Part shown: positions 1-64,000 of the stretch, piece after piece
How positions within the stretch are numbered: the stretch's first letter is position 1
Layout: each line of letters opens with the position of its first letter
IMG/VR virus record: IMGVR_UViG_3300034106_006471
Span: 1 to 64,000 of that record
Reading direction: 5' to 3' (one strand)
Source of the DNA: a virus
Length of the DNA stretch: 64,000 nucleotides
Translations under genes and position numbers: made by a program
The notes under the pieces: model-generated
What the model was told of the DNA's origin: nothing
Database searches by the model: none
The model's input: only the letters and a program-made list of their open reading frames with translations

Positions 1-1
1 T

Positions 2-3000
2 AATCTTTATATTAATAATATTCCAGTAAGCGTTAGCGGACACGATCATTTATCAAGTAATATAACAGATTTCAATAGTAGCGTAAGTGGATTATTACCA
101 TCGATTACAGGAACAGGATATGTAAATACTTTATTCAATAATAGTACTTATTCTATTAGTGTTAGCGGATTACAACCAAGCGGAAACTATAGCGTTGAAG
201 GTCATACTCACGACAGATTAACTAATAATGATAAAGAAGTTGTGCTTAGTAGCAGCGGTTCTTTAACATTCCCAAGCGGAAGTATCCTAAGTGAAACAAA
301 TAATACACTATCCATAGCTCCTCCAACAGCAGCTTCTGGACAGAGCTTAGTTATTAGACCAACAGTAGCAACCTGGGGCTTAACTTCAAGCGGATATATA
401 GTATATGGTAGTCCAATTACTATTTCAGTTACTCTAAATAGCTGGGCTTATTTTGGAACAGTAAACTATACAATCTCTGGCTCTGGAGTTACTCCACAAT
501 CATTAGGTCGAGCATTAACTGGTAAATTAACTTTCGTAAGCACATCTGCTCCAGATACAGAAACTATTACTTGGACCATACCAGCTAATAGCAATATCTC
601 TGAATTTACTCTAACGCTAACAAGCGTTGATGGAACATTATCGACCGATCCACAGACCCAAAATGATCCAGAACTATATTACAATTTTGAATATAATGGT
701 ATGCCAACTGGTCAATTTATTACTGTGACTAATGATGGAATGTCTAATTCGGAGCATAGTCATGTTCATCTTGTGGCAGGGGATCCATCAATAGTTGACA
801 TTTATTTAGGTGATGACGACCAATATATCAAGATTGAAAAAAATGGTGGAGATGTGATTATTGGCACGGATTTAAATAATAATCAATGGGTCTTTGATAA
901 TACTGGTGGATTAACACTTCCCAATGGCACTAATATAGATGTCCCCTTTGGACAACCCCGCACCGGCGCCATAGCTATAACAAATTCCACAGAATTATTA
1001 ATTGAAACTAATAGTGATACCACTAACAACCTATGGACATTTGGCATAGACGGTAGCACAATACTTCCTGAGAATACTTTAAAAGGTTATTCTTTTACTG
1101 CTACTAATACTGTTACTAACTATATTCCGCAAGCAGCGCAGTTTTTATATACCGATAATCCAATACTAGGTTTAATATCAACAATAGGTGGAGTGTGGTA
1201 TATCAAAGGTCCGGGATTGGTGGGATGGAAACAGATAACCGCAGCACAGGACAATAGTGGAGTTGCTTTAATTTTAAGAATTGGTAGCGGGAATACTCCA
1301 TTGCCAGACGGTTCAGAATTTCCTTCGGGCGGTGGCAATGTTTATACCATAAGCCAATACCTTGAATTTGATCTCAAAGTTGCTGACAAGACTTGGATAT
1401 TTAAACAAGATGGTAATCTAACAATTCCAAGTGGAATAGTTTTTGTAGATAATACTATTCAAACAACCGCTTGGTCTGGAGCCGTATCAATAAATGAGAT
1501 TACTGATTTTGCTAGCGGAGTTAGTGGTTTGCTTCCAACCGTTAGTGGAACTGGTTATGCTGTAACGTCTTTTAATAATAATGTTTACACAGTTAGCGTA
1601 ACCGGTTTACAGCCTAGTGGCAACTATAGTTTAGATGGTCACAATCATATTATAGCAGATGTGAGTGGCTTACAAACCGCTTTGGACAACAAACAGCCTA
1701 GCGGAATATATGCCAGTGGAATTCATTCTCATGTTAGTAATGACATAACGGATTTTGCTATTTCTGTGAGCGGATTGTTGCCGGTTAAAAATATTCTGGC
1801 TGGTTATGATATTAATATTACTAATAATAACGGCGTTTATACCGTCGCTTCTACAAACTTAGTCCATGTTGATAGTCAACAGCCTCAAGGGTTTATCAAT
1901 AGAACTGATAGTAGAATTAGTGTTAGTGGTAATATTTTTACAATAGAACCCACAGGAAGCTCATATAGTTATTATAATAAAGGTATCAAAGTTGTTAAAA
2001 CTAGTGGTGATAGTTTAACTATACCAAATCTTACTCAAATTAATTATATTCATTTTGATACTATTAATAATCAAATATCAAATAAAACTACGGGTTTTGA
2101 TTTTTCTACTGATATTCCTATCGCATATATAGCTTGGAACAGTGGAGTTGGTCCTAGTGGACAAATGACTTTCTTTGCTGAAGAACGTCATGGTATTGTG
2201 ATGGACACTAGCACTCACAAGTGGATTCATACTACTTTTGGCGCACAATATGTTGGCGGTTTAAGTATTGGTAATTATGTTTTAGGTGGAGATGGGTCTA
2301 GTAATAGTCATGCAACTATATCAATTGGTAATGGTACTCTTTATCAAGAAGATATTGAAATAAATATTACTGATAGTTCTAGTACCGATCCGTTCTGTCA
2401 AGAGTTAAGCCCGATTGCTCAAATTCCCGTTTATTATCACCAAGGAACTACTGGTCAGTGGGTTAAGAATACTGCCACGGACTATCCTGTTAAATATGGT
2501 GCTAATGGACCACAATATAACTTATTAACTGGTAACAACTGGACAATTCCCGATGTTAGCCCCGGTGGACAAACAAGATATTTTGCGATGTGGATTCTTG
2601 CAACTAATCAGATTGATGATCCTATAATCAGCATTATGGGTCAGAGGATAGACAGCAATCAAGGATCGGCTGAGAACAATAATTCTTGGGGCGATATTAA
2701 TCTTACTAATTTGCCATTAAGTGAAGTTAAACCTCTTTATAGACTAATATTTGCTGGCGATAGCGATTATACAAATGTTCCTAAATGTAGGTTACTTAGT
2801 ATTCTTGATATACGAGTAGCCGTAATTAGCACTATTGCTGGAGTTACTCAAAATGATCACGGAAGTTTGTTCGGGTTAGGTGATGATGATCACTCTCAAT
2901 ATTTACATGTGGATAATAATCGAACAGTTAATGCAATTCATAATTTTATTAATGGATTAACTGTTAATGGTACTAGTGTAAGTGTAAGTGGTCATTCTCA

Positions 3001-3433
3001 TACATCTTCTGATATCACGGATTTTAACTCTAGTGTTAGTGGACTGTTGCCAGTAACAAATATAGTTGGCGGCTCTAATGTGTCTATTAGTTCATCAGGA
3101 TCAATTTATACAGTAGCAGTAACAGGCTCATTAGGACTAACTACAGAAGAGGTTGATGATAGAGTTAGTAGTTTATTAGTGGCCGGTACTGGTATAGCTT
3201 TATCTTATAATGATAATGCTAATACTTTGACAGTATCAACTACTAAAAATATAATATTATCTGATGTGGTTAGCGACACTAACTATATTGGAATAGCACC
3301 AGCCAACACCCTGGTAAGTGCGTCTTCATGGAAAATCAAAAGAACAATTTATAGCACTAGTGGTACGATTAGCAGTACTGGTGTTGCAAATAATGTTGCT
3401 TGGAATGATAGATTAACAGCTTCGTATTCATAA
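2..3433 (+). CDS. Tail fibre protein, 5'-partial, with HxH-ITDF phage tail repeats
   Basis: The frame is open from base 2 (NLYINNIPVSVSGHDHLSSNITDFNSSVSGLLP...), so the gene starts upstream of the window, not at 242. It has repeated GHxH..DITDF..SVSGLLP units, GHNHIIADVSGLQTALDNKQ and DHGSLFGLGDDDHSQYL, which are typical fibre motifs. Confidence 0.8.
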   Translation, partial: NLYINNIPVSVSGHDHLSSNITDFNSSVSGLLPSITGTGYVNTLFNNSTYSISVSGLQPSGNYSVEGHTHDRLTNNDKEVVLSSSGSLTFPSGSILSETNNTLSIAPPTAASGQSLVIRPTVATWGLTSSGYIVYGSPITISVTLNSWAYFGTVNYTISGSGVTPQSLGRALTGKLTFVSTSAPDTETITWTIPANSNISEFTLTLTSVDGTLSTDPQTQNDPELYYNFEYNGMPTGQFITVTNDGMSNSEHSHVHLVAGDPSIVDIYLGDDDQYIKIEKNGGDVIIGTDLNNNQWVFDNTGGLTLPNGTNIDVPFGQPRTGAIAITNSTELLIETNSDTTNNLWTFGIDGSTILPENTLKGYSFTATNTVTNYIPQAAQFLYTDNPILGLISTIGGVWYIKGPGLVGWKQITAAQDNSGVALILRIGSGNTPLPDGSEFPSGGGNVYTISQYLEFDLKVADKTWIFKQDGNLTIPSGIVFVDNTIQTTAWSGAVSINEITDFASGVSGLLPTVSGTGYAVTSFNNNVYTVSVTGLQPSGNYSLDGHNHIIADVSGLQTALDNKQPSGIYASGIHSHVSNDITDFAISVSGLLPVKNILAGYDINITNNNGVYTVASTNLVHVDSQQPQGFINRTDSRISVSGNIFTIEPTGSSYSYYNKGIKVVKTSGDSLTIPNLTQINYIHFDTINNQISNKTTGFDFSTDIPIAYIAWNSGVGPSGQMTFFAEERHGIVMDTSTHKWIHTTFGAQYVGGLSIGNYVLGGDGSSNSHATISIGNGTLYQEDIEINITDSSSTDPFCQELSPIAQIPVYYHQGTTGQWVKNTATDYPVKYGANGPQYNLLTGNNWTIPDVSPGGQTRYFAMWILATNQIDDPIISIMGQRIDSNQGSAENNNSWGDINLTNLPLSEVKPLYRLIFAGDSDYTNVPKCRLLSILDIRVAVISTIAGVTQNDHGSLFGLGDDDHSQYLHVDNNRTVNAIHNFINGLTVNGTSVSVSGHSHTSSDITDFNSSVSGLLPVTNIVGGSNVSISSSGSIYTVAVTGSLGLTTEEVDDRVSSLLVAGTGIALSYNDNANTLTVSTTKNIILSDVVSDTNYIGIAPANTLVSASSWKIKRTIYSTSGTISSTGVANNVAWNDRLTASYS

Positions 3434-3443
3434 GGAGAATATA

Positions 3444-3731
3444 ATGAATAGTTCTAATCCAATTACTATTGATGATCAAGTATACGACAAATTAACAGTA
3501 AATCTTGCTGTTACTACTAGTTATAATGCCAGTGGTGACAGAGATATGAGCATAGCTATGAGAGTAATTCCTACTAGAATAGATCCTATTAGCGGTCCAC
3601 AAACTGCTGATAGTGCAGCATACACTGTATATAGAGGTAGATTAGCTGAACTACAAAACGAGTCAGAACAAAGTTGTGTTTTAGCTATGACACAGGCTCT
3701 ACAACAATTTATAAGTAGCAAGGGGTGGTAG
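3444..3731 (+). CDS. Small fibre-associated protein (possible fibre chaperone), copy 1
   Basis: 95-aa ORF with an AGGAG RBS upstream. It lies between fibre genes and has a truncated paralog at 4887. Confidence 0.6.
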   Translation: MNSSNPITIDDQVYDKLTVNLAVTTSYNASGDRDMSIAMRVIPTRIDPISGPQTADSAAYTVYRGRLAELQNESEQSCVLAMTQALQQFISSKGW

Positions 3732-3732
3732 T

Positions 3733-4890
3733 ATGGCTATTTATTATGCGCGCAAAGCTGGTAACGTGAATGCGACGGACGTGTGGGCAACCACGCAGGG
3801 CGGTACGGCGAGCGATCTGTTCCCGTCGTTCACGAGCGCAGACACACTGATGTCGAACAGTTTTACTGTTACCCTTAATGTGAACACTACTGTAGCCGAA
3901 GTGAGAAACGATAATACTGGAGGGGCTACCGCCGGTGGGAATTTTGCTTTGAGTAACGGTGTTATTCTGACAGCAAACGTGATTTGTGGAGCCAATGCTT
4001 CTTGTGTCACTTTTAGTTTGGCATCCCCAAATTCTGCATCTATTGTTGGAAATATATCGAATGCAGCTAATTCGCTACAATCGGCTGCTACCAACGGATC
4101 AAGTGGCACATTGAACATCACGGGGAACTGTACTGGAGGTCCCGCTAATTTAACTAATGGGGTATCCAATTCGAGTTCCGGAACAGTCAACATCACAGGA
4201 ATTTGTACCGGCGGGGCTAACAATGCTCATGGAGCTTATAATTCAAGTATTGGCACAATTAATATTGTTGGGTCTGCTGTTGGAGGTCCAGCTTCGAATT
4301 CTTTTGGAGCGCAAAATGCAAGTATAGGCACCATTAATATTATAGGAACTGCCACAGGTTCCTCCATAGCTATTGGAGCCAATAATAATAGCACAGGAAC
4401 TATGACAGTAACAAGAGCTAAAGGAAATGGATTTGGTAATGGTAGTGTGGGCTTATCTGCGGTTGTTGGAGTTAATGCGGCTCAAAATAGTGCGACTAGA
4501 GTTTACGAAATAGAATATGGTGACCTGGGTATGTCGCCAACTTCTGGGCCAATTATTTTATTAGATGATACTAGTAATGTTGCTTTATTTTATCGCACTT
4601 CTGGTGGCAAGAAAACACTAATAGATAGTTCGGCATCTGCTGGTCATCCAGCAATTACTAATGTGCGTAGCGGAATCTCGTATGCTAATGGCAACTTAAC
4701 AGGAACTTGTGCTGTTCCATCCGCTGGAAGCGTTGCTTTAGGAGTTGCTGTTGATAATACCACTGGCACAGCAATTTTAACACAAGCCGATGTTGAAACA
4801 GCTTTGGCTTCTTTTTCTTCTGGAAGATTAAGTAATTGTGCGACAGTGGCTAGTGTTGGTCAACAAATTATAATGCTGGCGGAGGCATGA
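3733..4890 (+). CDS. Gly/Asn/Thr-rich beta-solenoid-like fibre/adhesin, copy 1
   Basis: Repeats of GTxNIxGxxxGG. N- and C-termini are nearly identical to 5074-6243. Confidence 0.65.
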   Translation: MAIYYARKAGNVNATDVWATTQGGTASDLFPSFTSADTLMSNSFTVTLNVNTTVAEVRNDNTGGATAGGNFALSNGVILTANVICGANASCVTFSLASPNSASIVGNISNAANSLQSAATNGSSGTLNITGNCTGGPANLTNGVSNSSSGTVNITGICTGGANNAHGAYNSSIGTINIVGSAVGGPASNSFGAQNASIGTINIIGTATGSSIAIGANNNSTGTMTVTRAKGNGFGNGSVGLSAVVGVNAAQNSATRVYEIEYGDLGMSPTSGPIILLDDTSNVALFYRTSGGKKTLIDSSASAGHPAITNVRSGISYANGNLTGTCAVPSAGSVALGVAVDNTTGTAILTQADVETALASFSSGRLSNCATVASVGQQIIMLAEA

Positions 4891-5072
4891 GCATGGCTAT
4901 GAAAGTTATTCCTACTAGAATAGATCCTATTAGCGGTCCACAAACTGCTGATAGTGCAGCATACGCCGTGTATAGAGGCAGATTATCTAAATTACGAAAC
5001 GATCCAGAACAAAATTGCGCATTGGCTATGACACAAGCTTTACAACAATTTATAAGTAGTAAGGAATGGTAA
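4887..5072 (+). pseudogene. 5'-truncated duplicate of 3444-3731 (could still be translated as a 61-aa protein)
   Basis: MSMAMKVIPTRIDPISGPQTADSAAY...MTQALQQFISSKEW matches the C-terminal 61 aa of 3444-3731. The first ~34 aa are absent from this ORF. Confidence 0.6.
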
Positions 5073-5073
5073 T

Positions 5074-6243
5074 ATGGCGATTTATTATGCGCGCAAAGCT
5101 GGCAACGTGAATGCGACGGACGTGTGGGCGACAACGCCAAGCGGTACGGCGTCCAATTTGTTTTCATCATTCACTAGTGCGGATACGCTTTACGCTAACG
5201 GTTTCTCTGTTACGCTGAATGTAAACACCACGGTTCTTGACGTTCGCACCGACAATACAAACTCCGCAACGGCTGGTGGCGCCTTTACACTTAGCGATGG
5301 AGTAACGCTCACAGCTAACGTTGTCGCAGGATCAAACAACGGTTGCGTTGGGTATTCCGGGAATGGATTAAACTCTGCAACGATTGTTGGTTCTGTGACG
5401 GGTGGTACTGGAACGAGTGCCAGCGGTGCAGTTCTAATGAGCGGAACCGGAACATTGAACATTGTTGGAAATGTTACAGCAGGCTCGACTTCACAATCCT
5501 CCGGTGTGCAGTTTCAGTCAGGCAATGGAACAATAAACATTACTGGAAACGTAACTGGGGGTGGCTCAGGAAATGCATACGGAGTGTTTGTTAATCTCGG
5601 AACAGCACAGACGCTCAATATCACCGGCATCGTAACTGGAGGTTCTGCTGGCGTGGGAGTGCTTGCTAATGTGGCTTATACCTTAAACCTCACCGGCACG
5701 GCTGTTGGAGGTGTTGTCTCGGCCGGAATAAGCGTGACCGGATCTGCCACCGTCACGGCGACCCGTGCCAAGGGAAACGGATTTGGAAACGGATCATCAG
5801 GCTTGTCGGCGGCTGTTGGTATTTCCGTGACTGTACAGACCAGCAATACGAGAGTTTACGAAGTTGAATATGGAGATCGAGGACAGTCGCCAACATCTGG
5901 TCCTATTATTTTATTAAATGATACTAGCAATGTGGTGCTGTTCTACCGAACAAGCGGTGGCAAGAAAACACTAATAGACAGTTCGGCATCTGCTGGTCAT
6001 CCATCAATTACTAATGTTCGTAGTGGTATAGCATATGCTAATAATAATTTAACAGGAACTTGTGCTGTTCCAGCAGCCAGTAGTGTTACTGTTGGAGTTG
6101 CTGTTGATAATACCACTGGTACAGCAGTTTTAACACAAGCCGATGTTGAAACAGCCTTGGCTTCTTTTTCTTCTGGAAGATTAAGTAATTGTGCTACTGT
6201 TGCTACTGTTGGCCAACAGTTGTCAGACGCTTTGAGTGGATAA
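5074..6243 (+). CDS. Gly/Asn/Thr-rich beta-solenoid-like fibre/adhesin, copy 2
   Basis: Shares MAIYYARKAGNVNATDVWATT and LFYRTSGGKKTLIDSSASAGHP...LASFSSGRLSNCATVA with copy 1. The middle is divergent. Confidence 0.65.
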   Translation: MAIYYARKAGNVNATDVWATTPSGTASNLFSSFTSADTLYANGFSVTLNVNTTVLDVRTDNTNSATAGGAFTLSDGVTLTANVVAGSNNGCVGYSGNGLNSATIVGSVTGGTGTSASGAVLMSGTGTLNIVGNVTAGSTSQSSGVQFQSGNGTINITGNVTGGGSGNAYGVFVNLGTAQTLNITGIVTGGSAGVGVLANVAYTLNLTGTAVGGVVSAGISVTGSATVTATRAKGNGFGNGSSGLSAAVGISVTVQTSNTRVYEVEYGDRGQSPTSGPIILLNDTSNVVLFYRTSGGKKTLIDSSASAGHPSITNVRSGIAYANNNLTGTCAVPAASSVTVGVAVDNTTGTAVLTQADVETALASFSSGRLSNCATVATVGQQLSDALSG

Positions 6244-6273
6244 TAGATTCCGAGAAGCATCTAATTTATGATC

Positions 6274-6308
6274 TTGATAACAACCCCATAATAGTGTATA
6301 ATTATACA
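6274..6308 (+). promoter_or_regulatory. Sigma70-like promoter (TTGATA-N17-TATAAT) overlapped by a 14-bp palindrome
   Basis: ttgata at 6274-6279, tataat at 6297-6302, 17-bp spacer. The palindrome tgtataattataca spans 6295-6308. It is intergenic, upstream of 6340. Confidence 0.55.
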
Positions 6309-6339
6309 GATAAAGTAGTTTTAAAGAAAGGCCATATTT

Positions 6340-6849
6340 ATGAGCTGGCAGATTGAAATACCTATTATAGTACGTACATTAATTAATGATTTATCAGATC
6401 AGCCAGTTTATAGCGATGATAGATTATTACAAGTTATAGCTGTTTCAGCTAAATATGTGCAATTTGATGTTAGTTTGGATACTAAATATATAGTAGATGT
6501 GGCCAATCCTAATATTAGTCCAGACCCTACCAATAGTAGAGATGAAATATTTATTAGTTTGGTTAGTTTGAAAGCTGCTTGTATTATTGATCAAAGTAGC
6601 CTACGAACTCAAGCAGCTATGGAAGGAGTAAGAGCATCACTAGGTCCAGCAAGTTTGTCTGTTAGTAATAGCTTACAAGGAGCTTTAGCTATTTTAGACA
6701 AAGGAGCGTGCGCAGCATATGACGAATTAACCAGTCATTGGGATGTAGCCCAAGCTACTACTGCCAAAGCTATACTCAGTCCATTTGTTGGTAATAAATT
6801 TGATCCACGAGCTATACGTAATTCTTATGGTAATAGAGATTTTTTTTAA
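6340..6849 (+). CDS. Putative head-tail adaptor/neck protein
   Basis: IVRTLINDL...YSDDRLLQVI resembles the VR.LI.D...fsDeEi start of gp6/gp15-type adaptors. Size and position fit. Confidence 0.5.
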   Translation: MSWQIEIPIIVRTLINDLSDQPVYSDDRLLQVIAVSAKYVQFDVSLDTKYIVDVANPNISPDPTNSRDEIFISLVSLKAACIIDQSSLRTQAAMEGVRASLGPASLSVSNSLQGALAILDKGACAAYDELTSHWDVAQATTAKAILSPFVGNKFDPRAIRNSYGNRDFF

Positions 6850-6863
6850 TAGGATAATACATT

Positions 6864-7994
6864 ATGTCATCTGCAATTCATAATTTTTTTATAGAACAAG
6901 GTAGTAGCTTTGAAATAATATTTGAATACTTGGACGAAAATGGATCTCCTATACCTATAGATCCTAATGATTGTGTTAGATTAAAATTAAAAACAAATAA
7001 CAATGAATACGCAGTATGGAGAAACGCAGGATTAACTGATGGTACTGGCTTACTAACATCTCAGAATGACTCATCTTTATCCAGTAATCAAATTAAATGG
7101 AAATTATCTTCTATAATAACAAAAACATATAATTTTGACACAGCATCATATGCTCTAGATATTATTGTTGGAGGATCTCCAGAAACTAACACCATTAAAT
7201 TAGCTACTGGTCAAATAGCATTAATAAAAGATATTTTTCTAACAGAGTGTTTAACTAACGAAGCTCTTAAAACTTGTAAAGATTGTACTGATGTTACAGC
7301 TTCAGATGCGTCTATAACTCCTGACCCTAATCTTACTCCGACTCCTAGTAGTACTTTAGGTTCTTTTATTACGCCTACTCCAACACCGTCTGTTGGATCT
7401 AGTATGCAAATACAGGATAACTTGTGTGATTATTTGTGTAGGGGTCTGGATATTTTTGCTCAACTATATACTGGATCAGGTATTAATATTTCTGATGCTA
7501 TTATGAATAATGGATCAGGAATAGCACAAAACTCAAATAATACTATTACAGTACTTAATACCGGAGTAGCAACTAATATCGAGTTATATATAGATAGTTT
7601 AACTCATGAAAATCCCAGCGATTTAACTTTATTCTTAACTCCACCTACAGGAACACCTATATTATTATCTCATAGGAATAAAATTAATAATTATAGTCCT
7701 ATTAGCGGAGTTAGTTTTTCATTTTCTAACAAAGCATTGCCTGGTACATATTTATATAACAAAAGTAATAGTAATGATTTACACGTTAATATTCTAAAAA
7801 ATAGCGGAGTCACACCACCTTCCCCATATAATAGTACATATGCATATAATTTTGATCATTTATTTAACAGTAGCGTGAGTGGTAATTGGACCCTTAATGT
7901 GCTTGATAATGATCCGGGAGCAACGGGCTATATCAAAGGATGGAATCTTGTTATAACGTATTTACCACCAGAAACATATATTGAAAATACATAA
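6864..7994 (+). CDS. Virion protein: N-terminal BppU-like beta domain, PT linker, C-terminal proprotein-convertase P-domain
   Basis: IEQGSSFEIIFEYLDENGSP...YALDII...LATGQI at the N-terminus. LTHENPSDLTLFLTPPTGTPILL...SGNWTLNVLDNDPGATGYIKGWNLVI matches the P-domain consensus. Confidence 0.65.
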   Translation: MSSAIHNFFIEQGSSFEIIFEYLDENGSPIPIDPNDCVRLKLKTNNNEYAVWRNAGLTDGTGLLTSQNDSSLSSNQIKWKLSSIITKTYNFDTASYALDIIVGGSPETNTIKLATGQIALIKDIFLTECLTNEALKTCKDCTDVTASDASITPDPNLTPTPSSTLGSFITPTPTPSVGSSMQIQDNLCDYLCRGLDIFAQLYTGSGINISDAIMNNGSGIAQNSNNTITVLNTGVATNIELYIDSLTHENPSDLTLFLTPPTGTPILLSHRNKINNYSPISGVSFSFSNKALPGTYLYNKSNSNDLHVNILKNSGVTPPSPYNSTYAYNFDHLFNSSVSGNWTLNVLDNDPGATGYIKGWNLVITYLPPETYIENT

Positions 7995-7996
7995 TA

Positions 7997-8206
7997 ATGA
8001 ATATTATAGCTCTTAATAGGTCTCAATCTTTTGTTAAGGCCACTGTTCCATACAATTTATTTATTGTTAGAAAAGATGGACAAAATGCATCTTTTCAAAA
8101 TACTACATTATTTCAAACTTTATCATCATCGAATCAAGAAAAAGTTACTATTCAAAATAGTCCCATGCTTTTAGCTCAAATATTTAGAGATACCAATAAA
8201 ATATGA
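7997..8206 (+). CDS. Hypothetical protein
   Basis: 69-aa ORF tightly coupled to both neighbours (ATGA overlap with the next gene). Confidence 0.5.
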   Translation: MNIIALNRSQSFVKATVPYNLFIVRKDGQNASFQNTTLFQTLSSSNQEKVTIQNSPMLLAQIFRDTNKI

Positions 8207-8706
8207 TTTTTAATCAAAATTTAAAAAATACATATAAAAAAATGATTGATCAAATTCTTAGTCAAGAAGGATTGACTAATCAATGCACTTTATATTTTGA
8301 TAATAATATAACATCATATTGTAATAATTGTTTATTCGATAAATCTACAGAAATGTCCAGTAATATATACAATGGTAATGGACCTAATCCATTTCCTGAT
8401 TATACAACATGTCCTATTTGTATGGGTAGTGGTAAAACATTATTAAATTCAATAACTAAACAATTATATTTAGCAGTTATTTTTGATACCAAGTCTTTTA
8501 TGAATATGACTTCTACAAAATTAGTAAATATTCCTGATGGAACTATACAAATTATATGCTCTAAAAATTATGCTACTGATCTTAGATCATGTTCTTATTT
8601 GACTATTAATAGTTATCCAGAAATTAAATATGAAAAATTAACAGATATTAATCCTGTAGGATTTGGTGACTTAGATTATATTTTTATGAACTGGAGAAGA
8701 GTATGA
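8203..8706 (+). CDS. Putative head-closure/neck protein with Zn-finger
   Basis: CNNC...CPICMGSG motifs. Located within the neck/tail-completion block. Confidence 0.45.
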   Translation: MIFNQNLKNTYKKMIDQILSQEGLTNQCTLYFDNNITSYCNNCLFDKSTEMSSNIYNGNGPNPFPDYTTCPICMGSGKTLLNSITKQLYLAVIFDTKSFMNMTSTKLVNIPDGTIQIICSKNYATDLRSCSYLTINSYPEIKYEKLTDINPVGFGDLDYIFMNWRRV

Positions 8707-9344
8707 AATTTTCTCTTTCTCTATTAGACAAAAATAGTGAAATAAGATCTGAAATTCTCAAAGCAATGAAAGAACATTTAGAATCTTCATTAACAAAAAC
8801 TATAAACTATATAGAGCCTAAAATTAGAATTTTAGTTAGACAAGCTATACACAATGAACCAGAATACTCTTCTTTGATCTCTGGAGATTTAAGAAAAGAA
8901 TTTGGTATCGCTGATGTTTCTAATGTTGATGTTGTAATTAATAAAGTAATCAACTCAATGAATATTAACAAAAAAAATATTAAAATTAATAATAGTGGAC
9001 TATCAGGAGGTATAACTTTAACAATTGTCCCTAGTGATTTTGCTGGTATTATTGATAACCCTAGCGCTTTTGTAATAGACAATGAAAGAGGATATAGCTT
9101 ACCTTGGTTAGAATGGCTTTTATTAAAAGGTGGAGAAATTATTGTAAGAAGTTTTGAGGTAGAATATGGGTCAAATCCTAAATCCAGATCAGGAGAGGCT
9201 CTAATGGTTAGTAGTAGTAAAAATTGGAGAGTTCCCGCACAATTTAGTGGAACTATCAGAAATAATTGGATAACAAGAGCCCTATCAACAACAGAAGATA
9301 AAATTTTACAAATTATACGATCAGGATTGGAGAATAGTTTATGA
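8703..9344 (+). CDS. Putative neck/tail-completion protein
   Basis: 213 aa with ATGA overlaps on both sides. Its position matches HK97 gp10-like genes. Function is inferred from synteny only. Confidence 0.4.
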   Translation: MKFSLSLLDKNSEIRSEILKAMKEHLESSLTKTINYIEPKIRILVRQAIHNEPEYSSLISGDLRKEFGIADVSNVDVVINKVINSMNINKKNIKINNSGLSGGITLTIVPSDFAGIIDNPSAFVIDNERGYSLPWLEWLLLKGGEIIVRSFEVEYGSNPKSRSGEALMVSSSKNWRVPAQFSGTIRNNWITRALSTTEDKILQIIRSGLENSL

Positions 9345-19900: not shown

Positions 19901-22900
19901 GATATTCGACGCAAAGATTTTACAGCACAAACCTCTGATTTACAAACGAGACAAAGAGAAGCAGCATCCCCAATAGAGTCGGCTATTATTCAAAAACAAA
20001 TAGACTCATTAGCTACTGAATTTGCTACATATGAAACCGAGTTCAATACAGCCAAAACAAAATATTTAGAAGGATTTGATAATTTAACACAAACTATAAA
20101 CGATAGCCGTCAAGCTGAAGTTAAAGCTAAGGAAGATAGAGATAAAGCATATCAGGAACTTGTAACAGCCGCTCAAAATCAAACTGCTAATTGGAATAAT
20201 TTAAGTACTGAGGAACAAACAGCAAAAGTTGATGAACTAAAACGTGGAAGTTCCGGAGATGCTGTAAGAGATGCTGAAAGTAGACTAGCTCAAGCATCAT
20301 CAGTACGAACCGAAGCAGAAACCAAAAAAGCAGCAGAATACGGAGACGCTACTTCTAGACAAGATGTAGAAAAATCAGTGGATGCTGGAACAACAAGCGG
20401 AGTACTTAAAGCAGCAGAGACTGCGGCTGCTGCTAGAGCTGCTGCGTCCATCAAGGTAGCAGATGCTGAAAAATATATGGCGCTTATGGCTCAACAGAGT
20501 GGCAAAACGCTGTCTCAATATACCAAACAGCTTAAACAAGATATTGGTTCAACTTTCATGAAGTTGAAAGAAGAAGTACCAAAAGCTGTTGGAGCAGCAC
20601 GAGCAAATATTATTCAAAGTAGAGATAAATTAACTGGCACAGATGAGAAGGAAAGAGATAGTGCCAAAGAAGGTATCAAATCATCGTTACGTTCTGCTAT
20701 AGGATCAGCAGAGGTATCGGGTGTGGATACGGCTAAATTAGACGCTATGGTTAATCAATTAGCAACTAAATTACAAGATGCTTCAGTATCCTATGAGGAA
20801 GCTATAGCTAGCGTTGATGGATTACAACAAGCTTTAACAGAAGCTAATAGTGCAGAAAGACTCAAAGCACGAGCGGTTGAGGAAGTTGCAGCAGCTAGCG
20901 GAGTAGCTAAAGAAAAACTAGGCGAGCTTGGAGACGAAGCTATTAAAGCGGCTCAAAATATGGATTCTAATAAGAAATTTAGTGATAAATTACAAAAAGC
21001 AGCATTGGTAGTCGCTGCTTTAGGATCAGCAGCAGAATTTGCTATTAAAGAATTAGGAGGAACAGAAAGTAAAGGAGGAGCAGTAGCATCTGCTGTTGTG
21101 GGGAATGCAACTCAAACAGTAGGAGCCGGAGCTGCTCTCGCTAAACAAGCATTAACATCTTTACCGCCCCCGTTTAATCTGTTTGCAGCGGCTGCTGTTG
21201 CTATTGGAACAGCAGCGGTAACAATTGCTGGAGCGTTTAAAGATGCTCATAATGCAGCTAGGGAATTTGATAAAGCATTAGCTTCTAAAAATGTAGAAAA
21301 TAGTATGGATAGAGTAGCTAGAGCTTTTGATGATTTTGAGAAAAATATAAAAAATCTCAACCTTTTAGACACCATACAACAAGAATTAACTTTTGCTGGT
21401 CAAAATGTAGCTGAAGGAATAAGAATTGATGCTGAAGTTCCAAAAGCATTTTGGGTTAATATGTTTGATGCTCTGAGCGGAGGTAGTGAAGCTGCTCAAA
21501 GAAGTCAAATATTAGAAAAGAAGGGTTTTGGAGCATATATGGAATCTAGTGCATTTGGTCAAAATCCTTTGGGAATGATGGCCAATGCCACATTAGGAGG
21601 AATACCAGACGCAGCATATCAAGCAGCGACCGGCGGAGAAAGTATGTTCAAAGGATCAATGGATCAAGCAGATATTAACAGAAATAATATTATGGCCTCT
21701 ATGGCCCCTCAAATGGCTAAGGAACAGTCTGCTCAATTTAAACCTGTTGCTGAACAAACGTTAAGACTATTTGAAAGCAAGCTTAAAACTGGCACCAGCA
21801 TGGAAGATGTAATGAAAGAACTTAAAGATTCTAGTGGTGCTCCAACTCAATTAGCTGAAAATATAGCAAGATCAAATACTGCTGTTCAAGAACAAATACT
21901 AAATATTCGTGCTAGTAATAGTCTGGGTCCAGAAGAAAAAAGAGTTGCAGAACAAAATATTATCGCAGAAGAGGCCGCGTATAGAACCACACTAGAATTA
22001 AATAATGCTTTAAGACAATTAGAGATGGATAAGCTAGATAAAGCTATTAAAGGTATGACAGTTAGTTTGGAAAGAATGTTTAATCAAATGGATCAAGCTA
22101 TTGGTAAAGTTAGTTTCGAATTAGATTCATTAACCAGATCAGCAGAATTAAGTTCTTTAGCACTAAGCGGACAAGCTCAAGCAGGACAAGTTTCACTTAA
22201 GAGTATTAATGTATTACAAAATCAAAGAGCATATTCTGATACTGAAAATAATATGGCCGCAACTCAAGGGGCCGAAATGTTTGGGTCTCAAGCTAAAACT
22301 ATAGCACCATTATTAGGATTAGGGAATAAGCTTGAAGATACTGTGCTATCAACGATAAATAGAGTTAGAAAAGATAGTCCTGATGCTAGTAATGAAAAAA
22401 TAGCAACTAATATAAGATTTGAATTGAATAAATCTTTAAATGGATTAGGTTTACCAAGCAACATAACAGACAAACTAAGCAAAGAAGTAGGACGAGCATT
22501 TAGCGACATTACCGCTAAAGGAGATACAGAATTAAGTTTTGACGAAATAGTAGAAAGAGTACCAGGTTTTGCCAAAGCTATAGATTCTGCACGAAGAGCA
22601 CAGGAAATGGCTAATAAGGCTTTAGAATTCTGGCAAAAAAATCTCAATGATTATGCTCAAGCTATGAATACTAATGTTGGATTACAAATAGAGGCTAATG
22701 CTAATTTTAGAAAAGCAGCAAGCATACAATATCAAGGACAATTAGAACTTAAAAAAGCTTTTGGTAAAAGTATTTCTTTAGACGAAAGCCGTAAAGCAGC
22801 AACTATGGATATTAAAAGTCAAACAGGAGGATTGACTGATCCTAGAGATATTGGACGAAATATTAATAGATTAGAGGATACAAGAAGATCTCAGCAAGCA

Positions 22901-25900
22901 CTATCAGATAGTGCTGCTAATAGAGGATCATCAGGACGCAATGAATTTATGGTTATGCAGAATAATCTTGGTAGAACTAATTTAGCGCTAAGAGAAAATT
23001 ATGCCGCACTTAAACAATTAGCAGATAGTGGAGAATTAGCAGGAGCGGCTCTGTCCAAAATCAATGAGATACAACAAAAAAGACAAGCTGGAGCTAATGT
23101 TATAGAAAAACTAGCTACTAGCAATCCTGAAGAATTAAATAATTTTCGTAATGCTATGGCCAGAATGCAAAATAATATGGCTGGTAATGTTAATGCTGGA
23201 AGCACATCTGAACAAAGAAGTGAAAGCTTACAAGCATTTAATATGATAGCTCCTATGCTAGGAGATCAACAAGGAGCTATGAGAGCTAATATGTTAGAGG
23301 CTATGTTAAAAGAAAGTAATGTTGGCATAGATCCTATGATGCAGGAGGTGCTGGATAGCTTAAGGGATCCAGAAGGAGATCCTCAAATGGCAGAAGCTAT
23401 AGCAACATATAGAGAGGGAGTAGCTCTACAAACTGAAGCTAATAGAGTTTTAGGAGAACTTAATCAAAGCATAGCAGACAATAACGCAGAAGTTGCTGCT
23501 AAAAAATTAGCCACAGCTATAGCTGGAGTTAAATTAAGTTTTGAAAGTCAAACTCTTAGTGATATTAATCTTGGAATACAAGCTTTAGTCAGCATTGCTA
23601 AAGAAAAAGGAGTACCAGGAGTAGCGGCCGGTAAAAGCAGAGGAGGAGTAGTATATGCTAGTGCTGGAGAATTAATTAATTTTCAGCCAAAAGGAACAGA
23701 TACTGTACCAGCTATGTTAACTCCTGGAGAGTTTGTTATCAACAGAGCTGCTACACAAAAACATTTGCCATTGCTGAAAAATATTAATAGTGGAAATTAT
23801 AGTAGTGGTGGAAAAGTTAAATATTATGAAGACGGCGGTTTGGTTGGATATTGGGCAGAACGCGGGGGCTGGTATACAAATACGAATGCTAATAAAGCAA
23901 AATCAAGTAATAGAGATAATAATTTAGAAACTACAGAAAAAGATTTTATACAATTTAAAGATATCAATAACGTTAATGAAAATGCATTTTCCCCATCAAC
24001 TCCTTTGTATAAAGTTCCTAATGCAGCATATGCCGTTGGAAGAGGAGAAAATCCAATAGAATTAGGATCTATAAAGTCTTCTTTTGGGGTAGGAAATGAA
24101 AGTTTCATACAGAGAGAGGGCATACTCCTAAATAATTTCACCGGAACTACTCCTGCTGGACCAAATTTTAGAAAAACACTAAAACCATTTATAAGTATTC
24201 CAGATCTTGATAAGATAAGTAAAGAGATAGACATCAATTCTAAAAAAGCATTATCAAAAAATCAAACAGACGTATATCTTAACTTGATTAATAAAATTTT
24301 AGATAAATGGACGAATATATCAGATCAAAAAACTAAAAATTTAATGCCAGAATCACCATTAACTCCACCAGAACTAACTCCTAAAATTACGTCACAAAAA
24401 ACCCTAAATGATGGAGATGAATATAAAGTATCTGGATTAAGTAAAATAGATAATAGTAGCGGATTTTTAGTTGATAATTTATCTTCAGTTATACCTAATA
24501 GAGGAGGAGAAGTAAGTAACATTGTAGGATGGCAAAAAGGATATTTTTCAGGAACCAAAAAATTAGCTTCTGGTTTATCAAATATTGATGATCCAAACTG
24601 GACATTAGAAGATGTTATTCCTTTCGATCCTATTTTTACAAGAGCAAAAACCTATTTATATCCTAAATTAGCAACTATTAATCAACTAAAATTAGATTTT
24701 GAAAACTATAAAAAAAATCTAAAAAAATATATTGGCTCTGGAGATTCTTCATTCTCAGAATCTGAGAGACTGAGTCAGACAAAACTAGATTTTACCAATT
24801 TAGATGCTTTGTATAAGAAAAGAATTTTTAAAACCACAATCACAGACTCCGTAGGTTCTGTATTACACAATAATACAATTACTGACTGGCCAGTAACTCT
24901 CTATAATATTCCAGAAGATTGGTTTAGTAATACTGTGCCTAAATTAAAAGAAGCTTTTCCTGGAGGGGCCGGAAAATCTTATTCAGCAACTGCTGATCAA
25001 CTATTAAGTTTACTGCCATACAATATTGACACAAATAAACAAGTTGGAGGGGGCGCTAAATCTTTTGCTTGGACATCAGCACAAACTTCTAGGAGCCCTT
25101 TGCTAGAAAAACAATTAGCATCAGCACAAGCATCATTTAGCGACAACAATGCGCCTCCAATAAAGGTTGTTGCACAAGCTAAAACAGACGACCCAAGATT
25201 TCAATTTAGCTATAGCGAAGTAGAAGCCCCACTCTTTGATCCTAATTCTAGAAATTTAGGAAACGACATCAACAAGTATATAATGATATCTGCTGCTAAA
25301 GGATCTGAAGCTACTAATCCATTCTCGTTAATTCCTGAAAATAAAAAAATATACGCTCAAAATATAGATTCTGTTATAGAGATGTTAAATAATAATATGC
25401 CTAATGGAGAAGAATTACAAAAAAGAATAGACTCTGGCGAAGATATGAAAAATTTAGCATTTTCTTTTCCATTAACTGGAGATAATTTAGGATTATCATT
25501 TATACCTTCCGATGCTTTGAATTTATTTAAAACAACATCAATTGGACAATCATTAGGAGATAATATTAACTTTTTAGCACCAGGATCTGGTACCAAACCA
25601 ACTTTAGAAAATTTTACTCTATCAGGAGAATTAACTAAAGCATATACACAAGCTAGATTAGATAGAATTAAAAAGAGGGGAAGTGAAATATCACAAATTA
25701 AAACAGAAAAAGCAGAAGGATTTGATAAAATTAAAGATGTAAAAACAGACTTTGAAGTTGAAGAAGTAAGAATAGCTATAGCCAAAGTTGCTCAAAGACT
25801 AGCCCTAAAAGAATTTCAAAATGCTAATTTACCAGTATCATTAAAAGACCCAAACAGCTTAGCAGATGTTGGTGGTTTAGCTAGTGGTATTTTTAGTATA

Positions 25901-27325
25901 CAGCCAAAATTTGATAATAGAGGAGCATCATACTTATTATTAGATTCTTGGAGAGGTATATTTTCAACTCTTTATAAACCAGACAATGCACAAAAAGAAT
26001 CATTATATTTCAAGTCATCTGGCATAGATTTAAGTAGTGCAGCAGCAGCAGCTAGCACAGCAGAATCTGGTTTATCAGACCTGATAAGAAGAGAAAAAAC
26101 TATTAGACAAGCTAAAAATAGTAATGTTAGCACAGCACTAACATCACAACAAAAAGAAAGCTTAGAATTTGAAGGAGGTAAATTATATACCATAGGAGCA
26201 GACGGTAAAAAAACAGAAACTAGTCCAGAAGCTAGAGAAAGTCCAACAACAGTAGCTCAAGTAGAAAAAATAGCACTAGTACCAGAAAATATTTTTCCTG
26301 AACAAAAAACTAGACAAAATTATTTAGATGTATTAATAGACTATTATAATAAAGCTAAACTTAGTGATGCAGCTAAGAGCGCGATGGCTCTAAAAACTTG
26401 GTACGGCGCTCAAGATAATTATTTAAATACAAGCTTATCGCCAGAACAGCTATCAAGTAATATACCAAAAGTTGAACAAGATATTACACTAAATGATAGA
26501 GATAGTTTTCAAAAATCTCACTTTTTATTAGCCGGGCAGAAGTACGGAGAACTACCAACAATACCTAAAATAGTTGAACTAATTAAGGTTAGAGCAGAAG
26601 AAAAAGCTAAAGAGCCAGAAAAGAAGGAGACAAGCGCTGGTGCAGACATTGCGAATAATTATGCTACTGGAGGTTTAGTATATGCTAGTAAGGGTAAACT
26701 AATTAATTTTCAACCACGAGGAACAGACACTGTTCCTGCCATGTTAACTCCTGGAGAATTTGTGATCAATAGAGAATCTACAAATAAATATAAGCCAGTT
26801 TTAGAGGCTATTAATAGTGGTAATTATAATCAAGGAGGTATAGTTAAATATTTGAATAATGGTGGAATAGTATTCCCTAATTATTATCAAGATGCTGGAA
26901 ATGTATCTGGTAGAAATGCCTCATTTGATTTTGCTGGCTTTATGCAAAATCTTACTGGAAAGCTTATTAGTACTATTCCGGAAGCTATAAAACAAGCTTT
27001 TAGTGGCTCCTCAACCACAACCCAAACAACCACAAATGGTGTATCATCTATTGATAGTGGAGCTTTGGATAAATTAAATCAGTTTACAAATAGACTAAAG
27101 AGTGTGGCTGATACTTTGGCCGGTTTACAAGCTATTCCTTCAGAAATTAATATTACAGGAAAACATGATCTCAATATTATTATCAATGGAGATAGCGCAT
27201 TGAATCAACTAAAGCCAGATTTACAAAATATAGTATTATCTAAAATGAGAGATGCTTTTAAATCATTAATAGATAAAAATACACAAAGTGGTGGATTACT
27301 TAAGAATATGCCGGATTTAATTTAA
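13913..27325 (+). CDS. Giant tape measure protein (~4470 aa) with embedded cargo modules
   Basis: TP901-type TMP core at ~14400-15150 (FDKAFIKLQQVT...LIDVAQTLAQAGLS...LMRQFG...VNAVAAGFAVEASDI). Long Ala/Gln/Glu helical tracts and repeated GG..G.D.VPAML.PGE.V motifs. ATG 13913 (AGGA upstream) is more likely than TTG 13874. Confidence 0.9.
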   Translation: MAAAFNLTAQLNLRGPNNVNKIVSDIRRQLGTVKGEIDFKINATAAKNVTQLNAAIKNLNSSLLETRSNAVAATTAISAFTNVASSINNTASKTATNISKASVAVNNLSSSSKKAKDDLSETRTEMEEFGRQSALAIRRFAAFTGVTSVIFGLSNAFKQAFGAFVEFDKAFIKLQQVTDKSGAELQSLSKEVTSLSVGLGIASSDLIDVAQTLAQAGLSAKDTEKALRALALSDLAPSFDSMNDTVEGSIALMRQFGISAGELEKVLGSVNAVAAGFAVEASDIIAAIQRTGGVFAAASKGVSEGSDALNEFIAVFTSVRATTRESAETIATGLRTIFTRIQREGTIEALREFGVTLTDAEGKFVGAYKAVQLLSEGLSRLDPRDIRFSQIVEELGGFRQIGKVIPLIQQFATAQEALKVAQAGQGSLASDAIKAQLSLANQISKVREEFLAFVRDIGGSDTFQTLAKTTLGFASGLIKVASALKGVLPVLAILGLGKAGSALTQFGSGFIGGLKKTKPDSAIQSQTGSSSVLGSRSASSSSRNQSIDFSQINNSLNSLGNTIDSLISSLNSLNGLSSELTNNTASLIANTASIESLTQAISSMNLGGSSTLSNGGKVLGFNKGGIVPGSGRGDKVPAMLEPGEVVMSNQAVQKYGRSNLNRMNRFAGGGKVIIDYPEEEAIRTQSIDSSLATAINSVGSQLYPKTKKIKGTTAQSMPNYAGVVGSIFEAGLARASEEPFKDDRKFFDFPKGIDNVKTYSSLTGITSDAKRNFDKNKPFYVNNILNKIGNTLGDNINSSAQNFGVAVMNKGEDTTFDWTADMVKNAQIDKKYLGGKIQKFMAGSPGGVRVGSGKGRGKTGAKGARDIIEPISSETYLRWAKGIYDEYDADPSLVMSIDELGARLPPEIALANRLLSQYALETGGAGLKVGQRFVRTPKELITEDLKPYLIPDPNDSSELGFYEDIIARIGKAKAKSAAATAKLGKQAALGAASSRIASYENAENAISEFKQSGILNIDPNIMSYISSSIANPTSLPLPKNIITSIQSKLTPTNLEAFKALTGKDRIPVKVQGQRTKLSEVFNTILETYGSDVSDLEIDSIIRGVGSKMMNKSTGGLIQKFMAGSTGSGGVQSQTDPIAQDILDKLQQVGGAGRARQLLTLPAIEKAIAKVQTSGKRPRSASGVFDKPFLTSSDATPFLSTLSSLADQAITLYSGTSAADFDLTPEQIAAARDVAIAGLRTDMKDLAPYYRLRKGFPLRVHTGIVSPDKYSIIDKLLEQQHMAQVEAARALAPNETISPLSKEDRQKFGEDNLGGYNLEALLALFGSGNGKKTTQDAIDFASGLTPLAASIFGVPAGIPTQAKLTVSSSNVTKALDGIIKTFALGGLAEATEEMSGLMKNLYGNRSSEDKPAQKKEKQFGKIALRNDGSTITATYFKQGAQALLSGSEMRSGQVTASKIDSNLYAVGLSAATKGYGPRLYDAVMEAATENGGMLTSDRNTVSGDAKKVWEYYFKNRGDVKKTPLKPSNWTKNQANIDPKLYGNEDTWPPATDPAWVLQSGYSKSPNLINDSNSVVRMDKQAQSSALTALEFFQSKTKLASGGSLKRTVPAMVSSGEAYIPPETAKKIGYSKLNRMNQADRNGMRGFSGGGISVFNGPGSGTSDSIGPVGLPEGSYVIRAKATKALGLNKGGIVGSSIKKFAGGGMSRSQIEERFQIDRNINIDQLKKAADQAGMSIVEFAKALINARDTAKQTALDQGKSLEQAAEAGRQAAAKFAGIELDPNVISPKQRKAIDRGVLTEKEAREANVGNLANQESSLIQLLGSSSGINRNIEENKQITSTSIDPRDILEMATQARSDAATKVYESSVRVGEENPINRTRAVMKAAGSSVTGDILRQTIGNKALTAADLNNALKGLASRRQELQSKKDTGDNSFDSSAMVELDMLNQLAPQIEAKLQDVLSSAIQNTDVAASAPPDKPKPVGSINTKDQAINAQNELDIRRKDFTAQTSDLQTRQREAASPIESAIIQKQIDSLATEFATYETEFNTAKTKYLEGFDNLTQTINDSRQAEVKAKEDRDKAYQELVTAAQNQTANWNNLSTEEQTAKVDELKRGSSGDAVRDAESRLAQASSVRTEAETKKAAEYGDATSRQDVEKSVDAGTTSGVLKAAETAAAARAAASIKVADAEKYMALMAQQSGKTLSQYTKQLKQDIGSTFMKLKEEVPKAVGAARANIIQSRDKLTGTDEKERDSAKEGIKSSLRSAIGSAEVSGVDTAKLDAMVNQLATKLQDASVSYEEAIASVDGLQQALTEANSAERLKARAVEEVAAASGVAKEKLGELGDEAIKAAQNMDSNKKFSDKLQKAALVVAALGSAAEFAIKELGGTESKGGAVASAVVGNATQTVGAGAALAKQALTSLPPPFNLFAAAAVAIGTAAVTIAGAFKDAHNAAREFDKALASKNVENSMDRVARAFDDFEKNIKNLNLLDTIQQELTFAGQNVAEGIRIDAEVPKAFWVNMFDALSGGSEAAQRSQILEKKGFGAYMESSAFGQNPLGMMANATLGGIPDAAYQAATGGESMFKGSMDQADINRNNIMASMAPQMAKEQSAQFKPVAEQTLRLFESKLKTGTSMEDVMKELKDSSGAPTQLAENIARSNTAVQEQILNIRASNSLGPEEKRVAEQNIIAEEAAYRTTLELNNALRQLEMDKLDKAIKGMTVSLERMFNQMDQAIGKVSFELDSLTRSAELSSLALSGQAQAGQVSLKSINVLQNQRAYSDTENNMAATQGAEMFGSQAKTIAPLLGLGNKLEDTVLSTINRVRKDSPDASNEKIATNIRFELNKSLNGLGLPSNITDKLSKEVGRAFSDITAKGDTELSFDEIVERVPGFAKAIDSARRAQEMANKALEFWQKNLNDYAQAMNTNVGLQIEANANFRKAASIQYQGQLELKKAFGKSISLDESRKAATMDIKSQTGGLTDPRDIGRNINRLEDTRRSQQALSDSAANRGSSGRNEFMVMQNNLGRTNLALRENYAALKQLADSGELAGAALSKINEIQQKRQAGANVIEKLATSNPEELNNFRNAMARMQNNMAGNVNAGSTSEQRSESLQAFNMIAPMLGDQQGAMRANMLEAMLKESNVGIDPMMQEVLDSLRDPEGDPQMAEAIATYREGVALQTEANRVLGELNQSIADNNAEVAAKKLATAIAGVKLSFESQTLSDINLGIQALVSIAKEKGVPGVAAGKSRGGVVYASAGELINFQPKGTDTVPAMLTPGEFVINRAATQKHLPLLKNINSGNYSSGGKVKYYEDGGLVGYWAERGGWYTNTNANKAKSSNRDNNLETTEKDFIQFKDINNVNENAFSPSTPLYKVPNAAYAVGRGENPIELGSIKSSFGVGNESFIQREGILLNNFTGTTPAGPNFRKTLKPFISIPDLDKISKEIDINSKKALSKNQTDVYLNLINKILDKWTNISDQKTKNLMPESPLTPPELTPKITSQKTLNDGDEYKVSGLSKIDNSSGFLVDNLSSVIPNRGGEVSNIVGWQKGYFSGTKKLASGLSNIDDPNWTLEDVIPFDPIFTRAKTYLYPKLATINQLKLDFENYKKNLKKYIGSGDSSFSESERLSQTKLDFTNLDALYKKRIFKTTITDSVGSVLHNNTITDWPVTLYNIPEDWFSNTVPKLKEAFPGGAGKSYSATADQLLSLLPYNIDTNKQVGGGAKSFAWTSAQTSRSPLLEKQLASAQASFSDNNAPPIKVVAQAKTDDPRFQFSYSEVEAPLFDPNSRNLGNDINKYIMISAAKGSEATNPFSLIPENKKIYAQNIDSVIEMLNNNMPNGEELQKRIDSGEDMKNLAFSFPLTGDNLGLSFIPSDALNLFKTTSIGQSLGDNINFLAPGSGTKPTLENFTLSGELTKAYTQARLDRIKKRGSEISQIKTEKAEGFDKIKDVKTDFEVEEVRIAIAKVAQRLALKEFQNANLPVSLKDPNSLADVGGLASGIFSIQPKFDNRGASYLLLDSWRGIFSTLYKPDNAQKESLYFKSSGIDLSSAAAAASTAESGLSDLIRREKTIRQAKNSNVSTALTSQQKESLEFEGGKLYTIGADGKKTETSPEARESPTTVAQVEKIALVPENIFPEQKTRQNYLDVLIDYYNKAKLSDAAKSAMALKTWYGAQDNYLNTSLSPEQLSSNIPKVEQDITLNDRDSFQKSHFLLAGQKYGELPTIPKIVELIKVRAEEKAKEPEKKETSAGADIANNYATGGLVYASKGKLINFQPRGTDTVPAMLTPGEFVINRESTNKYKPVLEAINSGNYNQGGIVKYLNNGGIVFPNYYQDAGNVSGRNASFDFAGFMQNLTGKLISTIPEAIKQAFSGSSTTTQTTTNGVSSIDSGALDKLNQFTNRLKSVADTLAGLQAIPSEINITGKHDLNIIINGDSALNQLKPDLQNIVLSKMRDAFKSLIDKNTQSGGLLKNMPDLI
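23645..26870 (+). repeat. Intragenic direct repeat of ~200 nt (about 23645-23845 and 26669-26870)
   Basis: GGVVYASAGELINFQPKGTDTVPAMLTPGEFVINR versus GGLVYASKGKLINFQPRGTDTVPAMLTPGEFVINR. Shared nucleotide tracts gtatatgctagt, aattaattttca, atgttaactcctggaga. Confidence 0.85.
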
Positions 27326-27348
27326 TATCACAAACATAGGTTTATATA

Positions 27349-30300
27349 ATGAAAATATTTGATAATGTTGGTTGTGAATTTATTTATAACAGTAATAATA
27401 CTTTTACGTTATTAGGTCCTCTCTCAGGATATGCATCATTATCAATACAAGACTATGGATTTTCTATTCCTTATTTGGCTAGAAATATTGATGGTAAAAA
27501 TATAGAATATGAATTAGGAGTAGGATATTTAGATAAAGTTGATAATAAATTAGTTTTAAAAGATAAAAAAATATCAGTTTCTTCAAACAATAATCAACAC
27601 GTAGACTTTAGCAAAAATGGAAACAAACAATTCTACATTTTTGTACATAATGTAAACTTTAATAATGCTTTTAATAATGTATTTATCTGCAATAAAGATT
27701 TTAATATCGAACCGCGTAAAAGCGTTTATATAGTTGATGTTTCTAGCGGTTATGTTACAGCATCCCTTCCAGACCCAGTTCTATGTGAAGCTGTAGAGCT
27801 AGAATTTAAAACTTTAGGAGATTCTGGAGTTCTAAGCCTAAACTGCGAAGAGTTTAAACTAGCTATAGATAGTAATAAATATACAAAATTAGTATCTACG
27901 GGTAAAGATTGGATTGAATTAAAAGATAATAATACTAATAATATATCATCATTATCTTTATCAACTGATGACTCTTCTTTTCGGGTTTTGGGCGATCCAA
28001 CAGGAGCGGATAGATCTTTACAATTTAATAATAATGGTTCTTTTGATGATTCATCACTATATCAAGGGAATAATGACAAATTACTTTTCGGATCTAGTAC
28101 AGAATCAGCCGCTAAAAATATTATTCCTAGTAGTGGAGATCATGATTTAATATTAAATCAAACAAAAGACGGATCTAATTTTATAGTTTATGGCACCGGA
28201 AATGCTCCGGGCTATCCAGCTAAAAACTTATACTTTAGTTATGACGGAAGACTAGGCATTAATATGCCATCAGGAGTAAATACAGGATCTATAGTAAAAC
28301 CATCAACAATATTACACGTATTTAATACATTATGTAGAGAAGGTATTCGTTTAGAGAACAGAGCTAATTGTTATCCAGCTGATATTACTCTATATGATAA
28401 CCCCTTCACATCTCCTAGATCAAATGGTAGTAGTATAGCCAGAATAGTTTTTGCTGGAAAAGATAATGCTTCTAATAAAATAGATTTTGCTACCATAGAA
28501 ACTAAAATAAAATCAGCTTCATCTAAATTAGGACAGCTGGATATTTCTGTATCTAATGGCGCCTCATCTAAAACAACAATATCAACCAGCTCTGATAGAA
28601 CAAAAATAGAATCTAATAATGCATTAATAGACGTTAATACTTCATCAATTAGACTAAGTGGAACACACATCAGTATTACTGGAACCAATGTAGGAATAGC
28701 TGCCTTATCAAGCGTTAATTTAACAGGTACAGCTATTGTTAGCACAAGTCTTAGATTACCATATATATCGTCAGTAAATTCATTACTATCTATTGATTCT
28801 TCTAATAGAGTTATAGCAGCTACAGGTTTTAAAATCCCTGGATTAAGTGGCGGTTCCGAAGAAAGACTATTAAGCGTTAAAACAGATGGCACTGTTGTTG
28901 GACAAATACCAAAAGATGGAGTTTGGCCCTATGAGACAGGACAAAAAATAGGCGGCAAAGATGTGATTTGGGATAGGTATCCTTATAGAACCGCCCAGGT
29001 TTGCTTAAATAAAATAACACAAGAGATTGAAATAGAAAATACTCCTCTGGAGGAATTTAGTATTGGTGATCAAATAGCTATTTTAAATTTGTCAAACAAT
29101 ACTACTATTTATAGAAGAATTAGAGATTTAACAATCAATAATGATATTATCACTAGAATCTTAATAGATCAAGATGTTTTATTTACTGGATCAACCGTAA
29201 ATCTCAAAGTATATTCAGTATCCAAAGGTGGAATATTAACCAATACAATATATACCTCCGAAACCATATCAGACGCTACTGCTATAGTTTTAAGTTCTAG
29301 ACCACAAGCTAATACGGTATTTAATACTAAAAAGAAAAATATTGATTTTACAGTATTTGGTTCCGAAGATAAGCCTGCTTTTAATATATTAGCTAATGTA
29401 GGAAGTAATCAAAATATTACCGGAGCTTACTTTAAGTACGCCACTCATGTATCAGGCTCTCCACCTACCCAGTCCAAGATAGATTCGGATGGAAATGGCT
29501 CTATTAATAGTTCAGCTAATAATTCAGCTAATTTTGCCGATGCTGCTGATCCTGTTTGGTCTGGAAAAGTTACTGTGGTTGGGAATAATGGAAAGCCTAG
29601 TTATTATAAAACATTTGATCAAAATGGGAATGTTGCAGAGTGGGTGGAAGATGAGAATAAACAGTATTCATATGCTAGCTATCAATATGTTTGTGGCGGC
29701 TCTTGGAGAACAGCCAATAATAATAGTTTAAGAGGATATATTGCAACGCCAAGATATAGTGGTTTGGACGATATTGGATTTAGAATTTGTTCCAAAGCAG
29801 GATATTCTCACAATTTAGAAAATGCTTTATCAATAGATTTTGTTAGAGTTGATGATATTAATAATCCTTCCGATACTAGCCCTATATATGAAGAAGCTTG
29901 GACAAACAGATTTAATGATACTAACGACGACCCGTTACCTATTACAAAATCTGATCTGGGTGTAGTTTCATATCCATTCAGAATTAGCTCATATGAAGTT
30001 ACTAATGGTCAGTATTTAGCATTTTTAAACAGTGTGGCGACAGGAGTATCTTCAATTAGTGGATTATATAAGTCAAGTATGACTTCTAGTCCAGTTGGAG
30101 GAATATCAGTTTCTGGTAATGGAACATCAATACCGTTCACTTATTATGTTAAAAATAATATGGAGAGTATGCCTGTCGTATTCGTGGACTATGTAAGCTG
30201 TATCAGATATATAAATTGGTTAAGCAATGGAGCCCCAACCGGCAATAACATATTGCCTGGAATTACAGAATTTGGTGCATACAGCATACAGTCTGGTCCA

Positions 30301-33189
30301 GGAGGCACCGATCAAATTACTAAAAATAGAGATCAAAATTATTGGTTACCTAGCTTAAACGAATGGCATAAAGCAGCATATTACTATCCAGCTAATGAAG
30401 AAAACTCCTCCCCTTACTCTGCTATTACTATTAGAACAGATACTCCATTTGAGTACAAGCAAGCAGAGCCTTTTGTGTCAGGAACAGGACAAATAGCTTC
30501 TGTAACAATTAGTGGTTTACTTTATGCTGATTATTTAAAGATTAATCCTCTTGTTATAAAAGATTTAGATAGGAATTATACAACAGCTATTGATCCGACA
30601 GAAACGGTTGTTTCTGTAAAAGGCTTAACATATTTTATTAATCAGACAGGAGAAGATACTGGTAGATTGATCTTAAGGCCAGACAAAACAGTATTTACTC
30701 AACCAGTATTAGTAACTACAGGAGTAGCAAGCACAGTTGATAAATCTGCTGGGATACTAATAGAATCTAGTGGGATTAGTTATGTAGACAGTCAAGGCAA
30801 AAAAATTCCTGGAGGCTTATTTCCAGGGCCAAACGGTGGCTACTTATTTAAGGATCCCAATGGCAGTAATATAATATCTTCCTCTGGCAATTTGATATCT
30901 AAATCCGTTAGTGGAGAATATTTAGCATCTATAACCAGTATTCCTAATAATAGCATTGTTTATCAAGACAATAGATCCGTTTTAGTTGGAAGCTCTTGGT
31001 TTAGTGTTGGTAATCCTCCATCTAATTTAAAATTCGAAGGAGGAGATAAAGTTGTAACGATATCGTCGTCCTCAACATCAGAATCAACAACAGAACAATC
31101 TGAAGAAGATCAAAAACAAAAAGTATTATTATATACCGATAATTTAGCCATCGGCCCTGTTTTAGAGTCATATTCTGGCAGCTTATTAACTCATGGAGGT
31201 TCTAATATTGCTTATTGGCAACCAAATGAATTTTTAAGATTACCAGGAGCGATTTGGGAAAAATATCCTAGACGAGCAATAGAGTTTAGTCTAGATCCTG
31301 AATCAGATTATACCCAAATTGATTCTTTTAGATTTGTTGATATAGAACCATCAGATGGAGGAACAGGACCAGTAACTGTTGGTGAACTTAAAAATGAATT
31401 TGCTATTAATGAGACTATAGCTATATATAATCAAAAGAGAAATGTAATATATGTTAAAATATCTAATAAAGGATTAGTAGATTCTAGAGGTAGAGTAGTA
31501 AATAGTGGATTATTTACTGATGAAAGTAATTTGGTAATGAATGTTTGTCCACCAATACCAGCAGATTTTGCAAGACAATCTAAATTAGAATTGGCACCAG
31601 ATAATACAAATGATGGTAGACTAATAGCGTATGCTTTTTCTGTTCAAAAGGGTGGTTATTTGGATATGCTCATGGAGCCACAGGCTACTGGAGTTTTTTC
31701 TTGCGAAGGACTAATTACATCTCCCACAACCACATCTGAATACAAATTTAAACCAGGAACATCTAATACTATTAGTTTGCGTCCAGAGATCCACACAGCC
31801 TTCAATAAGCTTGCTGAGAATATAGACTTTGTTGTGTATGGACATAGACCAACTTTATTTACCAGATATGAAAATGACTGGTTTGATAAAGATAAGTCTG
31901 GATTGCCCACAGGATTGACTCCAGCATTTAGAATTAATACAAAAATAAATAACAGCGTAATTGGATCGTTAGAGAGTGGCGTTCTGGTTCAAACCATAGG
32001 AGAAACAAGCTCTATAGCAACTGGTATACTTCCTGATTTTAATCCTAAAATAACAATAAATACTAAAGAACCATATAGAATAGCCACACTAAATAATATT
32101 AAACAGGGTATTTTGCTACCTAATAGTAATCCAGCCTTAAATTTGGAACTTGAAAAAACGTATGGAACTACAATTCCTATAACCGGTGTTGCAATATCAG
32201 GTACGAAAGATTTATCAAATTATGCTGATTTGACTATCGGAGGAACAACATATACTGATCAATTAATTACAAAAGATGTAGTATTAGGTCCATTATGGAA
32301 GGGAGTGATTCCTATACCATATGAATTATCATTAACTCAAAAAGTTTATGCTCCTAATTATCCTTTGACAATTAATAATCTTGGTCAAATTGTTTCACTA
32401 ATACCTCCTCCAGCACCAACAGCGCCATCTGCTCCCTTAGACTTAGTAGCAAATCCAAAAAATAATTCAGTAATACTAACATGGAATCCCCCTGAGAATG
32501 ACGGTGGAGAGCCAATTATTGGTTATGTGGTTGAATTCTCTATTGACGATGGAAATGTTTGGATAATTGCTGATCAAATAGACGAACAAACATTATTGCC
32601 CAATAATCCTGATAAAAATACTATAAGAATATTAAATAGTCCAACTGTTACTAACAATATAGGCTATATATTTAGAGTAAGATCTTATAATAGTATTGGT
32701 TTTGGTGCATACTCTCAAATTTCTACTAGCGTTACCCCATCATCTTCTTTATCCCCAGCTTCTGTTAATAATTTAAGAATCTCTCAGGGAGAAGATTTTG
32801 ACGGCATAAGAAATTCTACTAATATAGTATTGTCTTGGGACCCAGTTGTTTCATTACCAGATGACACAACTCTTCAAAATTATATTGTAGAATATTGGAT
32901 CTATAATACATTAGATAATAAAGATCTAAAATTAGCAACCTGGACAACAGCAGCCAATAGCCCTGTTAGTCCCACAAGCACATCTATATCAATTGGAGGA
33001 ATAAATACTACATCATTATACTACTTTAGCGTATCTACTCTAGCTTCTAATGGTAGTTCTAGCAGTAGATCATTATATGCTAGTTTAGGTAGCGATCCGG
33101 ATCCAAGACCAATAACTAATCGTCGAATTAGAAATAATCCTAATAGCTACAACTTCGGATCTATTATATTCACAGGATCATGCTCATAA
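27349..33189 (+). CDS. Large tail/fibre protein with a permuted FGE-sulfatase-like domain and two C-terminal fibronectin type III domains
   Basis: FDQNGNVAEW, GGSW, IGFRI, YEVTNGQYLAFLN, WLPSLNEWHKAAY. PSAPLDLVANPKNNSVILTWNPPENDGGEPIIGYVVE...YIFRVRSYNSIGFG is FN3. Confidence 0.75.
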   Translation: MKIFDNVGCEFIYNSNNTFTLLGPLSGYASLSIQDYGFSIPYLARNIDGKNIEYELGVGYLDKVDNKLVLKDKKISVSSNNNQHVDFSKNGNKQFYIFVHNVNFNNAFNNVFICNKDFNIEPRKSVYIVDVSSGYVTASLPDPVLCEAVELEFKTLGDSGVLSLNCEEFKLAIDSNKYTKLVSTGKDWIELKDNNTNNISSLSLSTDDSSFRVLGDPTGADRSLQFNNNGSFDDSSLYQGNNDKLLFGSSTESAAKNIIPSSGDHDLILNQTKDGSNFIVYGTGNAPGYPAKNLYFSYDGRLGINMPSGVNTGSIVKPSTILHVFNTLCREGIRLENRANCYPADITLYDNPFTSPRSNGSSIARIVFAGKDNASNKIDFATIETKIKSASSKLGQLDISVSNGASSKTTISTSSDRTKIESNNALIDVNTSSIRLSGTHISITGTNVGIAALSSVNLTGTAIVSTSLRLPYISSVNSLLSIDSSNRVIAATGFKIPGLSGGSEERLLSVKTDGTVVGQIPKDGVWPYETGQKIGGKDVIWDRYPYRTAQVCLNKITQEIEIENTPLEEFSIGDQIAILNLSNNTTIYRRIRDLTINNDIITRILIDQDVLFTGSTVNLKVYSVSKGGILTNTIYTSETISDATAIVLSSRPQANTVFNTKKKNIDFTVFGSEDKPAFNILANVGSNQNITGAYFKYATHVSGSPPTQSKIDSDGNGSINSSANNSANFADAADPVWSGKVTVVGNNGKPSYYKTFDQNGNVAEWVEDENKQYSYASYQYVCGGSWRTANNNSLRGYIATPRYSGLDDIGFRICSKAGYSHNLENALSIDFVRVDDINNPSDTSPIYEEAWTNRFNDTNDDPLPITKSDLGVVSYPFRISSYEVTNGQYLAFLNSVATGVSSISGLYKSSMTSSPVGGISVSGNGTSIPFTYYVKNNMESMPVVFVDYVSCIRYINWLSNGAPTGNNILPGITEFGAYSIQSGPGGTDQITKNRDQNYWLPSLNEWHKAAYYYPANEENSSPYSAITIRTDTPFEYKQAEPFVSGTGQIASVTISGLLYADYLKINPLVIKDLDRNYTTAIDPTETVVSVKGLTYFINQTGEDTGRLILRPDKTVFTQPVLVTTGVASTVDKSAGILIESSGISYVDSQGKKIPGGLFPGPNGGYLFKDPNGSNIISSSGNLISKSVSGEYLASITSIPNNSIVYQDNRSVLVGSSWFSVGNPPSNLKFEGGDKVVTISSSSTSESTTEQSEEDQKQKVLLYTDNLAIGPVLESYSGSLLTHGGSNIAYWQPNEFLRLPGAIWEKYPRRAIEFSLDPESDYTQIDSFRFVDIEPSDGGTGPVTVGELKNEFAINETIAIYNQKRNVIYVKISNKGLVDSRGRVVNSGLFTDESNLVMNVCPPIPADFARQSKLELAPDNTNDGRLIAYAFSVQKGGYLDMLMEPQATGVFSCEGLITSPTTTSEYKFKPGTSNTISLRPEIHTAFNKLAENIDFVVYGHRPTLFTRYENDWFDKDKSGLPTGLTPAFRINTKINNSVIGSLESGVLVQTIGETSSIATGILPDFNPKITINTKEPYRIATLNNIKQGILLPNSNPALNLELEKTYGTTIPITGVAISGTKDLSNYADLTIGGTTYTDQLITKDVVLGPLWKGVIPIPYELSLTQKVYAPNYPLTINNLGQIVSLIPPPAPTAPSAPLDLVANPKNNSVILTWNPPENDGGEPIIGYVVEFSIDDGNVWIIADQIDEQTLLPNNPDKNTIRILNSPTVTNNIGYIFRVRSYNSIGFGAYSQISTSVTPSSSLSPASVNNLRISQGEDFDGIRNSTNIVLSWDPVVSLPDDTTLQNYIVEYWIYNTLDNKDLKLATWTTAANSPVSPTSTSISIGGINTTSLYYFSVSTLASNGSSSSRSLYASLGSDPDPRPITNRRIRNNPNSYNFGSIIFTGSCS

Positions 33190-33201
33190 AAGGAGAAGTA
33201 A

Positions 33202-33753
33202 ATGTCAGCACCTCTTATTCTTAAACACTGTTACGAAAATTTAAACGCCCCCAGCCCAGATCAATTAGAGGTTGGCGAACTAGTTATTAATTCTAGAACA
33301 GGGAAATTATATACTAGGTTAGCATTAGATAATAAAAATCCACCAACCCCAGGACCTATTATAGAATTTATTGGTAAGCAAGTTTGCTATGCAAAAATAC
33401 CGTCAATTACATTTGATAGCGTATCCGATTTTTGTTGCAATGAGGATATTCTTAAAGTTAAGGTTATAGATTTACTTAAAGATACTGAATATAGATTCGA
33501 ACTTGAAGATATTAGTGGAAATAATATTGACTATACTATTAATAGCCCCTTATACACTGATTATACTGTTAGTGATTTAGGAAACTCTTCTGTCGAGTTA
33601 AGAGAAGCCGTAATACCTATTACTTTAAAAATATTGGGATCAAAAAATATTACAATACTTAAATTTAAAATTTTAGGCGGCAGTGTTGATATTAATAGAG
33701 AATTAACTAGTAGAACTATAACTATTTCTTGCAATAATTGTGATGGACTATAA
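33202..33753 (+). CDS. Tail protein with an Mtd_N/hyaluronidase-N-like N-terminal motif
   Basis: LILKH...APSPDQLEVGELVINSRTGKLY matches the L..GEl.in..tgkly fibre N-terminal motif. AGGAG RBS. Confidence 0.6.
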   Translation: MSAPLILKHCYENLNAPSPDQLEVGELVINSRTGKLYTRLALDNKNPPTPGPIIEFIGKQVCYAKIPSITFDSVSDFCCNEDILKVKVIDLLKDTEYRFELEDISGNNIDYTINSPLYTDYTVSDLGNSSVELREAVIPITLKILGSKNITILKFKILGGSVDINRELTSRTITISCNNCDGL

Positions 33754-36700
33754 AATGTTTATTCAGGCAAAAAGATATGGAGTATTAGAAGCTGCTTGTG
33801 GAATACAAGTATTTTTTGAAAAAATAATACCAAGACCTACTAAAATAGCAAATATTATTAATGCTACTAGAGTTAATAGCGTATCAACTATAACTTTGAA
33901 TAGACTAATAGAGTCTGTAAGTAAGAATCAGAGAATAACAATAGCACAATCGACTAATGCTCCATCTGACATTATTCCTATACCAGATTCATTTATTGGG
34001 GATTTTACCACTACATCTTCTATAGAGGTAGTAGAGTCTAATAATCTATCATTAACATTTGATCAAAACCTACCTAATACTCAAGGACTATCAGGACAGG
34101 TTATGACAGGAGATCTGTACAAGCAGTCAAACATAGCACCATCTGATCAGTATTTAATACAATTTTTTATAGAAACAAAAACACCTTCTAGCGCTGAAGC
34201 CACAGTAAATCCTTCGTCTTATATTGTTGGAGGTTATGAGAATTTTATTCCCTCAACGGTTCTTAATGTAGTATCAAGATACAGTAAATCTGTAAAAATT
34301 TTATTAAAAATGGTTATCAAAGACTATAAAAGTAATACTCTTCTTAGAACGGAATATCAAGAAATTATAGTATCAGATGCTTCTTCCAAACCATGTGAAA
34401 TTATATACGAAAAACCTATTGATACTAATTTTTATGAATTAAATAAAAAAAATAATTGGAGTTATTTTCATGATGGATATTTGTTAGCAGAATTTATTCC
34501 AGATAAGTATCATAAAGATATTATTATTAAGCTTATTAAAAAAAATAATCGGTTATTACCTAATAGAAGCGACAAAGATAGAATTCGTATTATTGCTGAT
34601 CCTATAAAACTACAAGATAAACAGACTACAATAGATAAAATTAGAAATGCAGTATTAGATATGTATGGTACTATTAGTAATAGTATTGCTATAGCTAATT
34701 TAGGAAATAAATCATACGATATTATCGTAGAAAATAAATTGGCTAAGCCTGAAGACTTTCAAGATCTTATAGTAGATATTGTGCCCCCAGTAACAGGAAC
34801 AAACATTAAATTTTCTGAAGTAGCAACCGCAGAAAACTATACTCAAGATTTAGCTAGTATTCCTAAGATTAGTATATTAAAATGGAATAATTATGGTATT
34901 GGAGAATTACATTATAATAGTAGAATATATGATAATGATAGTATATTAGTTAATATTTCTGGAGATATTACTGCAAGTTTATCCGGAACTATATCTGATA
35001 TTACTAATGGAGTTAATTATTTATCTACATTATATATTCAACCTACTCCTACTCCATCTAATACTACTACTCCTACTGTTACTCCAACCATAACAGCTAC
35101 ATCGACAACTACTCCAACAATTACTCCAACGATCACTCCTACAGAAACAATAACCCCTAGTCCAACAGAAACGATTACTCCTACTCCTACTGAAACGATA
35201 ACTCCGACTCCAACAGAAACTATAACACCAACTCCTACCTCAACAGAATTACCTATTAGTATTAATGTTGTTGTTCATGACGAAAGTAGAGATGGACCGT
35301 TATCAAACTCACCTAATTCGCCTACTTCTGTTTTTCTTATTAGTGGAAATAGTAGAGTAGTAGGATCTGTTGGTGGAAATAGTGATTATTTTAATTTTCA
35401 AATAGATTCAAATCATATATTAAATTCTATTTCCTTAGTAAATTATGTATCTCTTGACAGTATTGCTTGGATAGGTATTCAATCAGGACTATCATGGACG
35501 GCCGGAGATAATCCTAATTTAATGTTGGATCAACAACATTTTGGATCAGATGATATTAATAATAATATTTTAACCAACGCTACTCCGTTAAGCTCTGGAG
35601 TTTATGTTATAAGAATTCAACAACTAGGCTCAGAGGCTTTGTATAATCTTAATTTTGAATTAGTAGCTGCTCCAACTTCTACTCCAACAATCACTCCAAC
35701 CATTACCTCTACTCCCACGACAACATTAACAGTTACCCCAACTAATACAATTAGTCCAAGTTTAACTCCAACAAATACTATTACATCAACACAAACCCCA
35801 ACCAACACACCTACTTTAACAACAACTCCCACCCCTACTACTAGCTCAATGATTAATGTATTGCCTACTGTTACTCCAACTATTACCCCAACCTCTAGCT
35901 TAACAAATACGCCTACGATTACTCTAACAACCACTCCAACCATAACTCCTAGTGTTAGCTCAATAATTTTTAGAACCAGTAATACTGCTAATTATAATAA
36001 TTGTGCTAGTTGGGATAATTTAAGTGGTAATGTAACGTCGGTTGGAACTAATGGAAAAGGATCGTCGTATGGAATTCATGATATGAATGGTAATGTTTGG
36101 GAATGGACAGAAAGATTGTGGAATGCTGGAGCGCGAGGAGTTAAGGGAGGTAGCTGGAATAGTATAGATAACAGATTATTAAGAACATATGAAGGTATTC
36201 AACAGCCAACAACAGTATTAAACCAGATAGGTTTTAGAGTAGGTTCATTTGTATTAAATAATTTAAATAATTTTATTGTAATTTCAGATAGTGAAAATAT
36301 TAATGATGATTCTGGAATAGGTAATGTTGATTATATATATAGTATTGGTAGATTTTTAGTAACAAATAGCGAATATGCTGAATTTTTAAATAATATAGCA
36401 GCACTAGATACTTTTGAAGTATATGATATTAATATGAATGGTAATAGAGGAGGCATAATAAGGTCAGGAATTTCGGGATCATACATTTATACAGTCAAAA
36501 ATAATTATCAAAATAAACCGGTTGTTTTTGTAAATTGGTATAATGCTGCAAGATATTGCAATTGGTTACACAATAGCAAGCCAACAGGAAATCAAAATAA
36601 TAGTACTACAGAGAACGGAGCTTATCAGTTGACAGGAAATACAAATAGTCCAAATAGAACAATAAATGCTCAATTTTTTATACCAAATGGAAACGAGTGG

Positions 36701-36817
36701 CAAAAAGCTGCATTCTATAAAGCAGGCGGAACTAGTTCAGGATATTGGAATTATGCTACAGCTAGTGATTCTTTACCCACTTGTGTTTTATCAAATAGCT
36801 TAGGTAACGGAATTTAA
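33740..36817 (+). CDS. Multidomain adhesin-like virion protein (RND DN-like segment, PT linkers, PPC-like domain, permuted FGE-like domain)
   Basis: Motifs are visible in the translation: IRIIADPIKL..., (TP)n tracts, HDESRDGPLSN...DYFNF...YVIRIQQ, DMNGNVWEW...GGSW...IGFRV, VTNSEYAEFLN. Confidence 0.7.
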   Translation: MMDYKMFIQAKRYGVLEAACGIQVFFEKIIPRPTKIANIINATRVNSVSTITLNRLIESVSKNQRITIAQSTNAPSDIIPIPDSFIGDFTTTSSIEVVESNNLSLTFDQNLPNTQGLSGQVMTGDLYKQSNIAPSDQYLIQFFIETKTPSSAEATVNPSSYIVGGYENFIPSTVLNVVSRYSKSVKILLKMVIKDYKSNTLLRTEYQEIIVSDASSKPCEIIYEKPIDTNFYELNKKNNWSYFHDGYLLAEFIPDKYHKDIIIKLIKKNNRLLPNRSDKDRIRIIADPIKLQDKQTTIDKIRNAVLDMYGTISNSIAIANLGNKSYDIIVENKLAKPEDFQDLIVDIVPPVTGTNIKFSEVATAENYTQDLASIPKISILKWNNYGIGELHYNSRIYDNDSILVNISGDITASLSGTISDITNGVNYLSTLYIQPTPTPSNTTTPTVTPTITATSTTTPTITPTITPTETITPSPTETITPTPTETITPTPTETITPTPTSTELPISINVVVHDESRDGPLSNSPNSPTSVFLISGNSRVVGSVGGNSDYFNFQIDSNHILNSISLVNYVSLDSIAWIGIQSGLSWTAGDNPNLMLDQQHFGSDDINNNILTNATPLSSGVYVIRIQQLGSEALYNLNFELVAAPTSTPTITPTITSTPTTTLTVTPTNTISPSLTPTNTITSTQTPTNTPTLTTTPTPTTSSMINVLPTVTPTITPTSSLTNTPTITLTTTPTITPSVSSIIFRTSNTANYNNCASWDNLSGNVTSVGTNGKGSSYGIHDMNGNVWEWTERLWNAGARGVKGGSWNSIDNRLLRTYEGIQQPTTVLNQIGFRVGSFVLNNLNNFIVISDSENINDDSGIGNVDYIYSIGRFLVTNSEYAEFLNNIAALDTFEVYDINMNGNRGGIIRSGISGSYIYTVKNNYQNKPVVFVNWYNAARYCNWLHNSKPTGNQNNSTTENGAYQLTGNTNSPNRTINAQFFIPNGNEWQKAAFYKAGGTSSGYWNYATASDSLPTCVLSNSLGNGI
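35040..35955 (+). repeat. Two Thr/Pro-rich low-complexity linkers (about 35040-35245 and 35665-35955)
   Basis: TPTPTETI-type 8-aa units and TPTITPT tracts flank the PPC-like domain. Confidence 0.85.
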
Positions 36818-36819
36818 TT

Positions 36820-39800
36820 ATGCAATATAATAACTATGCTCATATAGAATTAAAAATTATTTCTAAAAATAAAAATACTATCGGAAATAGTGCAAATTAT
36901 AAAAATTTAGCAAAATGGAATGATTCGTATGAAGGGAATGTTACTTCTGTAACATCTAATGGAGATCCTAGCTATTATGGATTATATGATATTAGTGGTC
37001 AGGTATATGAATGGACAGAAACTAGTAGCACAGAACATAAAGAATTAAAAATATGCAGAGGAGGATGCTACGCTGACACTAATCCAGCTTCTTTAAGTAA
37101 AAACAATAGAAAGAAATTTCATTATGACAGTATGTTAAATGAAGGATTTTTTGGTTTTAGAGTAGCATCAATCAATACTTCTGATATTAATATATTAAAT
37201 TATTTGGTACCAGTAGCTGATGAACAAAATATTCCTGATAATTGTGCAAATAATTCTATTGGTCAAGTTAATTATACTTATGGAATAAGTAGTCGTTTAA
37301 TTGATAATTCTAGATATTGCGAATTTCTAAATTTTGTAGATCCAGAAGGATCCAATAACTATCAGTTATATGATGAAAGAATGGGATCAAGTCCAATAGG
37401 AGGAATTTTATATATAAAATGTAATGAGATCGGGAATAAGTATATTGTGAAAAGTATGATGACAAATAAACCAGTAACTTTTATTAAATGGAAAATGGCA
37501 GCAAGATATATTAACTGGTTAAACAATGATTTATCCTCTATAAATCTTGATAATGGAACATATAATTTATTATCAGACAATATAGTGCGTAGTCCTGATG
37601 CTAAATATTTTTTACCAAGTGAAGATGAATGGTACAAAGCGGCCTACTATGATCCTAATAAGAATGGACCAAATAAGCCAGGATATTGGAATTATGGAAC
37701 AAAAAGTGATAATGACCCTTTAGCTATTCTGTGTAATGACTACGGAGATCCTACAGGGATAGAAGGTCTTCAGGACTCTGTTAAAACTTTTCCTATATTT
37801 GTTAATAAAAATTATGATATATCTAAAGATAATCTATGTCCCAGTATAAGTATTTCTGGACAAAATATTATACCATCAGGACATATCCATACTGTAAATA
37901 GTACAATTACAAATTTAAAGTATGGTATGGCTTACTCTTATAATTTTGCCTCGTCTTTTGCTAATTGGCCATGCAAAATTACCCCATTATCAGGAATTTT
38001 TACAGCATATGGGGACACTCAAGAGATAAATGCTATTTTAGAATTTTGTCCTAAAAATTATGATGATATAACTATTTGTAATAGTAATTTAGCCTACCAT
38101 AATGTTAATGAAAAAACCAATAATAGTTTAATTAATTTAGAACTTAAAGTTGTTAGTAATAATTGTATTGATGGATCTAGGTCCAACCTATTGATAGAGT
38201 CTAGTGGATTACCATCTATTGTTTCTAGGAATAAATATCTTAATATTAAATTTTTAGATTCTGAAGATAATACAATTACAGTTTCAGGTAACTTATGCTG
38301 TGAACCAATACCTATAGTAGTTAGTATGAGTGGACATAAACCAGGAGATCTATATACTTATGAATTATCATCATCCTCTCCTAGTGTTAAATTAATTCCT
38401 CATACAGGAATAGTTTCTTTTGGTAGCGGAATTGGTAAAATAACATCTTTTGCGATAGGTTTAAATAATAACGTATCGGTACTCTCGGCCAGAGTAAATA
38501 AGAAGAACAGTGCGGATATAGCTAGTTCTGATCAGGTATTATTACAATGCATAAGAGATTGCGCCAAGAGTTGCGATAATCATGCTAATTTTGACAATAA
38601 AGCTAAGTGGGGTATTTGCGTCCCAGATTGTTCTAATGTTTATAATTCTCCAGTAAGAAATTCTGCTAGTGTTACTACTGTAGGGACTAACGGAGGACCT
38701 AGTGAGTATGGAACATACGATATGGATGGTAATGTTTGGGAGGCGGTACATTCAGCAAATCTTAACGCTAATCCTGCTTCTTTTAAACTAAGAGGAGGTC
38801 ATTTTGGCTCATCTCAAATAGGGAAAAATGTTAGTTCAGTATACAACAACCTAAGTGCTGATAATATTAGTTTTAGAGTAGGATCATATACCAATCCTTA
38901 TAATTATGTTAATATGGTTCATGTTGCAGATATAGGAAGTTTACCATCTGGAAATAAACCTGATTCCAATGGTTTTGGTAGTGTTCCATATACATTTAAG
39001 ATGAGCAAGTACCCTGTAACAAATGATGATTATGTATCATTTCTTAATAATGTGGCATCAACAGGAATAACTTTAACTCAATCAAATTATGTTTATGATA
39101 GCGCTATGAGCGGTTGTTATGGAGGTATAAATAGAGTTCCAAATGGGAATAATTTTTCATACTCTGCTCAACCATGTATGGGTAATAAGTCTGTGAGATT
39201 TGTTAATTCATATGGTATTCTTAAATATATTAATTGGTTGAATAATAATAAACCCAACGGATGGAATACTTCCAATAGTGGAACATATTTACTTAATTCT
39301 GATGGAGTAATAACTTCTGGAAACAGATCTACTTGTGCCGAATATTTCTTACCTAGCGAAAATGAATGGTATAAAACAGCTTATTATAAGGGAGGAAATA
39401 CTAATAATACTAATGCTAATTATTGGACTTATGCAACAAGATCTAATGTGGATCCAGAATCTGTAAGAGCTTCTGACTGCGGAGATGGTATCAAAGAAGA
39501 TTGTGAACCCGAACCCATTCCAACAACTACTGTTACTCCAACGAAAACAGAAACCCCAACAGTTACTCCAACAAGAACAGCAACCCCAACAGTTACTCCA
39601 ACAAGAACAGCAACCCCAACAGTTACTCCAACAGTAACGACAACCTCAACAGTTACTCCCACAGTAACGACAACCTCAACAGTTACTCCCACAGTAACGA
39701 CAACCTCAACAGTTACTCCCACAGTAACGACAACCTCAACAGTTACTCCCACAGTAACGACAACCTCAACAGTTACTCCCACAGTAACGACAACCTCAAC

Positions 39801-40566
39801 AGTTACTCCAACAGTAACGACAACTCCAACCAATACTGTTACTCCAACTAAAACGCTAAATTGTAATAATTGTAGTAATAATCTTATATTGAATGGAGAT
39901 TTTGAACAAGGATCTCTAGGAGGTCCTACGGGTATAGGAGGAACAGTAACTAGTTGGTCCCTAAGCGATTATTCTGTAATTCGCTCATTATCCTATAGTC
40001 TTTCACAAGAACCATTAAATAGATGGATAGCCTTGGGCAAGTGTGAATTATTGGTTGTAGCTGATCAAAATCTGGTCCAAATACGAAAGGGATCTATTCA
40101 ACAATCGATAAGTGGTCTTACTACAGGACAATCGTATATTATTAATTTTAAATTAACAGGGTTTCTTTATAGTAACCCAGAACTAAGTGGACCTTATTCA
40201 TCACCACCATCATGTTTACTATCGGTAATAGGAAATAACACAGTAAGTCAAAATTATACTGTTAATTCACCTTGTGGAGTAAGCACGCCGCAATCATATC
40301 AGAGTATGGGTTGGCTTGATAAAAGTTATGTCTTTACAGCAGACAGGTCATTCATAACAATCAAATTTGAAAACTCGAACTCGTGTTCTACTAATTGTGA
40401 TTGTTGCATGCCCGCTATAGACTGTGTTTGTATAACACAAATAACACCAACTGCTACTCCAACTAATAGTGAAACTCCTACTACTACTCCAACTAATACT
40501 CTTACTCCATTTTTAACGCCATCAATTACTCCAACAAATAGTTTGACTCCCACAAAAATAAATTAA
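36820..40566 (+). CDS. Multidomain adhesin-like virion protein (two permuted FGE-like domains, PT repeat, DUF642/choice-of-anchor-C-like domain)
   Basis: YDISGQVYEW and YDMDGNVWE, RGG, GFRV/SFRV, LPSEDEWYKAAYY and LPSENEWYKTAYY. NLILNGDFEQG...IQQSISGLTTGQSYIINF...YVFTA...PAIDCV is a galactose-binding-like domain. Confidence 0.7.
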   Translation: MQYNNYAHIELKIISKNKNTIGNSANYKNLAKWNDSYEGNVTSVTSNGDPSYYGLYDISGQVYEWTETSSTEHKELKICRGGCYADTNPASLSKNNRKKFHYDSMLNEGFFGFRVASINTSDINILNYLVPVADEQNIPDNCANNSIGQVNYTYGISSRLIDNSRYCEFLNFVDPEGSNNYQLYDERMGSSPIGGILYIKCNEIGNKYIVKSMMTNKPVTFIKWKMAARYINWLNNDLSSINLDNGTYNLLSDNIVRSPDAKYFLPSEDEWYKAAYYDPNKNGPNKPGYWNYGTKSDNDPLAILCNDYGDPTGIEGLQDSVKTFPIFVNKNYDISKDNLCPSISISGQNIIPSGHIHTVNSTITNLKYGMAYSYNFASSFANWPCKITPLSGIFTAYGDTQEINAILEFCPKNYDDITICNSNLAYHNVNEKTNNSLINLELKVVSNNCIDGSRSNLLIESSGLPSIVSRNKYLNIKFLDSEDNTITVSGNLCCEPIPIVVSMSGHKPGDLYTYELSSSSPSVKLIPHTGIVSFGSGIGKITSFAIGLNNNVSVLSARVNKKNSADIASSDQVLLQCIRDCAKSCDNHANFDNKAKWGICVPDCSNVYNSPVRNSASVTTVGTNGGPSEYGTYDMDGNVWEAVHSANLNANPASFKLRGGHFGSSQIGKNVSSVYNNLSADNISFRVGSYTNPYNYVNMVHVADIGSLPSGNKPDSNGFGSVPYTFKMSKYPVTNDDYVSFLNNVASTGITLTQSNYVYDSAMSGCYGGINRVPNGNNFSYSAQPCMGNKSVRFVNSYGILKYINWLNNNKPNGWNTSNSGTYLLNSDGVITSGNRSTCAEYFLPSENEWYKTAYYKGGNTNNTNANYWTYATRSNVDPESVRASDCGDGIKEDCEPEPIPTTTVTPTKTETPTVTPTRTATPTVTPTRTATPTVTPTVTTTSTVTPTVTTTSTVTPTVTTTSTVTPTVTTTSTVTPTVTTTSTVTPTVTTTSTVTPTVTTTPTNTVTPTKTLNCNNCSNNLILNGDFEQGSLGGPTGIGGTVTSWSLSDYSVIRSLSYSLSQEPLNRWIALGKCELLVVADQNLVQIRKGSIQQSISGLTTGQSYIINFKLTGFLYSNPELSGPYSSPPSCLLSVIGNNTVSQNYTVNSPCGVSTPQSYQSMGWLDKSYVFTADRSFITIKFENSNSCSTNCDCCMPAIDCVCITQITPTATPTNSETPTTTPTNTLTPFLTPSITPTNSLTPTKIN
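39541..39830 (+). repeat. 30-nt tandem repeat array encoding TVTTTSTVTP-type units
   Basis: acagtaacgacaacctcaacagttactcc(c/a) occurs six times at 39631-39810. It is preceded by two acaagaacagcaaccccaacagttactcca units and one variant. Confidence 0.95.
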
Positions 40567-40710
40567 AATATTATGCATTCTTCTAAAATAAATAAAAATA
40601 ATATATACTATATCAGAGAAGTGAGTACAGATTTTTTGCTAAACAATAGTGATATTGTAACCATGATGATATCATAAATATACGAAGAAACCCACACAAG
40701 ATTAAAAAAT

Positions 40711-42570
40711 ATGCATATTAACAATCTACTCAATACTGATACTTTTTTAGATGATTTTTATGCATTCTCGGCTGGAAACAGACCTGTTGAGATTAAGTGG
40801 AATAATACATCTATTCACACTATAACTGGACCAACTCCTTTTGTTGATATTTCTAGAACTTTCGAAGATAGTAGTTCTACAGTTCCTAGTATTGTTATTG
40901 ATAATATTACTTTAAGTGGTAAAATTATCAAAGAGTCTGGAGCTGGTATCTCTTATGTTATGAGCGGTATTAGTGGGTTACAAAATCTATTTAGTGGATG
41001 CCCCACATCAAAATTAGATATTATTTGTGATTCTAATACTTTATTTAGTATAAGTGGAGCTAGAGTAAAGGATATTTCTTTTAGCAAAACAGAAGATAAT
41101 TGGGTTAGAAGTGCTGATTATACTATTTCACTAGAGCGTAGAACAGCAATTAATAGTCAGGAACAAGTAGAAGATAAATCAGAATCTTGGAGTATAGAAC
41201 CACTAGATGATATAATATATACAAATTTTACTAGATCTGTTGATGCTAAAACAGAAAATACTCCAAGTCCTTTTCGTAGTGCGGGCAGTAGTAATGCTGT
41301 TGGAGGAGGTCGTTTTGGGGGTAATTCTTTACAAATATTTAATTTACCACAATACAGAATATCCAGAAGACTATCGGCTAAGGGAATTCCTATCGCAACA
41401 GGATCGAATTGTTCAACTAGTTCTACTGAAGTTCTTAAAGTTGCCCTACAGTCTGCTAAAAAGTGGGTACAACAACAAAGTTCTGGTACATTTAGTGCTA
41501 GTGGTTCTATTTATTTAGTTAATCCATATGCAAATACTTGGCTATATAATCATGTTAGAACCGTAAATGCTGATGTATATAATTCTACTTACGAAATAAA
41601 TGATTCTTGGCTAGCAATGCCGTCTGGCATACCATATACAGAAACTTTTACTATAGATGCTTCAACTGATGCTGAAAATAATAAAACGGTCAGAGTTGCT
41701 GGGAATATTCAAGGATTAAGCTTAATGCCATCCGGAAACATGAACCATTCACCATTAAGCGGCACTAATTCAAATGAGATCAATTTATCTTATAGCATGA
41801 ATGCTGGAACTAGTCAATCTTTATCTTATCCAAATGCTGGGGCAGGAAATAGTCAAATAACAACTATGGATGATTTTAAATACAACAATGCTTTACAGGC
41901 TTGGATGAAAGATATTAAACCATATCTTTATAGACGAGCATGTTCAGCAATAAATAGCGAAGACAGAACATATGAACCTATTAATAATTTGGAACCATCA
42001 AACCCTCCTCCTAATCCAATTTATACCAGAGAATCATTACTAAATGTTACACCAACAAGTACCAGCGAAGGACACGATCCTATTAAAGGAACTATTTCTT
42101 ATAGTCACGAATTTAATAATAAGCTACAATTGATTGCAGGAACCCTTAGCGAAAATATAAGGATAAGTAATACCGCACCCACAGACAGCATACAAGAAAT
42201 ACAAGTAATAGGCAGAGCTTTAGGTCCTATATTATTTAGCGCAGGACGAACAAATGCTAGAAAAACAATTTCGGTGGATATTGTTGTATCTAAACCAACA
42301 GGCATAAAAGGCACATTAATGTCAGAGACTGTTTGCCCTATGTATACTGGAGGTTTTCTTTGGACAACAGTAAATCAATTAATAAGCGGAAATGCTCCAT
42401 TTGCTAATAGAACAACTAGTTTTTTTGATAATGCTACAAGCCAAACAGATGGATCAGTATTTAAGGAAAGTGATAGCGAAGATTGGAGTCCTACAGATGG
42501 AAGATATAGCAGAAGCGTAAGCTGGATTTATCAGCAATGTTCAACAAATAAATTTTATTTAGATCATTAA
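40711..42570 (+). CDS. Putative tail tip / distal tail-like structural protein
   Basis: 619 aa, beta-rich, with repeated short modules (ITLSGKI, YTISLE, VRVAGNIQGL, GTISYSHEF). Position is downstream of the TMP. Function is inferred. Confidence 0.45.
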   Translation: MHINNLLNTDTFLDDFYAFSAGNRPVEIKWNNTSIHTITGPTPFVDISRTFEDSSSTVPSIVIDNITLSGKIIKESGAGISYVMSGISGLQNLFSGCPTSKLDIICDSNTLFSISGARVKDISFSKTEDNWVRSADYTISLERRTAINSQEQVEDKSESWSIEPLDDIIYTNFTRSVDAKTENTPSPFRSAGSSNAVGGGRFGGNSLQIFNLPQYRISRRLSAKGIPIATGSNCSTSSTEVLKVALQSAKKWVQQQSSGTFSASGSIYLVNPYANTWLYNHVRTVNADVYNSTYEINDSWLAMPSGIPYTETFTIDASTDAENNKTVRVAGNIQGLSLMPSGNMNHSPLSGTNSNEINLSYSMNAGTSQSLSYPNAGAGNSQITTMDDFKYNNALQAWMKDIKPYLYRRACSAINSEDRTYEPINNLEPSNPPPNPIYTRESLLNVTPTSTSEGHDPIKGTISYSHEFNNKLQLIAGTLSENIRISNTAPTDSIQEIQVIGRALGPILFSAGRTNARKTISVDIVVSKPTGIKGTLMSETVCPMYTGGFLWTTVNQLISGNAPFANRTTSFFDNATSQTDGSVFKESDSEDWSPTDGRYSRSVSWIYQQCSTNKFYLDH

Positions 42571-42611
42571 TTAATTTAACTTTATAAAGTATAGTATAAT
42601 AGAGGACAATT

Positions 42612-45600
42612 ATGCCCCAGTGCTCAAATAGCTCTAATAATATTTTAGCTCAACAAATGTTTTTAGGAGCTAGTATTAGTTCTTTTTCTTGTAATAATGG
42701 GTGGGGTGGAAGCACATCATCGTTAAATATTGAACTAGTTAATGATTTTGGATCAGCAGGAATGTGTTATGCAACAAATACAGATATTCCTGATCGAAAT
42801 GTTATTGTAGTTAGTGGATCTGGGTTTGATCAGGATGATCATTTTTATACCTGTGAAGGAGACAATTGTTATGTTGATGAAAAAGGTAACGCTTATGACG
42901 AAAATGCTGGAAGCAAACAGCGTATAATTCCTGGAAAAGTTTATCATTTTTTAGGAGCTGACGGCTTAAAGGCCAGATACTGGCGCAAACATGATCCTGG
43001 TTTTTTTGGAGATGCTACATTAATAGATACAGAAGGAGTATACAATCCTAGTATTCGTAATAATCCATTTAAATATAATATTATAGGAGTTCCAGCTTAT
43101 TTTCGTTATGGATATTTTACATTTGGAGGAATTATTCAATCTTGGGAAAAAACTCTTAATACCGGACCAGGAACATATACTGTTAATTTAGTTTCTGCTG
43201 ATGATCTTCTTAGTCGTTGTTACATGATTTTAGATAATTATATTGGATCTATTTTCAGTAAATTTACTAGCAGTACTGTTAACATACCAGGATTTAGTGC
43301 TGTTCAACCAGGAGTACCTACTAACTATACTGGTAATATGGCAACTTTTCTTGGAAATTTAAAAGAAGGTAATATTCCTAATGTTTTTAATGTATATGGG
43401 TTTTTAGAAAACTATGGTTTTGGAGTTTCAGAAAAAAATGACCAAGGAATTCCTATATCTTTTATTATAAAATCTTTGTCTGTTCTTACATCATCTAATA
43501 ATAAAGATTTGTCTAATCAAGCAGCTTTTTCTCCTTTTGGAAGAATAATAGCTCCTATTCCTTTAACAGACAATGGTAATCCTATTCCTATTGATCAAAC
43601 TTTTAATAATTATGGTTTTGGTATATGTGATATTGTTACTAGCAATGATAACATAAATCGTTGCGAATTTATTCTTGATCTTTCAGAATTACCGGTGCCT
43701 CCCAAAGATGTTAGGTTAGACACTAGCAATACACACATTTCTGTATTAGATTTCATCAGGCAAGTTTGTGATAAGACTGGTAGAGATTTTTATACTACAA
43801 TTATTAGAAAAAATAGTTTAAACGTGATAAAAATCAAAACTATCAATAGAACACAACCAGTACAGTCTAATTCTGTATCTTCTATAATCCAAAGTTTAAC
43901 TAATTCAAATATTCCAACAACAGCAGCATCAGTAGGACAAGAACACAATACAGCAACACCAAAAGTTCTATACATAGGAGCTAAACAGCAAAGATTGTAT
44001 CAGACTAAAAATTATTTGTTGGGATATTTACAGTCTAGCTATGTTTATAATCCAATATCAGGAGATTTTATTAAATACAAAGATATAGGAAGCTGTAAAA
44101 TCCCTTCAGCATATTCTACGAGAAATGTTACTTTATCAGAAAAAATTTTTCAAGATAATCCAGATATATCGAATATTTTTACTCAGGAGCAAAAATTTAC
44201 AGAATCCGATCCTGATCTTAGTGATACTCTATTTTTCGATAACGACGTGTCTGACAACCCTACTGAGCCAAGAGTAGGCAATTATGATGTAACTATAAAA
44301 TATGATGATAATAGTTTATCTTCTGATAGTAATATTAGATATATTCCACTAAATAAAAATAGTATTAGTCCATTTTTTGGCTATACTTTTGATCAGTCTA
44401 TTGATATAGATATGTCAGATGGTAATACTTACAGATTTATTAGGCCAGTATATTATGATATTTGGACAGGACAATTGGCTGTTAATATGTCTATCTCAGA
44501 GTTGCCCGTGTTGTCAATAGGAAGAATGCCACCCGTAGGTACATACCAACAATCTGCTGGTTTACCATCTTCTACAGGTTCTGGAGTGGTAGGAGCAGAA
44601 AATGGACAAGGAATCGCATCAGGCTCAAATCAATTGGATCCACCGTCACAAGACCAAGTTAGAATAGAAGATGATGCAATATCAACAACGCCTTCAAGAA
44701 CAGTAACTCGTCCAGTTATTGATTTTATTATTACAGAAAGCGAAATGAGAGCAGCAATGAAAGGGTGGGAAAATTATTTAGCTTACTGTACCGCAAAATT
44801 AAGTTTTACCAAACCAGACTTATTTTTAATGCTTGTATATACTTATACACGTATGGGTAAGCTTATAGGTCCTACCAATCCTGTTGTTGATATTAATATT
44901 GGTAATGGAGTTCTTGGAAGTAGTTCTCAACCAGTATCAAATCTTAATGTTTCTGGGGAAGCAAAACAACCTTCCGGAAATGATCCTCCAAAATCAACAT
45001 ATAAACAATTGGGAATAAATTTTAATTTGATGTTAAATCATGAATTTATTAAAGATTTGCAAATTATCTCAAATTTTATTGCACAAATAGGAGACGAATA
45101 CTATGGTAAAAAATATTTGGTAAGATTACCAACCGTTAGATCTTATAGAGATAGACAAAATCCTGATATTCAGATTCCTGCTGGGAGCAATAATATTTCT
45201 GTATATCAAGGTAGTGGAAAAATTTATTTTGATTACGAACCAGTAGATGGGGCTTGGGAGGAACATGGTAATTATATAGATGGAGAAATAGAAGTAGGAA
45301 GTGCAAATTATTATAAATTAATAGATAATAATAATCTTATTAAGCCTCTGCTAGGATATAATGCTTCTTATAATAAGGATTTTGCTACAACAGCATGGTG
45401 TAATGTTAGTCTCGAAGATAAGAAAAAGGCTATTTTAGCTTCTATGCTTCCAACAACGCCTCTAGGAGAAGCTATAGCTTTAAGAAATAGAATAGGTCGC
45501 GCTCTCGGAGAATGTGGTACTAAATTAGTTCCTTCATTAAACTTCTCAAATCTATCTGATTATTTATTAACAGATGTTAGTGGAACAGTTAAAGACGCTT

Positions 45601-48320
45601 TTGATGAAGATGTTCCTGATGCCATAAGACAAAAGTTATACTTGCCATGTAGTTTGACAAATCAAATGGCTTTTTTAGATCCTATTAATTTAATTAATCC
45701 TGTAGCAATTATGGATGCTGGACAAGGAATTGATTTATATAGTTCTAGTTATTCTTATACAGAAGATCCTAATTTGACTGTCATATCTAATGCGGCTTCC
45801 GAAGATTTTGCGTACATATCTAAGAATGAGCAGGAAGTGCGCAGATTCTTAAATAAAATTCCAAATAGCAATATCAATATCGATAAACTTAAAGAAATTT
45901 TATTAAATAGTATTATCCCTATTAATAGTCAAGGATATCTGGTATCGGAAGGAGATACTAGCAATCAACAAAGAAAACACATAATGATTAGTCCTAAAAA
46001 AGCCCACCCAATTTATGCTGGCGTCCCTTTAAAATCGAATGTGAATTGCTACGGTCCTTGGACAAATTATCCATCTCTAGCGGATCAAACTGTTTTATTT
46101 CCTGGTATCAACGATACAAACAATCTTTTAGAGCATATGATATCTGATGTAAAAATAGAACAAAAAGATGATTTAAATCCTTGGACTTATGGAGGCATGG
46201 CATTTTTAGATAAGGTTGTGGTTTATGATATAATTAATAATTTAACATATCAAACTAGATTAGAACAGGGTTCGTTGTCTGTAGCATCTTTACCTATTTT
46301 TGGTTTGGCTGGCAATCTTAGTATTCAACAAACAGATAGTGATTTTCATACTCTAAATAATACAAACACGTTTTTGGGATATGAATACTCAACTATAGAT
46401 GCTCCATCGTATAATGGATTAGTAATTTCTAGTTTAAATATTAGTGTTTCTAGCAATACTCTTAGTACATCATATACATTTAGAACATATTCTCCAAAAT
46501 TAGGTTTATTTAGCAAAGAAAATTCTGACAGGGTTAAGAATTTTACAAATTCTATTTCTGTTGTTAATCGTAAAATAGCTCAAACTACTAAAAATCTAGA
46601 AAATTCTGTTCGAAAACAATTAAGTAGTATTATCGAAAGCTCTAAAACCAATAGAAAATCTACTAGTCTTTCGGAATATGAATCTAAAATTTACGCGGCT
46701 AGTCCTACACAATTACTTATTGGAAAAGCATCACATTATATTCCAAATCAAACAGGAGTTATTAACAATACTGGTATCTCCACTAGTTGGGCGGGAATGT
46801 TTGTTCCTGATGAAGCTCTATCTGAGCTAAGTAAACAATATAGTTCGAAGGCCGTTATGAGTATGGATGGCTTGTTTTCTCCCGTGTCTTTATATCCTAC
46901 AGAAGATAATTCAACTTTTGCAATATCTTCTCGTGCAATAACATCTAATTTAGCATCAAGATCTATTACTTGTCCAAGATGCAATAATACTGGGAAAATT
47001 ACTGGAAGCAAAAAGTCTATAAATATAGCAGGACAGCCTACTGATATAGAATACCCTTGCCCATTATGTTCTAAAAGTAAAGTATTTGGAGAAAAACCAT
47101 CCGGTTCGGTCGATACTAATAATTCTAGTCCTATTATTAATTTAATAACATTAAATCCGTTATGTTTATCCAGTGGAGAATTTAGAAATTTTAATTCACA
47201 ATCTGGAGATCCTAGTAGATATAATATTAGAGTTGTTGGAAGATCGGATATTATGCCAACAGGAACAGATCATAGTTTAGATAGCTTTCTTAATATTAAT
47301 AGTCCAGAGATAACAGATTTAAATTTTGGAGAAGAGGATAAGGCTTATCAACAGATATACTCTAGTGGTAGCAATACAATAAAAATATTAAATAATCATA
47401 GATTTTTTGCTCATAGAGGACCACTAATGCTTCACGGATGGGGCTACGACCAGGATGGATATCCAATTCCTAATGAAGCGGATGAGGTAAAAGAAGTAGA
47501 TGGTGAAGGTAGGCCAAAAAGATTCTTTTTGACAACATCAGGAACAAATGATCTTACTCTTGATGGTGGTTTTCTTCCAACATCTACTCAAAAACTAGGA
47601 GATATTATAGGTAAAGGATGGAAAAAAGAAAATGGCCAATGGACAAGAAAGCCGTCTAAGAAATTTTATATGAATTGGTCAGAAAGACCGGATTTATGGC
47701 CAATAGGTCCGGTTGATCTTAGGTGGGATTATGAGAATAAAATTTGGACGGGAGGCGGAGGAGGTTGTAATAATGCCGATCCGCCATATATTATTGCTTC
47801 TGGTACTAATAATAGTATTTTATCAGAATTTATATCTGAAGCTAGTACTCCTAAAAAGAAATGCTCTTATAAAATGGTCTATGGTATTTTAGAACAAGAT
47901 TTAGTTAAAATAGATAATTATATGGAAACTTCACCAACACGAGCATTTTTAGATGATTTAGAATATGGTTTAAAACCATTGCCAGAAAATATTAGAAGAT
48001 TAATATATATTGTTGATAGAACAGGATATAGTGCTCCTAGAGGAGCAAAAATGTTATTGAGATACAACACAGATACTGGATTTTATGAACCAGTTAGTAA
48101 ACAACAATACATAGTATTTGGAACCATCAACAGTAATAATTCTGCTACGGTAGAATTTAATTATATGCCAGGATTTAGAGCAGGAGATGCCACATACCGA
48201 GGAATAATAAATTATGCGAACCCCCTAAATCTGCAACAGACTAGTAATGCGACAGGATCAACAAGGCGCGGTGCTTTTATGTATGATAATTCTAGATGGA
48301 ATTTAATAGCTATAGGATAA
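42612..48320 (+). CDS. Large tail tip/hub-like protein with CxxC..CxxC Zn finger
   Basis: 1902 aa. N-terminal FLGASISSFSCNNGWGGSTSSLNIELV...FTFGGIIQSW...YTVNL is hub-like. CPRCNNTG...CPLCS at ~46971-47070. GAGG RBS. Confidence 0.55.
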   Translation: MPQCSNSSNNILAQQMFLGASISSFSCNNGWGGSTSSLNIELVNDFGSAGMCYATNTDIPDRNVIVVSGSGFDQDDHFYTCEGDNCYVDEKGNAYDENAGSKQRIIPGKVYHFLGADGLKARYWRKHDPGFFGDATLIDTEGVYNPSIRNNPFKYNIIGVPAYFRYGYFTFGGIIQSWEKTLNTGPGTYTVNLVSADDLLSRCYMILDNYIGSIFSKFTSSTVNIPGFSAVQPGVPTNYTGNMATFLGNLKEGNIPNVFNVYGFLENYGFGVSEKNDQGIPISFIIKSLSVLTSSNNKDLSNQAAFSPFGRIIAPIPLTDNGNPIPIDQTFNNYGFGICDIVTSNDNINRCEFILDLSELPVPPKDVRLDTSNTHISVLDFIRQVCDKTGRDFYTTIIRKNSLNVIKIKTINRTQPVQSNSVSSIIQSLTNSNIPTTAASVGQEHNTATPKVLYIGAKQQRLYQTKNYLLGYLQSSYVYNPISGDFIKYKDIGSCKIPSAYSTRNVTLSEKIFQDNPDISNIFTQEQKFTESDPDLSDTLFFDNDVSDNPTEPRVGNYDVTIKYDDNSLSSDSNIRYIPLNKNSISPFFGYTFDQSIDIDMSDGNTYRFIRPVYYDIWTGQLAVNMSISELPVLSIGRMPPVGTYQQSAGLPSSTGSGVVGAENGQGIASGSNQLDPPSQDQVRIEDDAISTTPSRTVTRPVIDFIITESEMRAAMKGWENYLAYCTAKLSFTKPDLFLMLVYTYTRMGKLIGPTNPVVDINIGNGVLGSSSQPVSNLNVSGEAKQPSGNDPPKSTYKQLGINFNLMLNHEFIKDLQIISNFIAQIGDEYYGKKYLVRLPTVRSYRDRQNPDIQIPAGSNNISVYQGSGKIYFDYEPVDGAWEEHGNYIDGEIEVGSANYYKLIDNNNLIKPLLGYNASYNKDFATTAWCNVSLEDKKKAILASMLPTTPLGEAIALRNRIGRALGECGTKLVPSLNFSNLSDYLLTDVSGTVKDAFDEDVPDAIRQKLYLPCSLTNQMAFLDPINLINPVAIMDAGQGIDLYSSSYSYTEDPNLTVISNAASEDFAYISKNEQEVRRFLNKIPNSNINIDKLKEILLNSIIPINSQGYLVSEGDTSNQQRKHIMISPKKAHPIYAGVPLKSNVNCYGPWTNYPSLADQTVLFPGINDTNNLLEHMISDVKIEQKDDLNPWTYGGMAFLDKVVVYDIINNLTYQTRLEQGSLSVASLPIFGLAGNLSIQQTDSDFHTLNNTNTFLGYEYSTIDAPSYNGLVISSLNISVSSNTLSTSYTFRTYSPKLGLFSKENSDRVKNFTNSISVVNRKIAQTTKNLENSVRKQLSSIIESSKTNRKSTSLSEYESKIYAASPTQLLIGKASHYIPNQTGVINNTGISTSWAGMFVPDEALSELSKQYSSKAVMSMDGLFSPVSLYPTEDNSTFAISSRAITSNLASRSITCPRCNNTGKITGSKKSINIAGQPTDIEYPCPLCSKSKVFGEKPSGSVDTNNSSPIINLITLNPLCLSSGEFRNFNSQSGDPSRYNIRVVGRSDIMPTGTDHSLDSFLNINSPEITDLNFGEEDKAYQQIYSSGSNTIKILNNHRFFAHRGPLMLHGWGYDQDGYPIPNEADEVKEVDGEGRPKRFFLTTSGTNDLTLDGGFLPTSTQKLGDIIGKGWKKENGQWTRKPSKKFYMNWSERPDLWPIGPVDLRWDYENKIWTGGGGGCNNADPPYIIASGTNNSILSEFISEASTPKKKCSYKMVYGILEQDLVKIDNYMETSPTRAFLDDLEYGLKPLPENIRRLIYIVDRTGYSAPRGAKMLLRYNTDTGFYEPVSKQQYIVFGTINSNNSATVEFNYMPGFRAGDATYRGIINYANPLNLQQTSNATGSTRRGAFMYDNSRWNLIAIG

Positions 48321-48321
48321 T

Positions 48322-51300
48322 ATGAGCGTATCTCACTCTTGTACATTTTACGATAGATTTTTTTTAGAAGACTTACAACCATATTCTATCATTAGTGAAA
48401 ATTCAGATTATTATATTAAATATGATAATCAATTATCTAGAAAACCAATAACTATAAATCTACACAATATCGATCTAGCTCCGGCTCAATTAGATAATAA
48501 TATTTGGCAACCGATAATAGTAGATTTACCAACAGTAGAATCTTCTAGAGCGGTTTCTAGTAAATATATATTTGGTAGAGGTTCTAGCAATTCTCCTAAT
48601 CTAGGCATAGAAAATGTTTTATTTTTTGAACCACAATTACAAAATTGGACTATTAATGGTTCCGTTACTATGTCTACAGATTGGATACTAACATCGGTAC
48701 TCACACCCTTTCTTGCTCAATATGGTATATTGTGTTGGTCAAAACCTTCTTTTAATTATTCCTCAAATAGTAATTCTTTAGATAAAATTCCTTATAATAC
48801 TGTTGTATATTCTCAACAATCATGGTCATATACTATTGATAATCAAACCATATCAATAGGCCCTGGTACTAAATTACTAAAAAAAACAGATAATGTTTTA
48901 TTGATTCTAGATAATGACAAAGTTATTAATAATAGCTCAAATATATTTCCAAATACTCAAAATAAATATTTTATATTGGACGATTTAATTCGATATGGTA
49001 ATTCTTCTAGCACATTAACTAGAGATAGTATTTTATTTTCTTTAGATAATACCACTAATTCATATATCACACATATTTCTATGGGAGAAGCTTATTCCTA
49101 CTTCGATTCTGAAGGATCAAAAATCATAGATTTACAAAATGGGGTTTATTCAAAAACCTATTTATCGCCAGTATTAAATAATATTTATAGAGAAATTTAT
49201 CATCATTTAACCTTACGCTATCCCAAAAAAATTAATACTGATACAAAATTACCACAACCTTTATTTACAAGAAAACAAGGAAGAAGGTTTAAAAAGCTAT
49301 GTTATTTTTTAGCAACTCATCCTCAAATAGATAGAACAACAGTTTCTATTCTACAACATCCGGGGATATATGATATAGTAAATGAATATATTAATAATTC
49401 TGCTGTTAGCATTAGTATATCGGATGAGATAAATGAAATAAAAAATACTTTAAGTCAGATTGGAAACTATTTCAAAGATATATTAATTGATGATACTATC
49501 TATTATGATAAAACATATTTACCAAAAAAACTTATAGAAAAATATGGAACAAAATTAAGATTTACCGGAGATGCGTCATTAATATATAATGCGCCATTAC
49601 CTAATGGACCTCATGTTAAAGTATCTTCTGATATTAGATCTTTGGTAGATAAAAATATTACAAATTCAGTAGTATATAATAATACTAAAATAAATGTTGG
49701 TCTATTTATTGCTGAAACAATTATTACTAATGATAATTCACAACTCAAATTAAGTAGTACGCTTTCAGAAAATAATGATTCTAATATAATTCCTTTATGG
49801 GATATTTCTAAAAAAGAATTAATAAATGCTGAGCTTAAATTTAGTCTTGGTCCTGATATCACTGTGAATTTTAATAATCCTAGACCAGGAGAAGGTTTTG
49901 ATGTTATAAAAAAAACTTTTACTAAAAGAATATCAGAAGAACTAACTGATACAATAGAAGAACTAACTATTACATTAAGAAATGCAAAATTTAGTATTGA
50001 TCCGCAACTATCTGTACTGAGAGATACTGATATTTCTTTTGCCTGGTCCGTTTTACAAGGATCCAGGTGTTTAAAATTTAGCGATAGTAGCGCTTTTAAT
50101 CCAGCAGATGGTTTAGAAGCTGCTGGAGAGGAAGTTAGGTTTAATACTAGTCAGGACGAATCACCAAATATATACATACAATCTCCGGGCAAATATATAG
50201 TTCAGTGTGTTTTAACAACACAATATGGTGTTTTTGCTGATACTCTTATTATATATGTTACTGGCAGCAATTCGGATGTTTCATATAATAAACCAACAAC
50301 TGAACCTGTTAGATCAATTAGAAATATAAATCTGATACCAGAAGATAGAAATGCTACTATGGTAGCAAACATAAAAGAATTTGCTATTGGTAAACAGGGA
50401 ATTTTTTGGCCAATATATAGCGATCTGAATATTTTAACACCAAAAATAGGCAGACTTAGATTAGCTAGAGTACCAACTGTTCAGCCTTTTGGTTTTATGT
50501 CAGATAAATATTTAATTCCATTTAATCAAGATGATCCAGAATATATCTCGCAGATAGAGACTCAGGATCATTATTTTTCATTTTCTTTTAAATGTAATAA
50601 TACTATTATTGAGATAGGAAAAATTGCTTTAACTAATTTATATAGCGATAATTATCCTAATTGTCAATCCCTTTATAAAGAAGCTATAGACTACGAGGGT
50701 GTGGATGTAGAATTAGGACAGACCAAAGTTATAATAGATCCTATATCTGGAAATCAAGTTGAGATAAGACGAGCACGAAATAACGTAGCTGTTAAAAATC
50801 TAAACCTAGACAGTCCTCCAGCATCAGGATTGTCTGAAATTATATTAAATAGCTCTGAATCTTTAAATTTTCCAGATTATACATATAATGGAGATATATA
50901 TTCATTATATGCTGGTGAAGGGTTGAGCACCTCTTCTGTGCCGGTTGTTTGTTATGAACATATTCCTAATTCTACCAAATTAACTGAACTGAATAATTCT
51001 ATTACTGTTAATATGAAAAAGGGTTATTTTCATCCTCATTCTGGTTGGTTGGACCAATCCCTTATTGCTACTAATTCTAATCTTAATAATAGAACATCTA
51101 TTATGATAGGAGATAGTTCTAAAAGATATCACAAAACATTTAGAGGTTTAGGATTTAGTGAATTATCTAATGATTTTTCAGACGAAAACGTAAAGATATA
51201 TAGTAGTAGCATTGTTTTGTCAATGGCTGGTGAAGCCCACGATTATGTTACCAAAGAGGGGGTTGATAATAGAGCTCGTAAAAAAGAACACGAAAAAAAA

Positions 51301-54300
51301 GAAGCAAATGATCATATTAGTCTCTATGGATATAGAGATCTTAATTCCTTACCTACACATGTTTATAGATATAACGATGAATATATGCAGTCTGTCAGCT
51401 CTTTTGGTGAAACATCTACATCTGTAAGTCCACTAGAATATTGTAAATATGCTGATCCACTATCTATCGATTCCGAACAAAACGTAACAATGGTTTATGC
51501 ATATCCTAAACCAGGCCCAATCAAAGCTGTTAATGGAGATATCTTTAGAGAAGAAAGATTTGATAGAACATATGGTAGAAATCTTGGAGATCTTTCTGTT
51601 GATTTAAGATTTTTAAATTATATAAACCCTAAAGAATTAGTAGTGTGGCTAGAAATTAACCCCTGCACAGAAGTAGCTGCTAGGACGAATCCGGATCCAG
51701 AGCAAAGAAAAGCTCCTGCCGATCCTTATGATTTTAATGGTAAAACAATAGCATTGGCTCAGGATTGGATTGATAGCCTATTAAATATTGAAACTAAAAA
51801 TTATTTTCAAAAATTATTAAATTTAAATAAAAATACAAAAATAAATAAGACAAGATTTAATCCTACTTATTATTTATATTTATTAAATCAGGATTATATA
51901 AATTTTTCTAATTTTAATAATATTATTAAATTTACAGACCACACTCAAAATACTAATAATTTAAATATATCAAAATACATTAATAATGACATAGAATATG
52001 CTCGACCAAGAAATTCAATAATAGAATTAAAACCAACAATATCAGCACCAGACGCCAGCGATATAGATGTAAGTAAATATTATCAGATTATAAAAACCAA
52101 TAATTTACAACCCCATATTAGATGCGATTTTAGTAAATTTAGTGGATTACCATTATTTAAACCATATGTTGATCCACAATCAGCTCCATCACCTCCTGAA
52201 AATAGCTCAAGTACCACATTCACTTTAAAAATTGCAATTGTATCAGAATCTGACGATGGAAAATCATATGATAGATTATTTACTACAGACAATAATTTGG
52301 GGTTAAACGATATTACTAATAAATCTTTATCAAATATTACAAGTAATAGTTTGTGTTCTTGGGATTTAAATATTAGTAACGGTTCTAGTAATTTAAATTT
52401 TGACGATAAAGACGCTCTTGGAAAAATTGATTATACGAACAATCCGCCTATATGGGAAGGATATAATTTTATTAGTCAAATTCCATCTCATATTATTCCT
52501 CCTATTAATTTAAATGCGCCTAATATATCTGTTGTTGGTCAATCTCAAACCCCATGTTTCTATGCGTCAGAAGCATTAACTGTTCCTAAAGCAACACTAC
52601 TTGATGTTCCGACACTATATACTCCTCCATTCATACCACCTGACTTACCAACGTTTTTAGGAGACTGGAGGAATGTTGGAGCTTATGGTACTGACGTTTA
52701 TGCTTATTTTAATGTTTTGGCTACTCAAAGAAGAAAAGAAGCTTATTATAAAGAAATTTATTTACCTAATTTTGAAAGAAACGGAACTGGTAGACCAGAT
52801 AAAGCATTAGTTAGCATATCTAAAGACAATAAATTATGGTTTAAGTTAGAAGCTGGTATATGTAGGTATAATAACTGTCCAGTATTAAAAAATAAAAAAT
52901 ACTCATATAAACACATTCATTACCAAAATGAATTTGCAGATTTAGCAAAGTTGAATCTGTCCAACATTGAAAATATTTTTGAATTAATAAAATCAAAAGA
53001 AATAATTACTATAAATTCAGAAATTGTATCAGAATATAATTTATCTGCTAACGATATATTAAATAATATTTTTCAACATAAAAATAATGCATTAGTAGAA
53101 TTAGTAAAACAAAAACTATCAAGTCTAAAAATAAGGATTGATAATCTAAATGAACAAATAAAACAGCAAAATCCACCTCAGCAAACATCTTCAAATGAAC
53201 TACAAGAACTCAATAAATTATATAATCAATATGAAACAATATATTCTAGCATAGGGCCAGAAGGATTACAAGAGGACGATATTATATTGTTAGCATCTTC
53301 GTATTATACTATCACAAGACAAAATTTAGTCAATGATGAAGAAGATGAGACTAGCGACAGTAATTTAATTACACAAGAATTTACCAATAACATTTCTATA
53401 CTATTAAAATATAATAAATTTCTATTAATTAATAATAATTTATTAAATACTACTGAATATCTAACTGGGGCAAGTGTAGGATATCTTGTTACTACTGAAA
53501 GTGTAAGAGCATATTCTATATATAATAAAGATGACTATGTAGAAACTTGTTCACCTAATAATAATTTGACAGAGCGTGATAGACTAAACTTGTCTCGTCT
53601 TAAAGAGCAGTTACAATCATATCAAAACGACCTAGCTAAAGAATTAGCTAAATCTAAAGAAGATCAGTCTAAAGTAAGTATTTCAATTTTTAAAGAACAA
53701 ATCACAGATAAATCCAATGAAATTTTTTCAACAGAGCATATTTTCATCAGGAATAAGATATTAGCTAAGGGAGTTATTTTTGATGGTAAAAACTATAAAA
53801 CACTATTTGTATTAGAACAACCAAATCCAGAGAATTCAATTTTGTTAATAACTCCATCTCAAAACAGATATATAATCTGTGATACAAGCTATATTAACGA
53901 AGTAGACAAGAAATATAATCCTTGGGGGTTTTCTAGTGAACAAATAAAACTAGATGAAGGAATTTCTTTAGACAGCAAAACCATCTTCAATAATGGACTA
54001 TACGGCACAGGCATTGTTCATAATAATCCCAAAATAACATATAGTCCTGATGTAGTAAATTACATTAAAGGTTTTATGCAATATTTACGAGATGAAATAT
54101 TAAATAACCAGGATTTATCTATATCTGGAACCATATTTAAACCAGAGAACGACGATGCTGCTATTAACAATAACGAAGAAAAGAAGATTGATGTGAGTAG
54201 GATTTATTCTTTTGATGTAATTAAAGACTTTGTAGTTAAATATAATAATATTATTTACATAAATCCATCAAACAGCAACTCTGCTATACTCAAAAATATC

Positions 54301-55647
54301 ATGAATTATGATGAATATAATGCATATATTAGAAAGCATAATCTAAAATTTATTTTAGAGGGTTCATTTTCTCCAGGTAAAATTAGCGATCCTGCAATAT
54401 CCGATGAGTGGGATAATGGAAAAATATTTTTAAATAATAATATAATTACTTCTACAATCTATGGACTAAAAGATAAAACTAAATTATCTCTTTTATTTTC
54501 TAGATTATCAGCTATACAGAATAATATTACTAATTTACAAGATCAAATCAAAACAATACAAGACCAGAATACTAATGCTACTAATCCTAATTCAAATTAT
54601 ATAAATGAAATTAATAGTCGCAAACGAGACATTAATAAACTACATACAGAATATAATCAAATTTATTTTTATTTAGACAAACTGAATGTTAATTTTGCTA
54701 CCCAAAGCTTAATCGAACCGGACATTTTACCACATATATCTTTGGATGTTAATCTAAACGGAGAAGTATTAAGCATTCAAGAGGTAGTCAATAACGATTA
54801 TTACATTCTAAATATAGACGCTGAACAGGGGTGTTCTATTGATGATGATTTATCTCCAAAAATCTTATGGAAAATAGTATACTACTGTTTACCAACGATT
54901 AATAATGCTACTCAATATTATGTTGCTCCTCATAGATTTTGTGGAGAAAATCCCAACTTCTTTGCTCCTTTAATGTCTAGACAATTTTCTTTAGGAGATT
55001 TATATAATGTAGATATTAATAAATCTCCTCGTGAAATTACATATGAAATGCCACAAGAAAAGATTTTAGAATTACAACAACAATATAATAATATTAATGG
55101 CTTATTTTGGACAGACTCTGGCGGAAATTATAATGGAAAACTAGTAGAGAGAACATTTATGTTGGGAGGTAATGGTACCACAAAATCCGGCATTGTTAAA
55201 GCAGAGTACCATTATATTATAGCAAATTATAGAGATCCATTATCAAGATCTCCAGAAGGAGATATGAAGAATAAAGTTAAAGATATATTTAATCTAAAAA
55301 ATACTAATGATTTATTTATTAGGTTTAAAATTATACCTCGCAACATTAGAGAATCTGACAGATATCATGATACATATGCTTTTAATCCCGATGGAACCCC
55401 GATAAAAATTGAGCTTCGTAGAACCACAGGAACGGTGGACTCAACATTCAAAACCTGGAAGTGCTATAACTTGAAAACTGGACAAAATATGAACTTGCCT
55501 AAAAATTTTAAATGGGTAAATCTAATGAAATATTTAGCACACTACAATAAATATTTAATTAATAATACAATATTTGATATAAATCATAATTCGATAGATA
55601 TAAAAGTTAGGGATGACCTAGGATTAATACCATATGATTACAAATGA
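48322..55647 (+). CDS. Very large virion structural protein with PKD-like and possible interrupted P-domain-like segments
   Basis: 2441 aa. FAWSVLQG...PNIYIQSPGKYIVQCVLTTQYGVFADTLIIYV is PKD-like. DLSVDLRF...KELVVWL...FTLKI...LCSWDLNI is weakly P-domain-like. Short coiled coils are present. Confidence 0.5.
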   Translation: MSVSHSCTFYDRFFLEDLQPYSIISENSDYYIKYDNQLSRKPITINLHNIDLAPAQLDNNIWQPIIVDLPTVESSRAVSSKYIFGRGSSNSPNLGIENVLFFEPQLQNWTINGSVTMSTDWILTSVLTPFLAQYGILCWSKPSFNYSSNSNSLDKIPYNTVVYSQQSWSYTIDNQTISIGPGTKLLKKTDNVLLILDNDKVINNSSNIFPNTQNKYFILDDLIRYGNSSSTLTRDSILFSLDNTTNSYITHISMGEAYSYFDSEGSKIIDLQNGVYSKTYLSPVLNNIYREIYHHLTLRYPKKINTDTKLPQPLFTRKQGRRFKKLCYFLATHPQIDRTTVSILQHPGIYDIVNEYINNSAVSISISDEINEIKNTLSQIGNYFKDILIDDTIYYDKTYLPKKLIEKYGTKLRFTGDASLIYNAPLPNGPHVKVSSDIRSLVDKNITNSVVYNNTKINVGLFIAETIITNDNSQLKLSSTLSENNDSNIIPLWDISKKELINAELKFSLGPDITVNFNNPRPGEGFDVIKKTFTKRISEELTDTIEELTITLRNAKFSIDPQLSVLRDTDISFAWSVLQGSRCLKFSDSSAFNPADGLEAAGEEVRFNTSQDESPNIYIQSPGKYIVQCVLTTQYGVFADTLIIYVTGSNSDVSYNKPTTEPVRSIRNINLIPEDRNATMVANIKEFAIGKQGIFWPIYSDLNILTPKIGRLRLARVPTVQPFGFMSDKYLIPFNQDDPEYISQIETQDHYFSFSFKCNNTIIEIGKIALTNLYSDNYPNCQSLYKEAIDYEGVDVELGQTKVIIDPISGNQVEIRRARNNVAVKNLNLDSPPASGLSEIILNSSESLNFPDYTYNGDIYSLYAGEGLSTSSVPVVCYEHIPNSTKLTELNNSITVNMKKGYFHPHSGWLDQSLIATNSNLNNRTSIMIGDSSKRYHKTFRGLGFSELSNDFSDENVKIYSSSIVLSMAGEAHDYVTKEGVDNRARKKEHEKKEANDHISLYGYRDLNSLPTHVYRYNDEYMQSVSSFGETSTSVSPLEYCKYADPLSIDSEQNVTMVYAYPKPGPIKAVNGDIFREERFDRTYGRNLGDLSVDLRFLNYINPKELVVWLEINPCTEVAARTNPDPEQRKAPADPYDFNGKTIALAQDWIDSLLNIETKNYFQKLLNLNKNTKINKTRFNPTYYLYLLNQDYINFSNFNNIIKFTDHTQNTNNLNISKYINNDIEYARPRNSIIELKPTISAPDASDIDVSKYYQIIKTNNLQPHIRCDFSKFSGLPLFKPYVDPQSAPSPPENSSSTTFTLKIAIVSESDDGKSYDRLFTTDNNLGLNDITNKSLSNITSNSLCSWDLNISNGSSNLNFDDKDALGKIDYTNNPPIWEGYNFISQIPSHIIPPINLNAPNISVVGQSQTPCFYASEALTVPKATLLDVPTLYTPPFIPPDLPTFLGDWRNVGAYGTDVYAYFNVLATQRRKEAYYKEIYLPNFERNGTGRPDKALVSISKDNKLWFKLEAGICRYNNCPVLKNKKYSYKHIHYQNEFADLAKLNLSNIENIFELIKSKEIITINSEIVSEYNLSANDILNNIFQHKNNALVELVKQKLSSLKIRIDNLNEQIKQQNPPQQTSSNELQELNKLYNQYETIYSSIGPEGLQEDDIILLASSYYTITRQNLVNDEEDETSDSNLITQEFTNNISILLKYNKFLLINNNLLNTTEYLTGASVGYLVTTESVRAYSIYNKDDYVETCSPNNNLTERDRLNLSRLKEQLQSYQNDLAKELAKSKEDQSKVSISIFKEQITDKSNEIFSTEHIFIRNKILAKGVIFDGKNYKTLFVLEQPNPENSILLITPSQNRYIICDTSYINEVDKKYNPWGFSSEQIKLDEGISLDSKTIFNNGLYGTGIVHNNPKITYSPDVVNYIKGFMQYLRDEILNNQDLSISGTIFKPENDDAAINNNEEKKIDVSRIYSFDVIKDFVVKYNNIIYINPSNSNSAILKNIMNYDEYNAYIRKHNLKFILEGSFSPGKISDPAISDEWDNGKIFLNNNIITSTIYGLKDKTKLSLLFSRLSAIQNNITNLQDQIKTIQDQNTNATNPNSNYINEINSRKRDINKLHTEYNQIYFYLDKLNVNFATQSLIEPDILPHISLDVNLNGEVLSIQEVVNNDYYILNIDAEQGCSIDDDLSPKILWKIVYYCLPTINNATQYYVAPHRFCGENPNFFAPLMSRQFSLGDLYNVDINKSPREITYEMPQEKILELQQQYNNINGLFWTDSGGNYNGKLVERTFMLGGNGTTKSGIVKAEYHYIIANYRDPLSRSPEGDMKNKVKDIFNLKNTNDLFIRFKIIPRNIRESDRYHDTYAFNPDGTPIKIELRRTTGTVDSTFKTWKCYNLKTGQNMNLPKNFKWVNLMKYLAHYNKYLINNTIFDINHNSIDIKVRDDLGLIPYDYK

Positions 55648-55996
55648 TATATTCTGTGAATTTAAACTAGTATCTGAGAATCAGTACGTATGCATTAAAT
55701 GTAATACAATAATAGAATCTATAGATAGTATAAATGATATACCGATATTTCCATGTTTAAATCCTTTTGGGGATTCCATTGATTTAGATAAATTAAAATC
55801 TCAAATTTCCATAGAAGAAGACGAAGGTGATTTATGCTCGGATCAAGAAATAGAACATAGATATTCTATATGCTCTTCTTGTGAGTTTTTTCAAAATCAA
55901 TCTTGTTCTAAATGCGGGTGCTTATTGCAAAGAAGCAGAGTTTATATGAATAAGCTGGCTATTAAACAAGAAAAGTGTCCTGAAAAGAAGTGGTAA
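55634..55996 (+). CDS. Small Cys-rich protein, DUF6171-like
   Basis: RYSICSSCEF...CSKCGC...K....EKCPEKKW pattern. Confidence 0.6.
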   Translation: MITNDIFCEFKLVSENQYVCIKCNTIIESIDSINDIPIFPCLNPFGDSIDLDKLKSQISIEEDEGDLCSDQEIEHRYSICSSCEFFQNQSCSKCGCLLQRSRVYMNKLAIKQEKCPEKKW

Positions 55997-56332
55997 TTAC
56001 TCATCTTTCTTTTGATATTTATGCCATCCCTTATTTGGTAGATAATTTCCGTTATCATCTTTTCTCTTTGGAAATAATGTTCCACCTTTTTTATGCTGTC
56101 CAAATGCTAAAACAGCACCGCAATCCATACATCTAAGCTCATAGTAATCATTGCCTTCTACGCTTCTAACAATAAATCTTAAATTTGTGCTTTTGCACAA
56201 ACCGCATTTTTCTTCTCCAAAAATTTCTTGAATAAGAGCAAGTTCTTTAAAAATCTCTTTTTGTCCGCTTCCTTCAAGTTCGAAACTCAATTTATCATTA
56301 GCTTTGTATGTTACTTTCATAATTATTTCCAT
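55997..56332 (-). CDS. Zn-ribbon protein of unknown function
   Basis: CGLC...YYELRCMDCGA. The start may be the ATG at 56320. Confidence 0.6.
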   Translation of the reverse strand: MEIIMKVTYKANDKLSFELEGSGQKEIFKELALIQEIFGEEKCGLCKSTNLRFIVRSVEGNDYYELRCMDCGAVLAFGQHKKGGTLFPKRKDDNGNYLPNKGWHKYQKKDE

Positions 56333-57060
56333 TCATTTGAGTATCCAAATACTTCTGCTGGTATTTCAGAAGGATTGGCTTGGTACTTTGATAACATTCT
56401 TATTATATCAACAGCTTTGTCATGAGTCAAACTATAAATATCTTTAGTTTCGATATTATTTGTTTCTAATAATTTATTGATATTAATATTAAGTCTCTGA
56501 GATATTACATCCATAAAATTAAGTTGATTATTGGTAATTTTATTTACCGTATTAGCATCTGGATGATCGTCGATCTCACTAGCCATTTCTTCAGCGGCGA
56601 CTACTTTTCTAAGTCTTAAAGCTCTTCGCAAAGCTCTGCCTTCTGCTCTTGTTTCGGCCACCGCAACGGGATGATTTCTATAGATTTTATCGCAGTTACC
56701 CCAATAAACGTCTGCGGAGCCATCTACAGTATAGATATTTAAATCATTGGTATCTGACCCCTCAGACTTTAAACCATATGACAATGAATGTATAACCGTT
56801 GCTCTTTTTTCGTTATCTGGACTAGGAGATTGTACAACATTAGATGTTGATGATATTAATTTACAGTTTAGTACAACCTCAAAAATTCTTCTCAACCCAT
56901 CTGTTGTTGGATTTCCTTTAATTCTTTCATCTTCTGATAATAAGCTTAAAACATAGTCGGTCCACTCTAAATCATGAATAGTTGGTACAGATTGAATTTG
57001 GTCACTTTCTGTCTCTATATTTGTTTTGACAACAATTTCTTCTTTTTTGGGTCTTGGCAT
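56323..57060 (-). CDS. Rad52/Sak-like single-strand annealing protein
   Basis: DGLRR...RATVIHSL...DGSADV...HPVAVAETRAEGRALRRAL fits the beta-beta-beta-alpha Rad52-type core ending in AeTrA..RAL. Confidence 0.55.
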   Translation of the reverse strand: MPRPKKEEIVVKTNIETESDQIQSVPTIHDLEWTDYVLSLLSEDERIKGNPTTDGLRRIFEVVLNCKLISSTSNVVQSPSPDNEKRATVIHSLSYGLKSEGSDTNDLNIYTVDGSADVYWGNCDKIYRNHPVAVAETRAEGRALRRALRLRKVVAAEEMASEIDDHPDANTVNKITNNQLNFMDVISQRLNININKLLETNNIETKDIYSLTHDKAVDIIRMLSKYQANPSEIPAEVFGYSNEWK

Positions 57061-57062
57061 AA

Positions 57063-57866
57063 TCAAAAATCCTTAATAGTAATTTTAAAATCGGTAGTTT
57101 TATCGTCTTGTAAAGTACGAATACTGTGTAATAATTTTGAATAAATCAAAGATGCTCTAGTGTTAGAAAAATCTTTCTCTTGCTTAATCCTTATCAATTT
57201 CCAACCTTTTCCTAATATCAACCCCTCCTTTTTTGCATCATATTTTTTATTTCTTTTTAGAGATTCAGAACCCCAAACCGGTTCGAAATGACTAGGACCA
57301 TCAACTTCTATGGCTATATTAGATTCTGGTAAAAAAAGATCAATCTGTAATTTTGTATTGAGTAGTGTTTGTTCTTTATGGAATTGAACTTTGATATTAT
57401 CTTTTATTAAAGCATTTAGTAAATATTTTTCTAATTTGGAACCAGTTTTGCTACTAGCTCTTACAGCATCGTTGGCTTTTTTCAAAATCAATTCTTGATC
57501 ATCAGGATTCATAGATTCCCATCTTTCCCTACTTTGATTTTTTCTTTTTTCTAGTTCGTCGTCAGACATATTGTCCCATGATTTCATAACGGAATTACCT
57601 ATCTTATCCTTAACGCTTTGCGGTCTAGATTTTCCTTTGGTTGGGTGTTTATGAGATCCTGTTTGTATAGCATTTTTTTGAGCTTCGCTTTTGTCTCTAA
57701 TTTTTATACCAAATTTCGTAGCATCTCTTCTAAGCTTATTGGAATATGTATTATATTTTTCTGCTATACTAGCAAAACTTAATTTATTGATTATATATAA
57801 TTTCTCTAGTAATTTTTTTTTGTCTATATCAGATAGATTATTGTACGAATTTACTGAACTGCTCAT
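57063..57866 (-). CDS. Vsr/DUF559-like endonuclease with NUMOD3-like motif (homing-endonuclease-like)
   Basis: SKLEK...IDLFLPESNIAIEVDGPSHF...D..K...GWKLIRI is the Vsr-like core. KGKSRPQSVKDKIG is NUMOD3-like. Likely start MSSSVN at 57866. Confidence 0.7.
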   Translation of the reverse strand: MSSSVNSYNNLSDIDKKKLLEKLYIINKLSFASIAEKYNTYSNKLRRDATKFGIKIRDKSEAQKNAIQTGSHKHPTKGKSRPQSVKDKIGNSVMKSWDNMSDDELEKRKNQSRERWESMNPDDQELILKKANDAVRASSKTGSKLEKYLLNALIKDNIKVQFHKEQTLLNTKLQIDLFLPESNIAIEVDGPSHFEPVWGSESLKRNKKYDAKKEGLILGKGWKLIRIKQEKDFSNTRASLIYSKLLHSIRTLQDDKTTDFKITIKDF

Positions 57867-58293
57867 AATTAATATCCTCACATATGCCGATAGAATTATT
57901 CCATACCATATTATATATCTCATGCAGATAAGTGCTGTTTGCGATCACTTTTAATTTATCGTGTTTCATGATATTTTTCCAGTCAGAATAGTGACTATAT
58001 GATATTTGCCACGGTATATTTTGAGCATAGAAATATAGATTTTTACATTTTATAGATCCTTCTGCTATTAATAGTGACTGTATATCAAATACGACTAAAG
58101 AACCATCAAAATATTTTGAATGACTAAGTGGTAATATTGGTATATTTTTTGTATCTATTTTTTCTGAATATTGATTAAATAGTACTATATGTTGTTTGGG
58201 ATGATTTTTAATATAAGAACCCAAAGTATCGCATAATTTTTCATGGAGCTGTATGTTCTCTAGTGTAATTGCAAAAAATCCAAGATCATTCAT
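57838..58293 (-). CDS. Hypothetical protein, resembles a GT-B N-terminal lobe fragment
   Basis: 151 aa with LYFYAQNIPW and VIANSTYL motifs, in the glycosyltransferase-like cluster. Confidence 0.45.
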   Translation of the reverse strand: MNDLGFFAITLENIQLHEKLCDTLGSYIKNHPKQHIVLFNQYSEKIDTKNIPILPLSHSKYFDGSLVVFDIQSLLIAEGSIKCKNLYFYAQNIPWQISYSHYSDWKNIMKHDKLKVIANSTYLHEIYNMVWNNSIGICEDINYEQFSKFVQ

Positions 58294-59015
58294 ATAAATA
58301 ATTCCTTTAAAAAGCTAGCATAATCTATAATCTCTTCTGAGATCTTTTTATTGATATTGGTATTATAATTTTTTATTTGATCCTGAATACTTTCTTTCGA
58401 ATCTATATTTAGACACTTACAGCCAGCTATGACAGCTTCTCCTAAGTAGCTAGAATTATCCCCATGCAAATAATACTCTGATTCGTATAATATATCTTTT
58501 TTATCATACTCATTGACAAAACCCAGATTCAAAGGGTGTTCGAAATCAATACTGTTAAAAATTTTAATAGGTAAATTAGTTTTTGGATATAAAAGCTCGC
58601 TGATTTTATTTAAAGTTTCAGTATCTTTTTCATAAAAATATACAATTTGATTAGCTTTATTTAAATTAGATTGGGAATATAATTCAGTATTAATTAAATA
58701 TTTAGGCAATTCAATATATTTGACGAAAGTATTCTGTAAAATATCTTTATTAAATAAGCTATCTATTAGAATATAAATCGGTAATCTGTTTCCTATGAAA
58801 CTAATAAAATTATTAATTTCTTCATTTATTATAGAAGAATTAAAAATAAAAATAGAGTTATTAGTTATATCATTACTATAGACATATTTATATATGCTAT
58901 AATTATTTGGAATAATTTTTATATCAAAATGTCTAGATTTTAATATTTCTAAATTTTGATTAAATTTATTACTGAGAAGATACAGATTTATATTTTTTAT
59001 AATATTTTTTTGCAT
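58290..59015 (-). CDS. Divergent glycosyltransferase-like protein
   Basis: NLGFVNEYDKKDILYESEYYL...YLGEAVIAGCKCL resembles the GT-B C-terminal EA..cG motif. Confidence 0.5.
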   Translation of the reverse strand: MQKNIIKNINLYLLSNKFNQNLEILKSRHFDIKIIPNNYSIYKYVYSNDITNNSIFIFNSSIINEEINNFISFIGNRLPIYILIDSLFNKDILQNTFVKYIELPKYLINTELYSQSNLNKANQIVYFYEKDTETLNKISELLYPKTNLPIKIFNSIDFEHPLNLGFVNEYDKKDILYESEYYLHGDNSSYLGEAVIAGCKCLNIDSKESIQDQIKNYNTNINKKISEEIIDYASFLKELFI

Positions 59016-59682
59016 ATGCTAAATCTTTTAAAGAATTAATTTTTATGGGACACATATCTTGAGATTGTAGTTGAATAAATTGTAATTTATCATTCGCTGA
59101 CTTTATATGATTAATTAATTCAAATAAAAATAACTTTGATAAAGATTGTATATTTTTTGCCTCACATAAGAAATTAGTATCTTGCTTTTCTAAAAAAAGC
59201 AGCTCAACCCACTTATAGTAAAGATCATAAAATAAATATCCATCTTTCTCTATATTATTACTACCAATATCAAAATAGTTTCTACGATTTTTATTATCTA
59301 TAAAATATGTACAAGAATGATTTTGTAGTTTAATTTTCTCGAAAAGCAATAACCCATTAGTTAATACTAAGGTATTGTTAGGATTAAATTCTTTAAGACA
59401 CTTGATCAATGATCCTGCTTGATTATCATTAGTATAATTATCATTACAATAATATTGTATATTTTTATATTTTTTAGTTTTTTGTGTAATTTTTTCATGA
59501 TCAAAACCAGTACATAAAATAATCTCTATAGGATTATAATTTTTTTTTAGATATTGAATCTGATGATCTATGACTGTTATATTATCCTCAATAGGCAACA
59601 AGCTTTTGGATCCAATAGATTTCATACCCTTTGTTATTTCTGATACTAATATTATGGCTGTTTCTGGTTTAGTATATTTCAT
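58969..59682 (-). CDS. Nucleotidyltransferase-like protein (NTP_transferase / LicC-like)
   Basis: AIILVS...GMKSIGSKSLLPI...IDHQI...IILCTGF...N..Y...NQAGSL. The canonical AAG.G.R loop is divergent. Confidence 0.65.
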   Translation of the reverse strand: MKYTKPETAIILVSEITKGMKSIGSKSLLPIEDNITVIDHQIQYLKKNYNPIEIILCTGFDHEKITQKTKKYKNIQYYCNDNYTNDNQAGSLIKCLKEFNPNNTLVLTNGLLLFEKIKLQNHSCTYFIDNKNRRNYFDIGSNNIEKDGYLFYDLYYKWVELLFLEKQDTNFLCEAKNIQSLSKLFLFELINHIKSANDKLQFIQLQSQDMCPIKINSLKDLAYAKKYYKKYKSVSSQ

Positions 59683-60427
59683 ATGGCTGTAAATTAATAT
59701 CCTTCATTATTTTTATTCCATTTAGTATATTATTAGATACTACGCTAGTTAAATACTTATATAATCCACAATTAAGACATAAGCCATGTAAACTATCGTC
59801 ATTTATAAATCCTAAATTTGTAGACTGCTGAATGATAATTTTTTGATGCAGATAGTCTGTGATGTTTGTTAAATTTAGTGTTGGGTTATTATTTTGTCTT
59901 TTAGATCCATCATAAAATAAAACGCACCATGAATCACAAGTAGATAAATTAGTATCTAAAATAATATTTATACAGTCGTTAAAAGATATAGAGTTAATAT
60001 ATACATGTATAGTCCATTTTTCGCACGAAATATTTTTTCTTAATAATTGATAAAAGTTTTCTGATCTGTTGGGATCTATGATAATTGAGAGTTTTTTGGG
60101 CTTGATGTTAGAATTGTTAATATCGTCTATGATGGATGGAAGTTCGGAATCTTTGGCTTCTCTAGCGTCAATTAGCAAATAGTATTTTAGATTAGCTTTC
60201 TTTCTAACTAGTTCTGATATCTCTATAGATTCTAAATCTTGAATATTAGCATTATATTGATTTTTACTGAATCCATATAAACAATTGTAATTATTAATTA
60301 TGTTATAGTTATTATTAACAATTATTTCCTTATGTTGTTTTATTTGATTAGGAATATCAAAATAACAATTTGGTTCTTCTGATACTGGTTGACTGAAAAT
60401 ACATTTATTGCAGTTAGTCTGTGTCAT
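59669..60427 (-). CDS. Hypothetical protein with N-terminal CxxC
   Basis: 252-aa ORF coupled within the operon. TNCNKCIF start. Confidence 0.5.
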   Translation of the reverse strand: MTQTNCNKCIFSQPVSEEPNCYFDIPNQIKQHKEIIVNNNYNIINNYNCLYGFSKNQYNANIQDLESIEISELVRKKANLKYYLLIDAREAKDSELPSIIDDINNSNIKPKKLSIIIDPNRSENFYQLLRKNISCEKWTIHVYINSISFNDCINIILDTNLSTCDSWCVLFYDGSKRQNNNPTLNLTNITDYLHQKIIIQQSTNLGFINDDSLHGLCLNCGLYKYLTSVVSNNILNGIKIMKDINLQPYEIY

Positions 60428-60428
60428 A

Positions 60429-60845
60429 TTATTTATTTTTAGTTATTGTAATAAAATGTATATATTCTTGATCATAATTAATATCAATTACATCTATGTG
60501 ATTATTTTTATCTATATATTCCAAAATATCATCAAGCCCAATATGATTATGAATATTTTTTATATAATCAAAAAAATCTTTATTATTGATCTTTTTAGAT
60601 AAGAAGTCTGAACATATTTTATTTAAACTCGCTACCCCAATAATAAGTTGTCCGTTCGGTCTAATTTTATCTATTAAGAGATCCAAGGCTTTTTCAGCAT
60701 CGTGCTCCTCAAATATATTAAAATATTTACATACTAATAGTTCGCACGAATATGGGAAAATATTATTTATATTTTGTATGTTGATATTTTCTAAAGAATC
60801 TATTTTTTGTAAATCGCTACTAATTAAATTAATTTTTTGATTCAT
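60429..60845 (-). CDS. Degenerate class I methyltransferase-like protein
   Basis: SCELLVCKYFNIF...ALDLLIDKIRPNGQLII resembles the post-motif-II l..LkPgG.l segment. No glycine-rich SAM loop is seen. Confidence 0.45.
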   Translation of the reverse strand: MNQKINLISSDLQKIDSLENINIQNINNIFPYSCELLVCKYFNIFEEHDAEKALDLLIDKIRPNGQLIIGVASLNKICSDFLSKKINNKDFFDYIKNIHNHIGLDDILEYIDKNNHIDVIDINYDQEYIHFITITKNK

Positions 60846-60854
60846 ATTATCTTT

Positions 60855-61703
60855 CTATTTTAGTATTTCGTCTATGATTTGCTTTATAGAATTATTAAAT
60901 TTATCAAATGGATATTTATTAGTAATAGAATCATGGTTAGCTATGAATGTTTCTTTAGTTAGATTTGGTACTATACTATCCAGTAACCCTAACAACTCCG
61001 TACTACTACTTACGACATAGTGATTAGCAATATCAGCTTGGTGTTTGGATGATATTGTTATGCATCCTTTTGATGCTGCTAACAATGTATTATATTCAGA
61101 ATAAAAGTTAATACATATCTTATAATTGATTAATTGATTAGTAATATAATTATTATTATTTTTAGCTACTAATATATCGGCATCTGGATATTTTTGTTTT
61201 ATCTGAGAGAAAATAATATTATCAAAATTCTTTTCTTCTGCAATAAATAAAATAGATTTATTTTTATTAGTTATAGTATCAGAATTAATTTGTTTAAAAC
61301 CATAAGATATATCATAAATATTTGAGATTATATTTTTTAGCGATGGAATAAAACTATATTTTTTGTAATTTTTAATTTTGGTATTGAATAAATAGAGGTC
61401 CTCTTTTTTCATAGTTACTATAGATTCATCATGAAAAAATAACACCTTTGGAATATAATGCAAAAATTTATTTTGTATTTGGGAATATTCTACTGGATTA
61501 TTAATAAAATATAAATTCGGATAAATAGGAACATCATCACCTATGCTATCAGATATAAAATTAAATAAATTATCGGTAATACTATTCAACGAATCAGTGT
61601 ACCAATCTCCAGATTGGGTATAGTAAATATTAATAGGAGCAAGGCTATTCTTATATAATAAGTCTCTATACAATCTTGAGATTTGCTTATTCTTTATTTG
61701 CAT
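60855..61703 (-). CDS. Divergent glycosyltransferase-like protein
   Basis: YKICINF...TLLAASKGCITIS...KYPFDKF matches GT-B C-terminal architecture weakly. Confidence 0.45.
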   Translation of the reverse strand: MQIKNKQISRLYRDLLYKNSLAPINIYYTQSGDWYTDSLNSITDNLFNFISDSIGDDVPIYPNLYFINNPVEYSQIQNKFLHYIPKVLFFHDESIVTMKKEDLYLFNTKIKNYKKYSFIPSLKNIISNIYDISYGFKQINSDTITNKNKSILFIAEEKNFDNIIFSQIKQKYPDADILVAKNNNNYITNQLINYKICINFYSEYNTLLAASKGCITISSKHQADIANHYVVSSSTELLGLLDSIVPNLTKETFIANHDSITNKYPFDKFNNSIKQIIDEILK

Positions 61704-62695
61704 AATAAACTATCTAATGTTGGAGTATTGTCATTATTGCGAATTGGTCTAGTATTAATACTACTGCTCATTTTTTCTGATAAATCAGATATATTTATTC
61801 CAGAATATATATTGTCTATATCCCAGATGTTATCTTCTACATTAAGATCTTGATTGATATCCATATTATCATTAGATATAATGCTATTATTATATAATTT
61901 TGGAAGATCAGAATTTAGGCCATAATTGGTAAATCTTCTAAAATCTAGACAACAATCAAATGCTTCGTGAACACCAAGAATCTCAGACTCGAAACAATTA
62001 ATAACCAAAGGCTTTATATAATTATTCATATAATATAATTTAGTACTTTGTTGTAGCAAACTTATGTGTTTATTGATTTCCTGTACTATGTTTTTATCAT
62101 AACAAACCATAAAAAGCATTGATAAATTAATTTTCTTTTTTAACAGAATAAATGCTGAGATGTACCTCTTAATATCCTGTATATTTTCTTTGCTAATAAA
62201 TGTATAAAATTTATATTTTTTATTTTTTATTAACTTCTCCGGTTTGGTTGCATCTGTTATAGTTTCAGAATATCTAAAAGATTTAATGTTTTTACTATTT
62301 AAGTTTGTATTATTTTTAATAAAAGTGCTATCGTACTGACTGTCAAATAAAATCATATTAAAAGTTTTAAGCACTCTACTGTATGTAGTATTCATATAAT
62401 TATTTTTTATATATGGAATAATTGGAATACAATAGTTTTTATTAGATACTAAGTTAAAAGGTATGATATAATCGATAGGGGCGTATTGAACAATAAAATC
62501 ATATTTTTTTCTTAAAAAGATTTTTTGTTCTAGATCTAATAATTCTTGATCAATTTCGGGTATTGTGACATTATCAGATAAAAAAATAGGTCTAATAGTC
62601 AAAGAGCATTTATTTCTAAGAGAATAAATATGATTCCTAGAAGATAAACCCAGAATAGATTTTTCTCGATACGGACCTATATATAAAGCATTCAT
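61694..62695 (-). CDS. Divergent GT4-like glycosyltransferase
   Basis: MNALYIGPYRE..LG..SRNHIYSL, YKFYTF, ILGVHEAFDCCLDF resemble phage GT4 proteins. The catalytic EG.GLP motif is degenerate. Confidence 0.5.
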   Translation of the reverse strand: MNALYIGPYREKSILGLSSRNHIYSLRNKCSLTIRPIFLSDNVTIPEIDQELLDLEQKIFLRKKYDFIVQYAPIDYIIPFNLVSNKNYCIPIIPYIKNNYMNTTYSRVLKTFNMILFDSQYDSTFIKNNTNLNSKNIKSFRYSETITDATKPEKLIKNKKYKFYTFISKENIQDIKRYISAFILLKKKINLSMLFMVCYDKNIVQEINKHISLLQQSTKLYYMNNYIKPLVINCFESEILGVHEAFDCCLDFRRFTNYGLNSDLPKLYNNSIISNDNMDINQDLNVEDNIWDIDNIYSGINISDLSEKMSSSINTRPIRNNDNTPTLDSLLCK

Positions 62696-63999
62696 AAGCT
62701 GGCCTTTAATTTGGCATATTGAATAAAGTCATCATCAAATGAGATATTATTAGCTCTGACATATTCTATTTGATTATGATTATTAATCATGGTATTTAGA
62801 TTTCTAATTAATTCTGAATCTCCGAATGCATCAAAAGATGTTCCAGATTGCGTAAATCCATAGCTGGTATCTCTACACATATCTAAAAATGGTAGTGATT
62901 TTATCAAATCAATATTATTCATATGATTGCCGCAAATATTGATCATTTCATTAATAACATACTTTGGATTGTCTATCTTTTTATCATAGGAGCGCATTAA
63001 ATTTGGAGCATCATTCCAAGACTTTTTGGAGGTAAATAGCCAAGGAGAGGAGTCGAAGAAATTTTCCCATTTATCTGCTATTTTATCCCAAGAATAATGT
63101 AATTCTGTTAAGTATCTTATTCTTTTAGATTTGTTTAATTTTTCAATTTCTGGAAGATGGATATGGTTATGAATTATATCTACTAAACTAGTATTGCTTG
63201 GATAAACTCTAATAGCTTTAGTCTCTAATTCTTTAAAGTACGATCCTATTTCAATAGGATATGCTTCTAGTTTATTAATAATATCAACCATAGCACTATA
63301 ATTAACTGTTGCTACGGGAATTCCACAAGCCCCGGCTTCTATTTGCGGTAATCCAAACCCCTCGCATATAGAATACTGAACATATAAATCAAATAAGTTA
63401 TATATATCTGATAAAGCTTCATTTGAAACACCAGCAGAAACGCTGATAAATCTACTAGAAAAACCAAAACACTTATTACATATCTTATTAGGACCAGTAT
63501 AAAAACATGTTGATACATTATCGCATTTATTACACTTATATGTAAAGAGCGTCCTATTGCTCATTCTTGTTTCTTTTAGTAGTTCTGGTATGTCCCATCC
63601 AGCATCCGGGTAGCTGGTATGCAGATATAAATATATCTTATTCGCAAGAGGAGACTCTTCTTCATAAAGTCTATCTATAAGTTGTCTTACAGATGAAAGT
63701 AGTTCCGGTATTAACTTGCGCTTTTGATTACGCATAACAGAACCTATAATTATTGCATCGTTTGGTATATTGTATTTATTCCTTAATTCTTTTTTATTCT
63801 TAGGAATAAAAGTATTTAAATCAACACCTGGAGAAACAGTATCAATGTAATTAATCTGATTGTCGCTTTGTTTTTTCAGAACATCTGCCGCCCAATCAGA
63901 ATACGTAAAAATAGCATCAGCACCTATAAAGGTTTCTATCCACTGTTCTTGCTGAGGGGCCGAGTCTACTGTAGGCATTAAAACCCAATTAAAAAATGG
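62692..63999 (-). CDS. GT4 (GT-B) glycosyltransferase, 5'-partial
   Basis: PGVDLNTF, GSVMRNQKRK, YNLFDLYVQYSICEGFGLPQIEAGACGIP, YSWDKIA. The frame stays open to the window edge (PFFNWVLMPTVD...). Confidence 0.9.
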   Translation of the reverse strand, partial: PFFNWVLMPTVDSAPQQEQWIETFIGADAIFTYSDWAADVLKKQSDNQINYIDTVSPGVDLNTFIPKNKKELRNKYNIPNDAIIIGSVMRNQKRKLIPELLSSVRQLIDRLYEEESPLANKIYLYLHTSYPDAGWDIPELLKETRMSNRTLFTYKCNKCDNVSTCFYTGPNKICNKCFGFSSRFISVSAGVSNEALSDIYNLFDLYVQYSICEGFGLPQIEAGACGIPVATVNYSAMVDIINKLEAYPIEIGSYFKELETKAIRVYPSNTSLVDIIHNHIHLPEIEKLNKSKRIRYLTELHYSWDKIADKWENFFDSSPWLFTSKKSWNDAPNLMRSYDKKIDNPKYVINEMINICGNHMNNIDLIKSLPFLDMCRDTSYGFTQSGTSFDAFGDSELIRNLNTMINNHNQIEYVRANNISFDDDFIQYAKLKASL

Positions 64000-64000
64000 T

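Follow-up and report, generated by a model that had tools for sequence, protein, structure and literature searches.

The question raised by this locus is whether the FGE-sulfatase modules of three giant phage proteins represent a single domain whose chain has been circularly permuted, and what such a domain would do for a phage. With good confidence, we interpret each unit (∼285 residues) as a circularly permuted version of an FGE-type, C-type-lectin-like domain that serves in binding and has no catalytic function. The window analyzed here is a stretch of 64,000 nucleotides from IMG/VR record IMGVR_UViG_3300034106_006471, which is 88.9 kb long, 62% complete, and derived from an uncultured lake-water phage.

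Swapped domain halves downstream of the tape-measure gene

A 4483-aa open reading frame (13874..27325, plus strand) with matches to PHROG families phrog_28, phrog_4211, and phrog_167 (E = 7e-22 to 1.5e-20) was identified as the tape-measure gene, with which the tail-tip and fiber block begins. Three consecutive giant proteins, P0001, P0002, and P0003, follow directly downstream; the genes of this block are co-directional, with gaps of ≤145 bases. On the basis of open reading frames, translations, and Pfam matches, P0001 (1946 aa; 27349..33189, plus strand) combines one permuted unit with fn3 domains (PF00041, E = 1.3e-13, two stretches), the best stretch of which covers residues 1694–1793 (32428..32727, plus strand). 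P0002 (1025 aa; 33740..36817, plus strand) consists of an N-terminal part without an assigned identity, two Pro/Thr-rich linkers, and a second permuted unit that forms its C-terminal end. P0003 (1248 aa; 36820..40566, plus strand) carries two further units, a Thr/Pro repeat linker, and, near its C-terminus, a DUF642 module (PF04862, E = 5.7e-8, 33.1 bits vs. a cut-off of 27) at residues 1081–1205 (40060..40434, plus strand). A PHROG search returned no match for P0001 or for two giant downstream open reading frames, and for P0002 and P0003 only phrog_18508 (labeled as a kinase), which was matched in the same swapped order as Pfam PF03781, and phrog_15511 (function unknown). No tail-fiber or receptor-binding family was among the matches of P0001–P0003, and we therefore infer their location in the virion from gene order.

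We split each of the four window stretches in two and ran both pieces against Pfam-A. All eight pieces matched PF03781 (FGE-sulfatase), the first pieces of copies 1–4 at profile positions 161–253, 153–253, 145–254, and 162–191 of 255, and the second pieces at positions 35–123, 37–124, 74–128, and 36–124, with E-values between 1.8e-10 and 6.3e-4; six pieces scored above the gathering threshold of 23.3 bits and two below it (21.0 and 19.9 bits). Whole-protein scores against the same cut-off were 50.0 (P0001), 69.4 (P0002), and 89.2 bits (P0003), with two PF03781 stretches in P0001 and four in P0003. Searching the full record in six frames yielded 10 PF03781 matches, corresponding to five copies with two halves each, and in every copy the profile region 142–254 precedes 35–136. 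The fifth copy lies outside the window (record positions 87908–88762, minus strand) and shares 70% protein identity with the P0002 copy. The sequence-only reading, which had every copy begin with the C-terminal half and predicted two partial PF03781 matches per copy in swapped order, thus holds for all four window copies and for the fifth as well. Matches colinear with the profile, which it had named as evidence to the contrary, occurred in no copy.

Unit and half borders were placed with family-specific half-models, in addition to the Pfam matches. Unit 1 (29500..30468, plus strand; C-half 29500–29805, N-half 29824–30468) covers residues 718–819 and then 826–1040 of P0001. Unit 2 (35960..36814, plus strand; C-half 35960–36262, N-half 36257–36814) also gave two swapped blocks in BLASTP against canonical relatives. 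Unit 3 (36865..37755, plus strand; C-half 36865–37182, N-half 37189–37755) begins 15 residues past the first Met of P0003, and unit 4 (38560..39492, plus strand; C-half 38560–38898, N-half 38899–39492) is followed by the Thr/Pro linker. The coordinates first proposed for the four units are close to these borders. The window copies are 39–42% identical to the first copy, and the five record copies span 39–70% identity.

Each unit opens with what is the C-terminal third of the canonical domain (N.ANY, GNVWEW, RGGSW, a hypervariable stretch, and GFRV). GFRV represents the canonical last strand, and is followed by a loop and then by the canonical first strand, FVxVxD; from GFRV to FVxV this linker measures about 10–17 residues in the copy alignment, somewhat longer than the 8–15 residues originally estimated. 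The canonical N-terminal two-thirds come second (VTN.EY.EFLN, KPV..V.W..ARYCNWLHN, EW.KAAYY, GYW.YAT), and the unit ends at the point where a canonical chain would continue into N.ANY. The motifs by which the units had been recognized (N.ANY, GNVWEW, GGSW, GFRV, V.D..N..D, VTN..Y..FLN, and EW.KAAY) are all visible in the translations and the copy alignment.

BLASTP alignment of a unit with 15 relatives gave seven colinear matches and eight in which two swapped blocks abut exactly (e.g., at subject positions 217/223). In a 358-aa Pirellulales protein, query 104–284 corresponds to subject 34–217 and query 6–94 to subject 223–314. All eight canonical relatives in this set align as circular permutations, and the proposal of a permuted chain is upheld by the two clean swapped blocks to which these Planctomycetota and Verrucomicrobiota homologs map, at 41–50% identity. 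The units are circular permutants in that both halves occur once, in swapped order, and cover the whole canonical domain, with canonical homologs in hand.

A swapped order could also arise without true permutation, from mis-phased canonical tandem arrays, frameshifts, or assembly errors, given that short-linker canonical arrays exist (49 NCNC and 8 NCNCNC among 269 proteins, where N and C denote the canonical halves) and that a C-then-N query aligns across their junctions. However, every copy in this record stands alone, neither preceded by an N-half nor followed by a C-half; rather than lying within a longer tandem array, the copies are flanked by Pro/Thr linkers, by a stop codon, or by a start codon located 15 residues before the unit. 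Moreover, the permuted order was found in 80 of 85 open reading frames (69 CN and 11 CNCN) at the best 80 IMG/VR loci, which come from other virus contigs, and four complete phage genomes also carry the C-then-N arrangement. At least half of the sampled words of the record's own DNA were present in each of 11 lake-water runs, and nine of these runs are not possible sources of the assembly. We consider such an artifact hardly credible.

Distribution and origin of the permuted form

Uncultured phages commonly carry the permuted form. One unit matched more than 1,700 clusters (50% identity) at E ≤ 1e-30, a count that includes close canonical relatives. Neither the 80 best bacterial loci among the matches listed nor 802 sampled PVC genomes showed the permuted order. 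The domain itself is well known, but for the swapped-order variant we found neither a database model nor a description: the halves follow this order in no entry of Pfam, NCBIfam, or PDB, and literature searches recovered no account of a permuted FGE-sulfatase domain, in agreement with the initial suspicion that no such family had been described.

The closest known systems are canonical FGE-sulfatase surface proteins of Planctomycetota and Verrucomicrobiota, which belong to the same subfamily as the units, share their conserved motifs, and are annotated as “SUMF1/EgtB/PvdO family nonheme iron enzyme,” some with PEP-CTERM or dockerin modules. Their identity to the unit is 41–47% in the N-half block and 31–50% in the C-half block. 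Like the units, they are without a C-x4-C motif, have the same hypervariable segment, and show covariation of the same inter-half pairs. Unlike the units, they run from N-half to C-half, are of high GC content, rarely have Cys at the head and tail columns described below, and are found in bacterial genomes, either as one domain or in tandem arrays. Median GC was 0.605 for canonical loci vs. 0.359 for viral loci.

Among 269 relatives, 92 were single CN proteins, alongside the NCNC and NCNCNC arrays noted above. The C-to-N link in the 92 single-unit proteins had a median excess of zero over the model ends, and the corresponding gap in canonical tandem NCNC arrays had a median excess of 3 residues. 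In many proteins a single unit sits at the extreme N- or C-terminus. The permuted form would derive from short-linker canonical tandem arrays of the PVC type by loss of the outer halves, and an origin from canonical arrays such as those in PVC bacteria is probable. A tree of the reordered units requires 5–10 changes of topology state, so that a single origin is no more than a possibility, one not rejected on a 47-row subset (p-AU 0.47). We lean toward a broader interpretation, in which the permuted domain is a phage-specific invention from PVC-type tandem surface lectins, made perhaps once and later fitted with a disulfide staple. Receptor-binding heads of this kind would now make up a large unmodeled family in big aquatic phages, with paralogy and module shuffling, not retroelements, as the source of their varied specificity.

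Covariation between the halves and a paired cysteine

The FGE-type CLec fold is a single globular domain with a beta2-beta3-beta4-beta4' sheet, and its terminal beta1 and beta5 strands are paired (PMC5006420). Since the old termini of the units are these paired strands, joining them would make a hairpin, and the new termini would arise from a cut loop of the canonical fold. Inter-half couplings were compared by mean-field DCA between 227 permuted and 162 canonical units, two non-overlapping sets with small effective sequence numbers (192 and 143). Five of the top 25 inter-half pairs were common to the two sets (0.03 expected), as were 14 of the top 100 (0.53 expected). Together with homology and with a coupled Cys pair across the new termini, described below, this covariation indirectly supports the folding of the two halves of a unit into one domain.

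Tail fibers are often oligomeric, an arrangement in which the halves might instead pair between chains or units, as a domain swap that makes the folding unit intermolecular; covariation does not distinguish contacts within a chain from those between identical chains. The shortness of the inter-half link (10–17 residues, with zero median excess in the 92 single-unit proteins) argues against such a swap, as do the many proteins with one unit at an extreme terminus and the beta1/beta5 pairing of the old termini, which a short loop can bridge. We therefore judge intermolecular pairing unlikely, and take a domain closed within a single chain as the probable state.

The strongest coupling in the permuted set is a pair of Cys residues at the head and tail of the unit. 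Among 177 permuted units, 72 have Cys in both columns, 2 and 2 in one column only, and 101 in neither; the corresponding numbers for single-unit proteins (n = 104) are 55, 1, and 48. In phylogenetically independent pairs on well-supported branches, the two columns changed the same way in seven of seven cases (sign test p ∼ 0.016), and each column changes at least 32 times on the tree. Only three of 166 canonical units have Cys at both positions. The pair is present in ∼40% of the family and in two of the five copies of this phage, including unit 2, and is missing from the other three. These co-varying residues would form an apparent disulfide staple across the new termini. As a circular permutant of the CLec/FGE fold, the domain is both natural and abundant, and its close canonical relatives are in hand, as are likely intermediates in the form of tandem arrays; together with the apparent compensating Cys pair, this makes it well suited to studies of how permutations originate and are stabilized.

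Absence of the catalytic motif and predicted role

The active-site pair of human FGE consists of Cys336 and Cys341, five residues apart (PMC4505483). Among units with both literal motifs, none of 171 permuted or 147 canonical units of the subfamily had a C-x4-C in the segment from EW to FR (88 permuted and 46 canonical units fell outside this count), nor did the four of five record copies whose EW–FR segment could be delimited. The missing catalytic cysteine motif, already remarked upon from the sequence, thus fits ligand binding rather than catalysis. Source annotations nonetheless read [quoted passage not shown] and there is weak NCBIfam similarity to PvdO, EgtB, and GldK, all far under the cut-offs, as might be expected were the units FGE/EgtB/PvdO-type enzymes, either virion-borne or expressed during infection. 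Besides the lack of the Cys pair, this is countered by the fact that they recur as modules set on linkers, in proteins whose genes follow that of the tape measure, and by their closest PDB relative, the non-catalytic human FGE paralog SUMF2/pFGE (1Y4J). An enzymatic role is accordingly very unlikely. SUMF2/pFGE is the best sequence match of solved structure and shares the same motifs, but it is canonical in order (query 186–247 corresponds to chain 116–180 and query 32–93 to chain 194–263) and is a eukaryotic ER protein rather than a repeated module of phage proteins. The type IX secretion lipoproteins PorK/GldK (PDB 9OTS, 9MZU) likewise put the FGE-sulfatase fold to non-enzymatic, structural use, but their order is canonical, they are part of a ring complex in that secretion system, and their similarity to the units is remote (12–31 bits vs. 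a cut-off of 350).

Domain pipelines give two partial FGE-sulfatase matches for such proteins and label them “formylglycine-generating enzyme,” probably a misnomer for a cysteine-less module that recurs on tail proteins. With a dedicated model of the permuted domain, a large number of phage proteins would receive a new annotation.

The units are most likely non-enzymatic receptor- or glycan-binding heads used in adsorption. They would be displayed on P0001–P0003, with Pro/Thr linkers and fn3 and DUF642 modules between them, and the hypervariable stretch that separates GNVWEW from GFRV would determine specificity. The most variable columns of the family are about 50–90 of the 285-residue unit, with 3.1–3.4 bits in most 10-column bins of columns 51–90. 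Ligand-binding uses of the same fold are known from the variable proteins of diversity-generating retroelements (DGRs), TvpA (PDB 2Y3C) and Mtd of a Bordetella phage, the latter a phage receptor-binding protein (PMC5006420); TvpA matches the family profile (E = 1.6e-6). As in the units, their variable surface lies between GNVWEW-like and GFR-like motifs, but it occupies the C-terminus or a position close to it, and a reverse transcriptase rewrites it. Its counterpart in the permuted units is near the unit start, consistent with the earlier claim that permutation moved the DGR-diversified segment inward.

This correspondence would also be expected if the units were DGR targets with a variable region internalized by permutation, and the record is just 62% complete. 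However, reverse transcriptase PF00078 had no match in the record or in any of four complete related phage genomes (210–244 kb), and self-BLASTN of the record revealed no short template-like repeat of any unit. We consider DGR targeting highly improbable. The permuted units, as candidate receptor-binding heads of uncultured freshwater phages, contrast with the DGR-driven diversification of the same fold, and their diversity probably arises instead through paralogy among the five copies. The sole repeat recovered by self-BLASTN was a pair of whole-unit paralogs with 74% identity over 891 bases.

Permuted units downstream of the tape-measure gene

The virus record is 88,924 bases long, with the window covering its first 64 kb, and has a CheckV completeness of 62%. 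It is a genuine tailed-phage genome, in which the minus-strand genes clustered past 64 kb include those for a primase, a DnaB-like helicase, a UvsX-like recombinase and both subunits of ribonucleotide reductase. Its DNA was found in 11 lake-water metagenome runs containing at least half of the sampled words, two of which are possible sources of the assembly. A plus-strand ORF of 4483 aa (13874–27325) matched three tape-measure PHROGs (E ∼1e-21). For a record whose complete length is estimated at ∼140 kb, the encoded protein is very long; the tape-measure matches are confined to residues 55–830, and the gene contains an internal repeat (23642–23830 vs. 26669–26856, 77% identical).

The ORFs directly 3′ of the tape-measure gene run in the same direction, separated by no more than 145 bases. 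They encode P0001 (1946 aa; 27349–33189), a small product (33202–33753), P0002 (1025 aa; 33740–36817), P0003 (1248 aa; 36820–40566), a further product (40711–42570), and two giant proteins without a PHROG match (42612–48320 and 48322–55647). P0001 and the downstream ORFs had no PHROG match at all, and the sole matches of P0002 and P0003 were phrog_18508 (“kinase”), which aligned in swapped order as with Pfam, and phrog_15511 (function unknown). In a set of 10 ORFs lying upstream of, between and downstream of these genes, nine were unmatched and one matched a function-unknown family; a set of five ORFs was likewise unmatched. Since no tail-fibre or receptor-binding PHROG matched P0001–P0003 or the downstream ORFs, we infer a tail-tip or fibre role for P0001–P0003 from gene position.

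P0001, P0002 and P0003 matched the FGE-sulfatase family PF03781 at 50, 69, and 89 bits, respectively (Pfam cut-off 23.3). The sequence-only reading had described four FGE-sulfatase/C-type-lectin-like (CLec) units in this stretch, each with its C-half (C) ahead of its N-half (N), and had anticipated two partial PF03781 matches per copy in swapped order, which were seen in every copy. When each copy was cut in two, all eight pieces matched the profile, the first pieces always at positions ∼145–254 and the second at ∼35–128, with two of the eight under the cut-off alone (21.0 and 19.9 bits). The motifs listed in that reading proved common to all four window copies in our alignment, and the swapped halves are confirmed.

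A six-frame search of the whole record gave ten PF03781 matches, corresponding to two halves of each of five copies, all swapped. The fifth copy lies outside the window on the minus strand (record positions 87908–88762) and shares 70% protein identity, and 74% DNA identity over 891 bases, with the P0002 copy; window copies are 39–42% identical to the first. The record closes with an exact direct repeat of 54 bases (88781–88834 and 88871–88924), which may be either real or an effect of the assembly edge. Separate half-models placed the window units at 29500–30468, 35960–36814, 36865–37755, and 38560–39492 on the plus strand, coordinates that are not independent evidence because the window copies were in the training alignment.

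Pro/Thr linkers, fn3 domains and a DUF642 module surround the units. The P0002 copy follows a Pro/Thr linker and has a stop codon at its end, the first P0003 copy begins 15 residues after the Met, and the second is followed by a Thr/Pro repeat linker. This last linker is a tandem TVTPTVTTTS-like repeat (39521–39854; DNA repeats 72–85% identical), and similar Pro/Thr linkers flank the P0002 unit. Two such linkers in P0002 also enclose a ∼170-residue domain (residues ∼500–670; 35240–35750) for which Pfam gave no match; phrog_15511 covers only residues 429–510 of P0002, just upstream and barely overlapping.

Circular permutation and a probable single-domain fold

In BLASTP comparisons of the P0002 unit with 15 relatives, seven matched along its full length (query 1–285, 45–61% identity) and eight, of 326–378 aa, aligned as two swapped blocks; some of these eight carry source annotations as SUMF1/EgtB/PvdO family proteins from Pirellulales or Phycisphaeraceae. 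In the canonical relative P0202, query residues 104–284 aligned to subject residues 34–217 (43% identity, E 4e-44) and query residues 6–94 to 223–314 (46%, E 2e-19), so that both subject blocks abut. These abutting blocks indicate that the permuted unit is the whole canonical domain, present exactly once and opened within the loop that separates GYW.YAT from N.ANY. A mis-phased reading of a tandem array is ruled out since every window copy is an isolated C-then-N unit flanked by linker, start or stop. Circular permutation is thus the supported interpretation.

The permutation had been judged structurally plausible on the grounds that the termini of the fold adjoin, and this agrees with the account of the CLec fold in PMC5006420, in which its N-terminal and C-terminal stretches form a characteristic antiparallel β1/β5 pair. 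With the old termini paired in this way, the loop between the GFRV and FVxV motifs, 10–17 residues long in the copy alignment, can form a hairpin.

Two Cys positions near the new termini co-vary, one at unit position 15 (N..C.xW, near the new N-terminus) and the other at position 275 (P.C, near the new C-terminus). Of 177 permuted units remaining after de-duplication at 70% identity, 72 had both, four had one only, and 101 had neither; the corresponding counts for 104 single-unit proteins were 55, one, and 48. On a tree built without the two columns, each underwent at least 32 state changes, and in seven of seven independent pairs on well-supported branches the two changed together (sign test p ∼0.016). 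Both columns were Cys in only three of 166 canonical units. A disulfide staple spanning the cut loop would be expected to behave in this way. The pair is carried by the P0002 copy and the fifth copy and is missing from the other three copies of the record.

Permuted units (227) and canonical units (162) were analyzed by mean-field DCA in separate runs; both sets are small, with effective numbers of 192 and 143. Between the two topologies, five of the top 25 inter-half pairs were shared (0.03 expected) and 14 of the top 100 (0.53 expected), and the overlaps were nearly constant (5 and 13) when pairs near either junction were excluded. From these shared couplings the halves appear to contact each other via the same residue pairs in both topologies, which for sets of this size is supporting evidence and not proof. 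Geometry, Cys covariation and inter-half couplings are indirect lines of support for folding of the unit as a single domain. Feature-based neighbors in the ESM Atlas were all PF03781 clusters from bacteria.

Distribution and origin of the permuted order

A HMMER search of one unit against 1.84 billion cluster representatives returned 11,440 matches at E ≤1e-3 and 1,760 at E ≤1e-30, the top matches spanning the full unit. We typed 269 proteins with half-models (N and C) built from the unit alignment: 92 CN, 26 CNCN, and 5 CNCNCN were permuted, 47 NC, 49 NCNC, and 8 NCNCNC were canonical, and 42 had mixed or partial architectures. The protein collections supplied 164 permuted units, and phage context was judged from IMG/VR loci and four complete phage records. 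IMG/VR contained 271 stretches encoding a relative, and the best 80 of these (79 loci) held 85 ORFs typed as 69 CN, 11 CNCN, 3 NCNCN, 1 NCN, and 1 CNNC. In IMGVR_UViG_3300027586_001442 (locus L135), ORF residues 669–1247 comprise a permuted unit followed directly by a canonical one, a C-N-N-C mirror arrangement that may record a rearrangement between the topologies. Each of the four complete related phage genomes (210–244 kb) has between one and four copies, all of them permuted. Among cultured phages, neither megablast of a 13-kb block nor tblastn of the unit found a match in 50,697 GenBank phage records.

Across prokaryotes, represented by a single genome for each species, at least 579 relative-encoding stretches were found. 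The 80 best loci, mostly from Planctomycetota and Verrucomicrobiota MAGs, contained 97 ORFs with matches, of which 83 were NC, six NCNC, two NCNCNC, six partial, and none permuted; their median GC content was 0.605 vs. 0.359 for the viral loci. When both phyla were sampled evenly (401 genomes each, of unknown completeness), 24 genomes of the first matched at E ≤1e-20, with all 33 matches to the N-half only, and 18 of the second, with 28 of 31 matches to the N-half only and the three longer ones typed as NC, NCNC, and NNCNC. Thus, neither the best 80 of at least 579 prokaryote loci nor the two 401-genome samples yielded the permuted order.

Canonical tandem arrays are present in bacteria and in the protein collections, and their C-to-N linkers are as short as the unit's own (median excess 3 residues in canonical arrays vs. 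0 in permuted units). A canonical array that lost its outer halves would leave a permuted unit. Trees of reordered units were built after leaving out units covering <75% of a half-model, rows with >60 or >40 gaps, and rows redundant at 70% or 52% identity, and the clean sets held only proteins of pure (CN)n or (NC)n architecture. The trees require 10 changes of topology state over 364 rows (FastTree) and five on 126 cleaned rows. An AU test on 47 rows, picked after the tree was seen and with exceptions deliberately included, did not reject a single permuted clade (lnL difference 2.7, p-AU 0.47); a single origin is therefore possible.

The sequence-only reading knew of no described permuted family, and we likewise found no C-then-N model in Pfam or NCBIfam (the latter without a match near any cut-off), no PDB chain in permuted order, and no description of a permuted FGE/CLec domain in the main texts of the open full-text literature. 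In the passages of PMC8195603, PMC7824862, and PMC3521204 that use the word, “permuted” refers to something else in each. Source names for such proteins are [quoted passage not shown] or “hypothetical protein.”

Predicted binding role and other features of the record

PMC4505483, in its account of the FGE active site, places the cysteines at Cys336 and Cys341, five residues apart. Among units with literal EW and FR motifs, a C-x4-C between the two occurred in 0 of 171 permuted and 0 of 147 canonical units, in agreement with the earlier remark that the catalytic motif is not evident. Among solved structures, the non-catalytic SUMF2/pFGE (1Y4J) gave the best sequence match, in swapped order, followed by TvpA (2Y3C), PorK, and FGEs; all of these chains have the canonical order, in contrast to the permuted unit.

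The most variable columns are unit positions 51–90, between GNVxEW and GFR (3.1–3.4 bits in most 10-column bins), compared with ∼0.9–1.9 bits in conserved blocks elsewhere, and they correspond to the strands that bear variable residues in TvpA and Mtd as described in PMC5006420. The reading as a diversity-generating retroelement (DGR) target is improbable: no reverse transcriptase was found in the record (62% complete) or in any of the four complete relatives, and the record showed no template-like repeat. Gene context, with linkers, fn3 domains, DUF642 and the tape-measure gene upstream, points to binding; the likeliest role of the unit is that of a receptor- or glycan-binding head, which we consider somewhat more probable than not.

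Several other features of the record were noted. The DNA polymerase is split over three minus-strand ORFs outside the window (record positions 64867–70558) that match successive parts of phrog_405 (43–606, 622–794, and 793–1072), with an endonuclease gene (phrog_4645) between the last two. The genes at 3733–4890 and 5074–6243, which had no Pfam or PHROG match, are recent tandem duplicates (window 3533–6218), 83–85% identical in DNA over ∼360–370 bases at each end. A minus-strand run of ORFs at 56323–63999, mostly without family matches, includes a DUF559-like protein and a group-1 glycosyltransferase (62692–63978; PF00534, E 5e-11).
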